Below are positions 1 through 64,000 of a stretch of 64,000 nt of DNA, one piece after another. A program made the position numbers and the translations under genes. Source of the DNA: Tubulanus polymorphus (taxonomy: Eukaryota; Animalia; Nemertea); contig NC_134036.1 in NCBI RefSeq assembly GCF_964204645.1, positions 9,837,859 to 9,901,858 of the forward strand. Direction: 5' to 3'. Numbering within the stretch: position 1 is the first letter of the stretch; each line of letters begins with the position of its first letter. The notes under the pieces are model-generated. The model made no database searches and was not told the DNA's origin. It saw only the letters and a list, made by a program, of their open reading frames with translations.

Positions 1-552
1 TTGTGCCTTTTGACGAATAGAGACATACAAAACACAAAATTGAAAAATTGAACGATTTGACAGCATCAATCATATATTTTGCTTATTCTCAATGTAAATA
101 TATAATTCTCCACTCTGCATTCATTGGCTCACGTTTTAGTTAAATCGCTTTGACGTTGCTAATCAAGATTGAAATTCTACTGAGTGTTTCGTAAAAAATC
201 TATCTTATCCATGTTGGAAAATGTAGGTATTCAACAACTTTTTTGCTAAAACGACTGAATCTATCATTTTGCCAAGGCTGGAGACGTACAGTCAATGGGT
301 AATAATGGCGAGATGAGGGACTTCAAATATGCTGTCTAGCTCGGTGCTCTTCAAACTGTTAGCAGTTCCGATCTAGGCTCCTTAGAACACTTCACAGTTC
401 TCTTCAAATGTAATGTCTCTTGTTCCCTTCACCTGCTCAGCGAAATTTATATTCCCATTTTGGTGACTACTTCTAAAGCAACTACATTTCTTGGTTGCGC
501 AACTCCGAAGGCTGAAATACACAGAAAATTTGCGACACCAGGAACAAGGTAG
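1..552. repeat. Diverged inverted duplicate of ~6196-6750
   Basis: Reverse complement of 1-552 aligns colinearly with 6196-6750. Shared blocks: caaccaagaaatgta, tttgaagagaact, ggaactgctaacagt, ctcatctcgccatt, ttgactgtac, atgatagattcagtcgtt, agaatttcaatcttg, tttttcaattttgtg. Confidence 0.85.
413..548 (+). pseudogene. Decayed first (signal-peptide-like) exon, paralog of 6199-6333
   Basis: Reads ...GDYF*SNYISWLRNSEG*NTQKICDTRNK|gt, against GDCFQSNYISWLYTSEGGNTEKISDTTNK|gtaagt in the other copy. Two in-frame stops plus an indel. Confidence 0.55.
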
Positions 553-1876
553 TAAATAACGGTTAATTAGTTCGTTGTCAATGTCTGAGAATGTAGGAAT
601 GTAAGTAAACTCGGGTACGATTTCCTAATTCGGACATTACAGAAGCTGTGTACATATTCATTATTCATGTCATGCTATAGAGTTCAGCGTTAGTAAAATC
701 CGTAACAGAACAAACAGTTCAATTATTTCATATCTATATCATGATATATACGCTGTTTCGTCCGAAGTTTTCGAATGAACACATCTAATGATGTTTCGAA
801 GAAACATCTAGACTTCAAATCTGAATTTTAACATCGGATACGAACTACTTCGTACTCAAGCGTCAACACGTGGGACCGGGCCGAGAATTTAAAACAAATG
901 ATGTGGCCGCTTGAAGTAAATGGAGTCAGTTGAAATCTACATTTTTTAGCAAAACCCTTTTTGGCATTTCAATCTCGGTTATTTTAACATATTTTTCGTC
1001 ACTCTAATAAATTCACATCAATAATCAGTCTTCCTGGATTTCCGGTCTCTTTATCTTACTATGCCAAGCGATGGCTCTCACTAGGAAAAACATGTGAGTC
1101 ATTTCAGATGAACTATTTCCTAACACTGCGAGCGATGCTATTGATGACAGCGTCATTCGTGCCGGCATCAACTGACGTGGGGTCATGCACGACAACGCGG
1201 GCTAACAATGGTAAGTCCCAATGCACTGGTACTGACAATCATACGCCTTAGTAATGGGGTACCCGAAGTACTACCGTGGCAATCTAGGATTCCACATATG
1301 GCAGGCAAAGATCCGTGAAGTCCGCTATATAGTTGCTCGTCCACTCTCAATTTCCTTCTACATTGCAATGAAATCTGACCTTTACTCGTAAATGAATCAA
1401 TTGTTTATGAAGACTATCCAAATCTGTTAAGAAGAATGAAAGTATTGTATATTGAGTATACAATAGTGAGGTGAGTCCTGTGAAAGTATATGGATCCGGA
1501 ATATGCAACAAACAACTTACTGCTCGTCACGCCATCTGGTGGGATAGCTGGTTTTGCGGGTACCCCATTATTTTCAATACGTCATGTTAATGATGTTGAT
1601 TCAGTAATCGCAATGTTATATGCCAGTTGTTTTTTTTTCAATTGCAGGGTGCAATTGAATGTATCTTTGGTTTGGCAGGTTTTTCTGTCTGTAAGTTTTT
1701 TTTCTAATGTCGTAGTTTTCTTAGCCAAGTCAATACATTGTTTAATATGTCAAAGTTGAGTCATTCACATGACATGTTCTAATAGTTTCTTTCTTCATCT
1801 CCACTTCGCCTATTTGGATTTAAATGCAAGAGTGGAATTTCAAAGAAAAGAGATCGTCATCTTTTTTTGTCATCAG

Positions 1877-2432
1877 GTCGTCGAAACTCCGTTGGATGTT
1901 TTAAAGACGGCCCAAAAAGAGATCTTACATTGTTCGCGATGAACGGGGACAGAAACATGACTATCGAGAAATGCATTGGTATGTGTATGGACAGAGGTAA
2001 GAATACTCACAGTTCTTCGTTCAATAGGGACAGTTTAGTTTCAGATCTTGAGGGTGTCATGCGAATTCGTGTGTGTGTGTGTGTGCGCGTGCATGTGTGG
2101 TAAAAACACCTCACTAATGTTTAGATAACAATTTTTGCCAATGCCTTTTGGAGAGTCCCACTCTCGTTGAGCTTGTTGAAGATTTCTTAAGACGGCAGAC
2201 TCAGTTTGCAACAAAGGCATTGTTAATAGCATTTACAACCTTTGACTGTTCATTTTTTTTAGGATTTATATTTTCTGGACTTCGACATAGATGGCTTTGT
2301 TTCTGTGGTAATCGTGTCGGCGAATATGGTCCAGCACCAGAATCTGAATACGATATGAATTGCGCAGGAAACCCTTCAGGAAAATGTGGAGGCAAAGCGA
2401 GGAATTCTGTGTACATTACTTCTGATAAGTAG
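1877..2432 (+). pseudogene. WSC-domain exons (1877-1996 and 2263-~2424), probably decayed
   Basis: Acceptor catcag|, donor |gtaag at 1997, acceptor tttag| at 2262. Spliced peptide GCFKDGPKRDL..MTIEKCIGMCMDRGFIFSGLRHRWLCFCGN..ESEYDMNCAGNPSGKCGG..NSVY follows the WSC Cys pattern. One conserved Cys is Tyr, and the expected next donor reads g|ataagt. Confidence 0.8.
2068..2098. repeat. (GT)n microsatellite in the WSC intron
   Basis: gtgtgtgtgtgtgtgtgcgcgtgcatgtgt. Confidence 0.85.
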
Positions 2433-2615
2433 ATACGCGAAAAATTCAATGCCCGTTCATTAAAAACGTCAATAAGAATTTACCGAAAATGATCTTGTTC
2501 TTCGAATCATTTCTTAATCAATTGACACCGGATGCATTAATTCCCGAAAATGTTATATTTATATAAATAATCAATCCTATTGATGGAAATTCGAAATGTT
2601 CCGAGTTCTTTTCGT

Positions 2616-2760
2616 TCTGGTTGAGCAGTTAAAACCGCCGGTTACTGGTCTCACCAGTCAATGGTCCGTGTGTTCGGTTCCCGGTTGTGACGGAGCCACA
2701 GAACTGTGGACCAGGATCCAGAGTCAAATGTAACTCACGAAATATGGAGCTGGATACTAA
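2616..2760 (+). mobile_element. Possible tRNA-derived SINE head (degenerate)
   Basis: A-box-like tggttgagcagttaaa and B-box-like gttcggttccc at tRNA-like spacing; no complete cloverleaf. Confidence 0.3.
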
Positions 2761-3162
2761 GTTTAATCCAAACAAAATTTAGATTCGAATTAGACCGAAT
2801 TATCTTGAAAATCTATCCTTAATGTAGGAACCTAATCATCAAACTCCCTAAACCAAGAGAACACCAATTCTACTCGGATATTTTGTGAACCAATGAGTTG
2901 CTCGAGTAGTGTGTGCAACTTGGTTCAGTGACTACTCTCTGTTCCTTAAAGGGCAAATGCCATCAACATTGTACTTTCCGCGATTTCTTAACCAGGAGAA
3001 ACTTTAGTATACATATAGCAACCTGAGATGTGACTTATTGAAAAAAGGAGCACGAATTAGCCGTAATAGTTAGCGAATAGTTATCCATTTATCCTTCACT
3101 CCGTGCGTATAGTTCATATTTAACTCGCGGGTGGCGCTATTTATGATGTTGGGAATGATAAT

Positions 3163-3483
3163 ATTGAACGAAATGATGATCCTCCTGTATCTGACAACCA
3201 TATTTTAAACTGCAACATAACAGCTAATGAAGTAACGAAAGCTATCTCATTGCTTAAGAACAGTAAGGCACCTGGTATAGATGGAATCACTAATGAGTTA
3301 TCAAAATTTTGTCGGTATCCGTGCTTAGTTAATGTATTAAAAAACCTATTTCATTTAGTTCTTAACACTGGACATGTTCCGGAGACGTGGTCTATAGGGA
3401 TAACGAAATCTGTTTTTAAAAAGAAAGGCAATCCCACTTATCCTGATAATTATAGAGGTATCACACTAGTTAGCTGTCTTGGT
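3163..3483 (+). mobile_element. Non-LTR retrotransposon (LINE) ORF2 fragment, region just before/at the start of RT
   Basis: ITANEVTKAISLLKNSKAPGIDGITNE...PETWSIGITKSVFKKKGNPTYPDNYRGITLVSCLG. These are the canonical LINE motifs KAPGxDG and NYRxI(T/S)L. Similarity stops abruptly at ~3483. Confidence 0.9.
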
Positions 3484-3549
3484 ATTTATGACAAAATAAA
3501 AATATTTTTTTCAAATCAGCAAAATCATGTTTATTTCGTGTTAAACAAC

Positions 3550-4527
3550 GTACAAAATTTTAAAAGATTTCTCAGAAATTGCCTCATTTTCTCGACCCCA
3601 TTTGGATATTTGGCTTTGATTTTGTTAATTAAACCATTCTTCTTTGCAACGGCCTTGATTTCCTCTGCCGATCAATATTCGAATCAATATTGAATGAGCG
3701 GCGAATTAACATCTGTTCAATCGCAGTATATTTTTACCGCTTTACTGGCCCCGACTGGAAAAGAGATTGAATGAGTATGATTTTCCATTTCATCAATGAT
3801 AATACCTCCTGTGTGAGACACTTACCCTCGTTTTTTTCTTCGGGGGGATAGCAATTATAACGCTCACTCGTCGAATTCTGTCTCTCATCACTCGAGCTTG
3901 ATTGGTTTGGTTCATCTGATTCCATCGCGCTCTTGTCTTCGTTCGAAAAAGAAGATAAACATTGTCGATTGAAGCAGCCGCTTTGAATTGAAAGCTGTCA
4001 TTGATCGAATGAGAAGTCACTTACCGCTGCGGGCTCGCTGGAGGCATCACCCTCGACTTCCATCGCACTCTTGTGTTCGTTCATAACCGTCTGAAAAAGA
4101 AGATAAACATTGTCGATTGAAGCAGCCGATTTGAATAGAAAGCTGTCATTGATCGAATGAGAAGTCACTTACCGCTGCGGGCTTGCTGGAGGCTTTGCCC
4201 GTCGATTCCATCGCGTTGCCTCTTTGTTTCGATTCCAATACGCCGCAGTCCAACTACAGAAAAAAGTGAAATGTCATGCTTGCCAGAACCATTAAATCCA
4301 AGTTGTATTGAGTCGATATACACAATCCAAATGTTCTTGTGTGAAGGTGACCGTCATCCAGGTTGTAGAACCTTTCTGCTGTTTGGGGGCGATACAACAT
4401 ATAACAGCTTAGTTTGGTTCACGTGGCACCATCTTTGTTGCACATAGCCGTCATTATGCTCCTACGTATCAAAGTCGGCGTAATGCCTTTTTTCCAATGG
4501 TGGAACTGACATAGCTGGCTAACGGTC
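3550..4527 (-). pseudogene. Decayed multi-exon gene of unknown function with tandemly duplicated mini-exon/intron units
   Basis: Minus-strand ag/gtaagt-bounded mini-exons LDCGVLESKQRGNAMESTGKASSKPAA, TVMNEHKSAMEVEGDASSEPAA and ..SAMESDEPNQ.. are separated by two near-identical ~70-bp introns. The terminal part contains stops. Confidence 0.4.
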
Positions 4528-4604
4528 TAAGAAAAGAAAACATTAAATATTTTCCATTGAATTTGTAAATAAAATGTATATTTATCTTACTTGTTGATAT
4601 ATAA

Positions 4605-5593
4605 TGTGTTAATCTAAAACTATGTGTAATATCTTCTGTTCGATGTAAGCAACTAATTATAGCCCATAGAAAACATTTATCATCTTCATTTTGTACATTT
4701 ATAATAGCATTAGTTTTAAATGGTAATTTGATATAACTCGATGCTTCAATATCTGGTTCTTTATAATATGATACATTATTTTCATCAATTGGTTTCGATT
4801 AAGTTAACTTATTATATTTTGTGTTCTAAACATGTATAGTCATAAATATTATTTCATCAAATATTAAACCAGATCCTTCAAAATATTTCTCTTCTATTTT
4901 AGTTTTTACTTCATTATAACATTTATTTAATTTTTCATCTATATGTTGTTTAGATATAATATGTTGTGAATGAGAATTTATATTATATATTGGTTTATCT
5001 TCAGATTTTATGAATTTAACTTTAGAAGATATACTAATTTTAGGGTATTCAACATCAGTTATTATTTTTATAATATTTTTCATATTTTCTAAATGTTTTT
5101 TATTTTCTTCTAATGTTTTTCTTTTATGAAATTTAAACTCGATAGCAGCTGGGCCAATATCACTTTTAAATGCTTCGGTTATCTCTATATCTTTTTTATT
5201 ATCTAATGAATTAATATAATTTCTTACATCTTCCATGTATGGTCTTTTATTGTTTAATTTATTTCTTATTCTTTTAATTGTCTTATGTTTCTTATCATTG
5301 TCATTATCAAAATAATCTTCACCTAAAATATCATTGTTCATATTTCTAATACGGCTTTTAGATTTTAAATGTTCATTATAATATCTTTTATCACTGAATG
5401 ATTGATTACATGTATCACATTTGTATGTTTCTTTTTCATTCTTTAATTCATCTAATTTAGTTTCTAATATATCATCTTTATATTCTAGTTTCAATTTATT
5501 CTCTAAATGTGTTTTAGTTTTATTGTGTCTTGATTTTTGGGATTTATCTATATTGATTTTACATGTTGAACAGTAGTACTTATTTGCTTCCAT
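4605..5593 (-). pseudogene. Polinton pPolB N-terminal fragment (subfamily A), premature stop at 4826
   Basis: Near-identical to the first ~330 aa of 16805-19426: two C2H2 fingers, FEGSGL, SSYIKLP, NEDDKCFLWAI. TAT>TAG at 4826; truncated after HSFRLT. Confidence 0.9.
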
Positions 5594-5630
5594 TTTAATA
5601 TCAAATTTTTTATTAAAATTGAACATAACA

Positions 5631-6002
5631 CTTACCTCTCAACGCGTCCCGCCGCCACGTGTGAGTCCAACCACGTGTGAGTCCCGCCTATTTATACTAC
5701 TCAACAGTGGGGAAACCCAGCTGCGTGTTGAGACTTGTAAATTATGAGGCTTGTGATTGGTTAGTGTAATAGGGAATACTCAACTGTGATTGGATAGAGT
5801 AATACTCAACTGTGATTGGATAGATTAATAGTAAAATACTCAACTGTGATTGGCTGGGAATACTCAACTGTGATTGGCTAATGTAATACTCAACTGTGAT
5901 TGGCTAATGTAGTTTTCTAGATGGGCGGTTCTAGAACCAACATGTAATACGCAATACTCAACGTGTTGAGACTTGTAAATTATGAGACTTGTGATTAGAT
6001 AG
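5631..6002 (-). promoter_or_regulatory. Pol II promoter-like cassette between the Polinton terminus and pPolB
   Basis: Five tandem aatactcaactgtgattgg units (CCAATCACA on the minus strand), a GGGCGG box at ~5923, TATAAATA on minus at ~5689-5696, two ccacgtgtgagtcc repeats and a gag|gtaagt donor at ~5635. Confidence 0.55.
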
Positions 6003-6195
6003 AGTAATAGGGGTAATAGGCTTTCATATCAAAGGTTGAGAGTTCGATAAATTTTCCAAATGTGAAATAATAATAATTTCTACTTGAATTAGGAGTGTAC
6101 GCGACTAATTCAAGTAGAAATTATTGTTATTTTCACATTTGGAAAATTTCTCGACCTCTCGACCTTTGGTATGAAAGCCTATTACCCCTATTACT
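6003..6195. repeat. Polinton terminal fold-back hairpin A (element end at 6195)
   Basis: ~90-bp inverted arms AGTAATAGGGGTAATAGGCTTTCATA(T/C)CAAAGGT(T/C)GAGAG..TTCTACTTGAATTAG around a 12-nt loop. Confidence 0.9.
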
Positions 6196-6198
6196 TAC

Positions 6199-6333
6199 CT
6201 TGTTCGTGGTGTCGGAGATCTTCTCTGTATTTCCGCCCTCAGAGGTGTACAACCAAGAAATGTAATTGCTTTGGAAGCAGTCACCCAAAGTGAATATAAA
6301 TAGCGCTGAGAACAGGTGACGGGAAATACTCAT
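6199..6333 (-). CDS. Putative first coding exon of a secreted protein, cut off by the Polinton end
   Basis: MSISRHLFSALFIFTLGDCFQ.. has a hydrophobic N-terminus and ends aag|gtaagt. The Polinton terminus starts 3 nt into the intron. Confidence 0.4.
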
Positions 6334-7289
6334 TGCGTTTGAAGAGAACTACGTGAGAATTGTTCTAACGAGTCTTGATAGGAACTGCTAACAGTGCTAG
6401 TAAGAATTTCTGAAGTCTCTCATCTCGCCATTGTTACCTATTGACTGTACATCTTCAGCCTTGAGAATTGCCGTCAATGATCGAATGATAGATTCAGTCG
6501 TTCAGTGCAGTCGTTTTAGCAAAACAGCTGTTCTATACATTTTCCAACAAGGTTATATTTTACACCTAACACGCGATAGAATTTCAATCTTGGTTAGTAT
6601 TTTGACACAGCCAAAGCGATTAAACTAAAACATGAAGCAATGAACGCTTAGGGGGAATTATATCGTTACTTAGAGAATATGAAAAAAATATACGTTTTTA
6701 CGCCGTCAAACTGTTCACTTTTTCAATTTTGTGCATTCGTCCAGTTTAAGCACACTGAGTGCACAAGGCAAACACAAATTATAATCCCTGCGAAACATCA
6801 AGGGCCTTTTACTCAATCCCTTCGGCCATTCGTGGTAATCGATGTATCAAGCTCATCCAGCCAATTCTTAAAGTGTGGAGTGACACAACAATCAGACAGT
6901 TCTTTGTCATATTTGGTTAGTTATCTCCACGTTAATTACCAACATCAAATTTACGCCGATGATCATCAGATCTATGAGGTGGTTCCACCAAAAACGTTAC
7001 AATGTTATGTCTGAACTGCCATACCTGGCAAACAGAGGTGAAACTGACTTTATAATGACCAATTACTGATTTTTCAGAAATCGCTGGAACGAATTCTGTG
7101 CAACGTTTAGAATCTAGAAATAATTTATGATTTGTTTTAGTTAATTAACTGTGTAAATGATATACTACGCAAAATCTGATCCTAAAAATGAAACATATGA
7201 GACGCAATCCTAGCAAAAACTCTCCATCGAATTTTAACATCGTTCTCACAATTGTACATCCAACTCAAAATCGAACTTTAAGCGACCGA

Positions 7290-7360
7290 TCCTCACCCGT
7301 CAAGGGATTCGAACCCACTACGCTAAAGCTGTTCTCCGAACCCCTTGACCTCTCGAGTCG
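7290..7360 (-). mobile_element. tRNA-derived SINE head or tRNA pseudogene
   Basis: Minus strand has ggtcaagg followed by a perfect B-box GGTTCGAATCC; no intact acceptor stem. Confidence 0.45.
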
Positions 7361-8187
7361 CTGGAGTCGTAACTTGTCGACCTGAATCCGGTTGTACCAA
7401 TCACAGCGCTTGTAACAAACTAAATAAGGCTTCTGTTGGTTTGTCCGTTGAATGGACCAATCAGCGAACGTTTTACCGAACAAGAAAGTATTTAGCAAAT
7501 CGATATATGACGTCATGCGCAACAGCGCCAGCAATGAAATCACGCTTCATGGGGCCAGGGGCCGGTGGAAGCGAGTTCGGGAGTGATACCGGACCCCTGG
7601 CAAGCGAGGACGAAGGGACCAGGATGGAGTTTAAGACAAATTTATGGTGCCGAAACCCGGGAACGAAGTGTTGATTGTGGTGTTAGAAAAAGTTGAATAC
7701 TAGAATTTGAAGAAATCGAGAGGAAAAAATGAACACGTGAGTTTTTCGAGTTAGTCTGTACTACATCCTCCCAGTCCCACTTTGTGAAAGTGAAGGAGTA
7801 AAAAAAAACAGAAAAAAAAATATCAGTCTCTTCTAAGAAAGGTAGTAGAGCAAGGTGAACCTCACAAAGAAAGCGGTCGCTGTTGGCTGAAGCTGAGGCG
7901 AAATAGGAAGACGTGAGTAAGCTACGGAAAAAGAGTTGCCACACTCACAATATTAATAGAATATTATCTTCTAAATTTGGAAAGAGCCTTGGATGAATTG
8001 CCAGAGTCTGTTCGTTCAATCGTTGACGATGCTGAAAGAAAAAAAGAAGAAATAGCGTTGGGGTTTTCCGACGAGGTTTTTGCTATGGCAACGGAAGCTA
8101 TGGCTCAAAAGCACTGAATAAGTATGAATCATTCGTGACTTTTTTTCTAAAAAAAAATTTAAAATATAAAGAATAAATTGATAAATG

Positions 8188-8300
8188 TTATGATTATTAC
8201 GATTATCATTATGATTATTATTATGATTATTATTTTGATTATTATTATGATTGTTGTTATCATTATTGTTATCATTATTATCATTATTACTATTGTTACA
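8188..8300. repeat. Degenerate (ATT)n microsatellite
   Basis: tgattattacgattatcattatgattattattatgattattatt... Confidence 0.85.
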
Positions 8301-8499
8301 ACTACCTACTCAATTCGCTGCACTTGCACTCTTGCACTCTAGGCACCTAGGTGCAGTGACCTGTACAGCCCCTAAGGCTCTCACTGTTACCTTCATTTAA
8401 CTTAACTCGGTAACATTTTTCTGTATTGTCATTATTCAGAGAAATGTAGTTAAATGAAAAATAAAATTATTATTATTGAAAATTTTGAATCATTTTTAA

Positions 8500-9407
8500 A
8501 CAATGTATTACTTTTTGATGCTTTATTCCTTTTTGTATCATAAATATTCAGATCTAAAATATGATTTCATTCAATGTTAGACCAGAACCCTCAAAATATC
8601 TTCCTTCAATATGACGTTTAATTCATTAAATATTTTTTTCTCTTTTATTTGTGTTTTTTAAATTATTTCGTCAAAATATGTTTGAATATTATACTCCATT
8701 TTTTCTTCTGATTTTATAAAACTTACTTTTCCAGAAATACTAATTTTTGGATATTCAACTCTGTAGCAAAGTCCATTATTTGTTCTATTATTTCGATATA
8801 TTTGCTATAAACTTATATTGTTGTGCCTTAAAAAAATCTAAATATAATGGCTGCAGGACCAATTTTACAACGTAATGTTTCTAAAATTTCTATTGTATCT
8901 TTTATTTCTAGTGAATCGATATAATTTCTTACATTTTCTATATAAGGTTTATTTGAAATAGATTTAGTTTTTGAAGCTGGTTTTTTTACTTGTTGAGGTT
9001 TATCATCAAAATATTCTGTTGCTAAAATATTTTTATTTAAATTGTGTTGGTGTTTTTGTGATTCGAGATGTCTTTCATAATTCCTTTTTGCTAGAAACTT
9101 CATTACAAACATTACATTTAATTTTATCTTTTTTTCATATTTTTTAATTGTTCTTTTCTTTCATTTGAATTTTCTGGTGTTTCAAAATCTATAACATTTT
9201 TTTATGATTTGCAGTTTTTTCGTGATGAGATTTATTAGATTTATCGATGTACTTTTTACAGTATGGACAATAATATTGATTTTTATTAACATCAATTTTT
9301 CTGTCTGGTACTCACAGTCTCCCATTTGTAAGGAAAAATTACTAGTGGTGATGAGTGATTTGTCGTACTCTCGTGCTCTGGTGTGAAAACGCTATTTTTC
9401 AATTACT
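8500..9407 (-). mobile_element. Polinton end fragment (subfamily B): terminus at 9407 plus frameshifted pPolB 5' part (ATG 9325)
   Basis: Minus strand begins AGTAATTGAAAAATAGCGTTTTCACACCAGAGCACGAGAGTACGA. The coding remnant (KRNYERHLESQKH, PYIENVRNYIDSL, IGPAAIIFRFF, FEGSGL) is colinear with 15504-16340. Confidence 0.85.
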
Positions 9408-10093
9408 GCTGCTTCTTGCCAAAAGTTGAGTGGAAAATCGGACTTTAAAGAATGCCACTTCTTTCTACAACAAGGTCCGCAGTCTTGGGGGAGCAGAGTT
9501 CTATCCGAGATCTCGATTTCCATACATAACAAGTTAGTGTTATTTTTTAGTAAATTGTCAAGGTTTTAATATGATATAAGATTTGATGAGGCGGGCCACT
9601 AAAAACATGTCCTTTTCGCCGCCGAAATTCATCCAAACTTACTTGGATTTGAAGTGGATTGGGATGTTGATTTCTGTACGGTATTTCGAGAACTTAGGTG
9701 TCTAGTTTATCATAAGCTATTGGGCCCGAGTCACACTATAACCGTTGTGGTGCGGCATACGAAAAAGTGCCGGGCAAATTCGGGAGGTTTGAGGAGTATT
9801 AGTCTGGGCGGATACGGATGGCTTGAGTGCTAACGGGTTTATAATGTTTTCAGTCAGATTTCTGAGAATTTGTTTTTCATTTGATGCGAACGAACAAAAA
9901 TAAATTGTGTGCGTAAATGAATATATGTCATGGCTTGCACGTAGCGTCAGTCTATTGATTCAATCAGTCCACATACCTCTGACACTTAATCGAATAATGA
10001 ATTCAACTCAGATGCAGTTTATCAGTTACATTGCTATAATGCCTGTAGTGAACAGGTCTAGAGCGTACCGAACAGAGTTAATTCTCGTGAATC

Positions 10094-11041
10094 ATGAATT
10101 CAACTAAGATACGAATTGGTCGAACGTATAGCAGTTACATCATTCTAATGTCGGTGGAGAACAGGTCTGGAACTTACCGTACTGTTTCGTTGGTCATTCT
10201 GCCTATCGTGTTTCTGTTTGGAGTCTTTGGAAATTCAGCTACTTTTCTAATAATGACGAGTCGCAGATTCCGCAGTTTATCTTACGCTAACTATCTTGTC
10301 ATTTTATCAGTCTGTGATTTCCTGTTCTGTATACATTTTACACTGATGCCTGTTTTACAGTTAGTTCTCTTGAATCTAAACACTAGTCTTATATTCATCA
10401 TGAATTCACTGATCAGTTGTAAGATATATGAAATATTGATGGCAGGTGCCAATTCTAGCAGTTCCTGGTTATTGGTAGCTATATCTCTAGAACGTGCGGC
10501 AGTTGTTCTCTTTCCGTTCACTTCTCGTTTGATATGCACGCCTAGATTCGCTAGATTTGCTATATTGATAATTACTACAGTGACTGTACTGATTCAACTT
10601 CCCGCTACTTTGTCGATACAATTTTCCGACCAATTTTTCGGATGTTACTATGAATTAATTGTCCAAATGAAATTTCTTACTCCACTTGGTGTCTACGCTT
10701 TTGTTTTGCCTTTATCGTTGATTCTAATATCAAATTCTATCACAATTATTCAGTTATTCAGAGGTTCAAAAATGGTTTCGTCTGATAAGAAAACTACAAA
10801 ATCGAAACGTACAACAATGATGCTTGTAACTGTTTCACTCGCATTTGCAATATTCACACTTCCAACCACTGTTGTTGTATTTTTACCAATCCTTACGGAA
10901 CAGAAAGAATTTCTATATGATATTTTGACACAATTCTTTATGAGTAACTATGTGGTAAACTTCTACATATATCTTTTACTTGGACGAGAAATTCGTGAAT
11001 ATTTCTGTATGAAAATCTGCTGTAGAAATTCAATCAAATAA
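10094..11041 (+). CDS. Single-exon rhodopsin-family (class A) GPCR, invertebrate FMRFamide-receptor-like/orphan peptide or chemosensory type
   Basis: 315 aa, seven hydrophobic segments. TM1 GVFGN, TM2 LSVCD, Cys before TM3, ISLERA (DRY equivalent), TM5 LP, TM6 FTLP, TM7 NFYIY (NPxxY equivalent), C-terminal CC. Confidence 0.93.
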   Translation: MNSTKIRIGRTYSSYIILMSVENRSGTYRTVSLVILPIVFLFGVFGNSATFLIMTSRRFRSLSYANYLVILSVCDFLFCIHFTLMPVLQLVLLNLNTSLIFIMNSLISCKIYEILMAGANSSSSWLLVAISLERAAVVLFPFTSRLICTPRFARFAILIITTVTVLIQLPATLSIQFSDQFFGCYYELIVQMKFLTPLGVYAFVLPLSLILISNSITIIQLFRGSKMVSSDKKTTKSKRTTMMLVTVSLAFAIFTLPTTVVVFLPILTEQKEFLYDILTQFFMSNYVVNFYIYLLLGREIREYFCMKICCRNSIK

Positions 11042-12293
11042 CCACTGATTTAAAATTTTATTCACATCGATTTACAGTAGGACATTTTGTTTGAGAATTG
11101 GAAATTAATCAAGGAATCACTGCCCTTGAAAATCGTGTCAATGAACCTATTAGTGTAAAATGGTTACTATGAACCGCAGCCTTTTAATCATTAAATATAC
11201 TCCCCTTCCCCCTTATCCCCACCCCACGTAGTCATACAACTTGAAACCGTATTTACTGTGGCCTGGTAAGAGTGTGATATTCAGTTAATGAAATTCGATT
11301 GTTATACAGCTGCAAATATATAATAAAACAGTTTGGAAAATCTAAATTTTCATTCTTCGAATTGTTGAATCTTTTCATTTTCGTTGATCATTTTTGTATA
11401 CAACACACAAATACAAACAGTAGTTTATCAAAGCTTTATTGTAGCTGGACGAGACATATTTCTGTGAAAATCCGCTGTAGAAATGAAGTCATGTAATCAA
11501 TCATTAATCATTGATTCATAGTTTGATTGACTTCATACAACTTAAATCCGCATATTCCGGTAACACTTCAGTAAAATACAATTACCGTTAATGTGTATAA
11601 CACTCCAGAACAAAAAGACATTGGAGCCATAGTTTGATCTTGCGCCTAGCCTTCACTTGTGGTTGCGTGTCACGACCGAATGCGTTTCATATAACCCGGT
11701 AGGGTAGGTAGTTTGTGTCCTTCACTCTGCCGATATCTTTCATATTCTATGAACCGTTACAATAACGGGTATTATATATTTCTATGGTTCATTTTGTAAC
11801 ACGCATTTCGCCATAAGCCTGCGTTTGAACACTCATGCAATGACGAGCGTGGTTGTGGTCGCGTCGTGGGGTAAGTTCGATATTTTTCTTACACTATTTC
11901 CTTGATAGTTTGAGGGTTTTCCTCCAATATCTTTCTCGTGTTTTATATTCTAGAATATTCGACGATGATATGGAAAAAGTAGATATTAAATATTCAGACG
12001 GAGTTGTAGTTGAATAGTTCTATCTGGACTGGTGAGAATGGATCAACTTGTTTGGATGCGCCTGGTGCTGAGCTGTGGACAGGACTAGCGAAATAAACTA
12101 CGACCGGCGAGATGAACTTAACGTATATACATAGTTTATTTTCAGTACAGCACTATGGCATCTGATAAACAGCGGCGATTCAAATCTACAAATACACATG
12201 TTGTAAACACACTAAATATATGTTTTTGAACTGATTTTACATAATATTCCGGTACTTCTAACAGATGATTTTGACACTTAACAGGTTAACATA

Positions 12294-12439
12294 AGTAATA
12301 GGGAATATGGGGGTTCATACCAAAGGTCGAACGGTCGAGCTCATAAAAAAATAAATTCTCGCACACTCGAATTTACTTTTTATTTTTTACTCGCCCGCCC
12401 CTTCAACCTTTGATATGAACCCCCATATTCCCTATTACT
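12294..12439. repeat. Polinton terminal fold-back hairpin B (element end at 12294)
   Basis: AGTAATAGGGAATATGGGGGTTCATACCAAAGGTCGAA ... TTCAACCTTTGATATGAACCCCCATATTCCCTATTACT. Confidence 0.9.
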
Positions 12440-12519
12440 CTTAAAATATTCATATATATGAATAACATATAAATGGATAAATTCTAAAATCAATTTAGTA
12501 ACAAATATTTGATATTAAA

Positions 12520-13170
12520 ATGGAACCAGAACAATCACAATTTATCAATATTACAAATAACACTGGTGTTATAAATATATACTACAAGCAATGTTCTAAA
12601 TGTGAATTAGATAAATTAGCTATAACAGAATTTAGTAAGCGTAAGATTAGCAAAGATGGTTTTCAATATTGCTGCAAAACTTGTATTAAACTATATACCA
12701 AGCAATATCGAGCAGATAATAGAGAACATTATAATGATTATATGACAGAATATATGAGAGGAAGATATAAAACAGATCTTAATTTTAAAATGAAACAATG
12801 TTTAAGGTCTAGATTAACACAATTATTCAACAAAGAAACGCATTCAGAAACACTATCTAATTTGTTGGGTTGTACAGATGAATTTCTCAAATCATGGATA
12901 ATATATCAATTCGACGATAAAATGAATATAGATAATTATGGTGAATACTTTCATATTGATCACGTGTTGCCGATTTTAAATTTGATATGAGCGGTGAATA
13001 CGTTAAAAAACTAATTTTGAATTGCAAAAATTTAAGACCCTTGAAAAGAAAGAAAATATAATTGAATCTAATAAACTAGATTTACAGTTATATTTAGATC
13101 AAGTGGTTAAAGCAAAGACATTTGTTGAATTATGGAATTCAACACAGAATGAAAAACACGTTGAATCTTA
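12520..13170 (+). pseudogene. Stand-alone Zn-finger + HNH/endonuclease-VII-like nuclease (large-DNA-virus type), frameshifted near 12975
   Basis: CSKC..EF..KDG..CKTC, LRSRL, LLGC, QF..M..NYGEYFHIDHVLP. Continues in shifted frames as ..KNLRPL(E)KKEN..SNKLDLQLYL.., matching 25667-25909. Confidence 0.8.
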
Positions 13171-13629
13171 AGCGTTTATAATAAGAACTCTACTCGAGTC
13201 GCTCGTGTATGTGTGTATATAGTTATCCATTATAACTGCCTATATGCAATTATACTAACATCTGTGCCACATTTTATATTCAGTTGAATGGGATGTACCT
13301 CATTTGAATATTGATCGAATGTGCTATTTCAGTTGAAAAGGATTAATCAATTACATCACAAAGGAACATCTGTTGCTTAGACAGACAGTGCCTGGGTATA
13401 TTGAGCGCAGTCGCATTACAACAGCCGAACTGAACAGACGGAATATATAGAACGTATAAGATTTTTCTCTAGAAACACAATTAGGAGTTTACAGTTATAA
13501 ATGTAAGTACTGTTTTTGTTGTTATTAAGACGCAGGGAAACGTTAAACATGTTTAAGTGCTGTAATTGATATTTGACAACTACAACTTCAAGTTAGTTTT
13601 ATTCTACATTCTAGATATTTGGTAAAAAA

Positions 13630-14349
13630 ATGTCATACAGATCAAGTACTCCATCTACTCCAAAACTGACGCAAGAAAGGGAGGAGCCAGAATGTATGGA
13701 TGTCAACACACCATCACAAGAGACTGTAATAGATATAGAAGACAAAAATATCGAAAAACTCAGGAAACAAATGGATTATTATAAACAATTAGTGTCAACT
13801 TTGGACGAAGTAATGACAACCATACAAGAATTACCAAAAATACCAACACCAAGTTTAAAAACATTATTAGGACTTAAAGAAAATAGAATCAAATTGAACG
13901 GTTATGAACTACACGAATATTTAAAATCAAAATTAATGGATCATAGAGATTTATCGAACATTAGTGAAATAGACGCGCATTTATTTTCAGAAATTAGTGG
14001 ATTACTGATAAGCGAGTATGAAAAATTGTTAACGAAACAAACAAATCATATTTGGAATTTTATAATTTTTGGGAATTCCTTGAATAAAGGGTTTGTTCTT
14101 TTCCACTCGACTCAAACTATAAATATTTCATGGGCTAATTGGGGTTAAGAAAATATACATATTAGTGTCGGGTATGAAAGAAAACTTAGATGGATTGGGA
14201 AATTATATTCATTTAAAAAATTTCAATTATTGGGTTTACCATTTGATACCGTTATTAATCATTTGACAGAAATCGAAAAAATGTTTGAAAATTACCCCGA
14301 AATCAAAGAATTCTGGTCGGAATTATATGATCCCAATGATGATTTATAA
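13630..14349 (+). pseudogene. Uncharacterised ~239-aa protein with one internal stop (14146-14148) and a 5'-UTR intron (13503-13614)
   Basis: The frame stays open after TAA: ENIHISVGYERKLRWIGKLYSFKKFQLLGLPF..FWSELYDPNDDL*. A gtaagt...ttctag intron lies just upstream of the ATG, and AATAAA occurs downstream. Confidence 0.6.
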
Positions 14350-14913
14350 CAGCAGTTGTTTTTCATACAATATAGATTTTTTGTATTAGTATTATATTTA
14401 CCCTAATTGCATTTTCTATTATTCTATGTTCAGCTATTGTTAATGTCGCAGTGACAGATGTTGTATTATACTTTATTGATTCCTGCATTCCACGCATACC
14501 TTACCGCTCGGCTCCCGAGCGGCTTGGAATGTGGAAATCGATAATGATTGTAGAATAAAATATATGTGTTTATGAAATAGTAATTCCACCAGTCGTTTCT
14601 CTAATTGAATAATACGACAACGTTTTGAGATGATGACGAAGATGATGTCGATTTAATATTTATCTTATATATCTGTCTATCAATATCATTCAAAACTACA
14701 AAATAAACGAAACAGAAATTAATACATGTACATTGACCTTCACAAAGTATCACTTATGTAATATAGAAAAAATATAATCAGGAACTTACTCGTTGCCTAT
14801 ATATGTATTACATGATGTCTTGACCAGCATGGTTAGGAGAGTGTCTACATAATGCCCAGATCTATATATTGTAAGCCTTACATAGAAATATTGTTGACCA
14901 ATGAAATGCCCAA

Positions 14914-15418
14914 GGCTGCGTTTTTCAAAGCGGTGATAAGCCCTATCCCGGTGATAAATCGCTATCCCGGTGTTAAATATTTTTATCACTGTGATAGTGT
15001 TTTTCAAACCTGTGTTAACTTTATCACCGGGATAAAATCAGCTATCCCAGTGATAAAGTTAACACACCTCCGACGTGGTGATAGCAACACTATCACCAGG
15101 ATAAATTATCAAAATGGCTGCCATTTTTTATGATGATATCTATCAAGAACGAATTTATAGACACCCACGCCGCTATCGATATCACGAAACAGTTAAATTT
15201 GTAATTAATGATTATTTAGAAAATGAAGTGAGACAGAAATATAGCTTTAGTTCGGAAAATATCACACGAATAATAGATTTAATTCGAGAAGATATAACGT
15301 ATGATACACAACGTTCCAAAGCACTTTCTGCTGAGTTACAAGTGAAGGTTGCTCTCCGATATTACGCAACGGATAGTTATTTGGATGCACTTGGTGACAC
15401 ATTTGGTCTTGTTAAATC
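14914..15418 (+). mobile_element. PIF/Harbinger 5' end with HARBI1-like transposase N-terminus (ATG 15114), truncated by a Polinton end
   Basis: Subterminal palindromic tatc(a/c)c.g.gata repeats. Protein ..KYSFS..RSKALSAELQVKVALRYYATDSYLDALGDTFGLVKS matches the Harbinger HTH region. Confidence 0.85.
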
Positions 15419-16812
15419 AGTAATTGGAAGATGTGGGTTTCATACCAGAGGGCGAGAGGGCGAGACACCACTCATCACCGCAAGTAATTTTTTTTCCTAA
15501 TAAATGGGAGAGAATGAACACCAGCCAGAAAACAATAATGTTAATAAAAATCAATATTATTGCCAATATTGTAAAAAATACATCGATACATCTCCTAAAA
15601 CACGACATGAAAAAACTGCAAATCATATAAAAAATGTAATAGATTTTGAAACTCCAGAAAATTCCAATGAAAGAAAAGAAAGATTAGAAAATATGAATGT
15701 GGATGAAATAAAATGTGAAGTTTGTAATGAATTTATAGTAAAAAGGAATTATAATAGACATCTCGAATCACAAAAACACCGCCAAAATTTGAGTAATAAT
15801 GTTTTAGGAAAAGATTATTTTGACGATAAACCTCAAAAAGTAAAAAACCAAATTCAAAAACTAAATCCATTTCAAATAAACCTTACATGGAAAATGTTAG
15901 AAATTATATTGATTCACTAGAAATAAAAGATACAATTGAAATCTTAGAAACATTACATAGTAAAATTGGTCCTGCAGCTATTATATTTAGATTTTTTAAA
16001 GGAACAACAATAGAAGATTATAGTAAATTTAATGAAATAATAGAAAAAATACTAGATTTGATAACAGATGTTGAATATCCAAAAATTAGTATCTCTGGGA
16101 AAGTAAGTTTTATAAAGTCAGAAGAATAAATGAATTATAATATTCAAACACACTCTGAAGAAATAATTTCAAAAACACATAAAAGAGAAGTTAGAAAAAA
16201 TATTTAATGAATTTAAACGTCATATTGAAGAAAGATATTTTGAGGGTTCTGGCTTAACATTGAATGAAATTATATATTTAGATTTAAATGTTTATAATAT
16301 AAAAAGAAATAAAACATCAAAAAGTAATAAAATGTTTAAAAATGATTCAAACTTTACAACAGAAAAGGATATTAAAGCATCATCTTATATTAAATTACCA
16401 TTTACAACAAAAGCAGTAATAAATGTTCAAAATGAAGATAATAAATGTTTTCTATGGTCAAATATTAGTTGCTTACACCCAACAGAAGATATTACGCATA
16501 GTTTTAGAATAACAAATTACCGGAAATATGAAACATTATATAAAATTGATCAATATCCAGTAACTATAAAAATGATTCTTAAAATAGAAAAAGTTAATAA
16601 TTTAAAAATAAATGTATTTGAATTAATGCAATTACCAAAGACAAAAGGTGAAAATATTAAAGATTATACATTGGAAGCTTTATATTTAACAGAACATTAT
16701 GATGATGAAAATGTTATAGATTTGTTATATTACAAAAAAGATGAAAATGAACATTATATGTGGTTAAAACAAATTGATTTATTCTTTAGAACAGAAAGTG
16801 ATCATCATCGTA
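15419..16812 (+). mobile_element. Polinton end fragment (subfamily B): terminus at 15419 plus broken pPolB (ATG 15504)
   Basis: Starts AGTAATTGGAAGATGTGGGTTTCATACCAGAGGGCGAGAGGGCGAG. ORFs 15504, 15887 and 16260 are consecutive frameshifted pieces (C2H2 fingers, YPKISIS, SSYIKLP, NEDNKCFLW, EHYMWLK). Confidence 0.9.
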
Positions 16813-19426
16813 ATAATAGTAGTTGATCTATATTTGTTAACAAATCCATTTTTATATCTGTAAATTTTAATCCACAATCCCATGTTAATCCTGGTGATGA
16901 ATAACAATGACAAGGATCAATATTGAAATATTTTAGGTTTACATATCTAAACCTTTCGAATATATCGGTTAATAATAATACATCTGATTTTAAATATAAA
17001 TCTACTAATTGCCCATGATTTTCTATTTTGAAATGATTCCAAATATTCAATGTTCTATTATAAACTTCATCTTTAACATATTCAATTTTTAATTCATCAT
17101 AAAATTGTTCTTTCAATAATTCAGTTATTTCAAAATCATTATGATTTTTATGGAAAGAATATGGAATCGCTCCTTTATATCTCATTAATTTAAAATCATC
17201 ATTATTTGGGTAATATTCTTTTAATATCTTTAATTCATCATCAACTAATGATTTTGATAAGTTATCTAATGAACTATTTAAAAATCTATATGAATCTATA
17301 AATCTTAGACAACCAAATTGGAATGATATATAATTCTCAGATGTTTTAGCTAACATTCTAAATTTATAAGTTGGTATTTTATCTTTTGATCTATTTGAAT
17401 TTAATATTTCTATTTCATTATTGATTTCTTCTATTTTATAACATAACTGTTTGATAAATGAATGTGCATCATATCCTGATAGATAATGAAATATAACTGG
17501 TACAAAGTTAATTTTCTTAGCTTGTAAGTTACAATTCTCATGTGCAGCGCCTCTAAACTTTCCATTCAAATGATCATGGTCTCTTACTTTTTTATCTTTA
17601 TAATTAAATATCTTTTCACAATAATAACATTTATCTGCAAACGCAAATACTTCTTTATCTTCTTCTGTCATTATAATTTCTATATTTGTATTCAATAATT
17701 TACTAAATCTTATTTCATATTCAATTAATAAGTCACAAAAATGATTAATAACATTTTCATTTCTATAATCATAATATTCACTTTCAATTAGTTCTGGATA
17801 ATCAGATTTAATATATAACCCGAAAGCAGCAGCTGATTGATGAACCTTTTTAATAGTATTTGTTTTTGGTGGTTCATCTGAAAAATCATTTTCATTAGAA
17901 TTTAATTTCTTTCTTTTATAATTTATTTCTTTTCTATCTTGATCAGTTAGTTCTTTATTTAATGATTCAAAATCTCCATATATTACAAATGGTACTTTAT
18001 TTTTGTAATCATATTTTTTGAATTCTAATATTTTATCTTTTTCATTTGGTAAAACTAATTTACAATAATCATGATTATCACATAATTGTTTATGATTTAA
18101 TAATGTACTTTCATTACTAAATTTATGTAAACATTTTCTACATAGATATATTTTATTATGGTGATCACTTTCTGATTTAAAAAATAAATCGATTTGTTTA
18201 ATCCACATATAATGATTCTCATAATATAATATATCTATAACATCGTTTGAATCATAATCTTTTGATAGATATAAAGGTTCTAATGTATAATGTTTTATAT
18301 TGTTACCTTTTGTATTTGGTAATTTGATTAAATCAAATACATTTATCTTTATATTATTATCTCTTTCTATTTTTGGGATGTTTTTAATTCTAACAGGATA
18401 CTTATCTATCTTATAATTACTTTCAAATGGTTTATAATGAGTTAATCTAAAACTATGTGTAATATCTTCTGTTGGATGTAAACAACTTATTATAGCCCAT
18501 AGAAAACATTTATCATCTTCATTTTGTATATTTATTACAGCATTAGTTTTAAATGGTAGTTTAATATAACTTGATGCTTCAATATCTGGTTCTTTATAAT
18601 ATGATAAATTATTTTCATCAATTGGTTTTGATTTAGTTAACTTATTATATTTTGTGTTATAAACATGTAAAGTTATAAATATTATCTCATCAAATATTAA
18701 ACCAGATCCTTCAAAATATTTATCTTCTATTTTAGTTTTTATTTCATTATAACATTTATTTAATTTATCATCTATATGTTGTTTAGATATAATATGTTGT
18801 GAATGAGAATTTATATTATATATTGGTTTATCTTCAGATTTTATAAACTTTACTTTAACTGATATACTAATTTTAGGATATTCAACATCTGTAATTATTT
18901 TTATAATATTTTTCATATTTTCTAAATATTTTTTATTTTCTTCTAATGTTTTACCTTTATGAAATTTAAACTCGATAGCTGCTGGACCAATATCACTTTT
19001 AAATGCTTCGGTTATCTCTATATCTTTTTTATTATCTAATGAATTAATATAATTTCTTACATCTTCAATGTATGGTCTTTTATTGTTTAATTTATTTTTT
19101 ATGCTTTTAATTGTCTTCTGTTTCTTATCGTTATCATTATCAAAATAATCTTCACCTAAAATATCATTATTCTTATTTCTAATATGACTTATAGATTTTA
19201 AATGTTCTTTATAATATCTTTTATCACTGAATGATTGATTACATGTATCACATTTGTATGTTTCTTTTTCATTCTTTAATTCATCTAATTTAGTTTCTAA
19301 TATATTATCTTTATATTCTAGTTTTAATTTATTCTCTAAATGTGTTCTAGTTTTATTGTGTCTTGCTTTTTGAGACTTATCTATACTTATCTTACATGTT
19401 GGGCAGTAGTATTTATTTGCTTCCAT
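16805..19426 (-). CDS. Polinton/Maverick protein-primed DNA polymerase B (subfamily A), C-terminally truncated before the palm
   Basis: 873 aa: 2x C2H2, NEDDKCFLW...HYMW (OTU-like Cys/His region), CRKC..H..C finger, ExoI YGDFES, inserted EndoVII CYYC..VRDHDHLNGKFRGAAHENCN, ExoII FHYLSGYD, FIDSYRFL, ExoIII YLKSDVLLL, YSSPGLTWD. Ends before RGG/DxNSLY. Confidence 0.93.
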   Translation of the reverse strand: MEANKYYCPTCKISIDKSQKARHNKTRTHLENKLKLEYKDNILETKLDELKNEKETYKCDTCNQSFSDKRYYKEHLKSISHIRNKNNDILGEDYFDNDNDKKQKTIKSIKNKLNNKRPYIEDVRNYINSLDNKKDIEITEAFKSDIGPAAIEFKFHKGKTLEENKKYLENMKNIIKIITDVEYPKISISVKVKFIKSEDKPIYNINSHSQHIISKQHIDDKLNKCYNEIKTKIEDKYFEGSGLIFDEIIFITLHVYNTKYNKLTKSKPIDENNLSYYKEPDIEASSYIKLPFKTNAVINIQNEDDKCFLWAIISCLHPTEDITHSFRLTHYKPFESNYKIDKYPVRIKNIPKIERDNNIKINVFDLIKLPNTKGNNIKHYTLEPLYLSKDYDSNDVIDILYYENHYMWIKQIDLFFKSESDHHNKIYLCRKCLHKFSNESTLLNHKQLCDNHDYCKLVLPNEKDKILEFKKYDYKNKVPFVIYGDFESLNKELTDQDRKEINYKRKKLNSNENDFSDEPPKTNTIKKVHQSAAAFGLYIKSDYPELIESEYYDYRNENVINHFCDLLIEYEIRFSKLLNTNIEIIMTEEDKEVFAFADKCYYCEKIFNYKDKKVRDHDHLNGKFRGAAHENCNLQAKKINFVPVIFHYLSGYDAHSFIKQLCYKIEEINNEIEILNSNRSKDKIPTYKFRMLAKTSENYISFQFGCLRFIDSYRFLNSSLDNLSKSLVDDELKILKEYYPNNDDFKLMRYKGAIPYSFHKNHNDFEITELLKEQFYDELKIEYVKDEVYNRTLNIWNHFKIENHGQLVDLYLKSDVLLLTDIFERFRYVNLKYFNIDPCHCYSSPGLTWDCGLKFTDIKMDLLTNIDQLLLLR

Positions 19427-19506
19427 TTTAATACTAAATTTTTTATTAAAATTGATTTTAGAAGTTCAATGATTTAAATGTTATTCATTTATATGAATAT
19501 TTTAAG

Positions 19507-19912
19507 AGTAATAGGGATAATAGGCTTTTATATCAAAGGTTGAATGGTCGAGTTTCATTAAAAACATATATTAAAAGTAATTAAAAACTATAATATATTT
19601 TCATAACCGCGTGTATTTCAGTTGAATAATAGAATAATTATTATCATTTGAATATATTTGATTATTTGAATTTGTGTATTGTAATTAAATCAATTGGTCG
19701 CGGAGCGGAGCGGTGGCGAAGCGGAGCGACCAATTGATTTAATACAATATGCATTTAAAATTATTGATATCTTAGAATAAATATTTAGTTTTGATATAAA
19801 ATGCACGCGGTTATGAAAATATATTGTAGTTTTTTAATTACTTTTAATATTTTGTTTTTTAATGAGCTCGACCTTTCGACCTTTGGTATGAAAGCCTATT
19901 ATCCCTATTACT
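19507..19912. repeat. Polinton terminal fold-back hairpin C (element end at 19912)
   Basis: ~110-bp outer inverted arms, a poorly paired middle, and an inner stem attaaatcaattggtcgc/gcgaccaattgatttaat around a GC-rich ggagcg-repeat loop. Confidence 0.9.
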
Positions 19913-20933
19913 AGTGCTCATGAGTGTCAAAGACATGAATGAGCGAGATGTTTTCCGTGAGGAATTACCACAGATTAAACTCATGTTGTGTCTATTCCAT
20001 GTGGTGCGCAGTTTCCGGAGAGAATTTTCTACGGAGAAGATGGGGCTCTCTTCGGCGCAGCATACAGTTATTCTCGAAATTCTATCGAAATTGGCATTAG
20101 CGAAAAGTGAGGAAGAATATGATCACAGTTACAATTCGTTGTATGAACTTGGAATCAGGACTGTTAATGACTATTACAATGTCAACTGGCACCCCATACG
20201 CAGCGAATGGGTGGAATTCCACAAGAATCAGTATTCGAATTATATACTTAGAAACCATCAACCAAAAGCTTAAGTCGGTAATTACCAAAGGTTTAAGTAT
20301 GGTTATGTTTTGGCGGGATTTGATGCACTGTCTGAGCACCCTTAAAATAGAACGTGACCATCATGCTGTTGCTATTGAAACCAAGGACACGGTTAGAAGC
20401 TACACATCAGATAGTGTTCTGGCAAAGTATGAAGATCTCCTCACTCCGTATGCTTTTAGATATTTGAAGAAACATATAGAATTGGCCAGTGATGAAAATA
20501 TACGGTTGCCACTGATGATGACACAGTTTACAAGTTGTATTATAAGTCTGGGCATGAAACCAAAGGAGTTACAATCAGTACCTGTTCGTGTAGTTTTTAC
20601 TATAGTATGTCACTGCCTTGTAGGCATATTTTAGCCTGTCGTTCTAACGTTAAGTTGAATGTCTTTGACGAAACTCTTTGTGCAATTCGATGGACTAAGA
20701 ACTTTTATCGACAAAACCAGAGGGTTTTCATAACCCAACGAACAACAACTGTGCAACAGGCAAATGTTGTATGTCATACTAGTACTCAACGCAGAGTGAT
20801 GTCCCAGCACGAGAAATACAGGAAAATTTCAAGTGTGATGCATAGTATTGCTGGGGTCATAACAGATATGGGAATGCGTGATTTTCATCAAGCACACAGA
20901 CTTATGAAGGAAATCGAAGGCCACCTTTTATAG
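19913..20933 (+). mobile_element. Mutator-like (MULE) transposase with SWIM finger, frameshifted, 5' part replaced by a Polinton end
   Basis: LMSVKDMNERDVF..LCLFHV (MULE second-Asp region and CxxH), ..LETINQKLKSVI (catalytic Glu region), SWIM CSCSFYYSMSLPCRH, RWT. Possible further spliced exons to ~21660. Confidence 0.85.
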
Positions 20934-22032
20934 GGTAGAAGATTTTCTGTCACTCTGATGACTGAAGAGGGTAAGGCATTTGAGGAATTTGTCTCATTCG
21001 TGGACAGGCGGTTTTTATTTCATAAAAAATGAAAAGAATTAATTTTCAGATGCATCAAGCGGTCATGAACATGAAGACATTGATTCTCCGGTTTCTGAAG
21101 ATAACAATCCTGATACAGATGCTTCTTCTGTAAGGGAACCGGTATTTAAACAGTTGTTGAAAGGTATCAGTCTTTTGATGTAAATATTTTTTAAGAACAA
21201 ATAACCGTGTGCAGTGAGTGAATGAATAATTCAACTTTCTCCCATGAATCAATTCAGTAAATATACTATAGGTAAAATTGAATTTGTTTTGAGGAATACT
21301 CCTAGCCCATAGACTGTAGGATAGAGCTCTCACAAAAGAATTCGAAATTAACTGCATGTGCGTGTTTGTTCCTTATTATGCTTATTCTTCCAAGTAACAA
21401 ATAAATATTATTTCAGACCGGTCTCTTCGTTATTTTGGAGGAGGTGGGAAACAAAAAAATTCTTGCAAATTTGGCTGAGGTTGCAGAGACTAAACGTCAC
21501 GTTGGTAGAGAAATGCTTCGATATCGGTCACCAGATGAGAAAATGTATCAAGTGTCGAAGTGCCATGTTGCCATTGTAGAAATGATGGGTGCAACCATAG
21601 AGGATTTTGTACCAGTAGTCTTGCGACATGTGCCGGATCTAAAAGACTGCTATCCCTAATTTCCAATATAACATACTTCTATATAACAGAGAGTCCCAGA
21701 CTCAGCAGTTTGGTAGACAACGGTCCATTCTAAGAGACTTGTGGGTAAAACCAGGACTAACTATACTGCAACGCCCCCTATATGTTATCCCGTAACGCGA
21801 CTTTTTTGCATTTTTGGTCTTTGCGCACATTTTAGTTACCAAAATTTTCTTTCAGTATGGAAGACGATAATCTTCTTCTAACCGGCATGGATCCAGTAGA
21901 AATGCTGGAACGGATCGACTGTAAGTTATCATCGATTATTTACCATTTCGATTTTTATACATTTTCATATGCAATTTTTCTCCACTTTAGTCAAGTGAAT
22001 TTTCAAACGCTCCATCAAATTGGAATAAACAT

Positions 22033-22473
22033 ATGAATACAAAGGTACATATTACTAATGTTATAGAACGTGTTGGTTTAAAAAAATTTATAGAACACCC
22101 ATTTAGATATGTTAAAAAGTTTGTTTCAAATCAAAAAGTAAATGGTAAAGAATTATATAAAGATTTATTATTAGCAACACCTAATAAAGATGAATTAGAT
22201 CTAACCGATGCTAATGAAATATTAGAATCAAACACTGTAAATGAAATATTAGGAGCAAACACTAATAAAGATTCTATGAAACATAAAGTAGAAAATAATG
22301 ATAACTTTGATTGGATGAATAAGCATAACAATGAAACAACTATTGATGATGCGGTAAAAAGGGCGAAGAATAAGTATAAAAATAAAACAACTATTGATGT
22401 AGATTCGGTAGAGCATTTGAATAAATTGTTAGGGCCTGATAGTGAATTGGAGAGTGATAGTGAAAGTGATTAA
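22033..22473 (+). CDS. Polinton-associated hypothetical protein (possibly 5'-truncated)
   Basis: 146-aa ORF with Polinton-like AT-rich composition and acidic tail, convergent on the ATPase; no recognised motif. Confidence 0.5.
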   Translation: MNTKVHITNVIERVGLKKFIEHPFRYVKKFVSNQKVNGKELYKDLLLATPNKDELDLTDANEILESNTVNEILGANTNKDSMKHKVENNDNFDWMNKHNNETTIDDAVKRAKNKYKNKTTIDVDSVEHLNKLLGPDSELESDSESD

Positions 22474-22560
22474 GATATTAATTATATTTAACTCAAATAA
22501 TAATATTAGTTGAAAATTGTATTAAATAATAGTAAATAAAAAAGGGGGTTTTAAGTATTT

Positions 22561-22641
22561 AAGGTATCTAATAGGGTATCGGGTATTAGGGTATCAGGTA
22601 TTAGGGTATCTAATGGGGTATCAGGTATTAGGGTATCTAAT
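22561..22641. repeat. Short tandem repeats between convergent Polinton genes
   Basis: Repeated ggtattagggtatc / ggtatctaat units. Confidence 0.75.
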
Positions 22642-22659
22642 ACATAGTCATATAAATAG

Positions 22660-23271
22660 TTATTTTATAAATTTATATTCATAGGGAAATTGTAGCCTCA
22701 GTAATAATTTTGAACCTTTATTATTCTTTAATTTATTCATATATTCATCGTGTAATTCAGTAGGTATAATTTGATTTTCTTCCAATGATTGTTGCATAGA
22801 TTTTTTATCTTTGTTATAAAATAAAACTAGAAATCTAATGTTTTCTCTAAAGTCTTTAACAATTGAATTATATTTTTGATTTAAAACCCATGTTGTTATC
22901 CCAAAATGTCTCCCAGAGAAAGCTAAATAACATAACTCACTTTCTCTCACTTTTGAATCATGTAAATTTGCGCAATCATCTACAATGAATAATGTATTTG
23001 ATCCTTTATAAGTATCAATTGCTATTTTAATACAATTATCTAAATTTTCTTTTACTGTTTTAGGATTTAATATAATTAACTTTTTTATCTTAACTATATC
23101 TCTATTATATGTTTTATTCATTTCATAAGTAGGACAGAATAATATTATATTATCAAAATGATTCTTATAAATAGTTTCTAACAAGTCTAATATGAAATGT
23201 GTTTTACCACAATTGGTTACTCCAGTAACTAACATATTATGCGGTTCAAATATAAATAGATCTTTATTCAT
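22660..23271 (-). CDS. Polinton packaging ATPase (A32-like, FtsK-HerA superfamily)
   Basis: Walker A GVTNCGKT, Walker B LFIVDD, arginine-finger GRH, sensor LNQKY, ..FREN. Confidence 0.92.
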   Translation of the reverse strand: MNKDLFIFEPHNMLVTGVTNCGKTHFILDLLETIYKNHFDNIILFCPTYEMNKTYNRDIVKIKKLIILNPKTVKENLDNCIKIAIDTYKGSNTLFIVDDCANLHDSKVRESELCYLAFSGRHFGITTWVLNQKYNSIVKDFRENIRFLVLFYNKDKKSMQQSLEENQIIPTELHDEYMNKLKNNKGSKLLLRLQFPYEYKFIK

Positions 23272-24355
23272 TTATTCTTTTAATTTTACTAGATAAAATC
23301 CATTCATTAAATTTATCATCGTATCATTTATATTTCACCAAAGAATACTTTTTTCCTTTAAGAGTTTTTGTTTTCAATACTTTTTCTATTTTGTATTCTA
23401 TTTCATCTGGATTTGGTACAAGTGATAATTCTTGTTCATAGAAATAACCTAATATTTCTTCATCTTTTAGATCTTCTAATTTATAAACAAAAGGTTTAGT
23501 TAATATTATCTTTTTAATCTTGAATATTTCTTCTGTAAAATTTGGGGTATAACCTTTATAAAAGGTTTTTCTATATTTAGATATTCTAACGTGTTGTCCT
23601 ATTTTAAATTTAGGTTCTCCGAAATCATGTGTAACAAATGCTCCATATAAATTATTCCAAACTATTTCCGAATTATCTTCTTTTCTAGCTTGTATAGGTT
23701 TCATATTTATAGAACTATGTTTAGAATTATTATAACCTTTCACTAAATCATCTAACACATCGATATATTTATATGTTTCATTAGTAGTAAAATATTTCCA
23801 CATTCTAGTTTTCAATGTTTTATTAAGTCTTTCTATAATAGATGCTTTTTTATCTGAGTGAGTTGAAAAATATTTTACATCGTTATCAGATAATAGTTTT
23901 TTGAAATGTTTGTTATAAAATTCCTTACCTTCATCAAATTGTATCTTATCTGGAATAGCTTCTTTAAATATAGATTTAAAAGCATTTGTCACTTCTATAC
24001 CAGTTTTATTTTTGATTGGAATTGACCATGCGTATCTACTGAATATGTCTATAACATTTAATATCCAGAAATATCCTTTGTTGTATTCTTCTAAGTTCTT
24101 CATGTCAATTAAATCTGCTTGCCATTGTTGATCGATATATGAAACCATAACTTTTCTTGTTAAATAAGTTTTATCCATTTTCTTGTGGATTTGATATGTT
24201 GGTTGATTTTGTAACCATGATTTTAATTCACTATATTTTATATCACCATTTTCTTTATCAGATTTAATTTTATTCCATAATTCTGAAACGCTAGAATATG
24301 ATACTTCACTTTCTGGGTTATAATATAAATCTCTTAAATATTGTTCTTTTTTCAT
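23264..24355 (-). CDS. Polinton retroviral-like (rve) integrase with C-terminal chromodomain; premature stop at 23324-23326
   Basis: WQADL (D), IDIFSRYAW, QFDEGKEF (D), IIERLNKTLK (E), GYTPNFTEE. Chromodomain YKIEKVL..LVKYK*YDDKFNEWI has TGA where Gly is expected. Confidence 0.93.
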
Positions 24356-24369
24356 CTTATTTTAATCCA

Positions 24370-24759
24370 TTAATAATAATTTAGATTTAGTTTCAATGGC
24401 TTTATGATTTGACTTATTTTCTGGTATGATAGGTTTACTGTCTGTACACGGATACTAAGTTTCCGATTGTCATTGGAATCATCTTTATCATCAGATTTGA
24501 ATTTTGATTTATATATTACACCAGATAATATAATAACTGTTACTAATCCAATTGTAATATATAATTTATAATTACTTCCAGCATTAGAAGAATTAGATGG
24601 ATTATCATTCGAATCAATATCAGATAAAGTCTGTGATTCATTCATATCAGTTAATTTCTTTTTCTTAGCTTTTTTTAATTCTGAAGATCTTTTACCTAAT
24701 TCTCTTGCCCATTTAATTTATTCTCTGATCTAGCCTTTTTCTTAACTGCATCACTCATT
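24370..24759 (-). pseudogene. Small Polinton membrane protein (basic N-terminus plus one TM), frameshifted
   Basis: ATG at 24759 overlaps the upstream ORF end. ..KWARELGKRSSELKKAKK.. leads into ORF 24645 with TM segment LYITIGLVTVIILSGVIY. Confidence 0.5.
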
Positions 24760-25353
24760 TATTTTAGTTAATTTTTGTTCTGATTCATTTTCTGTTTCGA
24801 CGTTTGGTTGTAGTACATCTGTTTCGTTCTTACCTGATTTATTTTCCATAGGCTTGATGTTCGAAAATGTTATGACACCAGTAGAAATTAATGTCATAAC
24901 CGATCCTAATTGAAATGAAGCATAACCAACCCGTTTTTGTAATTCAGTCATAAATAAGTAGTCATTTTTCAAATCACTATATAATTTATTTTCATCATCA
25001 ATTGGTATTAACTGATTACATAACTTAGAATAACATTTGACAATACCATTCGAAATAGAATCATTTATTTTAGCTAATCTTGCCTCTTCATAAATCTTAA
25101 AATATTTTATTACTTTATCTGGTTTCATAGAGTCTAATTCTTGAAAAGTAATTATTTTCCCGATAAACTGATTACATTTCCCGCCAGCAATTAATAATTC
25201 TAGATGGTGTTTACATGTTAAATAGTATTCATAATCTATATTGTTATTAACTTGAATAGAATTAGAAACAACTGTATCTTTATTATCACTTATACCTAAA
25301 TCATCTAATGTCTTTTCAATATCAATACTATTCTTATTAGATTTCTTTGACAT
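24751..25353 (-). CDS. Conserved Polinton/adintovirus-type hypothetical protein
   Basis: 200 aa, tightly packed upstream of the integrase. The pattern L..G....F.GK..T..EL..Y..A......L..DL.ND....G..IT resembles a recurrent invertebrate Polinton ORF (recognised from memory, not searched). Confidence 0.65.
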   Translation of the reverse strand: MSKKSNKNSIDIEKTLDDLGISDNKDTVVSNSIQVNNNIDYEYYLTCKHHLELLIAGGKCNQFIGKIITFQELDSMKPDKVIKYFKIYEEARLAKINDSISNGIVKCYSKLCNQLIPIDDENKLYSDLKNDYLFMTELQKRVGYASFQLGSVMTLISTGVITFSNIKPMENKSGKNETDVLQPNVETENESEQKLTKINE

Positions 25354-25666
25354 TTATATTAGAGAAAAAAAGCAAAAAAAATATTATAAGTATTCTTCAA
25401 ATGATACCAGTATCTCTTTAGATTAATACTAGCTTAGTTAAAGGTAAAGAATTTTAGTATTAGTTATTGTTTTTTTAGTATTTTTTATTTGTGATATAAA
25501 GTATTCTCTTTTGAAAAGAATTGTAAAAGAAAATATTAAAAATTAAAATAGAAATAATGGCTAGTTGAAGTTATTGTTTTTTAAATACTTTTTATTAAAA
25601 ATCTATTTGATATCTCACTACTTTTGTTTATCTATTAGGAGCAGTAGTTATAACTGTCCAGATAAG

Positions 25667-25909
25667 TCATTTCGGATCCTTGATATCAAATTCCTCAACG
25701 TATTGTTCATTATTTGGATTATTGTTCCATTGATCAATAAATGTCTTTGCCTTTGTTAACTGTTCTAAATATAACTGTAAATCTAGTTTATTAGATTTGA
25801 TTTGATTTTCTTTCTTTTCTAAAGGCCTTAAATTTTTCCAACCCCAAATAAATTTTTTATTGTATTCATCATTCATGTTAAATTTAGATATTGGTAACAC
25901 GTGATCAAT
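25667..25909 (-). pseudogene. C-terminal half of the stand-alone HNH/EndoVII-like gene (5' part lost)
   Basis: IDHVLPISKF...WKNLRPLEKKENQIKSNKLDLQLYL, homologous to 12955-13170. Confidence 0.85.
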
Positions 25910-26154
25910 CAGTCAGGAACACTTTCCAAAAACGGCTTATTCTGCCAATTTCGGCGTTTTCCGCCAATAACGGCAGAATAAGCCGTTTTTGGATCACTCA
26001 GTTTTAAACTGCTACTGCCAATTTAGCCGAAATCGGCGTTTTCTGCCATTTTTGGCTTGTTCTTAAAAAACGCCATTTCCGCCGTTTTCGGCTGTAACAG
26101 TTTTTAAAACTACATCGCCAGAAACGGCGTTTTTGCGTAGATAGTTTTACAGTG
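25910..26154. mobile_element. One end of a CMC/EnSpm-type DNA transposon (CACTG terminus) with subterminal repeats
   Basis: Ends ...ttttacagtg (reverse complement CACTGTAAAA). Many cggcgttt/gccaattt repeats and a 22-bp inverted repeat at 25925-25993. Confidence 0.55.
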
Positions 26155-26597
26155 TGCTATTTATAGTGCATAGTTCAATGGGAATCCCTATTATGACATC
26201 ATCGCTTTCTGCTGGCATACATTTGTGTATCTGCACCGAAAAATTCATCTATTGTTCCATTCCAGGCCACAAGAAAGAATTGGATATAAATGTACAGAAT
26301 TTCTGATGGCAACAGTATAAATTATGTTCTTTCTGTATACCTGTACTTTATGTAATAAATATATACATACAATGTATCACAAATTGTTTCGAAAATGTTT
26401 GTTGTTTGTTGCAAATTTCGATGATATCTTACACGTGCTACAGGCTAGAGTTTACTAGAAACTACATAGAAAACTGCAAGGAAACTACAAACTTAAGTTT
26501 TCACGAAAATGTGGAAACTGGTAAACTATTGTGTGATGTGTGGTATAAAAGAAGAGCTCGCGGCGAACGCTGGAGCAGATACTATCCAGATATCACG

Positions 26598-27542
26598 ATG
26601 TCAGTAATTAGAGTAAAATGGTCAGTGAAAGGGTATCACCACTTCAAAGTTCGACCGTCGTCGGAAACTCCTATGGACGTAATGAAGGATCACGGAAATG
26701 TATTTGACCCGTATGCGATGATAGTAAAAATGCCAAGCTTAGACAATATTCCAGCATTTTTACGCGAGACAGTAACGCGAGAAGGCGATGGGAGAAGACC
26801 ATCCCAAACCGTTCGTTCAATCGCGGGCAAAACCGTCGGCAGAGTTCCCGCCAATTTATGTAAAGTTTTTTGGCGAGCCATCGATGCTGGTTACGCGGGA
26901 AAAATATACTGGTAAGTTTTGTAACTTGGATTTTCATTGAATCTTTGAAAAACTATTTGCCGTGTTCCATTGTTGAACAACCGAGATAAGTTGTAGTACT
27001 TTCGAATGTTAACTTCCGCACGAAACTTCATCTGTAAAGAATGTGTCTTAAATAGCTTGATTTCAATTAAATTTTCAGTTTTTATACGGAGAATGTAGTT
27101 TCTACAGGTCCAGCTCGATTCAGAAAGATTCCGCATGGCCGTGACGTTGCCGGTGGTGGAGTGGAGTTGGCCTGCGAGTACGTGGTGCATTTAAGAAGGG
27201 GATGCAAGGACGAAATAAGGCACTTGGCCCGACAGTATTTACGTGATGGTGACCTAGATCGAATAGGTAATATCCGCATAATAAATTCGCCTAATTGATA
27301 TTCAATTTTATTGGCGTGATAATCGGACCGTGATAATCACCGTTGATCGTATAGTTTAGATTATTCGTGTACTTCAACCAAACAATTTAATTTTTAAAAG
27401 AACGTATGCTTGTTTCGAAGGTTTAATGTTATCCGTAGATATTAAGTAATTTTGTAATTAATACACAGTTCTAGCCACAACATATATAATATTTGTCCAT
27501 AAATATATTTTTTTATTTGCATACTTCCTTTCAGATTTCTGA
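26598..27542 (+). CDS. Spliced HIRAN-like domain protein (exons 26598-26911, 27079-27266, 27535-27542), TE-associated
   Basis: VKGYHHF..NVFDPYAM..VGRVP..C|FYT..GGGVELACEY follows the HIRAN-like pattern. GT-AG introns have compatible phases. Confidence 0.7.
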
Positions 27543-27879
27543 GCTTTTGGAAAATCAGACATATGGAATTTGTATATTGATAATTTTATAATGGAGAAAC
27601 AGTCTATGTGAAAAATTATTAAATAAAAACCAGGTATTTGTACGTTAAATCGATGAATATATTGATTGGCTTTTTATTTTCTTATCGAAAAAGGATGTAT
27701 ACCTCGGTCAGTTGGTACATGTGGATGGTTAATGTAGGTCAGATCTTGCACCTTGAGATAAAACTAAAAATAAATTTTAGCATTAATGATCCTATATAAG
27801 GCAGGTGCTCAAAAAGTTGCGTAATCATGGTAATAAGCAACAAGTGAACTTTTGGCCGAGCGTGTCTGGTCAGTTAGAG

Positions 27880-30171
27880 ATGAGAGATCAGTTACCGATA
27901 GATGTTCAGTTACCAATGGAGGATCAAGATATAGTAAATTTTTTGACGGAGGTGGACGATATTATTGCAATGCAAGCTAACGCGAACAATAATCCCGCAA
28001 CAAATCTTGGGGAAAATTTTATGACATATCTCCAAGAAAGAGAAGAGGCAACGACAGTAGATACAGTTGCCGTAGAACAAATTGTGCACGACGAAAGAGA
28101 AGTAGTTGTAAGTTTTTTAATAATTGATATATTCATTAGGACGCAAGATTTAAATGAATGCGAATACGCTATTATACATCACAAGCCGAGACATATATGA
28201 ACTGAGTACAATTCAATCATCAAGTTAAAAACCCTGTTAATTGCATGTGTTTGGCAATTGCATGTGTAATTAGTCTCTACATGTAAGTGAGCTAATTCTC
28301 AGCTGTACGGGAAAGGTTTAAGCGATAACGACAAAAACCTTAGTAACAGCGACTTATTAATAATTCATATGTATGAGAGTTGAGAAATTATGCTTAGCAT
28401 TTAATAACCCTCAGTTATATAGTTTCAAGTTTATCCAGTGGGATATCGAACATCATTAAATGGACATGTGCCAAAATGAAATGTCAATTTCTATCTATTC
28501 ACAAAAAAATATTTCTACTTTTTCCAGGCCAACATTGTAGAACCAGTCGTTAAGCTCGTCCAAAAGCCCAAGAGGACCGAAAACATAAAAGTCACGGAAC
28601 TGTTAACAAAGAGGACCAACACATTAATTAAAAAGGTAAAGACACGAGCGAATTTTGCGTACGGATTTTGCGCTGCGCAAAGTTCGTATTTAACGAATTT
28701 AGCAGAAATACGGTCCCGCAGTCAAGCCATGTGTTTATCACGTGACCTCTACTCCTTTCATCATCTAGAATTGCGTCACTGACGAACTTTCTGGACGCCG
28801 CGACTATGCAGTAGTGAGTAATGGCGCATGCGCATTGACGACGAATGAAACAAAAATAGCGCCGAGTAACGCGTCCACGGAGTGCAGTTTTCGGCTGCGT
28901 CGAAAAATATCAAACATTCGGCGAACGACAAAATGCGCTCGAAACACTGGCGCACACGAGGCGAAAACTGCGCTGCGCACTTTGCTTAACTTCAACTTAA
29001 TCAGCGTTTGTTGTATCGTCGGTTGTCTCCACGTTGAAACTGTTAATCACCTCCCTATCCAATAATTCATGGTAAAATTCTATGTATTTAGCCTTCGTTT
29101 TTTTTGCAACATTTTTAGCGAAGTGTTCAGCGTAGATTCCCTTAGTGTAATCATCAATTTTGTCAATTAATTCACAAATTCTCAGCTTGATTTGCGCCTT
29201 AGTAGCGTTTTCGATATTTTGTCTCGCGGCCTCTTCGCTTTTAGTCGCACAAATTATATATTGTTGCGTAGACTTATGATCTAAACAGTTCTGATAATAA
29301 TTCTTTTGAGCTTTGCGTGATAATTCCGTGAAACTGTGTAGATCATCACTAAGTTGAGTGCACTTAAGTATATCCATATGATCATCAACACGCTTGTTAT
29401 CCAAATAATTGTTATTTCTGAACAACATCTTGACTGAAGTAACTTCGTAGTTTGAGGTGACGTAATGTGTGCCGATGTCTTTTGTCTCGTCCGATTGGAA
29501 ATTAATGCCTGCATCTTGAAAAGCCGATTTTCGTATCTTCAAAGAAATGAAATGAGAAATGTATTGTTATCATTGTTATATTAATTCGTGAAGACTATGA
29601 ATATTTGATATCATATATATTGAGTGGCATTTATATTGTTTTTTAGGCTCAAGAGGTTCACGACCTTACCGGTGCAAAGGTGTCCGTGAAGGTTGAATAC
29701 AAAAAGATCACCCCAAAGAAACCCGAAAAGAATAAATTCAGGGAATACAAGTCGTTTAGCGTGGAAGGCAAAGCTGTGCAAACTGACAATGTGGGAAATA
29801 TAGCTACAAAGAAAAACGTTACGCCTAGACCGAAGAAAACCTCAACACCGGCACAATTGAAAAGGAAGGCCACGCATTTGCCGATAATAAATTTACCAAG
29901 CAAACGTAGAATTCTAACGGATGAAACAGTGGATATCCCGAAAAACCCGGTGAACAATCGCTGTGGTGTGTGCAACGTTATTTACTTGTCGGCAGAAGAC
30001 AAGGCTCTTCAAAAAAAACACGGAAAACGTCAATGCACCTGGCTCGAATGTGACTTGCGCGGTTCGGGATGCGATTATTCGGTACACGCTATTTGCGCGG
30101 GAATTAAAGTCCCGGCTCGAGGGCCTTTGGCGTTATCATCCATCTCGGTGAAGTGTAATTTACATAAATAA
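27880..30171 (+). CDS. Three-exon PHD-finger protein (27880-28107, 28528-28635, 29647-30171)
   Basis: All junctions are phase 0 with canonical GT-AG and the frame is open. C-terminal CGVC..WLECD..C...VHAIC..C..H is a PHD-type finger. Confidence 0.75.
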
Positions 30172-30199
30172 ATCAGGTAAAACAAACGCGAAAGAAGAG

Positions 30200-30342
30200 T
30201 GAAATATAAGTCCCACAATCACGAAGCCGAAAAACTTGAAATAGTTTAATTTTAAAAATGTATTAAAAATAGGATTTTAATATATCTTTAACGTAACTCT
30301 ATTTCAATTTTTTCGGCTTCGTGATTGTGAGCTTATATTTCA
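30200..30342. repeat. ~45-bp inverted repeat just downstream of the PHD gene
   Basis: tgaaatataagtcccacaatcacgaagccgaaaaacttgaaatag ... ctatttcaattttttcggcttcgtgattgtgagcttatatttca. Confidence 0.85.
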
Positions 30343-30362
30343 GTGATTTGGATATTAATCAT

Positions 30363-30470
30363 CAGGTCCCAGTTCCATAGTTGTGAGTTAACTCAGAGTT
30401 GAAATCAATTTATTTTCACTGTTTTAACTGCAGAGTCAGATTTATCTCAGAACTGTGTAACTGGATCCTG
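30363..30470. mobile_element. Short MITE
   Basis: Imperfect 25-bp TIRs caggtcccagttccatagttgtgag / ctcagaactgtgtaactggatcctg, with 'at' on both flanks. Confidence 0.65.
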
Positions 30471-32966
30471 ATGATCAAAACGTTTATGTGTAAATATTTG
30501 GTACGATTAGAAGACAGTTTTGATGGTGTAATTAGGGTGATAAACACATTCGCTTATGAGTTTGATTATGGCTTGTTATGTGGTGAACAAAATAAACTGA
30601 TTTTATATAAATATGTACATACCTCTTCTAGTTTGTCGAGATTACGAAAAATATTTCGCCACTGTGTGCAGTTGGGTACTCCAGCAGGGGTCCAGGCTTT
30701 GGCTTTTTTGTTGACTTCTTCTAAGAGGGCATCACCTCCCTGATAGTGCCCGTGGTTGTTTAGCCTTGAGTGCGAAAAGCAAGTACCGATGATGGACTTG
30801 ATTTCATGTGGCATTGTTTCGAGAACTAGTGCATTGTTGAACATAATCCAACTGTACTTTGGGTTATTACGAGCGTAGAACATGGGTAGAAACCGTTCAT
30901 ATCCCGCAGTCATAAATTTAGCATTCCCTTTTCTGACTCCTCTTCGAAATAGCATGATTCCGTGTAAAAATGTGTATGTCATTTGCAACATGTAATTATA
31001 ATTTACGTTTTCCATGTTTTCCTGCCACTGCCAAAACATGTCTGCAGTGGGAACAGTGCCATTTTCAACGCACTCGGAGACAAAAGGTAAAAGCAGTTCA
31101 TCCCTCAGTGCAAATTAAGTAATTTCTAGCACACTAAACAGCTTGTGGTGGTCCGATCCCTTTTTGATGAATTCTTTTGCTTTTGCCGATACGAAACCAA
31201 GTTTTGTCACCACCTCCGACATCATTACGTCCCAATTTAATTTGATGAAAGCCTTGCATGCTGCCATTTCTAAATGCAAGAGTCCAGGTAACAAGAGAAT
31301 CCAGTCGAACTCATGCGTCGGTACAATATCATACATGGCTGAACACGGATGTTCCGTGAAATTATTTTCACCGTAAAACGAATTCTTGCATCTATCGCAA
31401 TGCAATACATTCTTAATTAAATGACTTACGATCCAAAATATGGCACCGTCCACTTCTAGGATCAGCCACGAGCGCACGTTCCCGCCATATCGTCGAATCC
31501 CCGCTCGAAAGCCGATGTTACGTATCAGCTCCGCTATACTTTCAAAGCTGTTTGGATTCAACATTTCGGGTTCGCCGGTCACAACAGTTACAGAACGCTC
31601 AATCAGTGGAATGCTAGTCGTAAACTCGTCATTTGGCGAGACTGCGAAATCGAGTTCTTCGACTAACTTTTTGTCTATCGTTAAACGAATGAGTTCGCCA
31701 CCGCAATTCGTGCAGCTTCTCACAGTTGCATCATTTTCCGCTCCACATCCAGAACAACGTCTTGTACTTTCGCTCACGCGTACTGCCTCGGTTAATCGTT
31801 CCACATTGTCCAGTCCTGCTTTAATTTCCGAAAACAACTTTTCAAGTCGAGCAGTAATTACACAATCCTGCGAATATCTGAACTCGTCGCCTGTTTCGTC
31901 AGCGCGATTTTTTATTCGCTCTTTGACGTCATCTTTGACTTCCGAGAAGAGCCAATTTCCAGGTTTCAAGTCTTCCCGCTATTGGATGTCGCATTTCTCA
32001 TCCATTACAATGTATATACTGGACGTTATGACACTAACCGGCGTTTTATTCCCAGCTTTTACAGCATACATTTTTCCGACAACTTGTTCGTTGTCGAACA
32101 CAAATTTAACGAGTCCACGGGGTACCGGTGGCTCGGTATCAGCCTGGCGTTTTATCCATGTATTCATATACGTATATGAGCCACCGCCGGATGCCGAGCG
32201 CAATTGCATTAATGTTTTACTCTGAGACAAGCTAAATGCCACGAGATTTTCGCGAAAAGACGCGGGAAGCACCATCCGAGAGTTAATCTGCGCATATATC
32301 CCCTCGATCATGCGTGTCAAGGTTAAACATTGTTTCGTTGTTGGTTCCCCAGTAAAACCACATAATCCTGAGCATAAACGTAGTCCGGTGGCCTTGCTTC
32401 AAGCCATTTTCGCGGGTTATAATCTCTGAGTTTGTTGATATCTGAACACAATTTCTCTTTGTAGAGTTTTGTACAGTTTTGTACAGTCCTTGGCAATATC
32501 TGTCTCTAGTAATTTAACTGTTTCGGAAACCGGATTAGAGAAAACTTCATCGGTTTGAGGGGAACCTTTTCCTCCGACACTTCGAACTCTCTTCACGCCA
32601 ACACCTTTGTCGAAATACTTAACGCATGTCTCGCATATGAACGAACTTTTTCCGCGAAAATTTTCACTGTCTCTGATCGAATCCGTCACACTTTTTTTCA
32701 ACTTTTTTCCGTCCAATTTTATCAACGCAGCTTCTTCGTTACTGTCGTGGAGAGTGCAGCCACAATATCCGTGCTTACGCTTCGGCATTTTGAAATGAGT
32801 CTAAATATGGCTCTATTGATTTTGAGTGGTTTAACATCATGGGCCACCAATTCATTCAATCACTATCCATCACATGTCCAATTTGCTAGGAGGCATCAAA
32901 GATGTTAATCACCTTCAATTAACAGTCTACTAATATACCAATCAACCCTTCCATGCTTTATTAGAC

Positions 32967-32976
<10 letters not shown>

Positions 32977-33030
<54 letters not shown>
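32977..33030. repeat. (TA)n microsatellite
   Basis: ~27 perfect TA units preceded by (CA)n. Confidence 0.95.
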
Positions 33031-33035
<5 letters not shown>

Positions 33036-36000
33036 ACATTACCCGAGATACGCGCCTGCATCTTAAAACCGACATAGGGGGTTTTGATTTGAGGCCCAGT
33101 TATGCGTCGTATACATATATATACATATATGACGCATTCTCGAATATGACCCATTTCAAAATGGCGCAAGGATATCACTATCACTGACGCGGAGGGCTAT
33201 ACTTGAAGATCGCATCAGTATTCATTTCCGACAAGATTTAACAGAAATTAGCCAAAATTCAGTACAATGATAATATTAAATTATTTTTTCATTTTACTAC
33301 ATTACAAAATTATTTTCACAATCAAAATATGTTTTATTTATCGGTTTTATGTGTTTTTAAAGAAGACTTCGAGATTTTCGTGGTGGTTTAAATTGAGGGC
33401 CCGACTGTCTCTGTGATCAGTGAAGCAAGGGCTTTATGCTTGACATTCACGGTCTTGTTAGTTAACCGAAGTAATAGTAGACATTTCCGATTGAATCACA
33501 CGTAGACGTAGCGCATTCGTCTAGATAATATTGGCTTGTGCGATAAGTGATGTTGTAACATATTCAACGAAAACATTCTACATGATCTACTCAAAAGAAG
33601 ACTTCAATCCATTCGGAATACGCAGATGTACCAGCATACACGTGAAAACGAATACGAAAGAAAGTATGATAATTATTTCTGCACTTCGATTTCATAGACA
33701 TGGACATCTTTTATGTACTTGCATTTCCGATTTCAAAATTCAAATCCCTTGTTTATCTTCTGGCGTGTAGTGGATATCAAAAGGGATGCAGCCAATACAT
33801 GAACCACCTGTTCTATTTCATATTTTCAGCTTCATGATATTTTGATCTTAAAATGGGGATTCATCCTGTTATTCATTTGATTGGTAGATATCATTTGATT
33901 TGTTGGATTTGGTGTCCCTTACAAACCTACCAAGGTTTGATTTTGATATCGGTTGTTGTGTGATTGTGTCGGGCAATTTTGAGATTGAAAGTTGATTAAC
34001 TATATATTTATCTCACGCCTATACGGCCTACCAAGGTTGAACTCAAGCGTTAGTCGAAAACTCACGCCCCCATGTACTTTACGGTAAATGATCGCAAAAA
34101 AGTTCCGTCATGTTTGGAAACAGGTATCATTTCTAGCCTAAAATAAGACATGAATCATAAAATGTGGCCAACATGTGGTGTACTGCAGAATAGCATGATT
34201 ATTGCTTCTTTTGCTCTACATATTCCTTATAACAAATGTTCTTCTAGTAAAACAATACAACTAAAACAGGTATGCAGATCTTCCTGCTCAATTATAATTG
34301 TTCACAGACCTAAGTTTGTCCATTTGAAAAAAAAATATAGAATATTTATGCTTAAATTGAATATCTTCAAAAGCGAAAATCCATTGATGATTATAGGACT
34401 CCTGAACTGACCCACAGTCAAGTATATATGTATATATATATATTTAAATATATATATGAGCTCGAATAATATACAGAAATCATGTCAGTTCACTCAAGGT
34501 GAATACCGGTATACACAATGATTCCTAGAACATAATTATCCATTTGAGTGCAACACTTTTTCACAAGAATTTCTCCAAAAATTAAAGAAAATCCATTTGG
34601 GTAAAAAAACCAATGGCTCCTAGTATATAATGACGCACGGAAACATATCTGTTCATGCTCAAAAATGTATAAATAGGTAGATCTATCCTCAGAACCGGAA
34701 TCTCTCGTCGAAGTTAACTGAAAAACAAGTTTGAGACCTAACTGTTCGCCAATATACAACTTCTAATTATAATAATTAATGGGTCCTTAGGTAGAGTAAG
34801 TATAACTCGATCAGCGATAGATTCATAAAGGAATTTCTTTACGGTAGGAAATGAAAATGTTCTATGAGAGCCAGCGTCGTTTATCTATCACGTGATCTAA
34901 CACGTGTCTTATCACTTGTTGAACTCCGCCCACTGAGTAACCTCGTGGCGATTAAGTCCGTCTGAGTTTCCTAGACGCATACGTTTTATTTCAATCGTGG
35001 CAGTTAGAATTGTGGTCCTCGATCATTCGTTTATACACAGGCTAATAGTTCTAATCCTTTCCTAATTAAGGATTCGAATCCAATCGCGTTGACATACAGT
35101 TCTTGGTTTTCGTGGCGCAACTACTTTGCCCGGTCGATCATCCATTCAAGAGATGTCTGCCATCTGACATCGATTATGATGTGGCTTTTATTCATATTGG
35201 CTGTAACGGCAAACCTAGTTCTGTGTTTTATTCTCACGGAGCAAGGGGTATCATAAATGTATGTTTGTTTTAAGTTTGTGAAAGGCCGATTTACATATAA
35301 ATTTCATTCTAAAAAAAGTACAATTGGATAATAATAATCGGCCATAATCCATCACAATAACGACGGATCGTTCTGAGCAGGTATATTAGGTATTTGATCA
35401 ACCTGAACTAAAGTCTGATTTCCCGCAGATGCAATTTACCGACAAAATCGGCAATCCCCAAGGATGGTGTTAAATCGATGTATGACTGTATGTTAATTTG
35501 ATATGAGTATATAATAAATGACTCTCACAATCAAATGACTCGTTGTATAACTAATATGTATATACATACATTTTTACCCCAACGTCAGCCAATTTTGAAA
35601 TGAATATCTTATTATTCAAAGCCTATTCAAGATGAGTATATCAAATAACTGATCACATAGGATGACTCGTGATCTAGTATGAGTACACTAAATAAGTACA
35701 CTTAACTCGTACTACACTGACTCCTAACATTGAATTACACGTTGTATATGTAACAGGCCTACTTATACATATTTTCCCCAAAAACCAACATAAACCTAAT
35801 TGGATTGAGTATATAACGTATAAAACGACTCAGGATCACTCGTCGTATATCTGCTACATATATTTCTCCCATATTCATCATTGGCAAACTTGACCCACGT
35901 TCATCCATGGATGTATAAACTAGCGGGGTCGACCTTTACGCTCAGCAAACGGAAAAACAAGGTATCACCTTTTTAGCCCAAGGTGAGCCAATTGATGAGT

Positions 36001-38799
36001 AGATTTAATGAATCTGCGCACAGGGTATACCTACTATATATAAATCTCCCCGAGCCCGCGTCAGTCTATTTGAAATGTATCTATATCAATTTGAAGTGTC
36101 TATATCTAAACTATAAGAGACAAACAGCGAAACATTGTCACGGGTTGACGTCGTCTGTGCGCTTTGGTTGGTGAAGGACCGGTGTTAAAATATCCATGAA
36201 ATACCCGACAATGTGTTATCCAGTTTCTCCCGTCCAGTACAGGGGTTCACAAAATATCTTAGGAAAATGGACTCAAATGTTTTTCCAATAAATTACTTCG
36301 ATTTAAAAGAAACATAAAAAGTAAATTCATCCAAATCAAGTGAAATCTTCAAATCAAATAAATGGGACCATATTTTATAGCAAAATAATCAACTTAACTC
36401 AATCATGATATAACACAGGACGGGTACATAGCTTGGCCGCGTGTATGTCTAGGGTAGCATTTTGCCGATACGATAATAGATATATTTATTGACCGTATAA
36501 AATGACTGCGTTTTGTCACTACGCGCAAGCTGATTAAAAAACATTTACAGAAAGATTTGGTGAGCGTCGGCTGTTGCTTGGTTACAGTATAGTGTGCTTG
36601 ACCAGACACAGGGTGGTGACCCAAAGTCACCTCGTGCCAGTCACACAGACCAGGACTGAAATTGGTAAATCTCCGACCGCTTGGTTTAAACAGTGATTTT
36701 ATTATCTACACATTACTATATATAATATAATAGATAAAATGATAAAGTATGGTATTTGGCGGGCAACGAAAGACCAATGAGATTACTAGAATGAAATGTA
36801 CATACTCATATGTAGTATGAGTATGACTCTTTGCAATATGTCTGGCCAGCACAAGCTCGCAATATCAGATAAATATGGTATATCACGAGAGTATGCGCGA
36901 CACTGACTAAGAATATAATGGGGATTGCTGTATCTATCTTCGCACTGTTGAAATGAGTATTAAATGACTCCTAGCATAGATATACTCCTTGTATTTTACT
37001 TTAAATTGTGGCTAACACGTATCGTCAGCCAATTTAAGGCATATTAAATGGCTTATAGTTTAGAATGACTCTACCCCAGCGTATTTGGTATGAGTACCGG
37101 TATTTAAGATGGGTAGGATAGGACGACCCATATAGTTCATACATATTTTCTCCAACCAACGTCAGCCTGATGGAATCTTCTCAAACATATATTGGTAGTT
37201 TCGCTTATGTCACCTGCATCATTCGCTTGAAATCTTTGTCGGATACTGGAGATTGAGGGTCTCGGATAAGCTCCTTAATAACACATGGTAGTGGGGCCTT
37301 AAGTACGGTAACGTCCATAGTATGTTGCCAGAAGTCAGTCAATCCTTGCTATACATGCTCATGCTTTACGCTGCTATCAAGTTGAGTATTGGTAGGGAGT
37401 GGATAAACTTTGGGATAGATCTGCACACATCCTTTAGGAAATCCTTCTACACTGCCTGATGCTTCATTTTAAAATTATTGATCGATAAAACTATTAGACT
37501 TATATCACGAGTTATGGTGGAAACAGCATGTTTATTTTTATTTATATATAATTAAGTGTACATGTCTTCAAGTACAATTAGAAAAAATATTTTCAATTAC
37601 AAACATAATATGTGATCGTGTGACTGGTGCAACTTGGTGATGGTGCTTTGTTCGATACTCATTGAAAATTCCAACCTATGACCTCATATTTCGCGAGCAT
37701 ATGAGATCCTTCGATTACCATTTGTCTTAAAATCTTACCGTTCAGAGTATGCATACAGAAGCTAGTTATATTTATTTAACTTTGCCAAACACATAAGTCA
37801 GAGTGGAGTCAGTAACTCAAATGTTCGATAAAGATAAATGGCAGACAGATACCGTAGTAACAATGAACTTTCAATTGTTACCGTGTCAACTATCTACTGG
37901 TTTGCCCTAACCAACTTTTGATTAACTGACCCCAGATTACAAAGTACATTAATTCTGATTATATATTTTAAACACATTACACAGGTGGTCCAACTTAACC
38001 CTTGTGATAATCTATAAAATATTATTAACCATAATCTCTTAACTTCTTCAGAATTACAGAGCAAATAGCAGAATAAACATTACAGTCATAATTTCCGCAA
38101 TAATAAATGGGTTCAAGTCTTTGTGTAAGTGTATTCATCCAAAAGAGATACATTCATGAAAGGTATATAATATGAAAAACAAGGGGTCCAGACACTGCCC
38201 AATCAAGAAGATTCCAATTGCAATCTGACAATTTTATATGCAACACCCCAGATGAACATACACTGAACTAATCTTTTGCCACTGTAAACCACCAAACATT
38301 TAACACAATATGGTAAAATTGTTTAACCGCAAAACAACTAAACATTAAAGGAATTATGAATGAACAATCTTAAAGTGAGTAAATTAGCTATATGACATAA
38401 TCACAACATGATCAACAGTCCGAGTGTATCAAAACAAATGACATTCTGCATGATAATGGACAACATTCTAAAGGTTGTGTAAACAGAATAGAAGTTGGAC
38501 AAAGTAGCCTCTGCTCGATATAATTTCAAAAAGGTCCATAAAACGCGTTTCTTCGGTTTTGCTCCATCACTTCTTCCCTAGAAAAAAATATGATAATTTC
38601 AAATATGAGTATGACAAAATGAAGCCCATTCAATTTTAATACGCATTGTACTTTTCCAAAGAAAAACAATTTTCTGATGTAGCAGCACACATCTGGGAGT
38701 CGTATTCAAATGTTTCGATATCGGCAATAATTGAAGGAATGAACAACAATATGTTGATTTTAGGGATTATCAGGATGATCACCATGTGAATCATTCAAT

Positions 38800-41700
38800 A
38801 GTACGGGTCATTTTCATGTACTCCTCCCAAATGTACAACTCAAATAGACTGAGGTTGTAATTTAAGAAATTAAACTTATATAGGAATACTGTATATATTG
38901 AGAATAATTCTATAGTAAGGGTCATTTTATACACTCATTTCAAATGGAATGAATTTGGTTTATGGAAAGTAATACACGTAAAAACTAAACCGTGAAGTAG
39001 GGATCAGTTCTATAGTAAGGGTCATTTTTATATGTTTTATATACTACGTGAAGTAGGGGTCAGTTGATTAATAATCATCTCAAAAGGACTGACTTGGTTT
39101 TAAATAGTAATATTCATGTAGAAATACTACACTTGGAATTATTTTATAGTAGGGGTCATTTTTATTACAATGTTTACTCATACCAACTTTGGTTTTTGAA
39201 GAGTAATATTTCTATAGGAATACTTTACTGCCAGTCGTTCTACATTAAGGTACATAATTTATATAGAAATATTGTGAATCATTATACGGAAGGGTTTATG
39301 TGTAGAAACAAAAGCCAGTGAATATTACCATTTTGTGACTTAAAATCACCAGCTTAGCCCAGGCTCATGATAGCTGGTGAATCGGTGACAATCTTCTGGT
39401 CAAAAATGGGAAGTAGTACGTAAATGGTCAATATCCAATTGGTAAATAAAATGAGGGCTCAATAAGGATACTGTAATGACTTACCAATTTCTTTACTGAC
39501 ACTTTTTACTTCAAATTTACATCTCGAAAATAAAGGCAAATCCTTAGTCCAAACTATTCGTTTCGATCTCCTCCTTGATGTTCACTTTAAAAATAACCAA
39601 ATTACAGATTAGGCACAGGCCTAAATGATAAGAATTTACAAAGAAAATAACAAAATTGCATAGACTGGGGCATCAATGTCCTAAATGTGTTGACTGAATT
39701 TGCTGCTTGAAGATCCCTATTTATACAGAAATACTATATTTACATTTATTCTATACAAGGTGTCACCTTTATGTGCTCATCACAAACAGACTGACTTAGG
39801 TATTTTAAGATACCATGGCACGCTTTATTGTGAATTATTCTAGACGGAGGTTGTTTTTCTGCAATCATCTCCTTTGAGATGACTCTGGTTCTCGAAGATT
39901 AATGTTTAACACTATTCTCTGGATCATATTATTCTAAGGGTCATTTTTATATAATCATCTGGATTAAACTGACTGTGGTTTTTGGAAATAACATATATTG
40001 AGAATGACTATTCTGCGAGTCATTCCACACAATGTGTCATTGCATATTCTTCTCAAATAAAGTGACCCCGGTTATGGTAATTAATTTTTGCACACTTGAC
40101 TGAGATTCAATCTATCGTAGGAGCCATTTTTATACTCATCTGAAATAGACTGACTTTGATTTTGAAGATAAATATTTATACACTATTCTGAAATTAATTC
40201 TATGGTAGGACACATCCTTATACTTATCTCAAATAGACTGACTTTGGTTTTTGGTGATTAATATTCGCACACTTTACTGAGATTCAATCTACAGGAGGAG
40301 TAGTTTTTATATTCATCTCAAATAGACTGTTTTCTTTAAAGGTTGTAACTTATACACTATAGGCCTAATTGAATTCATTCTATGGAAGGACACATTCTTA
40401 TACAACTTATCTTCTTATACTATCTCAAATAGGTCTAGATTGACTTTGGTTTTTGATGATCAATATTTATACACTACAGCTACAGTTTATCTCAAATAGA
40501 CTGGTTTTTGGATTAATATTTATACAGTAATACTGTATAGTATTTTTCATACTGTATGAAAAAGACTTAGGAGTCGTTTTAACACTTATCACAAACAAAC
40601 TGACTTAGGTATTTGAAGATACCATGGCACGCTTTATTGTGAATTATTCTAGAAGGAGGTTGTTTTTCTGCAATCATCTCCTTTGAGATGACTGGTTCTC
40701 GAAGATTTATGTTTAACACTATTCTCTGGATCATATTATTCTAAGGGTCATTTTTTTATATAATCATCTCAATTGAACTGAGGTTTTTGGTAATCAATAT
40801 TCACACACTTTACTGAGATTCAATCAATAATTGAATTCATTCTATGCTAGGACACATTCTCATACATATCTCAAATAGGTCTAGATTGACTTCGGTTTTT
40901 GATGATTGATACTTATACAGCATGAAAAAGACTTAATCGATAGGAGTCGTTTTTACATTTATCTCAAATAGACTGACTTTGGTTCTAAAGATAAATATTT
41001 ATACACAATACTGAAATTAATTAATTCTATGATTGGACACATTCTTATACTAATCTCAAATAGACTGTTTCTTTAAAGATTATAACTTATACACTATAAT
41101 TGAATCCATTCCATGGTAGGACACATTCTTATACTTATCTTATATAGGCCTAAATTGACTTTGGCTTTAGATAATTAATATTTATACACTATAAAAAAGA
41201 CTTAATCCATAGTAGGAGTCGTTTCTATACTCAACTCAAATAAACTGACTTTTGTTTTTGATGATTAATATTTATACACAATAAAAAGGCTTAATCGATA
41301 GTAGTAGTCATTTCTATACTCATCTCAAATAAACTGATTTTTGTTTTTGATAACTTATATTTATACACTTTTAAAAAGACTTATAGAAGTAGTCACTTCT
41401 ATAATCATCTCAAATAAACTGACTGGTTATTGATAAATAACGTTTATACACTATAAAAATGGCTTAATGTATAGTAGGAGTCATTTCTATACTCATCTCA
41501 AATAAACTGACCGTTGGTTTTTGATAACTGATATTTATACACTATAAAAAAGCTCAATCTATAATAGGAGTCGTTTCTATACTCATCTCACATAGACTGA
41601 TTTTCATTTTTGATGACTTAGGCCTAAAGTTATACACTATAAAAAGCTTAATCTATAGTAGGAGTTGTTTCTATACTCATGTCGAATACGCTGATTTGGT

Positions 41701-44700
41701 TTTTTATTACAAATAGTTATACACTATAATAAGGCTTAATCTATAGTTGGAGTTGTTTCTATACTCATCTGAAATAAACTGACTTTAGTTTTTGATGACT
41801 AATAGACACAATAAAGAGGCTTAATCTATAATAGTAGTTGTTTCTATACTCATCTTAAATAAACTGACTGTTGGTTTTTGATAATCCATATTCAACACTA
41901 TAATCAAGCTTAATCTATAGTAGGAAATGTTTCCATACTCATCTGAAATAAACTGTCTTTGGTTTTTGATAATTAGTATTCATTAACTATACAAAAGACT
42001 TAATCTATGGAAGCAGTCGTTTCTATACTTATCTCAAATAAACTGACTGTTGGTTTTTTGATGTCTAATAGACACAATAAAGAGGCTTAATCTATAGGAG
42101 TAGTTGTTTCTATTATCATCTCAAATAAACTGACTTGGTTTTCAATAATTAATATTTATATGCTATAAAAAAGCTTAATCTATAGAAAGAAGCGTTCCTA
42201 TACTCATGTCAAATACACTGATTTGGTTATTGATGACAAATAGTTATACTCTATAAAAAGGCTTAATCTATTGAAGAAGTTGTTTCTATACATATCTCAA
42301 ATAAACTGACTGCTGGTTTTGATAACTAATACTTATTCACTATAAAAATGCTTAATCTATAGTAGGAGTCATTTCTATTCTCATCTCAAATAGACTGATT
42401 TTGGTTTTTGATAATTAATACTTATACACTATTAAAAGACTTAATCTATAGTAGGAGTTGTTTCTATACTCATCTCAAATATACTGACTATGGCTTTTAT
42501 AATTAATACTTATAGACTATAAAAAGGCTACTGGTTTTGATAACTAATATTTATACACTTAAAGCTTAATCTATAGTAAGAGTCGTTCCTATACTCATCT
42601 CAAATTGACTGATTTAGGTTTTTGATAATTAATACTTATACACCATAAAAAGGCTTAATCTATAGAAGAAATTGTTTCTATACTCATCACAAATAAACTG
42701 ACTTTAGTTTTTGATGACTAATAGACACAATGAAAAAGCTTACATCTCAAATAAACTAACTGTTGGTTTTCGAAAAATTAATATTTATACACTATCAAAA
42801 ATGCTTAATCTATAGAAAGAGTCATTCCTATACTCTTGTAAAATACACGGATTTGGTTTCTATGACACACAGTTATACACTATAAAAAGGCTTAATCTAT
42901 AGTACAAGTTGTTTCTATACATATCTCAAATAAACTGACTGCTGGTTTTGATAACTAATATTTATACACTATAAAAAGGCTTAACCTATAGTAGGAGTCA
43001 TTTCTATTCTCATCTCAAATAGACTGATTTTGGTTTTTGATAATTAATACTTATACACATTAAAAGACTTAATCTATAATAGGAGTTGTTTCTATACTCA
43101 TCTCAAATAAACTGACTATGGCTTTTTATAATTAATACTTATACACTATAAAAAGGCTTAATCTATAGTAGGAGTTGTTTCTATACATATCTCAAATAAA
43201 CTGACTACTGGTTTTGATAACTAATATTTATACACTTTAAAAAAGCTTAATCTATAGTAAGAGTCGTTTCTATACTCATCTCAAATTGACTGATTTAGGT
43301 TTTTGATAATTAATACTTATACCCCATAAAAAGAATTAATCTATAGTAGGAGTTGTTTCTATACTCATCTTAAATAAACTGACTGTTGGTTTTTGATAAT
43401 TAATATTCATCACTATAATCAAGCTTAATCTATAGAAGAAGTTGTTTCTATACTCATCACAAATAAACTGACTTAAGTTTATGATGACTAATAGACACAA
43501 TGAAAAAGCTTACATCTCAAATAAACTGACTGTTGGTTTTCGAAAATTAATATTTATACACTATAAAAAGCTTAATCTATAGAAAGAGTCATTCCTATAC
43601 TCATGTAAAATACACGGATTTGGTTTTTGATGACAAACAGTTATACACTATAAAAAGGCTTAATCTATAGTAGAAGTTGTTTCTATACATATCTCAAATA
43701 AACTGACTGCTGGTTTTGATAACTAATATCTATACACTATAAAAAAGCTTAATCTATAGTGGGAGTCATTTCTATTCTCATCTCAAATAGACTGATTTTG
43801 GTTTTTGATAATTAATACTTATACACATTAAAAGACTTAATCTATAGTAGGAGTTGTTTCTATACTCATCTCAAATAAACTGACTATGGCTTTTTATAAT
43901 TAATACTTATACACTTTAAAAAGGCTTAATCTATAGTAGGAGTTGTTTCTATACATATCTCAAATAAACTGACTACTGGTTTTGATAACTAATATTTATA
44001 CACTTTAAAAAAGCTTAATCTATAGCAGGAGTCGTTTCTATACTCATCTCAAATTGACTGATTTAGGTTTTTGATAATTAATACTTATACACCATAAAAA
44101 GGCTTAATCTATAGAAGAAATTGTTTCTATACTCATCACAAATAAACTGACTTTAGTTTATGATGACTAATAGACACAATGAAAAAGCTTACATCTCAAA
44201 TAAACTGACTGTTGGTTTTTCGAAAATTAATATTTATACACTATAAAAAAAGCTTAATCTATAGAAAGAGTCATTCCTATACTCATGTAAAATACACGGA
44301 TTTGGTTTTTGATGACAAACTGTTATACACTATAAAAAGGCTTAATCTATAGTAGAAGTTGTTTCAATGCATATCTCAAATAAACTGACTGCTGGTTTTG
44401 ATAACTAATATTTATACACTATAAAAAAGCTTAATCTATAGTAGGAGTCATTTCTATTCTCATCTCAAATAGACTGATTTTGGTTTTTTATAATTAATAC
44501 TTATACACCATAAAAATACTTAATCCATAGTAGGAGTTGTTTCTATACTCATCTTAAATATACTGACTATGGCTTTTTATAATTAATACTTATACACTAT
44601 TAAAAAGGCTTTATCTATAGTAGGAGTTGTTTCTATACATATCTCAAATTAACTGACTGCTGGTTTTGATAACTAATATTTATACATTATATAAAAGCTT

Positions 44701-47700
44701 AATCTATAGTAGGAGTCATTTCTATTCTCATCTCAAATAGACTGATTTTGGTTTTTGATAATTAATACTTATACACTATTAATAGACTTAATATATATTA
44801 GGAGTTGTTTCTATACTCATCTCAAATAGACTGATTTTGGTTTTTCATAATTAATACTTATACACCATAAAAATACTTAATCCATAGTAGGAGTTGTTTC
44901 TATACTCATCTTAAATATACTGACCGTTGGTTGTTGATAATTAATATTCAACACTATAATCAAGCTTAATCTATAGAAGGAGTATAACTATACTCATCTC
45001 AAATAAACTGACTGTTGGTTTTCGAAAAAATTTATGTTTATACACTATTAAAAAAGCTTAATCTATAGAAAGAGTCATTCCTATACTCATGTAAAATACA
45101 CTGAATTGGTTTTTGATGACGAATAGTTATACACTATAAAAAGGCTTAATCTATAGTAGGAGTTGTTTCTATACTCATCTCAAATAAACTGACTATGGCT
45201 TTTTATAATTAATACCTATACACTATAAAAAGGCTTAATCTATAGTAGGAGTTGTTTCTATACATATCTCAAATAAACTGACTACTGGTTTTGATAACTA
45301 ATATTTATACACTTTAAAAAAGCTTAATCTATAGTAAGAGTCGTTTCTATACTCATCTCAAATTGACTGATTTAGGTTTTTGATAATTAATACTTATACA
45401 CCATAAAAAGGCTTAATCTATAGAAGAAGTTGTTTCTATACTCATCACAAATAAACTGACTTTAGTTTATGATGACTAATCGACACAATGAAAAAGCTTA
45501 CATCTCAAATAAACTGACTGTTGGTTTTTCGAAAATTAATATTTATACACTATAAAAAAGCTTAATCTATAGAAAGAGTCATTCCTATACTCATGTAAAA
45601 TACACGGATTTGGTTTTTGATGACAAACAGTTATACACTATAAAAAGGCTTAATCTATAGTAGAAGTTGTTTCTATACATATCTCAAATAAACTGACTGC
45701 TGGTTTTGATAACTAATATCTATACACTATAAAAAGCTTAATCTATAGTGGGAGTCATTTCTATTCTCATCTCAAATAGACTGATTTTGGTTTTTGATAA
45801 TTAATACTTATACACTATTAAAAGACTTAATCTATAGTAGGAGTTGTTTCTATACTCATCTCAAATAAACTGACTATGGCTTTTTATAATTAATACTTAT
45901 ACACTTTAAAAAGGCTTAATCTATAGTAGGAGTTGTTTCTATACATATCTCAAATAAACTGACTACTGGTTTTGATAACTAATATTTATACACTTTAAAA
46001 AAGCTTAATCTATAGTAAGAGTCGTTCCTATACTCATCTCAAATTGACTGATTTAGGTTTTTGATAATTAATACTTATACACCATAAAAAGGCTTAATCT
46101 ATAGAAGAAATTGTTTCTATACTCATCACAAATAAACTGACTTTAGTTTTTGATGACTAATAGACACAATGAAAAAGCTTACATCTCAAATAAACTAACT
46201 GTTGGTTTTCGAAAAATTAATATTTATACACTATCAAAAATGCTTAATCTATAGAAAGAGTCATTCCTATACTCTTGTAAAATACACGGATTTGGTTTTT
46301 GATGACACACAGTTATACACTATAAAAAGGCTTAATCTATAGTACAAGTTGTTTCTATACATATCTCAAATAAACTGACTGCTGGTTTTGATAACTAATA
46401 TTTATACACTATAAAAAGGCTTAACCTATAGTAGGAGTCATTTCTATTCTCATCTCAAATAGACTGATTTTGGTTTTTGATAATTAATACTTATACACAT
46501 TAAAAGACTTAATCTATAATAGGAGTTGTTTCTATACTCATCTCAAATAAACTGACTATGGCTTTTTATAATTAATACTTATACACTATAAAAAGGCTTA
46601 ATCTATAGTAGGAGTTGTTTCTATACATATCTCAAATAAACTGACTACTGGTTTTGATAACTAATATTTATACACTTTAAAAAAGCTTAATCTATAGTAA
46701 GAGTCGTTTCTATACTCATCTCAAATTGACTGATTTAGGTTTTTGATAATTAATACTTATACCCCATAAAAAGAATTAATCTATAGTAGGAGTTGTTTCT
46801 ATACTCATCTTAAATAAACTGACTGTTGGTTTTTGATAATTAATATTCATCACTATAATCAAGCTTAATCTATAGAAGAAGTTGTTTCTATACTCATCAC
46901 AAATAAACTGACTTAAGTTTATGATGACTAATAGACACAATGAAAAAGCTTACATCTCAAATAAACTGACTGTTGGTTTTCGAAAATTAATATTTATACA
47001 CTATAAAAAGCTTAATCTATAGAAAGAGTCATTCCTATACTCATGTAAAATACACGGATTTGGTTTTTGATGACAAACAGTTATACACTATAAAAAGGCT
47101 TAATCTATAGTAGAAGTTGTTTCTATACATATCTCAAATAAACTGACTGCTGGTTTTGATAACTAATATCTATACACTATAAAAAAGCTTAATCTATAGT
47201 GGGAGTCATTTCTATTCTCATCTCAAATAGACTGATTTTGGTTTTTGATAATTAATACTTTTACACTATTAAAAGACTTAATCTATAGTAGGAGTTGTTT
47301 CTATACTCATCTCAAATAAACTGACTATGGCTTTTTATAATTAATACTTATACACTTTAAAAAGGCTTAATCTATAGTAGGAGTTGTTTCTATACATATC
47401 TCAAATAAACTGACTACTGGTTTTGATAACTAATATTTATACACTTTAAAAAAGCTTAATCTATAGCAGGAGTCGTTTCTATACTCATCTCAAATTGACT
47501 GATTTAGGTTTTTGATAATTAATACTTATACACCATAAAAAGGCTTAATCTATAGAAGAAATTGTTTCTATACTCATCACAAATAAACTGACTTTAGTTT
47601 ATGATGACTAATAGACACAATGAAAAAGCTTACATCTCAAATAAACTGACTGTTGGTTTTTCGAAAATTAATATTTATACACTATAAAAAAAGCTTAATC

Positions 47701-50700
47701 TATAGAAAGAGTCATTCCTATACTCATGTAAAATACACGGATTTGGTTTTTGATGACAAACTGTTATACACTATAAAAAGGCTTAATCTATAGTAGAAGT
47801 TGTTTCAATGCATATCTCAAATAAACTGACTGCTGGTTTTGATAACTAATATTTATACACTATAAAAAAGCTTAATCTATAGTAGGAGTCATTTCTATTC
47901 TCATCTCAAATAGACTGATTTTGGTTTTTTATAATTAATACTTATACACCATAAAAATACTTAATCCATAGTAGGAGTTGTTTCTATACTCATCTTAAAT
48001 ATACTGACTATGGCTTTTTATAATTAATACTTATACACTATTAAAAAGGCTTTATCTATAGTAGGAGTTGTTTCTATACATATCTCAAATTAACTGACTG
48101 CTGGTTTTGATAACTAATATTTATACATTATATAAAAGCTTAATCTATAGTAGGAGTCATTTCTATTCTCATCTCAAATAGACTGATTTTGGTTTTTGAT
48201 AATTAATACTTATACACTATTAATAGACTTAATATATATTAGGAGTTGTTTCTATACTCATCTCAAATAGACTGATTTTGGTTTTTCATAATTAATACTT
48301 ATACACCATAAAAATACTTAATCCATAGTAGGAGTTGTTTCTATACTCATCTTAAATATACTGACCGTTGGTTGTTGATAATTAATATTCAACACTATAA
48401 TCAAGCTTAATCTATAGAAGGAGTATAACTATACTCATCTCAAATAAACTGACTGTTGGTTTTCGAAAAAATTTATGTTTATACACTATTAAAAAAGCTT
48501 AATCTATAGAAAGAGTCATTCCTATACTCATGTAAAATACACTGAATTGGTTTTTGATGACGAATAGTTATACACTATAAAAAGGCTTAATCTATAGTAG
48601 GAGTTGTTTCTATGCATATCTCAAATAAACTGACTGCTGGTTTTGATAACTAACATTTATTCACTATAAAAATGCTTAATCTATAGTAGGAGTCATTTCT
48701 ATACATATCTCAAATAGACTGATTTTGGTTTTTGATAATTAATACTTATACACTATTAAAAGACTTAATCTATAGTCGGAGTTGTTTCCATACTCATCTC
48801 AAATAAACTGACTATGGCTTTTTATAATTAATACTTATACACTATAAAAAGGCTTTATCTATAGTAGGAGTTGTTTCTATACATATCTCAAATAAACTGA
48901 CTAGTGGTTATGATAACTAATATTTATACACTAAAAAAAAGCTTAATCTAAAGTAGGAGTCGTTTCTATACTCATCTAGAATAGACTTATTTTGGTTTTT
49001 GATAATTAATACTCATACACCATAAAAAGACTTAATCTATAGTAGGAGTTGTTTCTATACTCATCTTAAATAAACTGGCTGTTGGTTTTTGATAACTTAA
49101 TATTTATTCACTATAAAGATGCTTAATCTATAGTAGGAGTCATTTCTATACTCATCTCAAATAGACTGATTTTGGTTTTTGATAATTAATACTTATACAC
49201 TAAAAGACTTAATCTATAGTAGGAGTTGTTTCTATACTCATCTCAAATAAACTGACTATGGCTTTTTATAATTAATACTTATACACTATAAAAGGCTTTA
49301 TCTATAGTAGGAGTTTTTTTCTATACATATCTCAAATAAACTGACTGCTGGTTTTGATAACTAATATTTATACACTATAAAAAAGCTTAATCTATAGTAG
49401 GAGTAGTTTCTATACTCATCTCAAATAGACTGATTTTGGTTTTTGATAATGAATACTTATACACCATAAAAAGACTTAATCTATAGTAGGAGTTGTTTCT
49501 ATACATATCTCAAATAAACTGACTACTGGTTTTGATAACTAATATTTATACACTTTAAAAAAGCTTAATCTATAGCAGGAGTCGTTTCTATACTCATCTC
49601 AAATTGACTGATTTAGGTTTTTGATAATTAATACTTATACACCATAAAAAGGCTTAATCTATAGAAGAAATTGTTTCTATACTCATCACAAATAAACTGA
49701 CTTTAGTTTTTGATGACTAATAGACACAATGAAAAAGCTTACATCTCAAATAAACTGACTGTTGGTTTTTCGAAAATTAATATTTATACACTATAAAAAA
49801 AGCTTAATCTATAGAAAGAGTCATTCCTATACTCATGTAAAATACACGGATTTGGTTTTTGATGACAAACTGTTATACACTATAAAAAGGCTTAATCTAT
49901 AGTAGAAGTTGTTTCTATGCATATCTCAAATAAACTGACTGCTGGTTTTGATAACTAATATTTATACACTATAAAAAAGCTTAATCTATAGTAGGAGTCA
50001 TTTCTATTCTCATCTCAAATAGACTGATTTTGGTTTTTGATAATTAATACTTATACACCATAAAAATACTTAATCCATAGTAGGAGTTGTTTCTATACTC
50101 ATCTTAAATATACTGACTATGGCTTTTTATAATTAATACTTATACACTATTAAAAAGGCTTTATCTATAGTAGGAGTTGTTTCTATACATATCTCAAATT
50201 AACTGACTGCTGGTTTTGATAACTAATATTTATACACTGTAAAAAAGCTTAATCTATAGCAGGAGTCGTTTCTATACTCATCTCAAATTGACTGACTATG
50301 GCTTTTTATAATTAATACTTATACACTATAAAAAGGCTTTATCTATAGTAGAAGTTGTTTCTATACATATCTCAAATAAACTGACTGCTGGTTTTGATAA
50401 CTAATATTTATACATTATATAAAAGCTTAATCTATAGTAGGAGTCATTTCTATTCTCATCTCAAATAGACTGATTTTGGTTTTTGATAATTAATACTTAT
50501 ACACTATTAATAGACTTAATATATATTAGGAGTTGTTTCTATACTCATCTCAAATAGACTGATTTTGGTTTTTCATAATTAATACTTTAACCATAAAAAA
50601 ATACTTAATCCATAGTAGGAGTTGTTTCTATACTCATCTTAAATATACTGACCGTTGGTTGTTGATAATTAATATTCAACACTATAATCAAGCTTAATCT

Positions 50701-53700
50701 ATAGAAGGAGTATAACTATACTCATCTCAAATAAACTGACTGTTGGTTTTCGAAAAAATTTATGTTTATATCAAATAAACTGACTGTTGGTTTTCGAAAA
50801 AATTTATGTTTATACACTATTAAAAAAGCTAAATCTATAGAAAGAGTCATTCCTATACTCATGTAAAATACACTGAATTGGTTTTTGATGACGAATAGTT
50901 ATACACTATAAAAAGGCTTAATCTATAGTAGGAGTTGTTTCTATGCATATCTCAAATAAACTGACTGCTGGTTTTGATAACTAACATTTATTCACTATAA
51001 AAATGCTTAATCTATAGTAGGAGTCATTTCTATACATATCTCAAATAGACTGATTTTGGTTTTTGATAATTAATACTTATACACTAAAAGACTTAATCTA
51101 TAGTAGGAGTTGTTTCTGTACTTATCTCAAATAAACTGAGTATGGCTTTTTATAATTAATACTTATACACTATAAAAGGCTTTATCTATAGTAGGAGTTG
51201 TTTCTATACATATCTCAAATAAACTGACTGCTGGTTTTGATAACTAACATTTATACACCATAAAAAGACTTAATCTATAGTAGGAGTCGTTTCTATACTC
51301 ATCTAAAATAGACTGATTTTTGGTTTTTGATGACTAATAGACACAATAATGAGGCTTAATCTATACTTGTAGTTGTTTCTATACTCATCTCAAATAAACT
51401 GACTTTAGTTTTTGATGACTAATAGACACAATAAAAAGCTTACTCTATAGTAGGAGTCGTTTCTATACTAATCTCAAATAAACTGACTTTAGTTTTTGAT
51501 GACTAATAGACACAATAAAGAGGCTTAATCTATAGGAGTAGTTGTTTCTATACTCATCTCAAATAAACTGACTTAAGTTTTTGATGACTAATAGACACAA
51601 TGAAAAAGCTTACTCTATAGTAGGAGTCGTTTCTATACTCATCTTAAATAAACTGACTATGGCTTTTTATAATTAATACTTATACTCTATAAAAAGGCTT
51701 AATCTATAGTAGGAGTTGTTTCTATACATATCTCAAATAAACTGACTACTGGTTATGATAACTAATATTTATACACTAAAAAAAAAGCTTAATCTAAAGT
51801 AGGAGTCGTTTCTATACTCATCTAGAATAGACTTATTTTGGTTTTTGATAATTAATACTCATACACCATAAAAAGACTTAATCTATAGTAGGAGTTGTTT
51901 CTATACTCATCTTAAATAAAATGGCTGTTGGTTTTTGATAACTAATATTTATTCACTATAAAAATGCTTAATCTATAGTAGGAGTCATTTCTATACTCAT
52001 CTCAAATAGACTGATTTTGGTTTTTGATAATTAATACTTATACACTAAAAGACTTAATCTATTGTAGGAGTTGTTTCTATACTCATCTCAAATAAACTGA
52101 GTATGGCTTTTTATAATTAATACTTATACACTATAAAGCGCTTTATCTATAGTAGGAGTTGTTTCTATACATATCTCAAATAAACTGACTGCTGGTTTTG
52201 ATAACTAATATTTATACACTATAAAAAAGCTTAATCTATAGTAGGAGTCGTTTCTATACTCATCTCAAATAAACTGACTTTAGTTTTTGATGACTAATAG
52301 ACACAATGAAAAAGCTTACTCTATAGTAAGAGTTGTTTCTATACTCATCTTAAATAAACTGAGTATGGCTTTTTATAATTAATACTTATACACTATAAAA
52401 GGCTTTATCTATAGTAGGAGTTGTTTCTATACATATCTCAAATAAACTGACTGCTGGTTTTGATAACTAATATTTATACACTATAAAAATGCTTAATCTA
52501 TAGTAGGAGTCATTTCTATACTCATCTCAAATAGACTGATTTTGGTTTTTGATAATTAATACTTATACACTAAAAGACTTAATCTATAGTAGGAGTTGTT
52601 TCTGTACTTATCTCAAATAAACTGAGTATGGCTTTTTATAATTAATACTTATACACTATAAAAGGCTTTATCTATAGTAGGAGTTGTTTCTATACATATC
52701 TCAAATAAACTGACTGCTGGTTTTGATAACTAACATTTATACACCATAAAAAGACTTAATCTATAGTAGGAGTCGTTTCTATACTCATCTCAAATAGACT
52801 GATTTTTGGTTTTTGATGACTAATAGACACAATAATGAGGCTTAATCTATAGTTGTAGTTGTTTCTATACTCATCTCAAATAAACTGACTTTAGTTTTGA
52901 TGACTTATAGACACAATAAAAAGCTTACTCTATAGTAGGAGTCGTTTCTATACTAATCTCAAATAAACTGACTTTAGTTTTTGATGACTAATAGACACAA
53001 TAAAGAGGCTTAATCTATAGGAGTAGTTGTTTCTATACTCATCTCAAATAAACTGACTTAAGTTTTTGATGACTAATAGACACAATGAAAAAGCTTACTC
53101 TATAGTAGGAGTCGTTTCTATACGTATCTCAACTTGACTGACTTTGGTGTTTCATGGTTAATAATTATGCCCTATGAGAAAATGTCATTTTTATATAATC
53201 ATCTCAAATGGTCTGAATTTTGTTTTTGGGGAGTAAAACATGAAACACTATACTGTGAAGTAGGGGTCAGTTGATTAATGATCATCTCAAAAGGACTGAC
53301 TTGGTTTTAAATAGTAATATTCATGTTGAAATACTACACTTGGAATTATTTTATAGTAGGGGTCATTTTTATATACAATGTATACTCATACCAACTTTGG
53401 TTTTTGAAGAGTAATATTTCTATAGGAATACTTTACTGCCAGTCGTTCTACATTAAGATACATAATTTATATAGAAATATTGTGAATCGTTATACGGAAG
53501 GGTTTAAATGTAGAAACAAAAGCCATGTATTTGACCGTTTTATGACTTAAAATCACCTGCTTAGCCCAGGCTCATGATAGCTGGTGAATCAGTGACAATC
53601 TTCTGGTCAAAAATGGGAAGTAGTACTAAAATGGTCGATATCCAATTGGTCAAAAAAACCGAGGGCTCAATAAGGATACTGTAATGACTTACCAATTTCT

Positions 53701-56700
53701 TTACTGACAACTTTTACTTCAAATTTACATCTTGAAAATAAAGACAAATCCTTTGCGCAAACTATTCGTTTCGATCTCCTCCTTGTTGTTCACTCTGAAA
53801 ATAACCAAATTACTTATTAGGCACAGGCCTAAATGATAAGAATTTACAAAGATAACAAAGAAAATAACAAAATTGCATAGACTGGGGCATCAATATCCTA
53901 AATATAAAATGGACTGAATTTGCTGCTTGAAGATGCCTATTTATATAGAAAAACTATATTTACATTTATTCTTTAAAAGGTGTCACCTTTATGTACTCAT
54001 CACAAACAGACTGACTTAGGTATTTGAAGATACCGTGACACGCTTTATTGTGAATTATTCTAGACGGAGGTTGTTTTTCTACAATCATCTCCTTTGAGAT
54101 GACTGGTTCTCGAAGATTTATGTTTAACACTATTCTCTGAATCATATTATTCTAAGGGTCATTTTTATATAATCATCTCGATAAAACTGACTGTGGTTAT
54201 TGGAAATAACATATATTGAGAATGACTATTCTGCGAGTCATTCTACACAATGTGTCGTTGCATATTCTTCTCAAATAAAGTGACTCCGGTTATGGTAATT
54301 AATATTTGCACACCTTTACTGAGATTCAATCTATCGTAGGAGCCATTTTTATACTCATCTGAAATAGACTGACTTTGATTTTGAAGATAAATATTTATAC
54401 ACTATTCTGAAATTAATTCTATGGTAGAACACATCCTTATACTTATCTCAAATAGACTGACTTTGGTTTTTGGTGATTAATATTCGCACACTTTACTGAG
54501 ATTCAATCTACAGGAGTAGTAGTTTTTATATTCATCTCAAATAGACTGTTTTCTTTAAAGATTGTAACTTATACACTATAGGCCTAATTGAATTCATTCT
54601 ATGGAAGGACACATTCTTATACAACTTATCTTCTTATACTTATCTCAAATAGGTCTAGATTGACTTTGGTTTTTGATGATCAATATTTATACACTACAGC
54701 TACAGTTTAACTCAAATAGACTGGTTTTTATGATTAATATTTATACAGAAGGAAAAAAGACTTAATCTATTGTAGGAGTCATTTTTACACTTATTTCAAA
54801 TAGACTGACTTTGGTTTTAAAGATAAATATTTATACGCTATACTGAAATTAATTAATTCTATGGTTGGACACATTCTTATACTAATCTCAAATAGACTGT
54901 TTTTTTTAAGATTATAACTAATACACTATAATTGAATCCATTCCATGGTAGGACACATTCTTATACTTATATTAAAAAGGCCTAGATTGACTTTGGTTTT
55001 TGATGATCCATATTTATACACTATCAAAAGACTAAATCTATAGTAGGAGTCGTTTCTATACATATCTCAACTAGACTGAGTTTGGTATTTTATAGTTAAT
55101 ATTTATACACTATGAAAAAGGTCATTTTATATACTCATCTCAAATGGTCTGAATTTGGTTTCTGGAGAGTAAAACATGACACACTATACTGTGAAGTAGG
55201 GGTCAGTTGATTAATAATCATCTCAAAAGGACTGACTTGGTTTTAAATAGTAATATACATGTAGAAATACTACACTTGGAATTATTTTATAGTAGGGGTC
55301 ATTTTTATATACAATGTATACTCATACCAACTTTGGTTTTTGAAGAGTAATATTTCTATAGGAATACTTTACTGCCAGTCGTTCTACATTAAGATACATA
55401 ATTTATATAGAAATATTGTGAATCGTTATACGGAAGGGTTTAAATGTAGAAACAAAAGCCATGTATTTGACCGTTTTATGACTTAAAATCACCTGCTTAG
55501 CCCAGGCTCATGATAGCTGGTGAATCAGTGACAATCTTCTGGTCAAAAATGGGAAGTAGTACTAAAATGGTCGATATCCAATTGGTCAAAAAAACCGAGG
55601 GCTCAATAAGGATACTGTAATGACTTACCAATTTCTTTACTGACAACTTTTACTTCAAATTTACATCTTGAAAATAAAGACAAATCCTTTGCGCAAACTA
55701 TTCGTTTCGATCTCCTCCTTGTTGTTCACTCTGAAAATAACCAAATTACTTATTAGGCACAGGCCTAAATGATAAGAATTTACAAAGATAACAAAGAAAA
55801 TAACAAAATTGCATAGACTGGGGCATCAATATCCTAAATATAAAATGGACTGAATTTGCTGCTTGAAGATGCCTATTTATATAGAAAAACTATATTTACA
55901 TTTATTCTTTAAAAGGTGTCACCTTTATGTACTCATCACAAACAGACTGACTTAGGTATTTGAAGATACCGTGACACGCTTTATTGTGAATTATTCTAGA
56001 CGGAGGTTGTTTTTCTACAATCATCTCCTTTGAGATGACTGGTTCTCGAAGATTTATGTTTAACACTATTCTCTGAATCATATTATTCTAAGGGTCATTT
56101 TTATATAATCATCTCGATAAAACTGACTGTGGTTATTGGAAATAACATATATTGAGAATGACTATTCTGCGAGTCATTCAACACAATGTGTCGTTGCATA
56201 TTCTTCTCAAATAAAGTGACTCCGGTTATGGTAATTAATATTTGCACACCTTTACTGAGATTCAATCTATCGTAGGAGCCATTTTTATACTCATCTGAAA
56301 TAGACTGACTTTGATTTTGAAGATAAATATTTATACACTATTCTGAAATTAATTCTATGGTAGAACACATCCTTATACTTATCTCAAATAGACTGACTTT
56401 GGTTTTTGGTGATTAATATTCGCACACTTTACTGAGATTCAATCTACAGGAGTAGTAGTTTTTATATTCATCTCAAATAGACTGTTTTCTTTAAAGATTG
56501 TAACTTATACACTATAGGCCTAATTGAATTCATTCTATGGAAGGACACATTCTTATACAACTTATCTTCTTATACTTATCTCAAATAGGTCTAGATTGAC
56601 TTTGGTTTTTGATGATCAATATTTATACACTACAGCTACAGTTTAACTCAAATAGACTGAAATAAACAAATAAACAAAAGCCATGTATTTGACCGTTTTA

Positions 56701-59700
56701 TGACTTAAAATCACCTGCTTAGCCCAGGCTCATGATAGCTGGTGAATCGGTGACAATCTTCTGGTCAAAAATGGGAAGTAGTACTAAAATGGTCGATATC
56801 CAATTGGTCAAAAAAAACCGAGGGCTCAATAAGGATACTGTAATGACTTACCAATTTTTTTACTGACACCTTTTACTTCAAATTTACATCTTGAAAATAA
56901 AGACAAATCCTTTGCGCAAACTATTCGTTTCGATCTCCTCCTTGTTGTTCACTCTGAAAATAACCAAATTACTGATTAGGCACAGGCCTAAATGATAAGA
57001 ATTTACAAAGATAACAAAGAAATTAACAAAATTGCATAGACTGGGGCATCAATATCCTAAATATAAAATAGACTGAATTTGCTGCTTGAAGATACCTATT
57101 TATATAGAAATACTATATTTACATTTATTCTATACAAGGTGTCACCTTTATGTGCTCACCACAAACAGACTGACTTAGGTATTTGAAGATACCATGACAC
57201 GCTTTATTGTGAATTATTCTAGACGGAGGTTGTTTTTCTGCAATCATCTCCTTTGAGATGACTCTTGTTCTTGAAGATTTATGTTTAACACTATTCTCTG
57301 GATCATATTATTCTAAGGGTCATTTTTTATAATCATCTCAATTGAACTGTGGTTTTTGGTAATTAATATTCGCACACTTTACTGAGATTCAATCTAAGGA
57401 GTAGTTTTTATAGTACACTATAATTGAATTCATTCCATGCTAGGACACATTCTTATACTTATCCCAAATAGATCTGGATTGACTTTGGTTTTTGATGATT
57501 GATACTTATACAGCATGAAAAAGACTTAATCTATAGTAGGAGTCGTTTTTACAATTATCTCAAATAGACTGACTTTGGTTTTAAAGATAAATATTTATAC
57601 ACAATACTGAAATTAATTAATTCTATGATTGGACACATTCTTATACTAATCTCAAATAAACTGTTTTTTAAAGATTATAACTTATACACTATAATTGAAT
57701 CCATTCCATGGTAGGACACATTCTTATACTTATCTTATATAGGCCTAGATTGACTGTGGCTTTAGATAATTAATATCTATACAATATTAAAAAGACTAAG
57801 TCCATAGTAGGAGTCGTTTCTATACTCAACTCAAATAAACTGACTTTGGTTTTTGATGATTAATATTTATACACAATAAAAAGGCTTAATCGATAGTAGT
57901 AGTCGTTTCTATACTCATCTCAAATAAACTGATTTCGGTTTTTGATAACTAATATTTATACACTTTTTAAAAAAGCTTATTCTATAGTAGGAGTCGTTTC
58001 TATAATACCTAACTCAAATAAACCGATTTTGGTTTTTGATAACTAATATTTATTTATACAGTTTAAAGACTTAGTCTATAAAAGGATTCGTTTCCATACT
58101 CATCTGAAATAAACTGTCTTTGGTTTTTGATAATTAATATTCATACACTATACAAAAGACTTAATCTATGGAAGCAGTCGTTTCTATACTCATCTCAAAT
58201 AAACTGACTGTTGGTTTTAGATAACTAATATTTTTACACTATAAAAAACTTAATCTATAATAGGAGTCATTTCTATACTCATCTTACATAGACTGATTTT
58301 CGTTTTTGATGACTTAGGCCTATAGTTATACACTATAAAAAGGGTTAATCTATAGTAGGAGTTGTTTCTATACTCATCTCAAATAAACTGACTTTAGTTT
58401 TTGATGACTAATAGACACAATGAAAAAGCTTGCTCTATAGTAGGAGTCGTTTCTATACTAATCTCAAATAAACTGACTTTTGGTTTTTGATGACTAATAG
58501 ACACAATAAAGAGGCTTAATCTATAGGAGTAGTTGTTTCTATTCTCATCTCAAATAAACTGACTGTTGGTTTTTGATAACTAATATTTATACCCTATAAA
58601 AAAGCTTAATCTATAATAGGAGTCGTATCTATAATCATCTCGCATAGACTGATTTTCGTTTTTGATGACTTAGGCCTATAGTTATACACTATAAAAAGCT
58701 TAATCTATAGTATGAGTTGTTTCTATACTCATGTCAAATACACTTATTTGGTTTTTTATGACAAATATTTATACACTATAAAAAGGCTTAATCTATAGTA
58801 GGAGTTGTTTCTATACTCATCTCAAATAAACTGACTTTAGTTTTTGATGACTAATAGACACAATAAAGAGGTTTAATCTATAGAAAGAATCGTTCCTATA
58901 CTCATGTCAAATACACTGATTTGGTTCTTGATGACAAATAGTTAAACACTATAAAAAGGCTTAATCTATAGTAGTTGTTGTTTCTATACATATCTCAAAT
59001 AAACTGACTGCTGGATTTGAAAACTAATATCTATTCACTATAAAAAAGCTTAATCTACAGTAGGAGTCATTTCTATACTCATCTCAAATAGACTGATTTT
59101 GGATTTTGATAATTCATGCTTATACACTATTAAAAGACTTAATCTATAGTAGGATTTGTTTCTATACTCATCTAAAATAAACTGACTTTGGATTTCGATA
59201 ACGAATACTTATATACTATAAAAATACCTAATCTATAGTAGGAGTTGTTTCTATACTCATCTCAAAAAAACTGACTATGGCTTTTTATTATTAATATTCA
59301 ACACTATAATCAAGCTTAATCTATAGAAGGAGACGCTTCTATACTCATCTCAAATAAACTGACTTTTAGTTTTTGATGACTAATAGACACAATTAAGAGG
59401 CTTAATCTATAGTTGTAGTTGTTTCTATACTCATCTCAAATAAACTGACTTTAGTTTTTGATGACTAATAGACACAATGAAAAAGCTTACTCCATAGTAG
59501 GAGTCGTTTCTATACTAATCTCAAATAAACTGACTTATGGTTTTTTGATAGACACAATAAAGAGGCTTAATCTATAGGAGTAGTTGTTTCTATTCTCATC
59601 TCAAATAAACTGACTGTTGGTTTTCGATAATTAATATTTATACACTATAAAAAAGCTTAATCTATAGAAAGAATCGTTCCTTTACTCATGTCAAATACAC

Positions 59701-60646
59701 TGATTTGGTTTTTGATGACAAATAGTTATACACTATAAAAAGGCTTAATCTATAGCAGGAGTTGTTTCTATACATATCTCAAATACCGGTACGGTAAACT
59801 GACTGCTGGTTTTGATAACTAATATTTATTCACTATAAAAAAGCTTAATCTATAGTAGGAGTCATTTCTACACTCATCTCAAATAGAGTGATTTTGGTTT
59901 TTGATAATTAATACTTATACACTATTAAAAGACTTACTCTATAGTAGGAGTCGTTTCTATACTCATCTCAAATAGACTGATTTTGGTTTTTGATAATTAA
60001 TACTTATACACTATTAAAAGACTTACTCTATAGTAGGAGTCGTTTCTATACTAATCTCAAATAAACTGACTGTTGGTTTTCGATAATCAATATTTATACA
60101 CTATAAAAAAGCTTAATCTATAGAAAGAGTCGTTTCAATACTCATCTCAAATACACTGATTTGGTTTTCGATGACAAATAGTTATACACTATAAAAAGGC
60201 TTAATCTATAGTAGGAGTTGTTTCTTTACATATCTCAAATAAACTGACTGCTGGTTTTGATAACTAATATTTATACACTATAAAAAAGCTTAATCTATAG
60301 TAGGAGTCGTTTCTATACTCATCTCAAATAGACTGATTTTGGTTTTCGATAATGAATACTTATACACTATTAAAAGACTTAATCTATAGTAGGAGTTGTT
60401 TCTATACTCATCTCAAATAAACTGAGTATGGCTTTTTATAATTAATACTTATACACTATAAAAAGGCTTTATCTATAGTAGGAGTTGTTTATATACTAAT
60501 CTCAAATAAACTGACTGTTGGTTTTTGATAACTAATATTTATACACTACAAAAAAGCTTAACCTATAGTAGGAGTTCTTTCTAATCTCATTTCAAATAAA
60601 CTGACTTTCAAATAAACTGGTTTTTTATAATTAATACTTATACACT
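38800..60646. repeat. Satellite DNA domain, ~89-bp monomer, with interspersed spacer units
   Basis: Consensus ctcatctcaaataaactgactgttggtttttgataactaatatttatacactataaaaaagcttaatctatagtaggagtcgtttctata. Homogeneous arrays at ~41150-53150 and ~57750-60646, with degenerate monomers at the edges. Confidence 0.97.
53170..57750. repeat. Tandem ~1.94-kb spacer-plus-degenerate-monomer units (also at 39048-41150)
   Basis: gtgaagtaggggtcagttgattaat starts at 39048, 53255 and 55191 (last two 1936 bp apart). A 5'-truncated copy starts at ~56670. Confidence 0.92.
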
Positions 60647-61502
60647 CACAGGGGTTTGGCGATGGGCTTGAATTTTATTTCCGGGTTGTTGATAATCTCG
60701 CGGGAATGGCGCTAAATATGAACTGCGAATAAATTCAAAATATCACGGAAATACCTTGTGTTTATATTGTTTATTAATACGCTATAAAGTTTCGATAAAC
60801 AATTGGTTGTTAAGAATCATTATCAGACGGTCGTCACGCTTTACTAAATAAAATCACAAGGGATGAAACACATGGCTAATTAGCATATCCAGGTCATCCA
60901 TCCGATTTGAGAAAAAGCTATTTTTCCTTGACTTTGCACAATTGTCAATTATATTTTCTGTAGTGCAAATAAAAATTCCTTCACAGGGGTTGGAGAATGG
61001 ATAATGCTCTAATGAATGATTTGTATGAATATATGCTCAGTTGCACAAAGAGCCTTTCATCTGGAAACCATGTCATTTAAATTCGCTCCATTTGTTTAGT
61101 AATAGACTCAGCCTATGGCTGGCCTAAAAAAGACTTAATCTCGAAAGAGTCGCTTCTACACTCATCTCAAATAAACTGACTAAAGGTTTTTGATAATTAA
61201 TATTCAAACACTATAACTAGGGGTCCAGGGACACCATGTCCACTTAGAAAGTGGTTTTAATTGCTCAACTATCTAACAATTTCAATATTCAACACCCCCT
61301 GGTGACCATATTCAAAAACCAATGACCTCAAAACTCACCAATCATAGAACATGTCAGCAGCTACGATTTTGTAATTGATTGTGATAACAAAATAAGCCTC
61401 ATTACCAATATACTAGGCCTATGGAAATACTAGGAGTCATTTCTATACTAGTATAAAATGCGTATAACTAAAAAAAAACTTTAGGACTCAGTAACGACTT
61501 AC

Positions 61503-61600
61503 CTATTTCATGGCTGACAACTTGCACGTCGAAATTGTGTTTTGGGAGAGGTGACAAGACCTTTTCCCTTCCGATCTTTTTGATCTCCTCATTGTTTATT
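61503..61600 (-). CDS. Candidate 98-nt internal exon of an unidentified gene
   Basis: cattttcag| ... |gtaagt, with a single open frame INNEEIKKIGREKVLSPLPKHNFDVQVVSHEI. Homologous decayed copies lie in each satellite spacer. Confidence 0.4.
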
Positions 61601-62229
61601 CTGAAAATGTAAAAAAAATTGATTTAGCATAGGCGCCTTAATGATAACGATGGAAATTACAAAATTGCATTGAGCTTCATGATGGTCAATCTTCATATAG
61701 GCCTACATGTAGGCCTACCAATATAGGCCGAAGTGCACAACATTGTTCATACAGAAGGAAATCAAATGAGACTTCCTCATAGTTACTTATCAAACTGCCA
61801 GAGCCATGAGAGCAGATACTGTGCTTAATTGAAACCATAATCTTAGAACATGTCACAAGCTTACAATTTAACAATTGATTGTGGAAACAAAATTGTGATC
61901 GAAATTCAACAGAGGTCATTTTCAAGACTGATGACACTTAAGATGGTGGCCAATTGCACGATAATTGACTGATTGCAAAAGCGCTCTAATATGATCTCTT
62001 CTCAAAGAATATCCATTACGGTGCAGATTCTAATAAAAAATGCAAAACCACTAGGAAGCTGCTGTCTCAGCATTCAGAGCAAAATTGACCTTTTTGGGCA
62101 AATGACCACCACCACACATCCACTCGACTCAATTTGCCTTATGCTGATGGGCCTTGGGGGGATACAATTATCGCTGAAAGATTAAGACAAACGATGAATC
62201 GATTTCAACATTTGCCTTGAAAACATCAA

Positions 62230-62580
62230 AAATGTTTAAAAAGTGCTGATTTCAGTGAACAAAATGGCCACCAGTTGGCCATCTTGTTTCTGACCGTGCC
62301 AATTTTTTCGACTGAAGATGTACTTACGGTAGGCCTAGATGCATGTTGAATTTCAATTCCTAAACGATCAATTGAAACTTCTTCCAATTCTTAAATAGCT
62401 GGAGTCCAACTATTGACCCGCATAGGCCTAAGCACAAACGAAAACTTTAAGTGAACGCAATAAACTCAAGTCCAAGTGGTCTAAAAACTACTGAAAAGTG
62501 CGGATTTCGGCAAACAACAATGGCTGCCAGTCGCCCATCTTGAATATGATCGGGCCAGTTTTTAGGCTGCAGATGGTGTC
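62230..62580. repeat. Two diverged direct-repeat units, probably internal to a non-autonomous TE
   Basis: aaaagtgc.gatttc.g..aac..aatggc..ccagt.g.ccatcttg occurs at ~62240 and ~62495. Confidence 0.55.
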
Positions 62581-62675
62581 GGTTCAACTCCGGATTAGGT
62601 CAATATAGTTATGTCATGGTGGGTTTTCTTTTATGAAGTGAGTGGTTCGGTTCCTGATTTTCGAACGATTCTGCT

Positions 62676-63230
62676 CCTCGACAATGTCTTCAATCTAATT
62701 GTCGACCGATTCTACCTGTCGACCAATTCTACTGTCGACAATGTCTACAATCTGATTGTCGACCAATTCTAGCCTATCCGTCGACAGTGTCTACAATCTG
62801 ACTGTCGTCCGATTCTACTCATCGACAATGTCAACAATCCTGATTGACTGTTAATCAAATGATTGCAGACAGTGTTGACGAGTAGAATTGGTCGACAAAT
62901 TTTGGCTGATTCTACTCATCGACATTGTCTACAATCCTGATTCTTACCAATTCTTCTCGTCGACACTGTCTGCAATCCTGACTGTAAATCAATTTCTGTG
63001 TGTAAGGCTGTGTGTGTGTGTGTGTGTGGATTAACCTTATAGGGTCTATAAAGTGGCTGGGATCGAGGGTCACCTACCTCCATCAGTTGATTTTCACAAT
63101 CAGGGTTGTAAACATTGTCGACGAGTAGAATTGGTCGTCAATCAGGATTGTAGACATTTTCGTCGAGTACAATCAGTCACCAATCAGATTAATGAATAGA
63201 CAAGAACGATCAGCCGACAAACAGGATTTT
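62676..63230. repeat. ~40-bp GTCGAC-rich minisatellite in mixed orientation flanking a (GT)n core
   Basis: Unit tcgacaatgtctacaatcctgattgtcgaccaattctactc is forward at 62676-62990, reversed at ~62860-62900 and 63095-63230. (GT)n at ~63009-63028. Confidence 0.8.
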
Positions 63231-64000
63231 AGAACTAGGCCTAGGGCTAGGCCTATTTAAGATAGACTTGACTTCGACTGTAGGCCTATTTCGATGCTTA
63301 TGCCTACCCAGAAAATTAAGTGATAGGCCTATAGGTATCCCAAAAAGATCACTGCCAATCGAAAACAAATAGACTTTAGGTTACAATAATGGGATCCGAT
63401 ACGGCAAGCAACATTGCGGCTTACTTGATAGCCGGTACCCACTCTCTCACTCTCTTCTCTACTTTACTAGATAGAATTAGATTGAGGATAATCTCTTCTT
63501 CTTACCAAAAAAGGCCTCGGCGAATTCGGCCCTAAATGGGGAATAATTGCTTTCTCAAGGTACCACGGACCACCGGTTCGGATGAAAGACGTTTTTACAT
63601 TACATGAATAAGAAGAGACACTTCTAACCTACCTGCGATTAGGCCTACCAACGAAATTTAGCAAAATTCAGGGAGAACAGCTGCCGCCATTATCAACGGT
63701 TTGGTGATCAATTCAATTCAATTCACCGGCTCTGATTCGAGTTATCCGACTTCGTTCTTAGGTGCTACATTTTCTTCACACCGCTTTGTTGGAAAACGTA
63801 GATCGTTGTAGGGTAATTTAGACGCTGAAAACTTTTTAGAACTGCGTGAGTGACAGCTTAATTTTAGAACTATTTTCATAGCGCATGACGACCTACTAGA
63901 GTAGTGCGCCGCCAAGTTCGAGATTCGGCCGCTAGAGGCACCACCGCACGATGCGATGTATATATTTTCGGTATGAAACTCGATTACGCGAACTACCCTA

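Follow-up and report, generated by a model that had tools for sequence, protein, structure and literature searches.

Results

The window, i.e., the whole 64,000-nucleotide stretch of Tubulanus polymorphus DNA that was analyzed, holds fragments of Polintons whose ends are either hairpins (A, B, and C) or simple (D and E) (Table 1). All three hairpins adjoin Polinton genes, with pPolB following directly downstream of A and C. The truncated polB reading frame of 873 aa has a predicted terminal-protein domain (residues about 136-256, with Gly-Ser241-Gly), modeled as a beta-beta-alpha-beta-beta-alpha-beta domain with the Ser between glycines, and the vOTU residues Cys307/His405. The best PDB matches of the polymerase model were weak (best E 0.0035) and fell on Y-family little-finger domains, a type of fold described in the literature for Polinton terminal proteins. 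Its viral fold matches were the polBs of adintovirus, densovirus-labelled, and adenovirus entries (best E 5e-23). As modeled, the protein thus has the TP-vOTU-exonuclease organization of the protein-primed polBs that identify Polintons. Ends B and C have their inverted sequence in common up to the start codon, and in this window, which contains fragments only, the common segment has about twice the read depth of polB; unlike B and C, end A has a separate 370-bp module between hairpin and gene. The broken gene next to end B, at the other end of the element, is putatively zinc-finger/HNH-like, judging from its motifs. Its paralog at 25695-25909 links the integrase and the packaging ATPase to the hairpin family, as far as sequence suggests, only indirectly. 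No HUH nickase was found among the 26 ORFs scanned in the window. No pair among the five end flanks in the window (0 pairs) matched as a 6-bp target-site duplication, indicating that all five ends are one-ended fragments.

Table 1. Polinton ends and genes in the window
Feature	Coordinates	Strand	Description
polB 5' fragment, protein-primed	4600..5622	-	Part of end A, with its start codon at 5593; identity to 18433-19455, 94%
Hairpin end A	6003..6195	-	193 bp; host junction at outer arm 6195-6150; inner arm starts at 6003; loop has CACTC box
Sister-family end D	8476..9407	-	Lacks a hairpin; carries the hairpin family's terminal motif, with 27/35 both C and CACTC at position 51; includes polB 5' fragment
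Hairpin end B	12294..12439	+	146 bp; arms start at 12294 (outer) and 12439 (inner); loop has CACTC box
Inner TIR segment	12440..12528	+	Inverted match to 19418-19506, 83% over 12396-12528; reaches start codon
Broken, putative zinc-finger/HNH-like gene	12520..13170	+	Other element end; 78% to 25695-25909; no Pfam match
Sister-family end E	15419..16826	+	Simple end; polB 5' fragment
Truncated polB, 873 aa	16808..19426	-	Zinc fingers, predicted terminal-protein domain, vOTU, exonuclease with EndoVII insert; palm cut off
Inner TIR segment	19418..19506	-	Between hairpin C and polB start codon (19426)
Hairpin end C	19507..19912	-	406 bp; host junction at outer arm 19912-19867; inner arm starts at 19507; loop has CGCTC repeats
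A32-type packaging ATPase	22660..23271	-	PF04665, E 3.3e-12; adjoins integrase
rve integrase	23324..24361	-	PF00665, E 1.3e-9

The initial annotation had placed three palindromes at these ends, and both their positions and their lengths held, with strong folds in all three. Ends A and B reached -83.3 kcal/mol (z -25) and -52.1 kcal/mol (z -15), respectively, values as low being obtained in 0/200 shuffles in either case, and end C reached -106.5 kcal/mol versus about -25 in 30 mononucleotide shuffles. The terminal pattern had eight matches in the window versus 0.01 expected (100 shuffles), namely, the six hairpin arms and two simple ends (9407, minus strand, and 15419, plus strand) that had been overlooked in the annotation; AGTAAT is the terminal sequence in 5/5 ends of the window. 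Since the sister family represented by D and E carries the same end motif without a hairpin, a hairpin is not required by all such Polintons. Scanning viral contigs and metagenome contigs with the terminal pattern returned 0 matches in each, and single-protein locus searches recovered no relative from either source. An alignment search yielded 10 viral and 39 MAG loci, mostly at 24-45% identity. The terminal motif occurred in 0/49 of these related loci, and a long-range inverted pair occurred in 2/49, in neither of which the output listed showed a local palindrome at the pair. When ORFs of 11/49 related loci were used in tblastn, matches in the window, which holds fragments only, were confined to polB, ATPase, and integrase.

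Ends A and B show no difference between outer and inner arm at positions 1-26; the one additional mismatch of end C, at position 23, is absent from 95% of reads and is thus private to this copy. At positions 27 and 35, the outer arm has C and the inner arm has T in 3/3 hairpins, so that the two recurrent mismatches of fixed polarity described before were recovered. The AG reported to precede the inner arm was present at 3/3 ends, but B and C have one common inner flank, which leaves two independent contexts. T at 27/35 is the derived state because the simple ends of the sister family retain C27 and C35. Since unit 3 is intact in C's inner arm, we dropped the proposal that every inner arm has all three of its motif units disrupted.

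Illumina reads of the same species extended these observations to hundreds of copies. Loose-ended reads accumulated at the outer arm of end C (1,736+543 at 19912/19913; agreement 0.33-0.35) and of end B (1,683 at 12294; agreement 0.34), where varied host DNA follows and depth drops by 96%. Past the inner arm, which continues into the element, depth drops by 6%, and loose ends at the inner-arm start numbered <296 reads versus 2,279 at the outer end. Depth was 1,338 over the hairpin, 969 over the polB 5' region (the hairpin thus at about 1.4x), and 1,988 over the shared inner TIR. Genomic reads showed no free linear genome or free 3' end and no pile-up of read starts or ends at a terminus, and the Logan contigs X1-X3 were too fragmented for spanning a hairpin. 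Hairpin length varied from about 90 to 406 bp across copies, with both arms retaining their first 37-47 nt and most loops a CACTC-type box.

Variant shares at eight arm positions mirror each other between arms (r=0.94), whereas differences of C (outer) versus T (inner) are maintained without such mirroring at 27/28 and 35 across copies. T occurred at position 28 in 38% of inner-arm reads, with no outer-arm counterpart among the variants listed; position 35 had no variant on either arm among those listed (down to 18%); and a further unmirrored C/T mismatch, at position 43, was found within seven single reads of a mini-hairpin. Counter to the fixed polarity, 24% of outer-arm reads have T at position 27, which a subfamily may explain. 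As upper bounds from the variants and loose ends listed, flipped copies make up less than about 18% and <12%, respectively; the former value speaks against parvovirus-style flip/flop ends, for which 50% would be expected. Joints to the opposite strand were few (8-20 reads) and are not readable as flips. The two outcomes that the initial annotation had set against its own reading, solo MITE-like hairpins and mismatch polarity that is random across more copies, were both looked for: the hairpins belong to Polinton termini, with the inner arm running into the element, and polarity is not random in the reads.

The family-level transitions form G-T wobbles on the strand that ends 3' at the terminus in 6/6 cases (P=0.03), and in 8/8 when two read-derived sites are added (P=0.008). 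The count of 6 versus 0, initially 11 versus 0, takes positions 27 and 35 once and leaves out two sites private to this copy. The wobble sites comprise five C/T and one A/G, and deamination on one strand accounts for the bias equally well. The 3'-end strand folds 2.6-10 kcal/mol better than the opposite strand, a difference to be read against the 1-4 kcal/mol that also separates the strands of control palindromes.

Discussion

The ends described here combine a palindromic architecture with fixed mismatch polarity, co-variation of the arms, and G-T pairing on the strand ending 3' at the terminus. With animal Polintons/Mavericks (adintoviruses), the family shares a TP-vOTU-exonuclease polB with an EndoVII/HNH insert, an rve integrase, an A32 ATPase, and AG-starting TIRs. 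Vertebrate Mavericks end in (AGT)2, (AG)3, or (AC)3A, whereas the ends here read AGTAAT, and the TIR opens with an imperfect palindrome of 90-400 bp. The word "hairpin" is absent from PMC8097293, and both "hairpin" and "palindrom" are absent from PMC8502044 and PMC10748475. Two apparent precedents were discarded, the hairpins of 10.1101/2022.05.25.493380 being protein beta-hairpins and the stem-loop of PMC12220804 being a histone RNA element. The annotation's view that such an end architecture had not been described was nevertheless overstated. According to a 2026 preprint (10.64898/2026.07.28.741278), protist virophages and one PLV subtype have terminal palindromes within TIRs, for which a hairpin-priming model was put forward. 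The elements concerned, Halocafeteria virophages and PLV subtype 4, resemble ours in the palindrome inside the TIR beside the host junction, the rve integrase, and the proposed hairpin function, but they are from protists and mostly tied to non-pPolB replication genes, whereas pPolB is found here; the part of the preprint available to us reports neither polarised mismatches nor arm co-evolution for the Halocafeteria palindromes. Casposons, prokaryotic polB elements with a Cas1 integrase, also have some TIRs with internal palindromes, with no polarity described in the portion of PMC4046053 available to us.

We regard the chances as about even that these imperfect palindromes within the TIR are fold-back telomeres of a free linear genome, serving as an end repair template and as a local duplex origin with a disabled inner arm. 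The genome would be copied end to end by the terminal-protein-primed polB, which would keep polarity fixed. The 3'-end strand, when single stranded, would fold locally into about 40 bp of continuous duplex, its 3' end recessed against two extra bases ahead of the inner arm, and this local duplex, instead of long-range pairing between TIRs, would be the origin used for the displaced strand. It could also serve as a template on which 3' ends that had been trimmed or damaged, e.g., by loss of the terminal dinucleotide at integration, are filled in, and fill-in would carry inner-arm variants outward. Integrases trim ends in this way in retroviruses; we found no paper on such trimming in Polintons. 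The AT-rich stems beyond position 46 are paired, and fill-in from the 3' end cannot account for them. C-to-T changes would disrupt the inner copy's CCA and CGA motifs, both conserved, at least pairing cost, such that the two arms could not serve as a mini-element or as a second integrase or origin site. The annotation's suggestion that selection maintains the inner arm as a disabled origin or integrase site is plausible. Fold-back repair of the 3' end of a TP-capped replicon has a precedent in Streptomyces Tap (PMC5449611): the linear-replicon telomeres (Tpg/Tap) likewise have a 5' terminal protein and a folded 3' strand, and the fold-back templates missing terminal bases. They are bacterial, with an internal origin, many short palindromes, and the Tap primase, making this an analogy without homology. 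A tentative extension of the telomere reading, short of even chances in our estimate, is that this animal Polinton lineage has a self-repairing fold-back telomere, in which a disabled inverted end copy, pairing by G-T wobble on the 3' strand, restores the bases that integration removes and rebuilds the origin with no need of the other end.

Alternatively, the 3' fold-back could itself prime synthesis, the hairpin-closed duplex then being resolved asymmetrically by EndoVII/HNH nucleases in the style of the left end of MVM, with the mismatches leaving one arm cleavable. The folded 3' end does rest on template continuing into the element, polB has an EndoVII insert and the HNH-like gene sits at the opposite element end, and the preprint on protist virophages (10.64898/2026.07.28.741278) proposes priming from a hairpin. 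In MVM, a parvovirus whose terminal-palindrome arms are rendered unequal by a conserved mismatch, such a mismatch is known to leave the origin active in one arm (PMC1185569). Parvoviruses differ in being ssDNA viruses with the HUH nickase NS1, of which none was found among the 26 ORFs scanned, and in having flip/flop ends, which are not seen here. Self-priming would be unnecessary, though, given the predicted intact terminal protein and vOTU, the EndoVII insert is present in many distant homologs in which no hairpin was seen, and fixed polarity excludes symmetric resolution, so that we consider this mechanism unlikely.

To a single old, functionless inverted duplication of the terminus, in which intramolecular repair homogenises the arms, selection holds the outer C, and deamination has left T's in the inner arm, we likewise assign a low probability. 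C-to-T changes make up nearly all of the mismatches, 35 and 43 are CpG sites, and the sister family manages without a hairpin. Positions 27/28, on the other hand, are not CpG, and positions 25-26 have been homogenised directly beside their persistent mismatch. Moreover, the mismatch recurs at new positions with unchanged polarity, stems unrelated in sequence and length co-vary in different subfamilies, and both arm cores are kept even in very short variants.

We consider it improbable that the palindrome functions while in duplex form, as a regulatory or cruciform part of a TIR promoter that would drive polB from one element end and the HNH-like gene from the opposite end. In B and C, 80-90 bp separate the inner arm from the start codon, and AGGTCGA repeats presumably resemble nuclear-receptor half sites, but in A the 370-bp module intervenes, and the strand-specific wobble indicates a single-stranded state. 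Finally, an independent MITE inserted at Polinton ends is largely refuted and very improbable: two inverted terminus copies are formally MITE-like, but about 94% of the depth continues from the inner arm into element sequence, the loose ends and the depths of hairpin and polB 5' region (see above) disagree with it, no target-site duplication flanks a hairpin, and neither host DNA on both sides nor a copy number independent of the parent was found.

The telomere reading, if true, would mean convergence on the end logic of Streptomyces and parvoviruses in a protein-primed integrating virus, and the genome would record an unprocessed Polinton terminus. What the window and reads present is a high-copy animal Polinton with co-evolving arms and one-way C/T mismatches, an end structure so far reported, in the literature accessible to us, in protist relatives only. 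Terminal palindromes do occur with a terminal-protein polymerase, contrary to the association proposed from protists. Models are the main source of what is known on how Polintons exit the chromosome, replicate their displaced strand, and recover their ends; this family yields strand- and position-specific predictions on the folding strand, the bases separating a working from a disabled end, and the untrimmed form of the end, and the sister family without hairpins, present in the same genome, is a natural control.

Results

The window is animal DNA (7TM receptor gene, WSC domain, satellite) with scattered Polinton fragments (table). The three palindromic ends described in the initial annotation (A, B, and C) were all present at the positions claimed. 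The terminal pattern matched eight times in the window (0.01 expected); six matches are the arms of these hairpins, and the other two are the simple ends D and E of a sister family, without fold-back (folding energy approximately −8 to −12 kcal/mol for 150 nt). Folding z-scores were −25 for A and −15 for B, and none of 200 shuffles reached the same stability. Counting from the first base of each arm, positions 1 to 26 are identical between both arms of A and B and agree in C except at position 23. In all three hairpins, positions 27 and 35 read C in the outer arm, at the host junction, and T in the inner arm, facing the element body, which bears out the mismatch polarity first noted. No target-site duplication is shared between any two Polinton ends in the window. 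The hairpin end with polarised mismatches is a real, family-wide architecture.

Polinton ends and other features of the window
Feature	Position	Strand	Observation
Hairpin end A	6003-6195	-	polB fragment downstream
Hairpin end B	12294-12439	+	Zinc-finger/HNH-like gene downstream
Hairpin end C	19507-19912	-	polB fragment downstream
Simple end D	9407	-	
Simple end E	15419	+	
All five ends	4600-19912		One-ended fragments, 0.9-3.1 kb
Module at A	5629-6002		Differs from other ends, separates hairpin from polB; 26-bp tandem repeats; presumed ATTGG (CCAAT) boxes, CACGTG boxes, splice-donor-like site
Host flank of A	6191-6733		Repeat; uninterrupted second copy (33-555) shows empty site; far side not in window
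GPCR gene	10091-11041		Intronless, rhodopsin family (PF00001, E 2.5e-18), between two Polinton ends
19-bp inverted and tandem repeats	14931-15066		Precede ORF interrupted by E
ORF	15105-15418		Interrupted by E; no Pfam match; presumably Harbinger-like
polB junction	16805-16826		Fragments of E and C abut tail to tail
Read exit	19313		296 reads depart from polB 113 nt inside the gene; their continuation resembles (by eye) the HNH-like gene near 25755
Transposase remnant	19913-20933		SWIM finger; C inserted in it; presumably MULE-like
rve integrase, A32 ATPase	22660-24361		Beside HNH-like paralog of B's gene
Palindromes	25925-25993, 30200-30342, 62795-63190		Unrelated to Polinton ends; folding controls
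Broken ORFs	30566-32398		Weak DUF6589 and zinc-ribbon matches; probably DNA transposon
Satellite	40044-60608		89 bp, ~20 kb; higher periods 178/267 bp

The family was surveyed in raw Illumina reads from another study, labelled as the same species, with approximately 12% of the run read. Depth on C was 969 over the polB 5′ region, 1,988 over the shared inner terminal inverted repeat (TIR), 1,338 in the hairpin interior, 3,048 over the outer arm, and 24 in the flank. There are hundreds of element copies, with ends on the order of a thousand if the genome is 0.5 to 2 Gb (assumed size). The proposed homogenisation of arms held in the reads: at the eight positions with variants listed on both arms of B, shares mirror each other (39/38, 73/63, 73/61, 28/28, 69/47, 80/64, 36/42, and 33/38%; r = 0.94). 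Single-arm variants among those listed, which reach down to approximately 18%, were inner T at 28 (38%), outer T at 27 (24%), a second outer variant at 25 (22%), and inner variants at 17/18 (20 to 22%). Within that range, no variant was listed at position 35 on either arm or at inner-arm position 27, which puts flipped ends below approximately 18% rather than at 50%. This argues against the flip/flop orientations initially envisaged and against random polarity across more copies. The variants, whose linkage was not seen, suggest a subfamily with an altered first motif unit on both arms and the C/T mismatch shifted to 28.

Seven reads of a mini-hairpin carry an extra outer-C/inner-T pair at 43 inside single molecules. 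Read joints revealed hairpins from approximately 90 bp up that retain the first 37 to 47 nt of both arms. A CACTC-type box occupies the loops of A, B, C, and most mini-loops shown, and position 51 in simple ends. Since simple ends have C at both 27 and 35, the hairpin would have arisen when a simple end was duplicated in inverted orientation, with the inner T's derived. Counted over well-aligned columns, arm-to-arm transitions split 11 versus 0: all form G-T pairs on the strand that has its 3′ end at the terminus. Two of the 11 are private to the C copy, with a different base in 95% and 99% of reads; dropping private sites and counting 27 and 35 once each leaves 6 versus 0 (P = 0.03). This strand has approximately 40 bp of unbroken pairing, and the two bases ahead of the inner arm overhang its 3′ end. 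The bias toward G-T wobble on the 3′-end strand is suggestive only, because one-strand deamination would yield a similar pattern.

Full-length polB homologs (1,319 to 1,365 aa, 67 to 73% identity) were found. The polB structure model (mean pLDDT 74.6) predicts a beta-beta-alpha-beta-beta-alpha-beta domain at approximately 136 to 256, with Gly-Ser241-Gly ahead of the last strand, followed by Cys307/His405 and exonuclease motifs. It matched adintovirus-type and adenovirus polBs among viral folds, and Y-family little-finger domains in the PDB, none reaching E 0.001. The model is consistent with the TP-vOTU-Exo layout (TP, terminal protein) described in the accessible part of 10.1101/2024.03.18.585575. 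On model, matches, and layout, the hairpin-family element is predicted to be protein-primed. B and C have in common an inverted segment from inner arm to start codon, so the TIR comprises hairpin plus promoter region. In some copies, it may reach into coding sequence, giving a zinc-finger-HNH fusion. The integrase and ATPase are tied to the family indirectly, via the HNH-like paralog of B's gene.

Discussion

The favoured reading, at roughly even chances, is that the hairpin is a fold-back telomere, as proposed from integrated copies. Folding back would re-form the duplex origin locally and template fill-in of the 3′ end; the inner arm would be disabled so that the palindrome is no mini-element itself, and a protein-primed polymerase copying faithfully end to end would keep polarity fixed. 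Dinucleotide trimming by integrase has retroviral precedent, and no report of it in Polintons was found in open-licence PMC and bioRxiv. Possible analogies, from excerpts of the sources, are repair on a fold-back by Streptomyces Tap (PMC5449611) and, in MVM, a mismatch by which only one arm is active (PMC1185569). Against a fold-back telomere stand the sister family without hairpin, the intact third motif unit in the inner arm of C, and distal stems beyond what end fill-in explains. Fixed polarity excludes symmetric hairpin resolution; self-priming on the fold-back with asymmetric resolution is unlikely, as, to the same degree, is a relic without function. A regulatory element acting in duplex DNA is less probable still. 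An independent MITE inserting solo, the most improbable reading, was rejected because loose read ends and the depth drop are concentrated at the outer arm: loose ends accumulate at 19912/19913 in C (1,736 + 543 reads, agreement 0.33 to 0.35), with none at its inner-arm start among the sites listed (smallest, 296 reads), and depth on B falls 96% beyond the outer versus 6% beyond the inner arm.

The end motif was absent from all 49 distant related loci. Polinton-type polB relatives at 39 loci (L011-L049) come from prokaryotic MAGs and are probably host or eukaryote contamination. The VSR fold nicks at T-G mismatches, which makes the TIRs of VSR-bearing mollusc and marine nematode Polintons of interest for G-T hairpins. 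Among the Polintons of these animals, some have a polymerase with such a domain (PMC10748475, in part). In the accessible portions of PMC8097293, PMC8502044, PMC10748475, PMC11296320, and PMC12220804, hairpin or palindrome terms were absent or unrelated. Casposon TIRs with palindromes appear in an extract of PMC4046053. As far as its available text goes, 10.64898/2026.07.28.741278 describes TIRs that contain palindromes in four subtypes of virophage and one of PLV. Most of these cases go with non-pPolB genes, and the authors suggest that the hairpin acts as a primer. The initial view that this architecture was undescribed stands for animal Polintons, no report of terminal palindromes having been found in open-licence PMC and bioRxiv, but not for these protist virophage/PLV TIRs. 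The hairpin end is a Polinton terminus of new form with partial precedent in protists, and its function is one that we infer.

Follow-up and report, generated by a model that had tools for sequence, protein, structure and literature searches.

Polintons with a nuclease-bearing pPolB (pPolB2; PMC10748475), the domain layout of which has been set out by Krupovic et al. (2024, PMC11161782), are the closest described counterparts of the elements analysed here. Terminal-protein (TP) domain, vOTU domain and His-Me insert are alike in both, the insert in our window may or may not correspond to the nematode/oomycete HNH insert, and the rve integrase, A32-type ATPase and many dispersed copies of Polintons/Mavericks are also found in the window family. 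Unlike those of described pPolB2 Polintons, the window termini are local palindromes whose end is the first base itself; neither "hairpin" nor "palindrom" occurs in Jeong et al. (2023, PMC10748475). Terminal palindromes are already known from virophages and PLVs of the protist Halocafeteria seosinensis, most of which lack pPolB, and hairpin priming has been proposed for them (bioRxiv 10.64898/2026.07.28.741278). As here, those palindromes lie at the extremities of elements that integrate and carry rve, but the replication genes are mostly of non-pPolB types and the palindrome in the example measures 52 nt, whereas the window palindromes measure 146-406 nt, precede a pPolB that keeps its TP domain, and show a one-strand mismatch bias. 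At Streptomyces telomeres, a terminal protein primes synthesis on a 3' single strand folded by way of palindromes (PMC4513846); this is an analogy only, the proteins being unrelated, the palindromes several and short, and integration absent.

How the terminal protein of Polintons is removed is unclear (PMC11161782). This shedding step, exit from the chromosome and the start of copying are all open questions. Parvovirus and poxvirus termini, like those in the window, are imperfect palindromes with kept mismatches and an adjoining promoter-like leader; flip/flop isomers were not seen among the four complete hairpins, and the form in the window is integrated and accompanied by a terminal-protein polymerase. 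No HUH Rep/NS1 appeared in the Pfam scans, and no A22-type resolvase was recognised.

The window, by which we mean the whole 64,000-nt stretch of DNA analysed, contains coding remnants of two Polinton families, A and B:

4600-5622, minus strand: second family-A PolB 5' fragment, 94% identical to 18433-19455
8476-9407, minus strand: second family-B end, without hairpin, with broken PolB 5' fragment
12520-13170, plus strand: stand-alone zinc-finger and HNH nuclease gene with frameshifts near both 12976-12980 and 13040
15504-16826, plus strand: broken, truncated 5' part of a family-B PolB, facing the family-A PolB head-on and matching the PolB of locus L005 at 67-68%
16805-19426, minus strand: family-A pPolB with C2H2 fingers, terminal-protein domain (D1), vOTU domain and exonuclease with EndoVII-like insert
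22660-25909, minus strand: internal block of Polinton genes, namely an HNH 3' fragment, ORF200, ORF115, an rve integrase and an A32-type ATPase

The Polinton/Maverick hallmarks present are a pPolB with TP and vOTU domains, an rve integrase (Pfam rve, E 1e-9 at 23327-24352) and a packaging ATPase (Pox_A32, E 3e-12 at 22663-23271, in a separate fragment). Gene order in the block is the order behind PolB in locus L002 (where the ATPase is not reached), and an 84% identical integrase shares a contig with PolB in that locus. No capsid or protease was found among 17 window ORFs (Pfam) and seven proteins (PHROGs), these being fragments compared with general profiles. The window pPolB is open for 873 aa and ends at about residue 885 of 1363, ahead of the polymerase motifs; full-length versions are present in L001, L003 and L005. 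Its terminal-protein domain shows the D1 topology, with a Ser-Gly loop whose Ser is present in 36/44 alignment rows, and the vOTU D/C/H residues are invariant (44/44). Top fold matches of the terminal-protein region were Y-family polymerases, including the little-finger domain (E 0.006-0.025), a likeness of the pPolB terminal-protein domain described in PMC11161782. Scans of viral contigs returned nothing with the window PolB, the integrase or the end pattern, only four distant loci with the PolB alignment, and five distant loci in other viruses with P0001, an intact relative of the stand-alone nuclease.

Three family-A ends and one further family-B end were delimited as follows:

6003-6195, minus strand: third family-A terminal palindrome, 193 nt, with a different segment of about 380 nt between palindrome and its own PolB
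12294-12439, plus strand: terminal imperfect palindrome, AGTAAT...ATTACT, 146 nt, left end of a family-A Polinton copy
12440-12519, plus strand: AT-rich leader, 80 nt, its final ~30 nt forming a motif found ahead of several family-A genes
15419-15503, plus strand: family-B Polinton terminus, starting with AGTAAT and single-armed, without a hairpin (folding z +1.0), and leader
19427-19506, minus strand: leader, 80 nt, homologous to 12440-12519
19507-19912, minus strand: terminal imperfect palindrome, 406 nt, with the element terminus at 19912 located by read clipping

The ends at 12294 and 19912 are real termini of a many-copy Polinton family and consist of mismatched palindromes. At 19912/19913, 1858 and 570 raw reads were clipped with an agreement of 0.34 and 0.36, i.e. 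the flanks are mixed, and read depth dropped to about 20 beyond the terminus. The palindrome at 12294-12439 is far more stable than expected by chance (folding z -12.7 and -14.8; equal stability in 0/200 shuffles), and Rfam gave no matches across 5500-26500. The homology of the leaders in front of the nuclease and PolB genes, as originally predicted, is borne out: pairwise alignment of 12438-12531 (plus strand) with 19508-19415 (minus strand) gave 79/96 identical columns and a score of 116, against a mean of 11.6 and a maximum of 40 in 1000 shuffles. The two ends do not carry the same hairpin, as had been proposed, since only the outer ~46-62 nt are common (87% over 62 nt) and the loop-side parts of the 146-, 406- and 193-nt hairpins are unlike. 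GACAC was present in 4/5 outer flanks at variable spacing, possibly by chance.

At the 19507-side end, read depth continued unbroken across inner arm and leader and on into PolB, and no clip peak at 19507 was seen among the six clip rows listed; on this continuity we reject the idea that most copies are free palindromic MITEs. Depth was higher over the outer arm (about 3700-4000) than over the inner arm (about 2200-2700), for which we offer no cause. The continuity also bears on the view that the hairpins are functionless by-products, that is, snap-back duplications of the end or tiny two-ended derivatives fixed at the terminus, kept alike by gene conversion and with a mismatch bias that stems from mutation. 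Free hairpins do not make up the main class of reads, and the hairpins persist across lineages with 72-77% PolB identity (window, L001 and L003) with a common mismatch at arm position 27. Palindromes bounded by AGTAGT appear again in the distant loci L052 and L069 (2/29 other palindromes against 0.03 expected, a post hoc count from a scan in which rows below 15% G+C had been removed before the total of 30 was reached); five similar hairpin copies in L037 sit between genes and were rejected as termini. A by-product origin would fit the free turnover of loop-side sequence and the family-B ends, which carry the outer-arm motif without an inner arm, as well as the C>T-like character of 11/12 mismatches on one arm; overall we regard it as rather unlikely. 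Family-B ends (9407, 15419 and L005) work without a hairpin, so the wider group can do without this structure.

The original prediction treated 12294-19912 as one element whose terminal inverted repeats (TIRs) run up to the first two codons, each end launching one gene. The first part holds in that leader likeness does reach ATGGAA (the next 100 nt score only 14), but the view of the two stretches as the TIRs of one element is not borne out. A single intact Polinton was taken to have near-identical TIRs and a target-site duplication of 5-8 bp; the leaders are 82% alike with unrelated loops, the flanks of 12294 and 19912 match at 1/6 bases, and a duplication was found in none of six opposed end pairs. 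Another element end lies inside the interval at 15419 (544 clipped reads, mixed flanks), read depth within the interval ranges from about 25 to 1400, and both of its genes, HNH and PolB, are broken in the window. The two hairpin-leader stretches are thus likely to be broken left ends of separate origin. A warning follows from this: where a cluster has decayed, two ends that face inward may be mistaken for the TIRs of one element.

Gene order in relatives indicates how the nuclease gene came to lie behind a leader. HNH sits directly downstream of PolB in four loci: L001 (hairpin-leader-ORF121-PolB-HNH), L002 (PolB-HNH-ORF200-ORF115-integrase), L003 (inner hairpin arm-ORF-PolB-HNH) and L012 (PolB-HNH). 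These represent three lineages, because L002 and L003, with HNH genes 99% identical, count as a single element. HNH is an internal gene in these relatives, and the notion that each end of one element launches its own gene is not supported. In reads of the host species, depth was 203 at 12502 against 914 at 12589, 618 reads were clipped at 12518 (agreement 0.85), and most HNH reads stop short of the leader. Taken with the PolB-HNH order, this departure of HNH reads from the leader makes the nuclease-side end likely to be an internally deleted left end. The 12294 end would have lost PolB, leaving the normally internal HNH behind the leader, most simply through the upstream motif and ATGGAA start common to both genes. 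The motif is shared by three L001 genes (shuffle fractions 0, 0.0025 and 0.0035; 2000 shuffles), and L069 provides a parallel, its AGTAGT hairpin being fused to an inner portion of PolB. Full-length copies with both ends were not seen, and a family-specific rearrangement placing HNH at the other end may be an alternative. We are nevertheless fairly confident of this architecture, in which the ends belong to family A and 12294 is likely a left end deprived of PolB by internal deletion.

Both genes, as foreseen, carry His-Me finger motifs. The catalytic Asp-His-Asn residues of T4 endonuclease VII (PF02945), set in a beta-beta-alpha-metal fold, are given in PMC5481773 and the role of its Glu65 in PMC5722908; the D-H-x-H...N motif and zinc site recur in the PolB insert, and D-H...N in the stand-alone gene. 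Pfam Endonuclease_7 matches PolB residues 587-635 above cut-off (E 1e-5), though the match is confined to positions 11-62 of the 82 in the model. Searching PDB with the insert sequence yielded chance-level rows only. In the stand-alone gene, IDH..NL.PL...EN..K.N is spread across reading-frame breaks, and likeness to the second copy stops at 13164; in 51 HNH alignment rows, D168/H169 are invariant and N192/N201 are conserved in at least 90%.

These motifs underlie a cruciform model, according to which the palindrome extrudes, its base being the element boundary, and EndoVII-like nucleases cut it to excise or resolve the element. The exact coincidence of palindrome boundary and terminus in 4/4 complete cases, among them the AGTAAT termini at 12294 and 19912, agrees with it, as does the match of the intact HNH relative P0001 to PHROG 1035, labelled endonuclease VII (E 6e-12). 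Pfam gave no match for the stand-alone nuclease, however, and the models closest to it are mimivirus L246 and an intron-encoded endonuclease of Bodo saltans virus, within a family of 31,759 representatives. The predicted fold of P0001 matched no PDB entry at E<=0.001, the weak rows being Cas9 HNH, BrxU, Hpy99I and Cap5; T4 EndoVII was unlisted in the fold searches, an absence that does not exclude kinship. A specifically EndoVII-like identity is not supported, the closest models being giant-virus HNH proteins, and the stand-alone HNH is most likely a homing-endonuclease-type accessory gene. Co-occurrence of HNH and hairpin holds in the closest clade (window, L001 and L002/L003), and in hairpin-less L005 HNH is not beside PolB, but it fails in L052, where a hairpin end is followed by PolB and then directly by integrase. 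The layout of two ends with two nucleases is not that of the family. Nor is the PolB nuclease tied to hairpins: an insert with the D-H-N triad occurs in 112/120 relatives, L005 included, and a Glu equivalent to T4 Glu65 (N+3 or N+4) in 0/112 of them. It is important to note that its presence in 91/98 fetched loci is not evidence, as loci were fetched by that motif. Across this polymerase clade the PolB nuclease is conserved, and its substrates may include the folded end.

The mismatches speak further to the working form of the palindrome. Isolated transition mismatches between arms were G-T on the 3'-terminal strand in 12/12 cases (binomial p 5e-4, with copies not independent), and this strand folds better in all three window hairpins; the L001 hairpin folds equally well on both strands, and distant L069 has one mismatch of opposite sense. 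Because both strands must pair in a cruciform, a 12:0 bias is unexpected under that model, which is not favoured as the working form and which we judge unlikely. As 11/12 mismatches are outer C/inner T, strand-specific deamination could be an alternative source of the bias.

The same fold-back strand carries the terminal 3'-OH, flush with the inner arm, as would suit parvovirus-like self-priming, in which the folded 3' end itself primes synthesis and the PolB-fused nuclease or HNH nicks to reopen it. The model has been proposed for palindromic virophage/PLV ends (10.64898/2026.07.28.741278), and retention of the PolB triad in 112/120 relatives is compatible with it. Simple hairpin transfer should, however, invert the arms, and all four complete hairpins have the same orientation; T>C at 19533 and 19541 is absent among the 40 of 176 variant rows listed, which do hold ~50% neighbours. 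Given also that the terminal-protein and vOTU domains are retained, self-priming appears unlikely.

We favour instead, at roughly even chances, a single-strand 3' fold-back that serves protein-primed replication. Once displaced or excised, the strand that has its 3' end at the terminus would fold back on itself, giving a paired end for protein-primed copying to which the terminal protein/polymerase complex would bind. The inner arm may serve to repair the outermost 22-26 nt, and such repair would account for subfamily changes showing in both arms: the arms co-vary between copies at 2-7 of 46 positions, and in the reads at 19517/19902 and 19522/19897, each in about half of reads. A doubtful extension is a hybrid end used by one branch of nuclease-bearing (group-2-type) Polintons, in which the long, wobble-tolerant hairpin of the 3' strand would be both the origin for TP priming and a structure-specific substrate of the PolB-fused EndoVII-like domain; the nuclease would free the end precisely at the terminus, or trim the protein-linked end before integration.

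Hairpin-bearing family A and hairpin-less family B provide a natural contrast within one genome, family A offers a defined substrate for questions of Polinton end processing, and the one-strand G-T bias is a sequence signature that separates fold-back from cruciform models. If true, the hybrid end would name the missing excision or end-processing step of Polintons and would account for the clade-wide retention of the nuclease. What is new is this bias, seen beside a PolB that keeps its terminal-protein and vOTU domains. The family also extends terminal palindromes from protist elements, mostly without pPolB, to pPolB elements, probably of an animal host.

The leaders at 12438-12531, ahead of a stand-alone zinc-finger and HNH nuclease gene (12520-13170, plus strand), and at 19508-19415, ahead of a minus-strand PolB, match in 79 of 96 alignment columns with a score of 116 (1000 shuffles: mean 11.6, maximum 40), and the similarity stops past ATGGAA, which bears out the homology up to the start codon described in the original prediction. 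Both leaders are preceded by an imperfect palindrome that starts with AGTAAT and ends with ATTACT. The "same hairpin" reported at both ends holds for the outer 46-62 nt only, which are common to the palindromes, while the loop-side parts are unlike.

Palindromes of the hairpin-ended Polintons (family A) in the window.
12294-12439, 146 nt, terminal palindrome before the leader and HNH gene (plus strand); as stable in 0/200 shuffles, either strand
19507-19912, 406 nt, terminal palindrome before the leader and PolB (minus strand)
6003-6195, 193 nt, third palindrome

Ahead of the PolB that goes with the third hairpin, about 380 nt (5623-6002) stand in place of the 80-nt leader, and homology persists only over the ~27 nt next to the ATG; this segment, in which apparent CCAAT-like boxes recur alongside one TATA-like box and one splice-donor-like site, is a possible promoter swap. 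Palindromic repeats lacking AGTAAT ends occur at 25925-25993 (the point where a second HNH copy breaks off), 30200-30342 and 14982-15066.

In raw genomic reads carrying the same species label (run X5, of which about 12 in 100 were used), clipping affects 1858 reads at 19912 (agreement 0.34) and 570 at 19913 (agreement 0.36), and depth drops to ~20 beyond 19912. Depth is unbroken across the inner arm (~2200), leader (~2000) and PolB (1400-1700), and the six clip positions listed, with 237 more unlisted, include none at 19507. Clipping at the terminus together with unbroken depth into PolB therefore marks the hairpin as the end of the element; on that depth profile, the palindrome is not mainly a free element. 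A further 563 reads are clipped at 19472, 35 nt inside the leader (agreement 0.89), reflecting either a second leader class or the right end of the family.

The feature first described is thus real but partly misread: 12294-19912, taken as one Polinton bounded by terminal inverted repeats, is not a single element. Target-site duplications were found neither for 12294/19912 nor for any of six opposed end pairs, depth inside the interval ranges from ~25 (14610-14910) and ~50 (13707-14308) up to 1400, and a further terminus lies within it at 15419 (544 clipped reads, agreement 0.37). The latter belongs to the paralogous family B, which has a second end at 9407; these ends have the outer-arm motif in common and do not fold (z -0.3 at 9407, +1.0 at 15419). 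Identity to the PolB of L005, a relative whose end is likewise single-armed, is 67-68% for family B and 58% for family A. Polinton-type fragments (PolB pieces, rve integrase, A32-type ATPase) are found between 4.6 and 26 kb.

Over 14 kb, 6195-19912 holds five Polinton ends in what looks like an insertion-dense repeat cluster; two of these ends adjoin other transposases: SWIM/MULE-type ORFs begin at 19913, and ORF 15105-15418, without a Pfam match, is presumably Harbinger-like. The pentamer GACAC is present 11-18 nt to the outer side of four of the five ends (6195, 12294, 15419 and 19912), through either target preference or chance. The window also contains an intronless rhodopsin-family GPCR ORF amid element fragments (10091-11041; 7tm_1, E 2.5e-18), an array of an 89-nt satellite that shows higher-order repeats and segmental duplication (~40000-61000), and transposon debris, a content that marks the stretch as eukaryotic and, by inference, probably animal.

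Nor is it supported that each end of one element launches one gene, since HNH is an internal gene that lies behind PolB in relatives. Among 98 PolB loci, drawn from metagenome, viral and genome contigs that are mostly so short that absence of HNH proves little, a relative with the nuclease part occurs in four (L001, L002, L003 and L012, L002 and L003 being one element), each time directly 3' of PolB on the same strand; four further loci match the N-terminal zinc region only. L001 reads hairpin (190-446), leader, ORF121, PolB, HNH, and L002 reads PolB, HNH, ORF200, ORF115, integrase, the order of window block 25909-23324. An ORF of ~120 aa between hairpin leader and PolB (L001 571-936, L003 338-about 720), missing from the window family, is possibly an OB-fold single-strand binding protein, as judged by eye. 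A ~30-nt AT-rich motif precedes three L001 genes (scores reached by 0, 0.0025 and 0.0035 of 2000 shuffles), and PolB and HNH have the start ATGGA in common. Given a host-read depth of 203 at 12502 versus 914 at 12589, and 618 clipped reads at 12518 (agreement 0.85), most HNH copies have a different upstream neighbour. A deletion that fused a left end to HNH would be the simplest reading, paralleled in L069, where an AGTAGT-bounded hairpin adjoins an internal PolB part beside a retrotransposon; alternatively, the junction may be a rearrangement particular to this species.

Both genes are broken in the window, the nuclease by two frameshifts and PolB by truncation near residue 885 of 1363, upstream of the polymerase motifs. 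The assignment of an EndoVII-type nuclease to PolB stands in part: the ORF matches Pfam Endonuclease_7 above cut-off, and its insert keeps Asp-His-Asn, residues named essential in T4 EndoVII in the accessible text of PMC5481773, in 112 of the 120 relatives listed, including insect proteins at ~34% identity, but Glu at the position of T4 Glu65 (PMC5722908, in part) occurs in 0/112. Being intact in the hairpin-less L005, the insert is conserved and not tied to hairpins. Such inserts in pPolB are known (PMC10748475, in excerpt) and are treated as intein-type invasions in the available portion of PMC11161782. For the stand-alone nuclease, fold and profile searches were run on P0001, an intact relative (54% identity, predicted fold pLDDT 90). 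It matches PHROG 1035 "endonuclease VII" (E 6e-12) and HNH families, but no PDB entry at E<=0.001 (weak rows: Cas9 HNH, BrxU, Hpy99I), and, among viral models, mimivirus L246 and an intron-encoded endonuclease of a Bodo saltans virus come closest. No Pfam family was found for it, and its own family counts 31,759 representatives at E<=0.001; the putative product would act much as generic homing-type HNH nucleases do.

In the 98 loci, leaving out rows under 15% G+C, 30 palindromes were found, three of which start AGTA(A/G)T (L001, L052, L069). Without L001 this is 2/29 against 0.03 expected, a post hoc comparison, and L052 and L069 are candidate termini. The L003 contig starts within a hairpin, and ATTACT closes the inner arm of that hairpin. 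Elsewhere, L037, an unrelated contig, has ~110-nt intergenic hairpins round a PolB-integrase pair (1298-1403, 6474-6585, 7068-7183, 14361-14487, 15572-15674); a perfect 924-nt inverted repeat at the contig ends of L054 (1-924 and 3545-4468) is either an assembly artefact or a fold-back molecule; and group-2-type Polinton PolB genes on bacterial MAG contigs (L085-L097) probably reached those bins as contaminating eukaryotic or viral sequence.

In each of the three window hairpins, the two arms are fully complementary over their first 22-26 nt; between copies, 2-7 of 46 positions differ on both arms together, and the same paired changes appear in X5 reads at about half frequency. Isolated transition mismatches (three window hairpins plus L001, with two positions that the window hairpins share entered a single time) are G-T on the strand with its 3' end at the terminus in 12/12 cases (p 5e-4, not independent); a looser count including loop regions gives 7:1, 11:1, 4:0 and 10:5. 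As 11 of the 12 are outer C and inner T, strand-specific deamination is a live alternative for the bias, and L069 has one mismatch of opposite sense. All four complete hairpins have one orientation.

This bias speaks against the proposed excision by resolvase-like nucleases acting on cruciforms, in which both strands pair and no strand bias would be expected. HNH and hairpins do occur together in family A, and HNH does not neighbour PolB in L005, but L052 combines a hairpin end with an integrase gene immediately downstream of PolB, and the PolB insert persists in L005; we consider cruciform resolution very unlikely. That the palindrome is a by-product seems quite unlikely, and direct self-priming by the folded end unlikely.

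PolB retains a terminal-protein domain with a topology matching the description in PMC11161782, as far as its text was accessible; the Ser of its Ser-Gly loop is present in 36/44 rows, the vOTU Asp/Cys/His are invariant, and its top fold matches are Y-family little-finger-type and sub-threshold. Terminal palindromes are described in virophages and PLVs of protists, where they mostly accompany replication genes other than pPolB, and hairpin priming was proposed (10.64898/2026.07.28.741278, in part). For the Polinton group, a literature search thin on subscription journals found that report alone, so earlier mention is possible; the accessible parts of PMC11296320, PMC11071296 and PMC11131425 describe no Polinton terminal hairpins.

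Because of the one-strand bias, the single hairpin orientation and the retained terminal-protein domain, we favour a 3' fold-back, with about an even chance of being correct. The strand with its 3' end at the terminus would fold back, the folded end would act as a base-paired origin from which protein priming starts, and the inner arm would serve as template for repair of the tip, making hairpin-ended Polintons analogous to Streptomyces telomeres (PMC4513846, as partly available).
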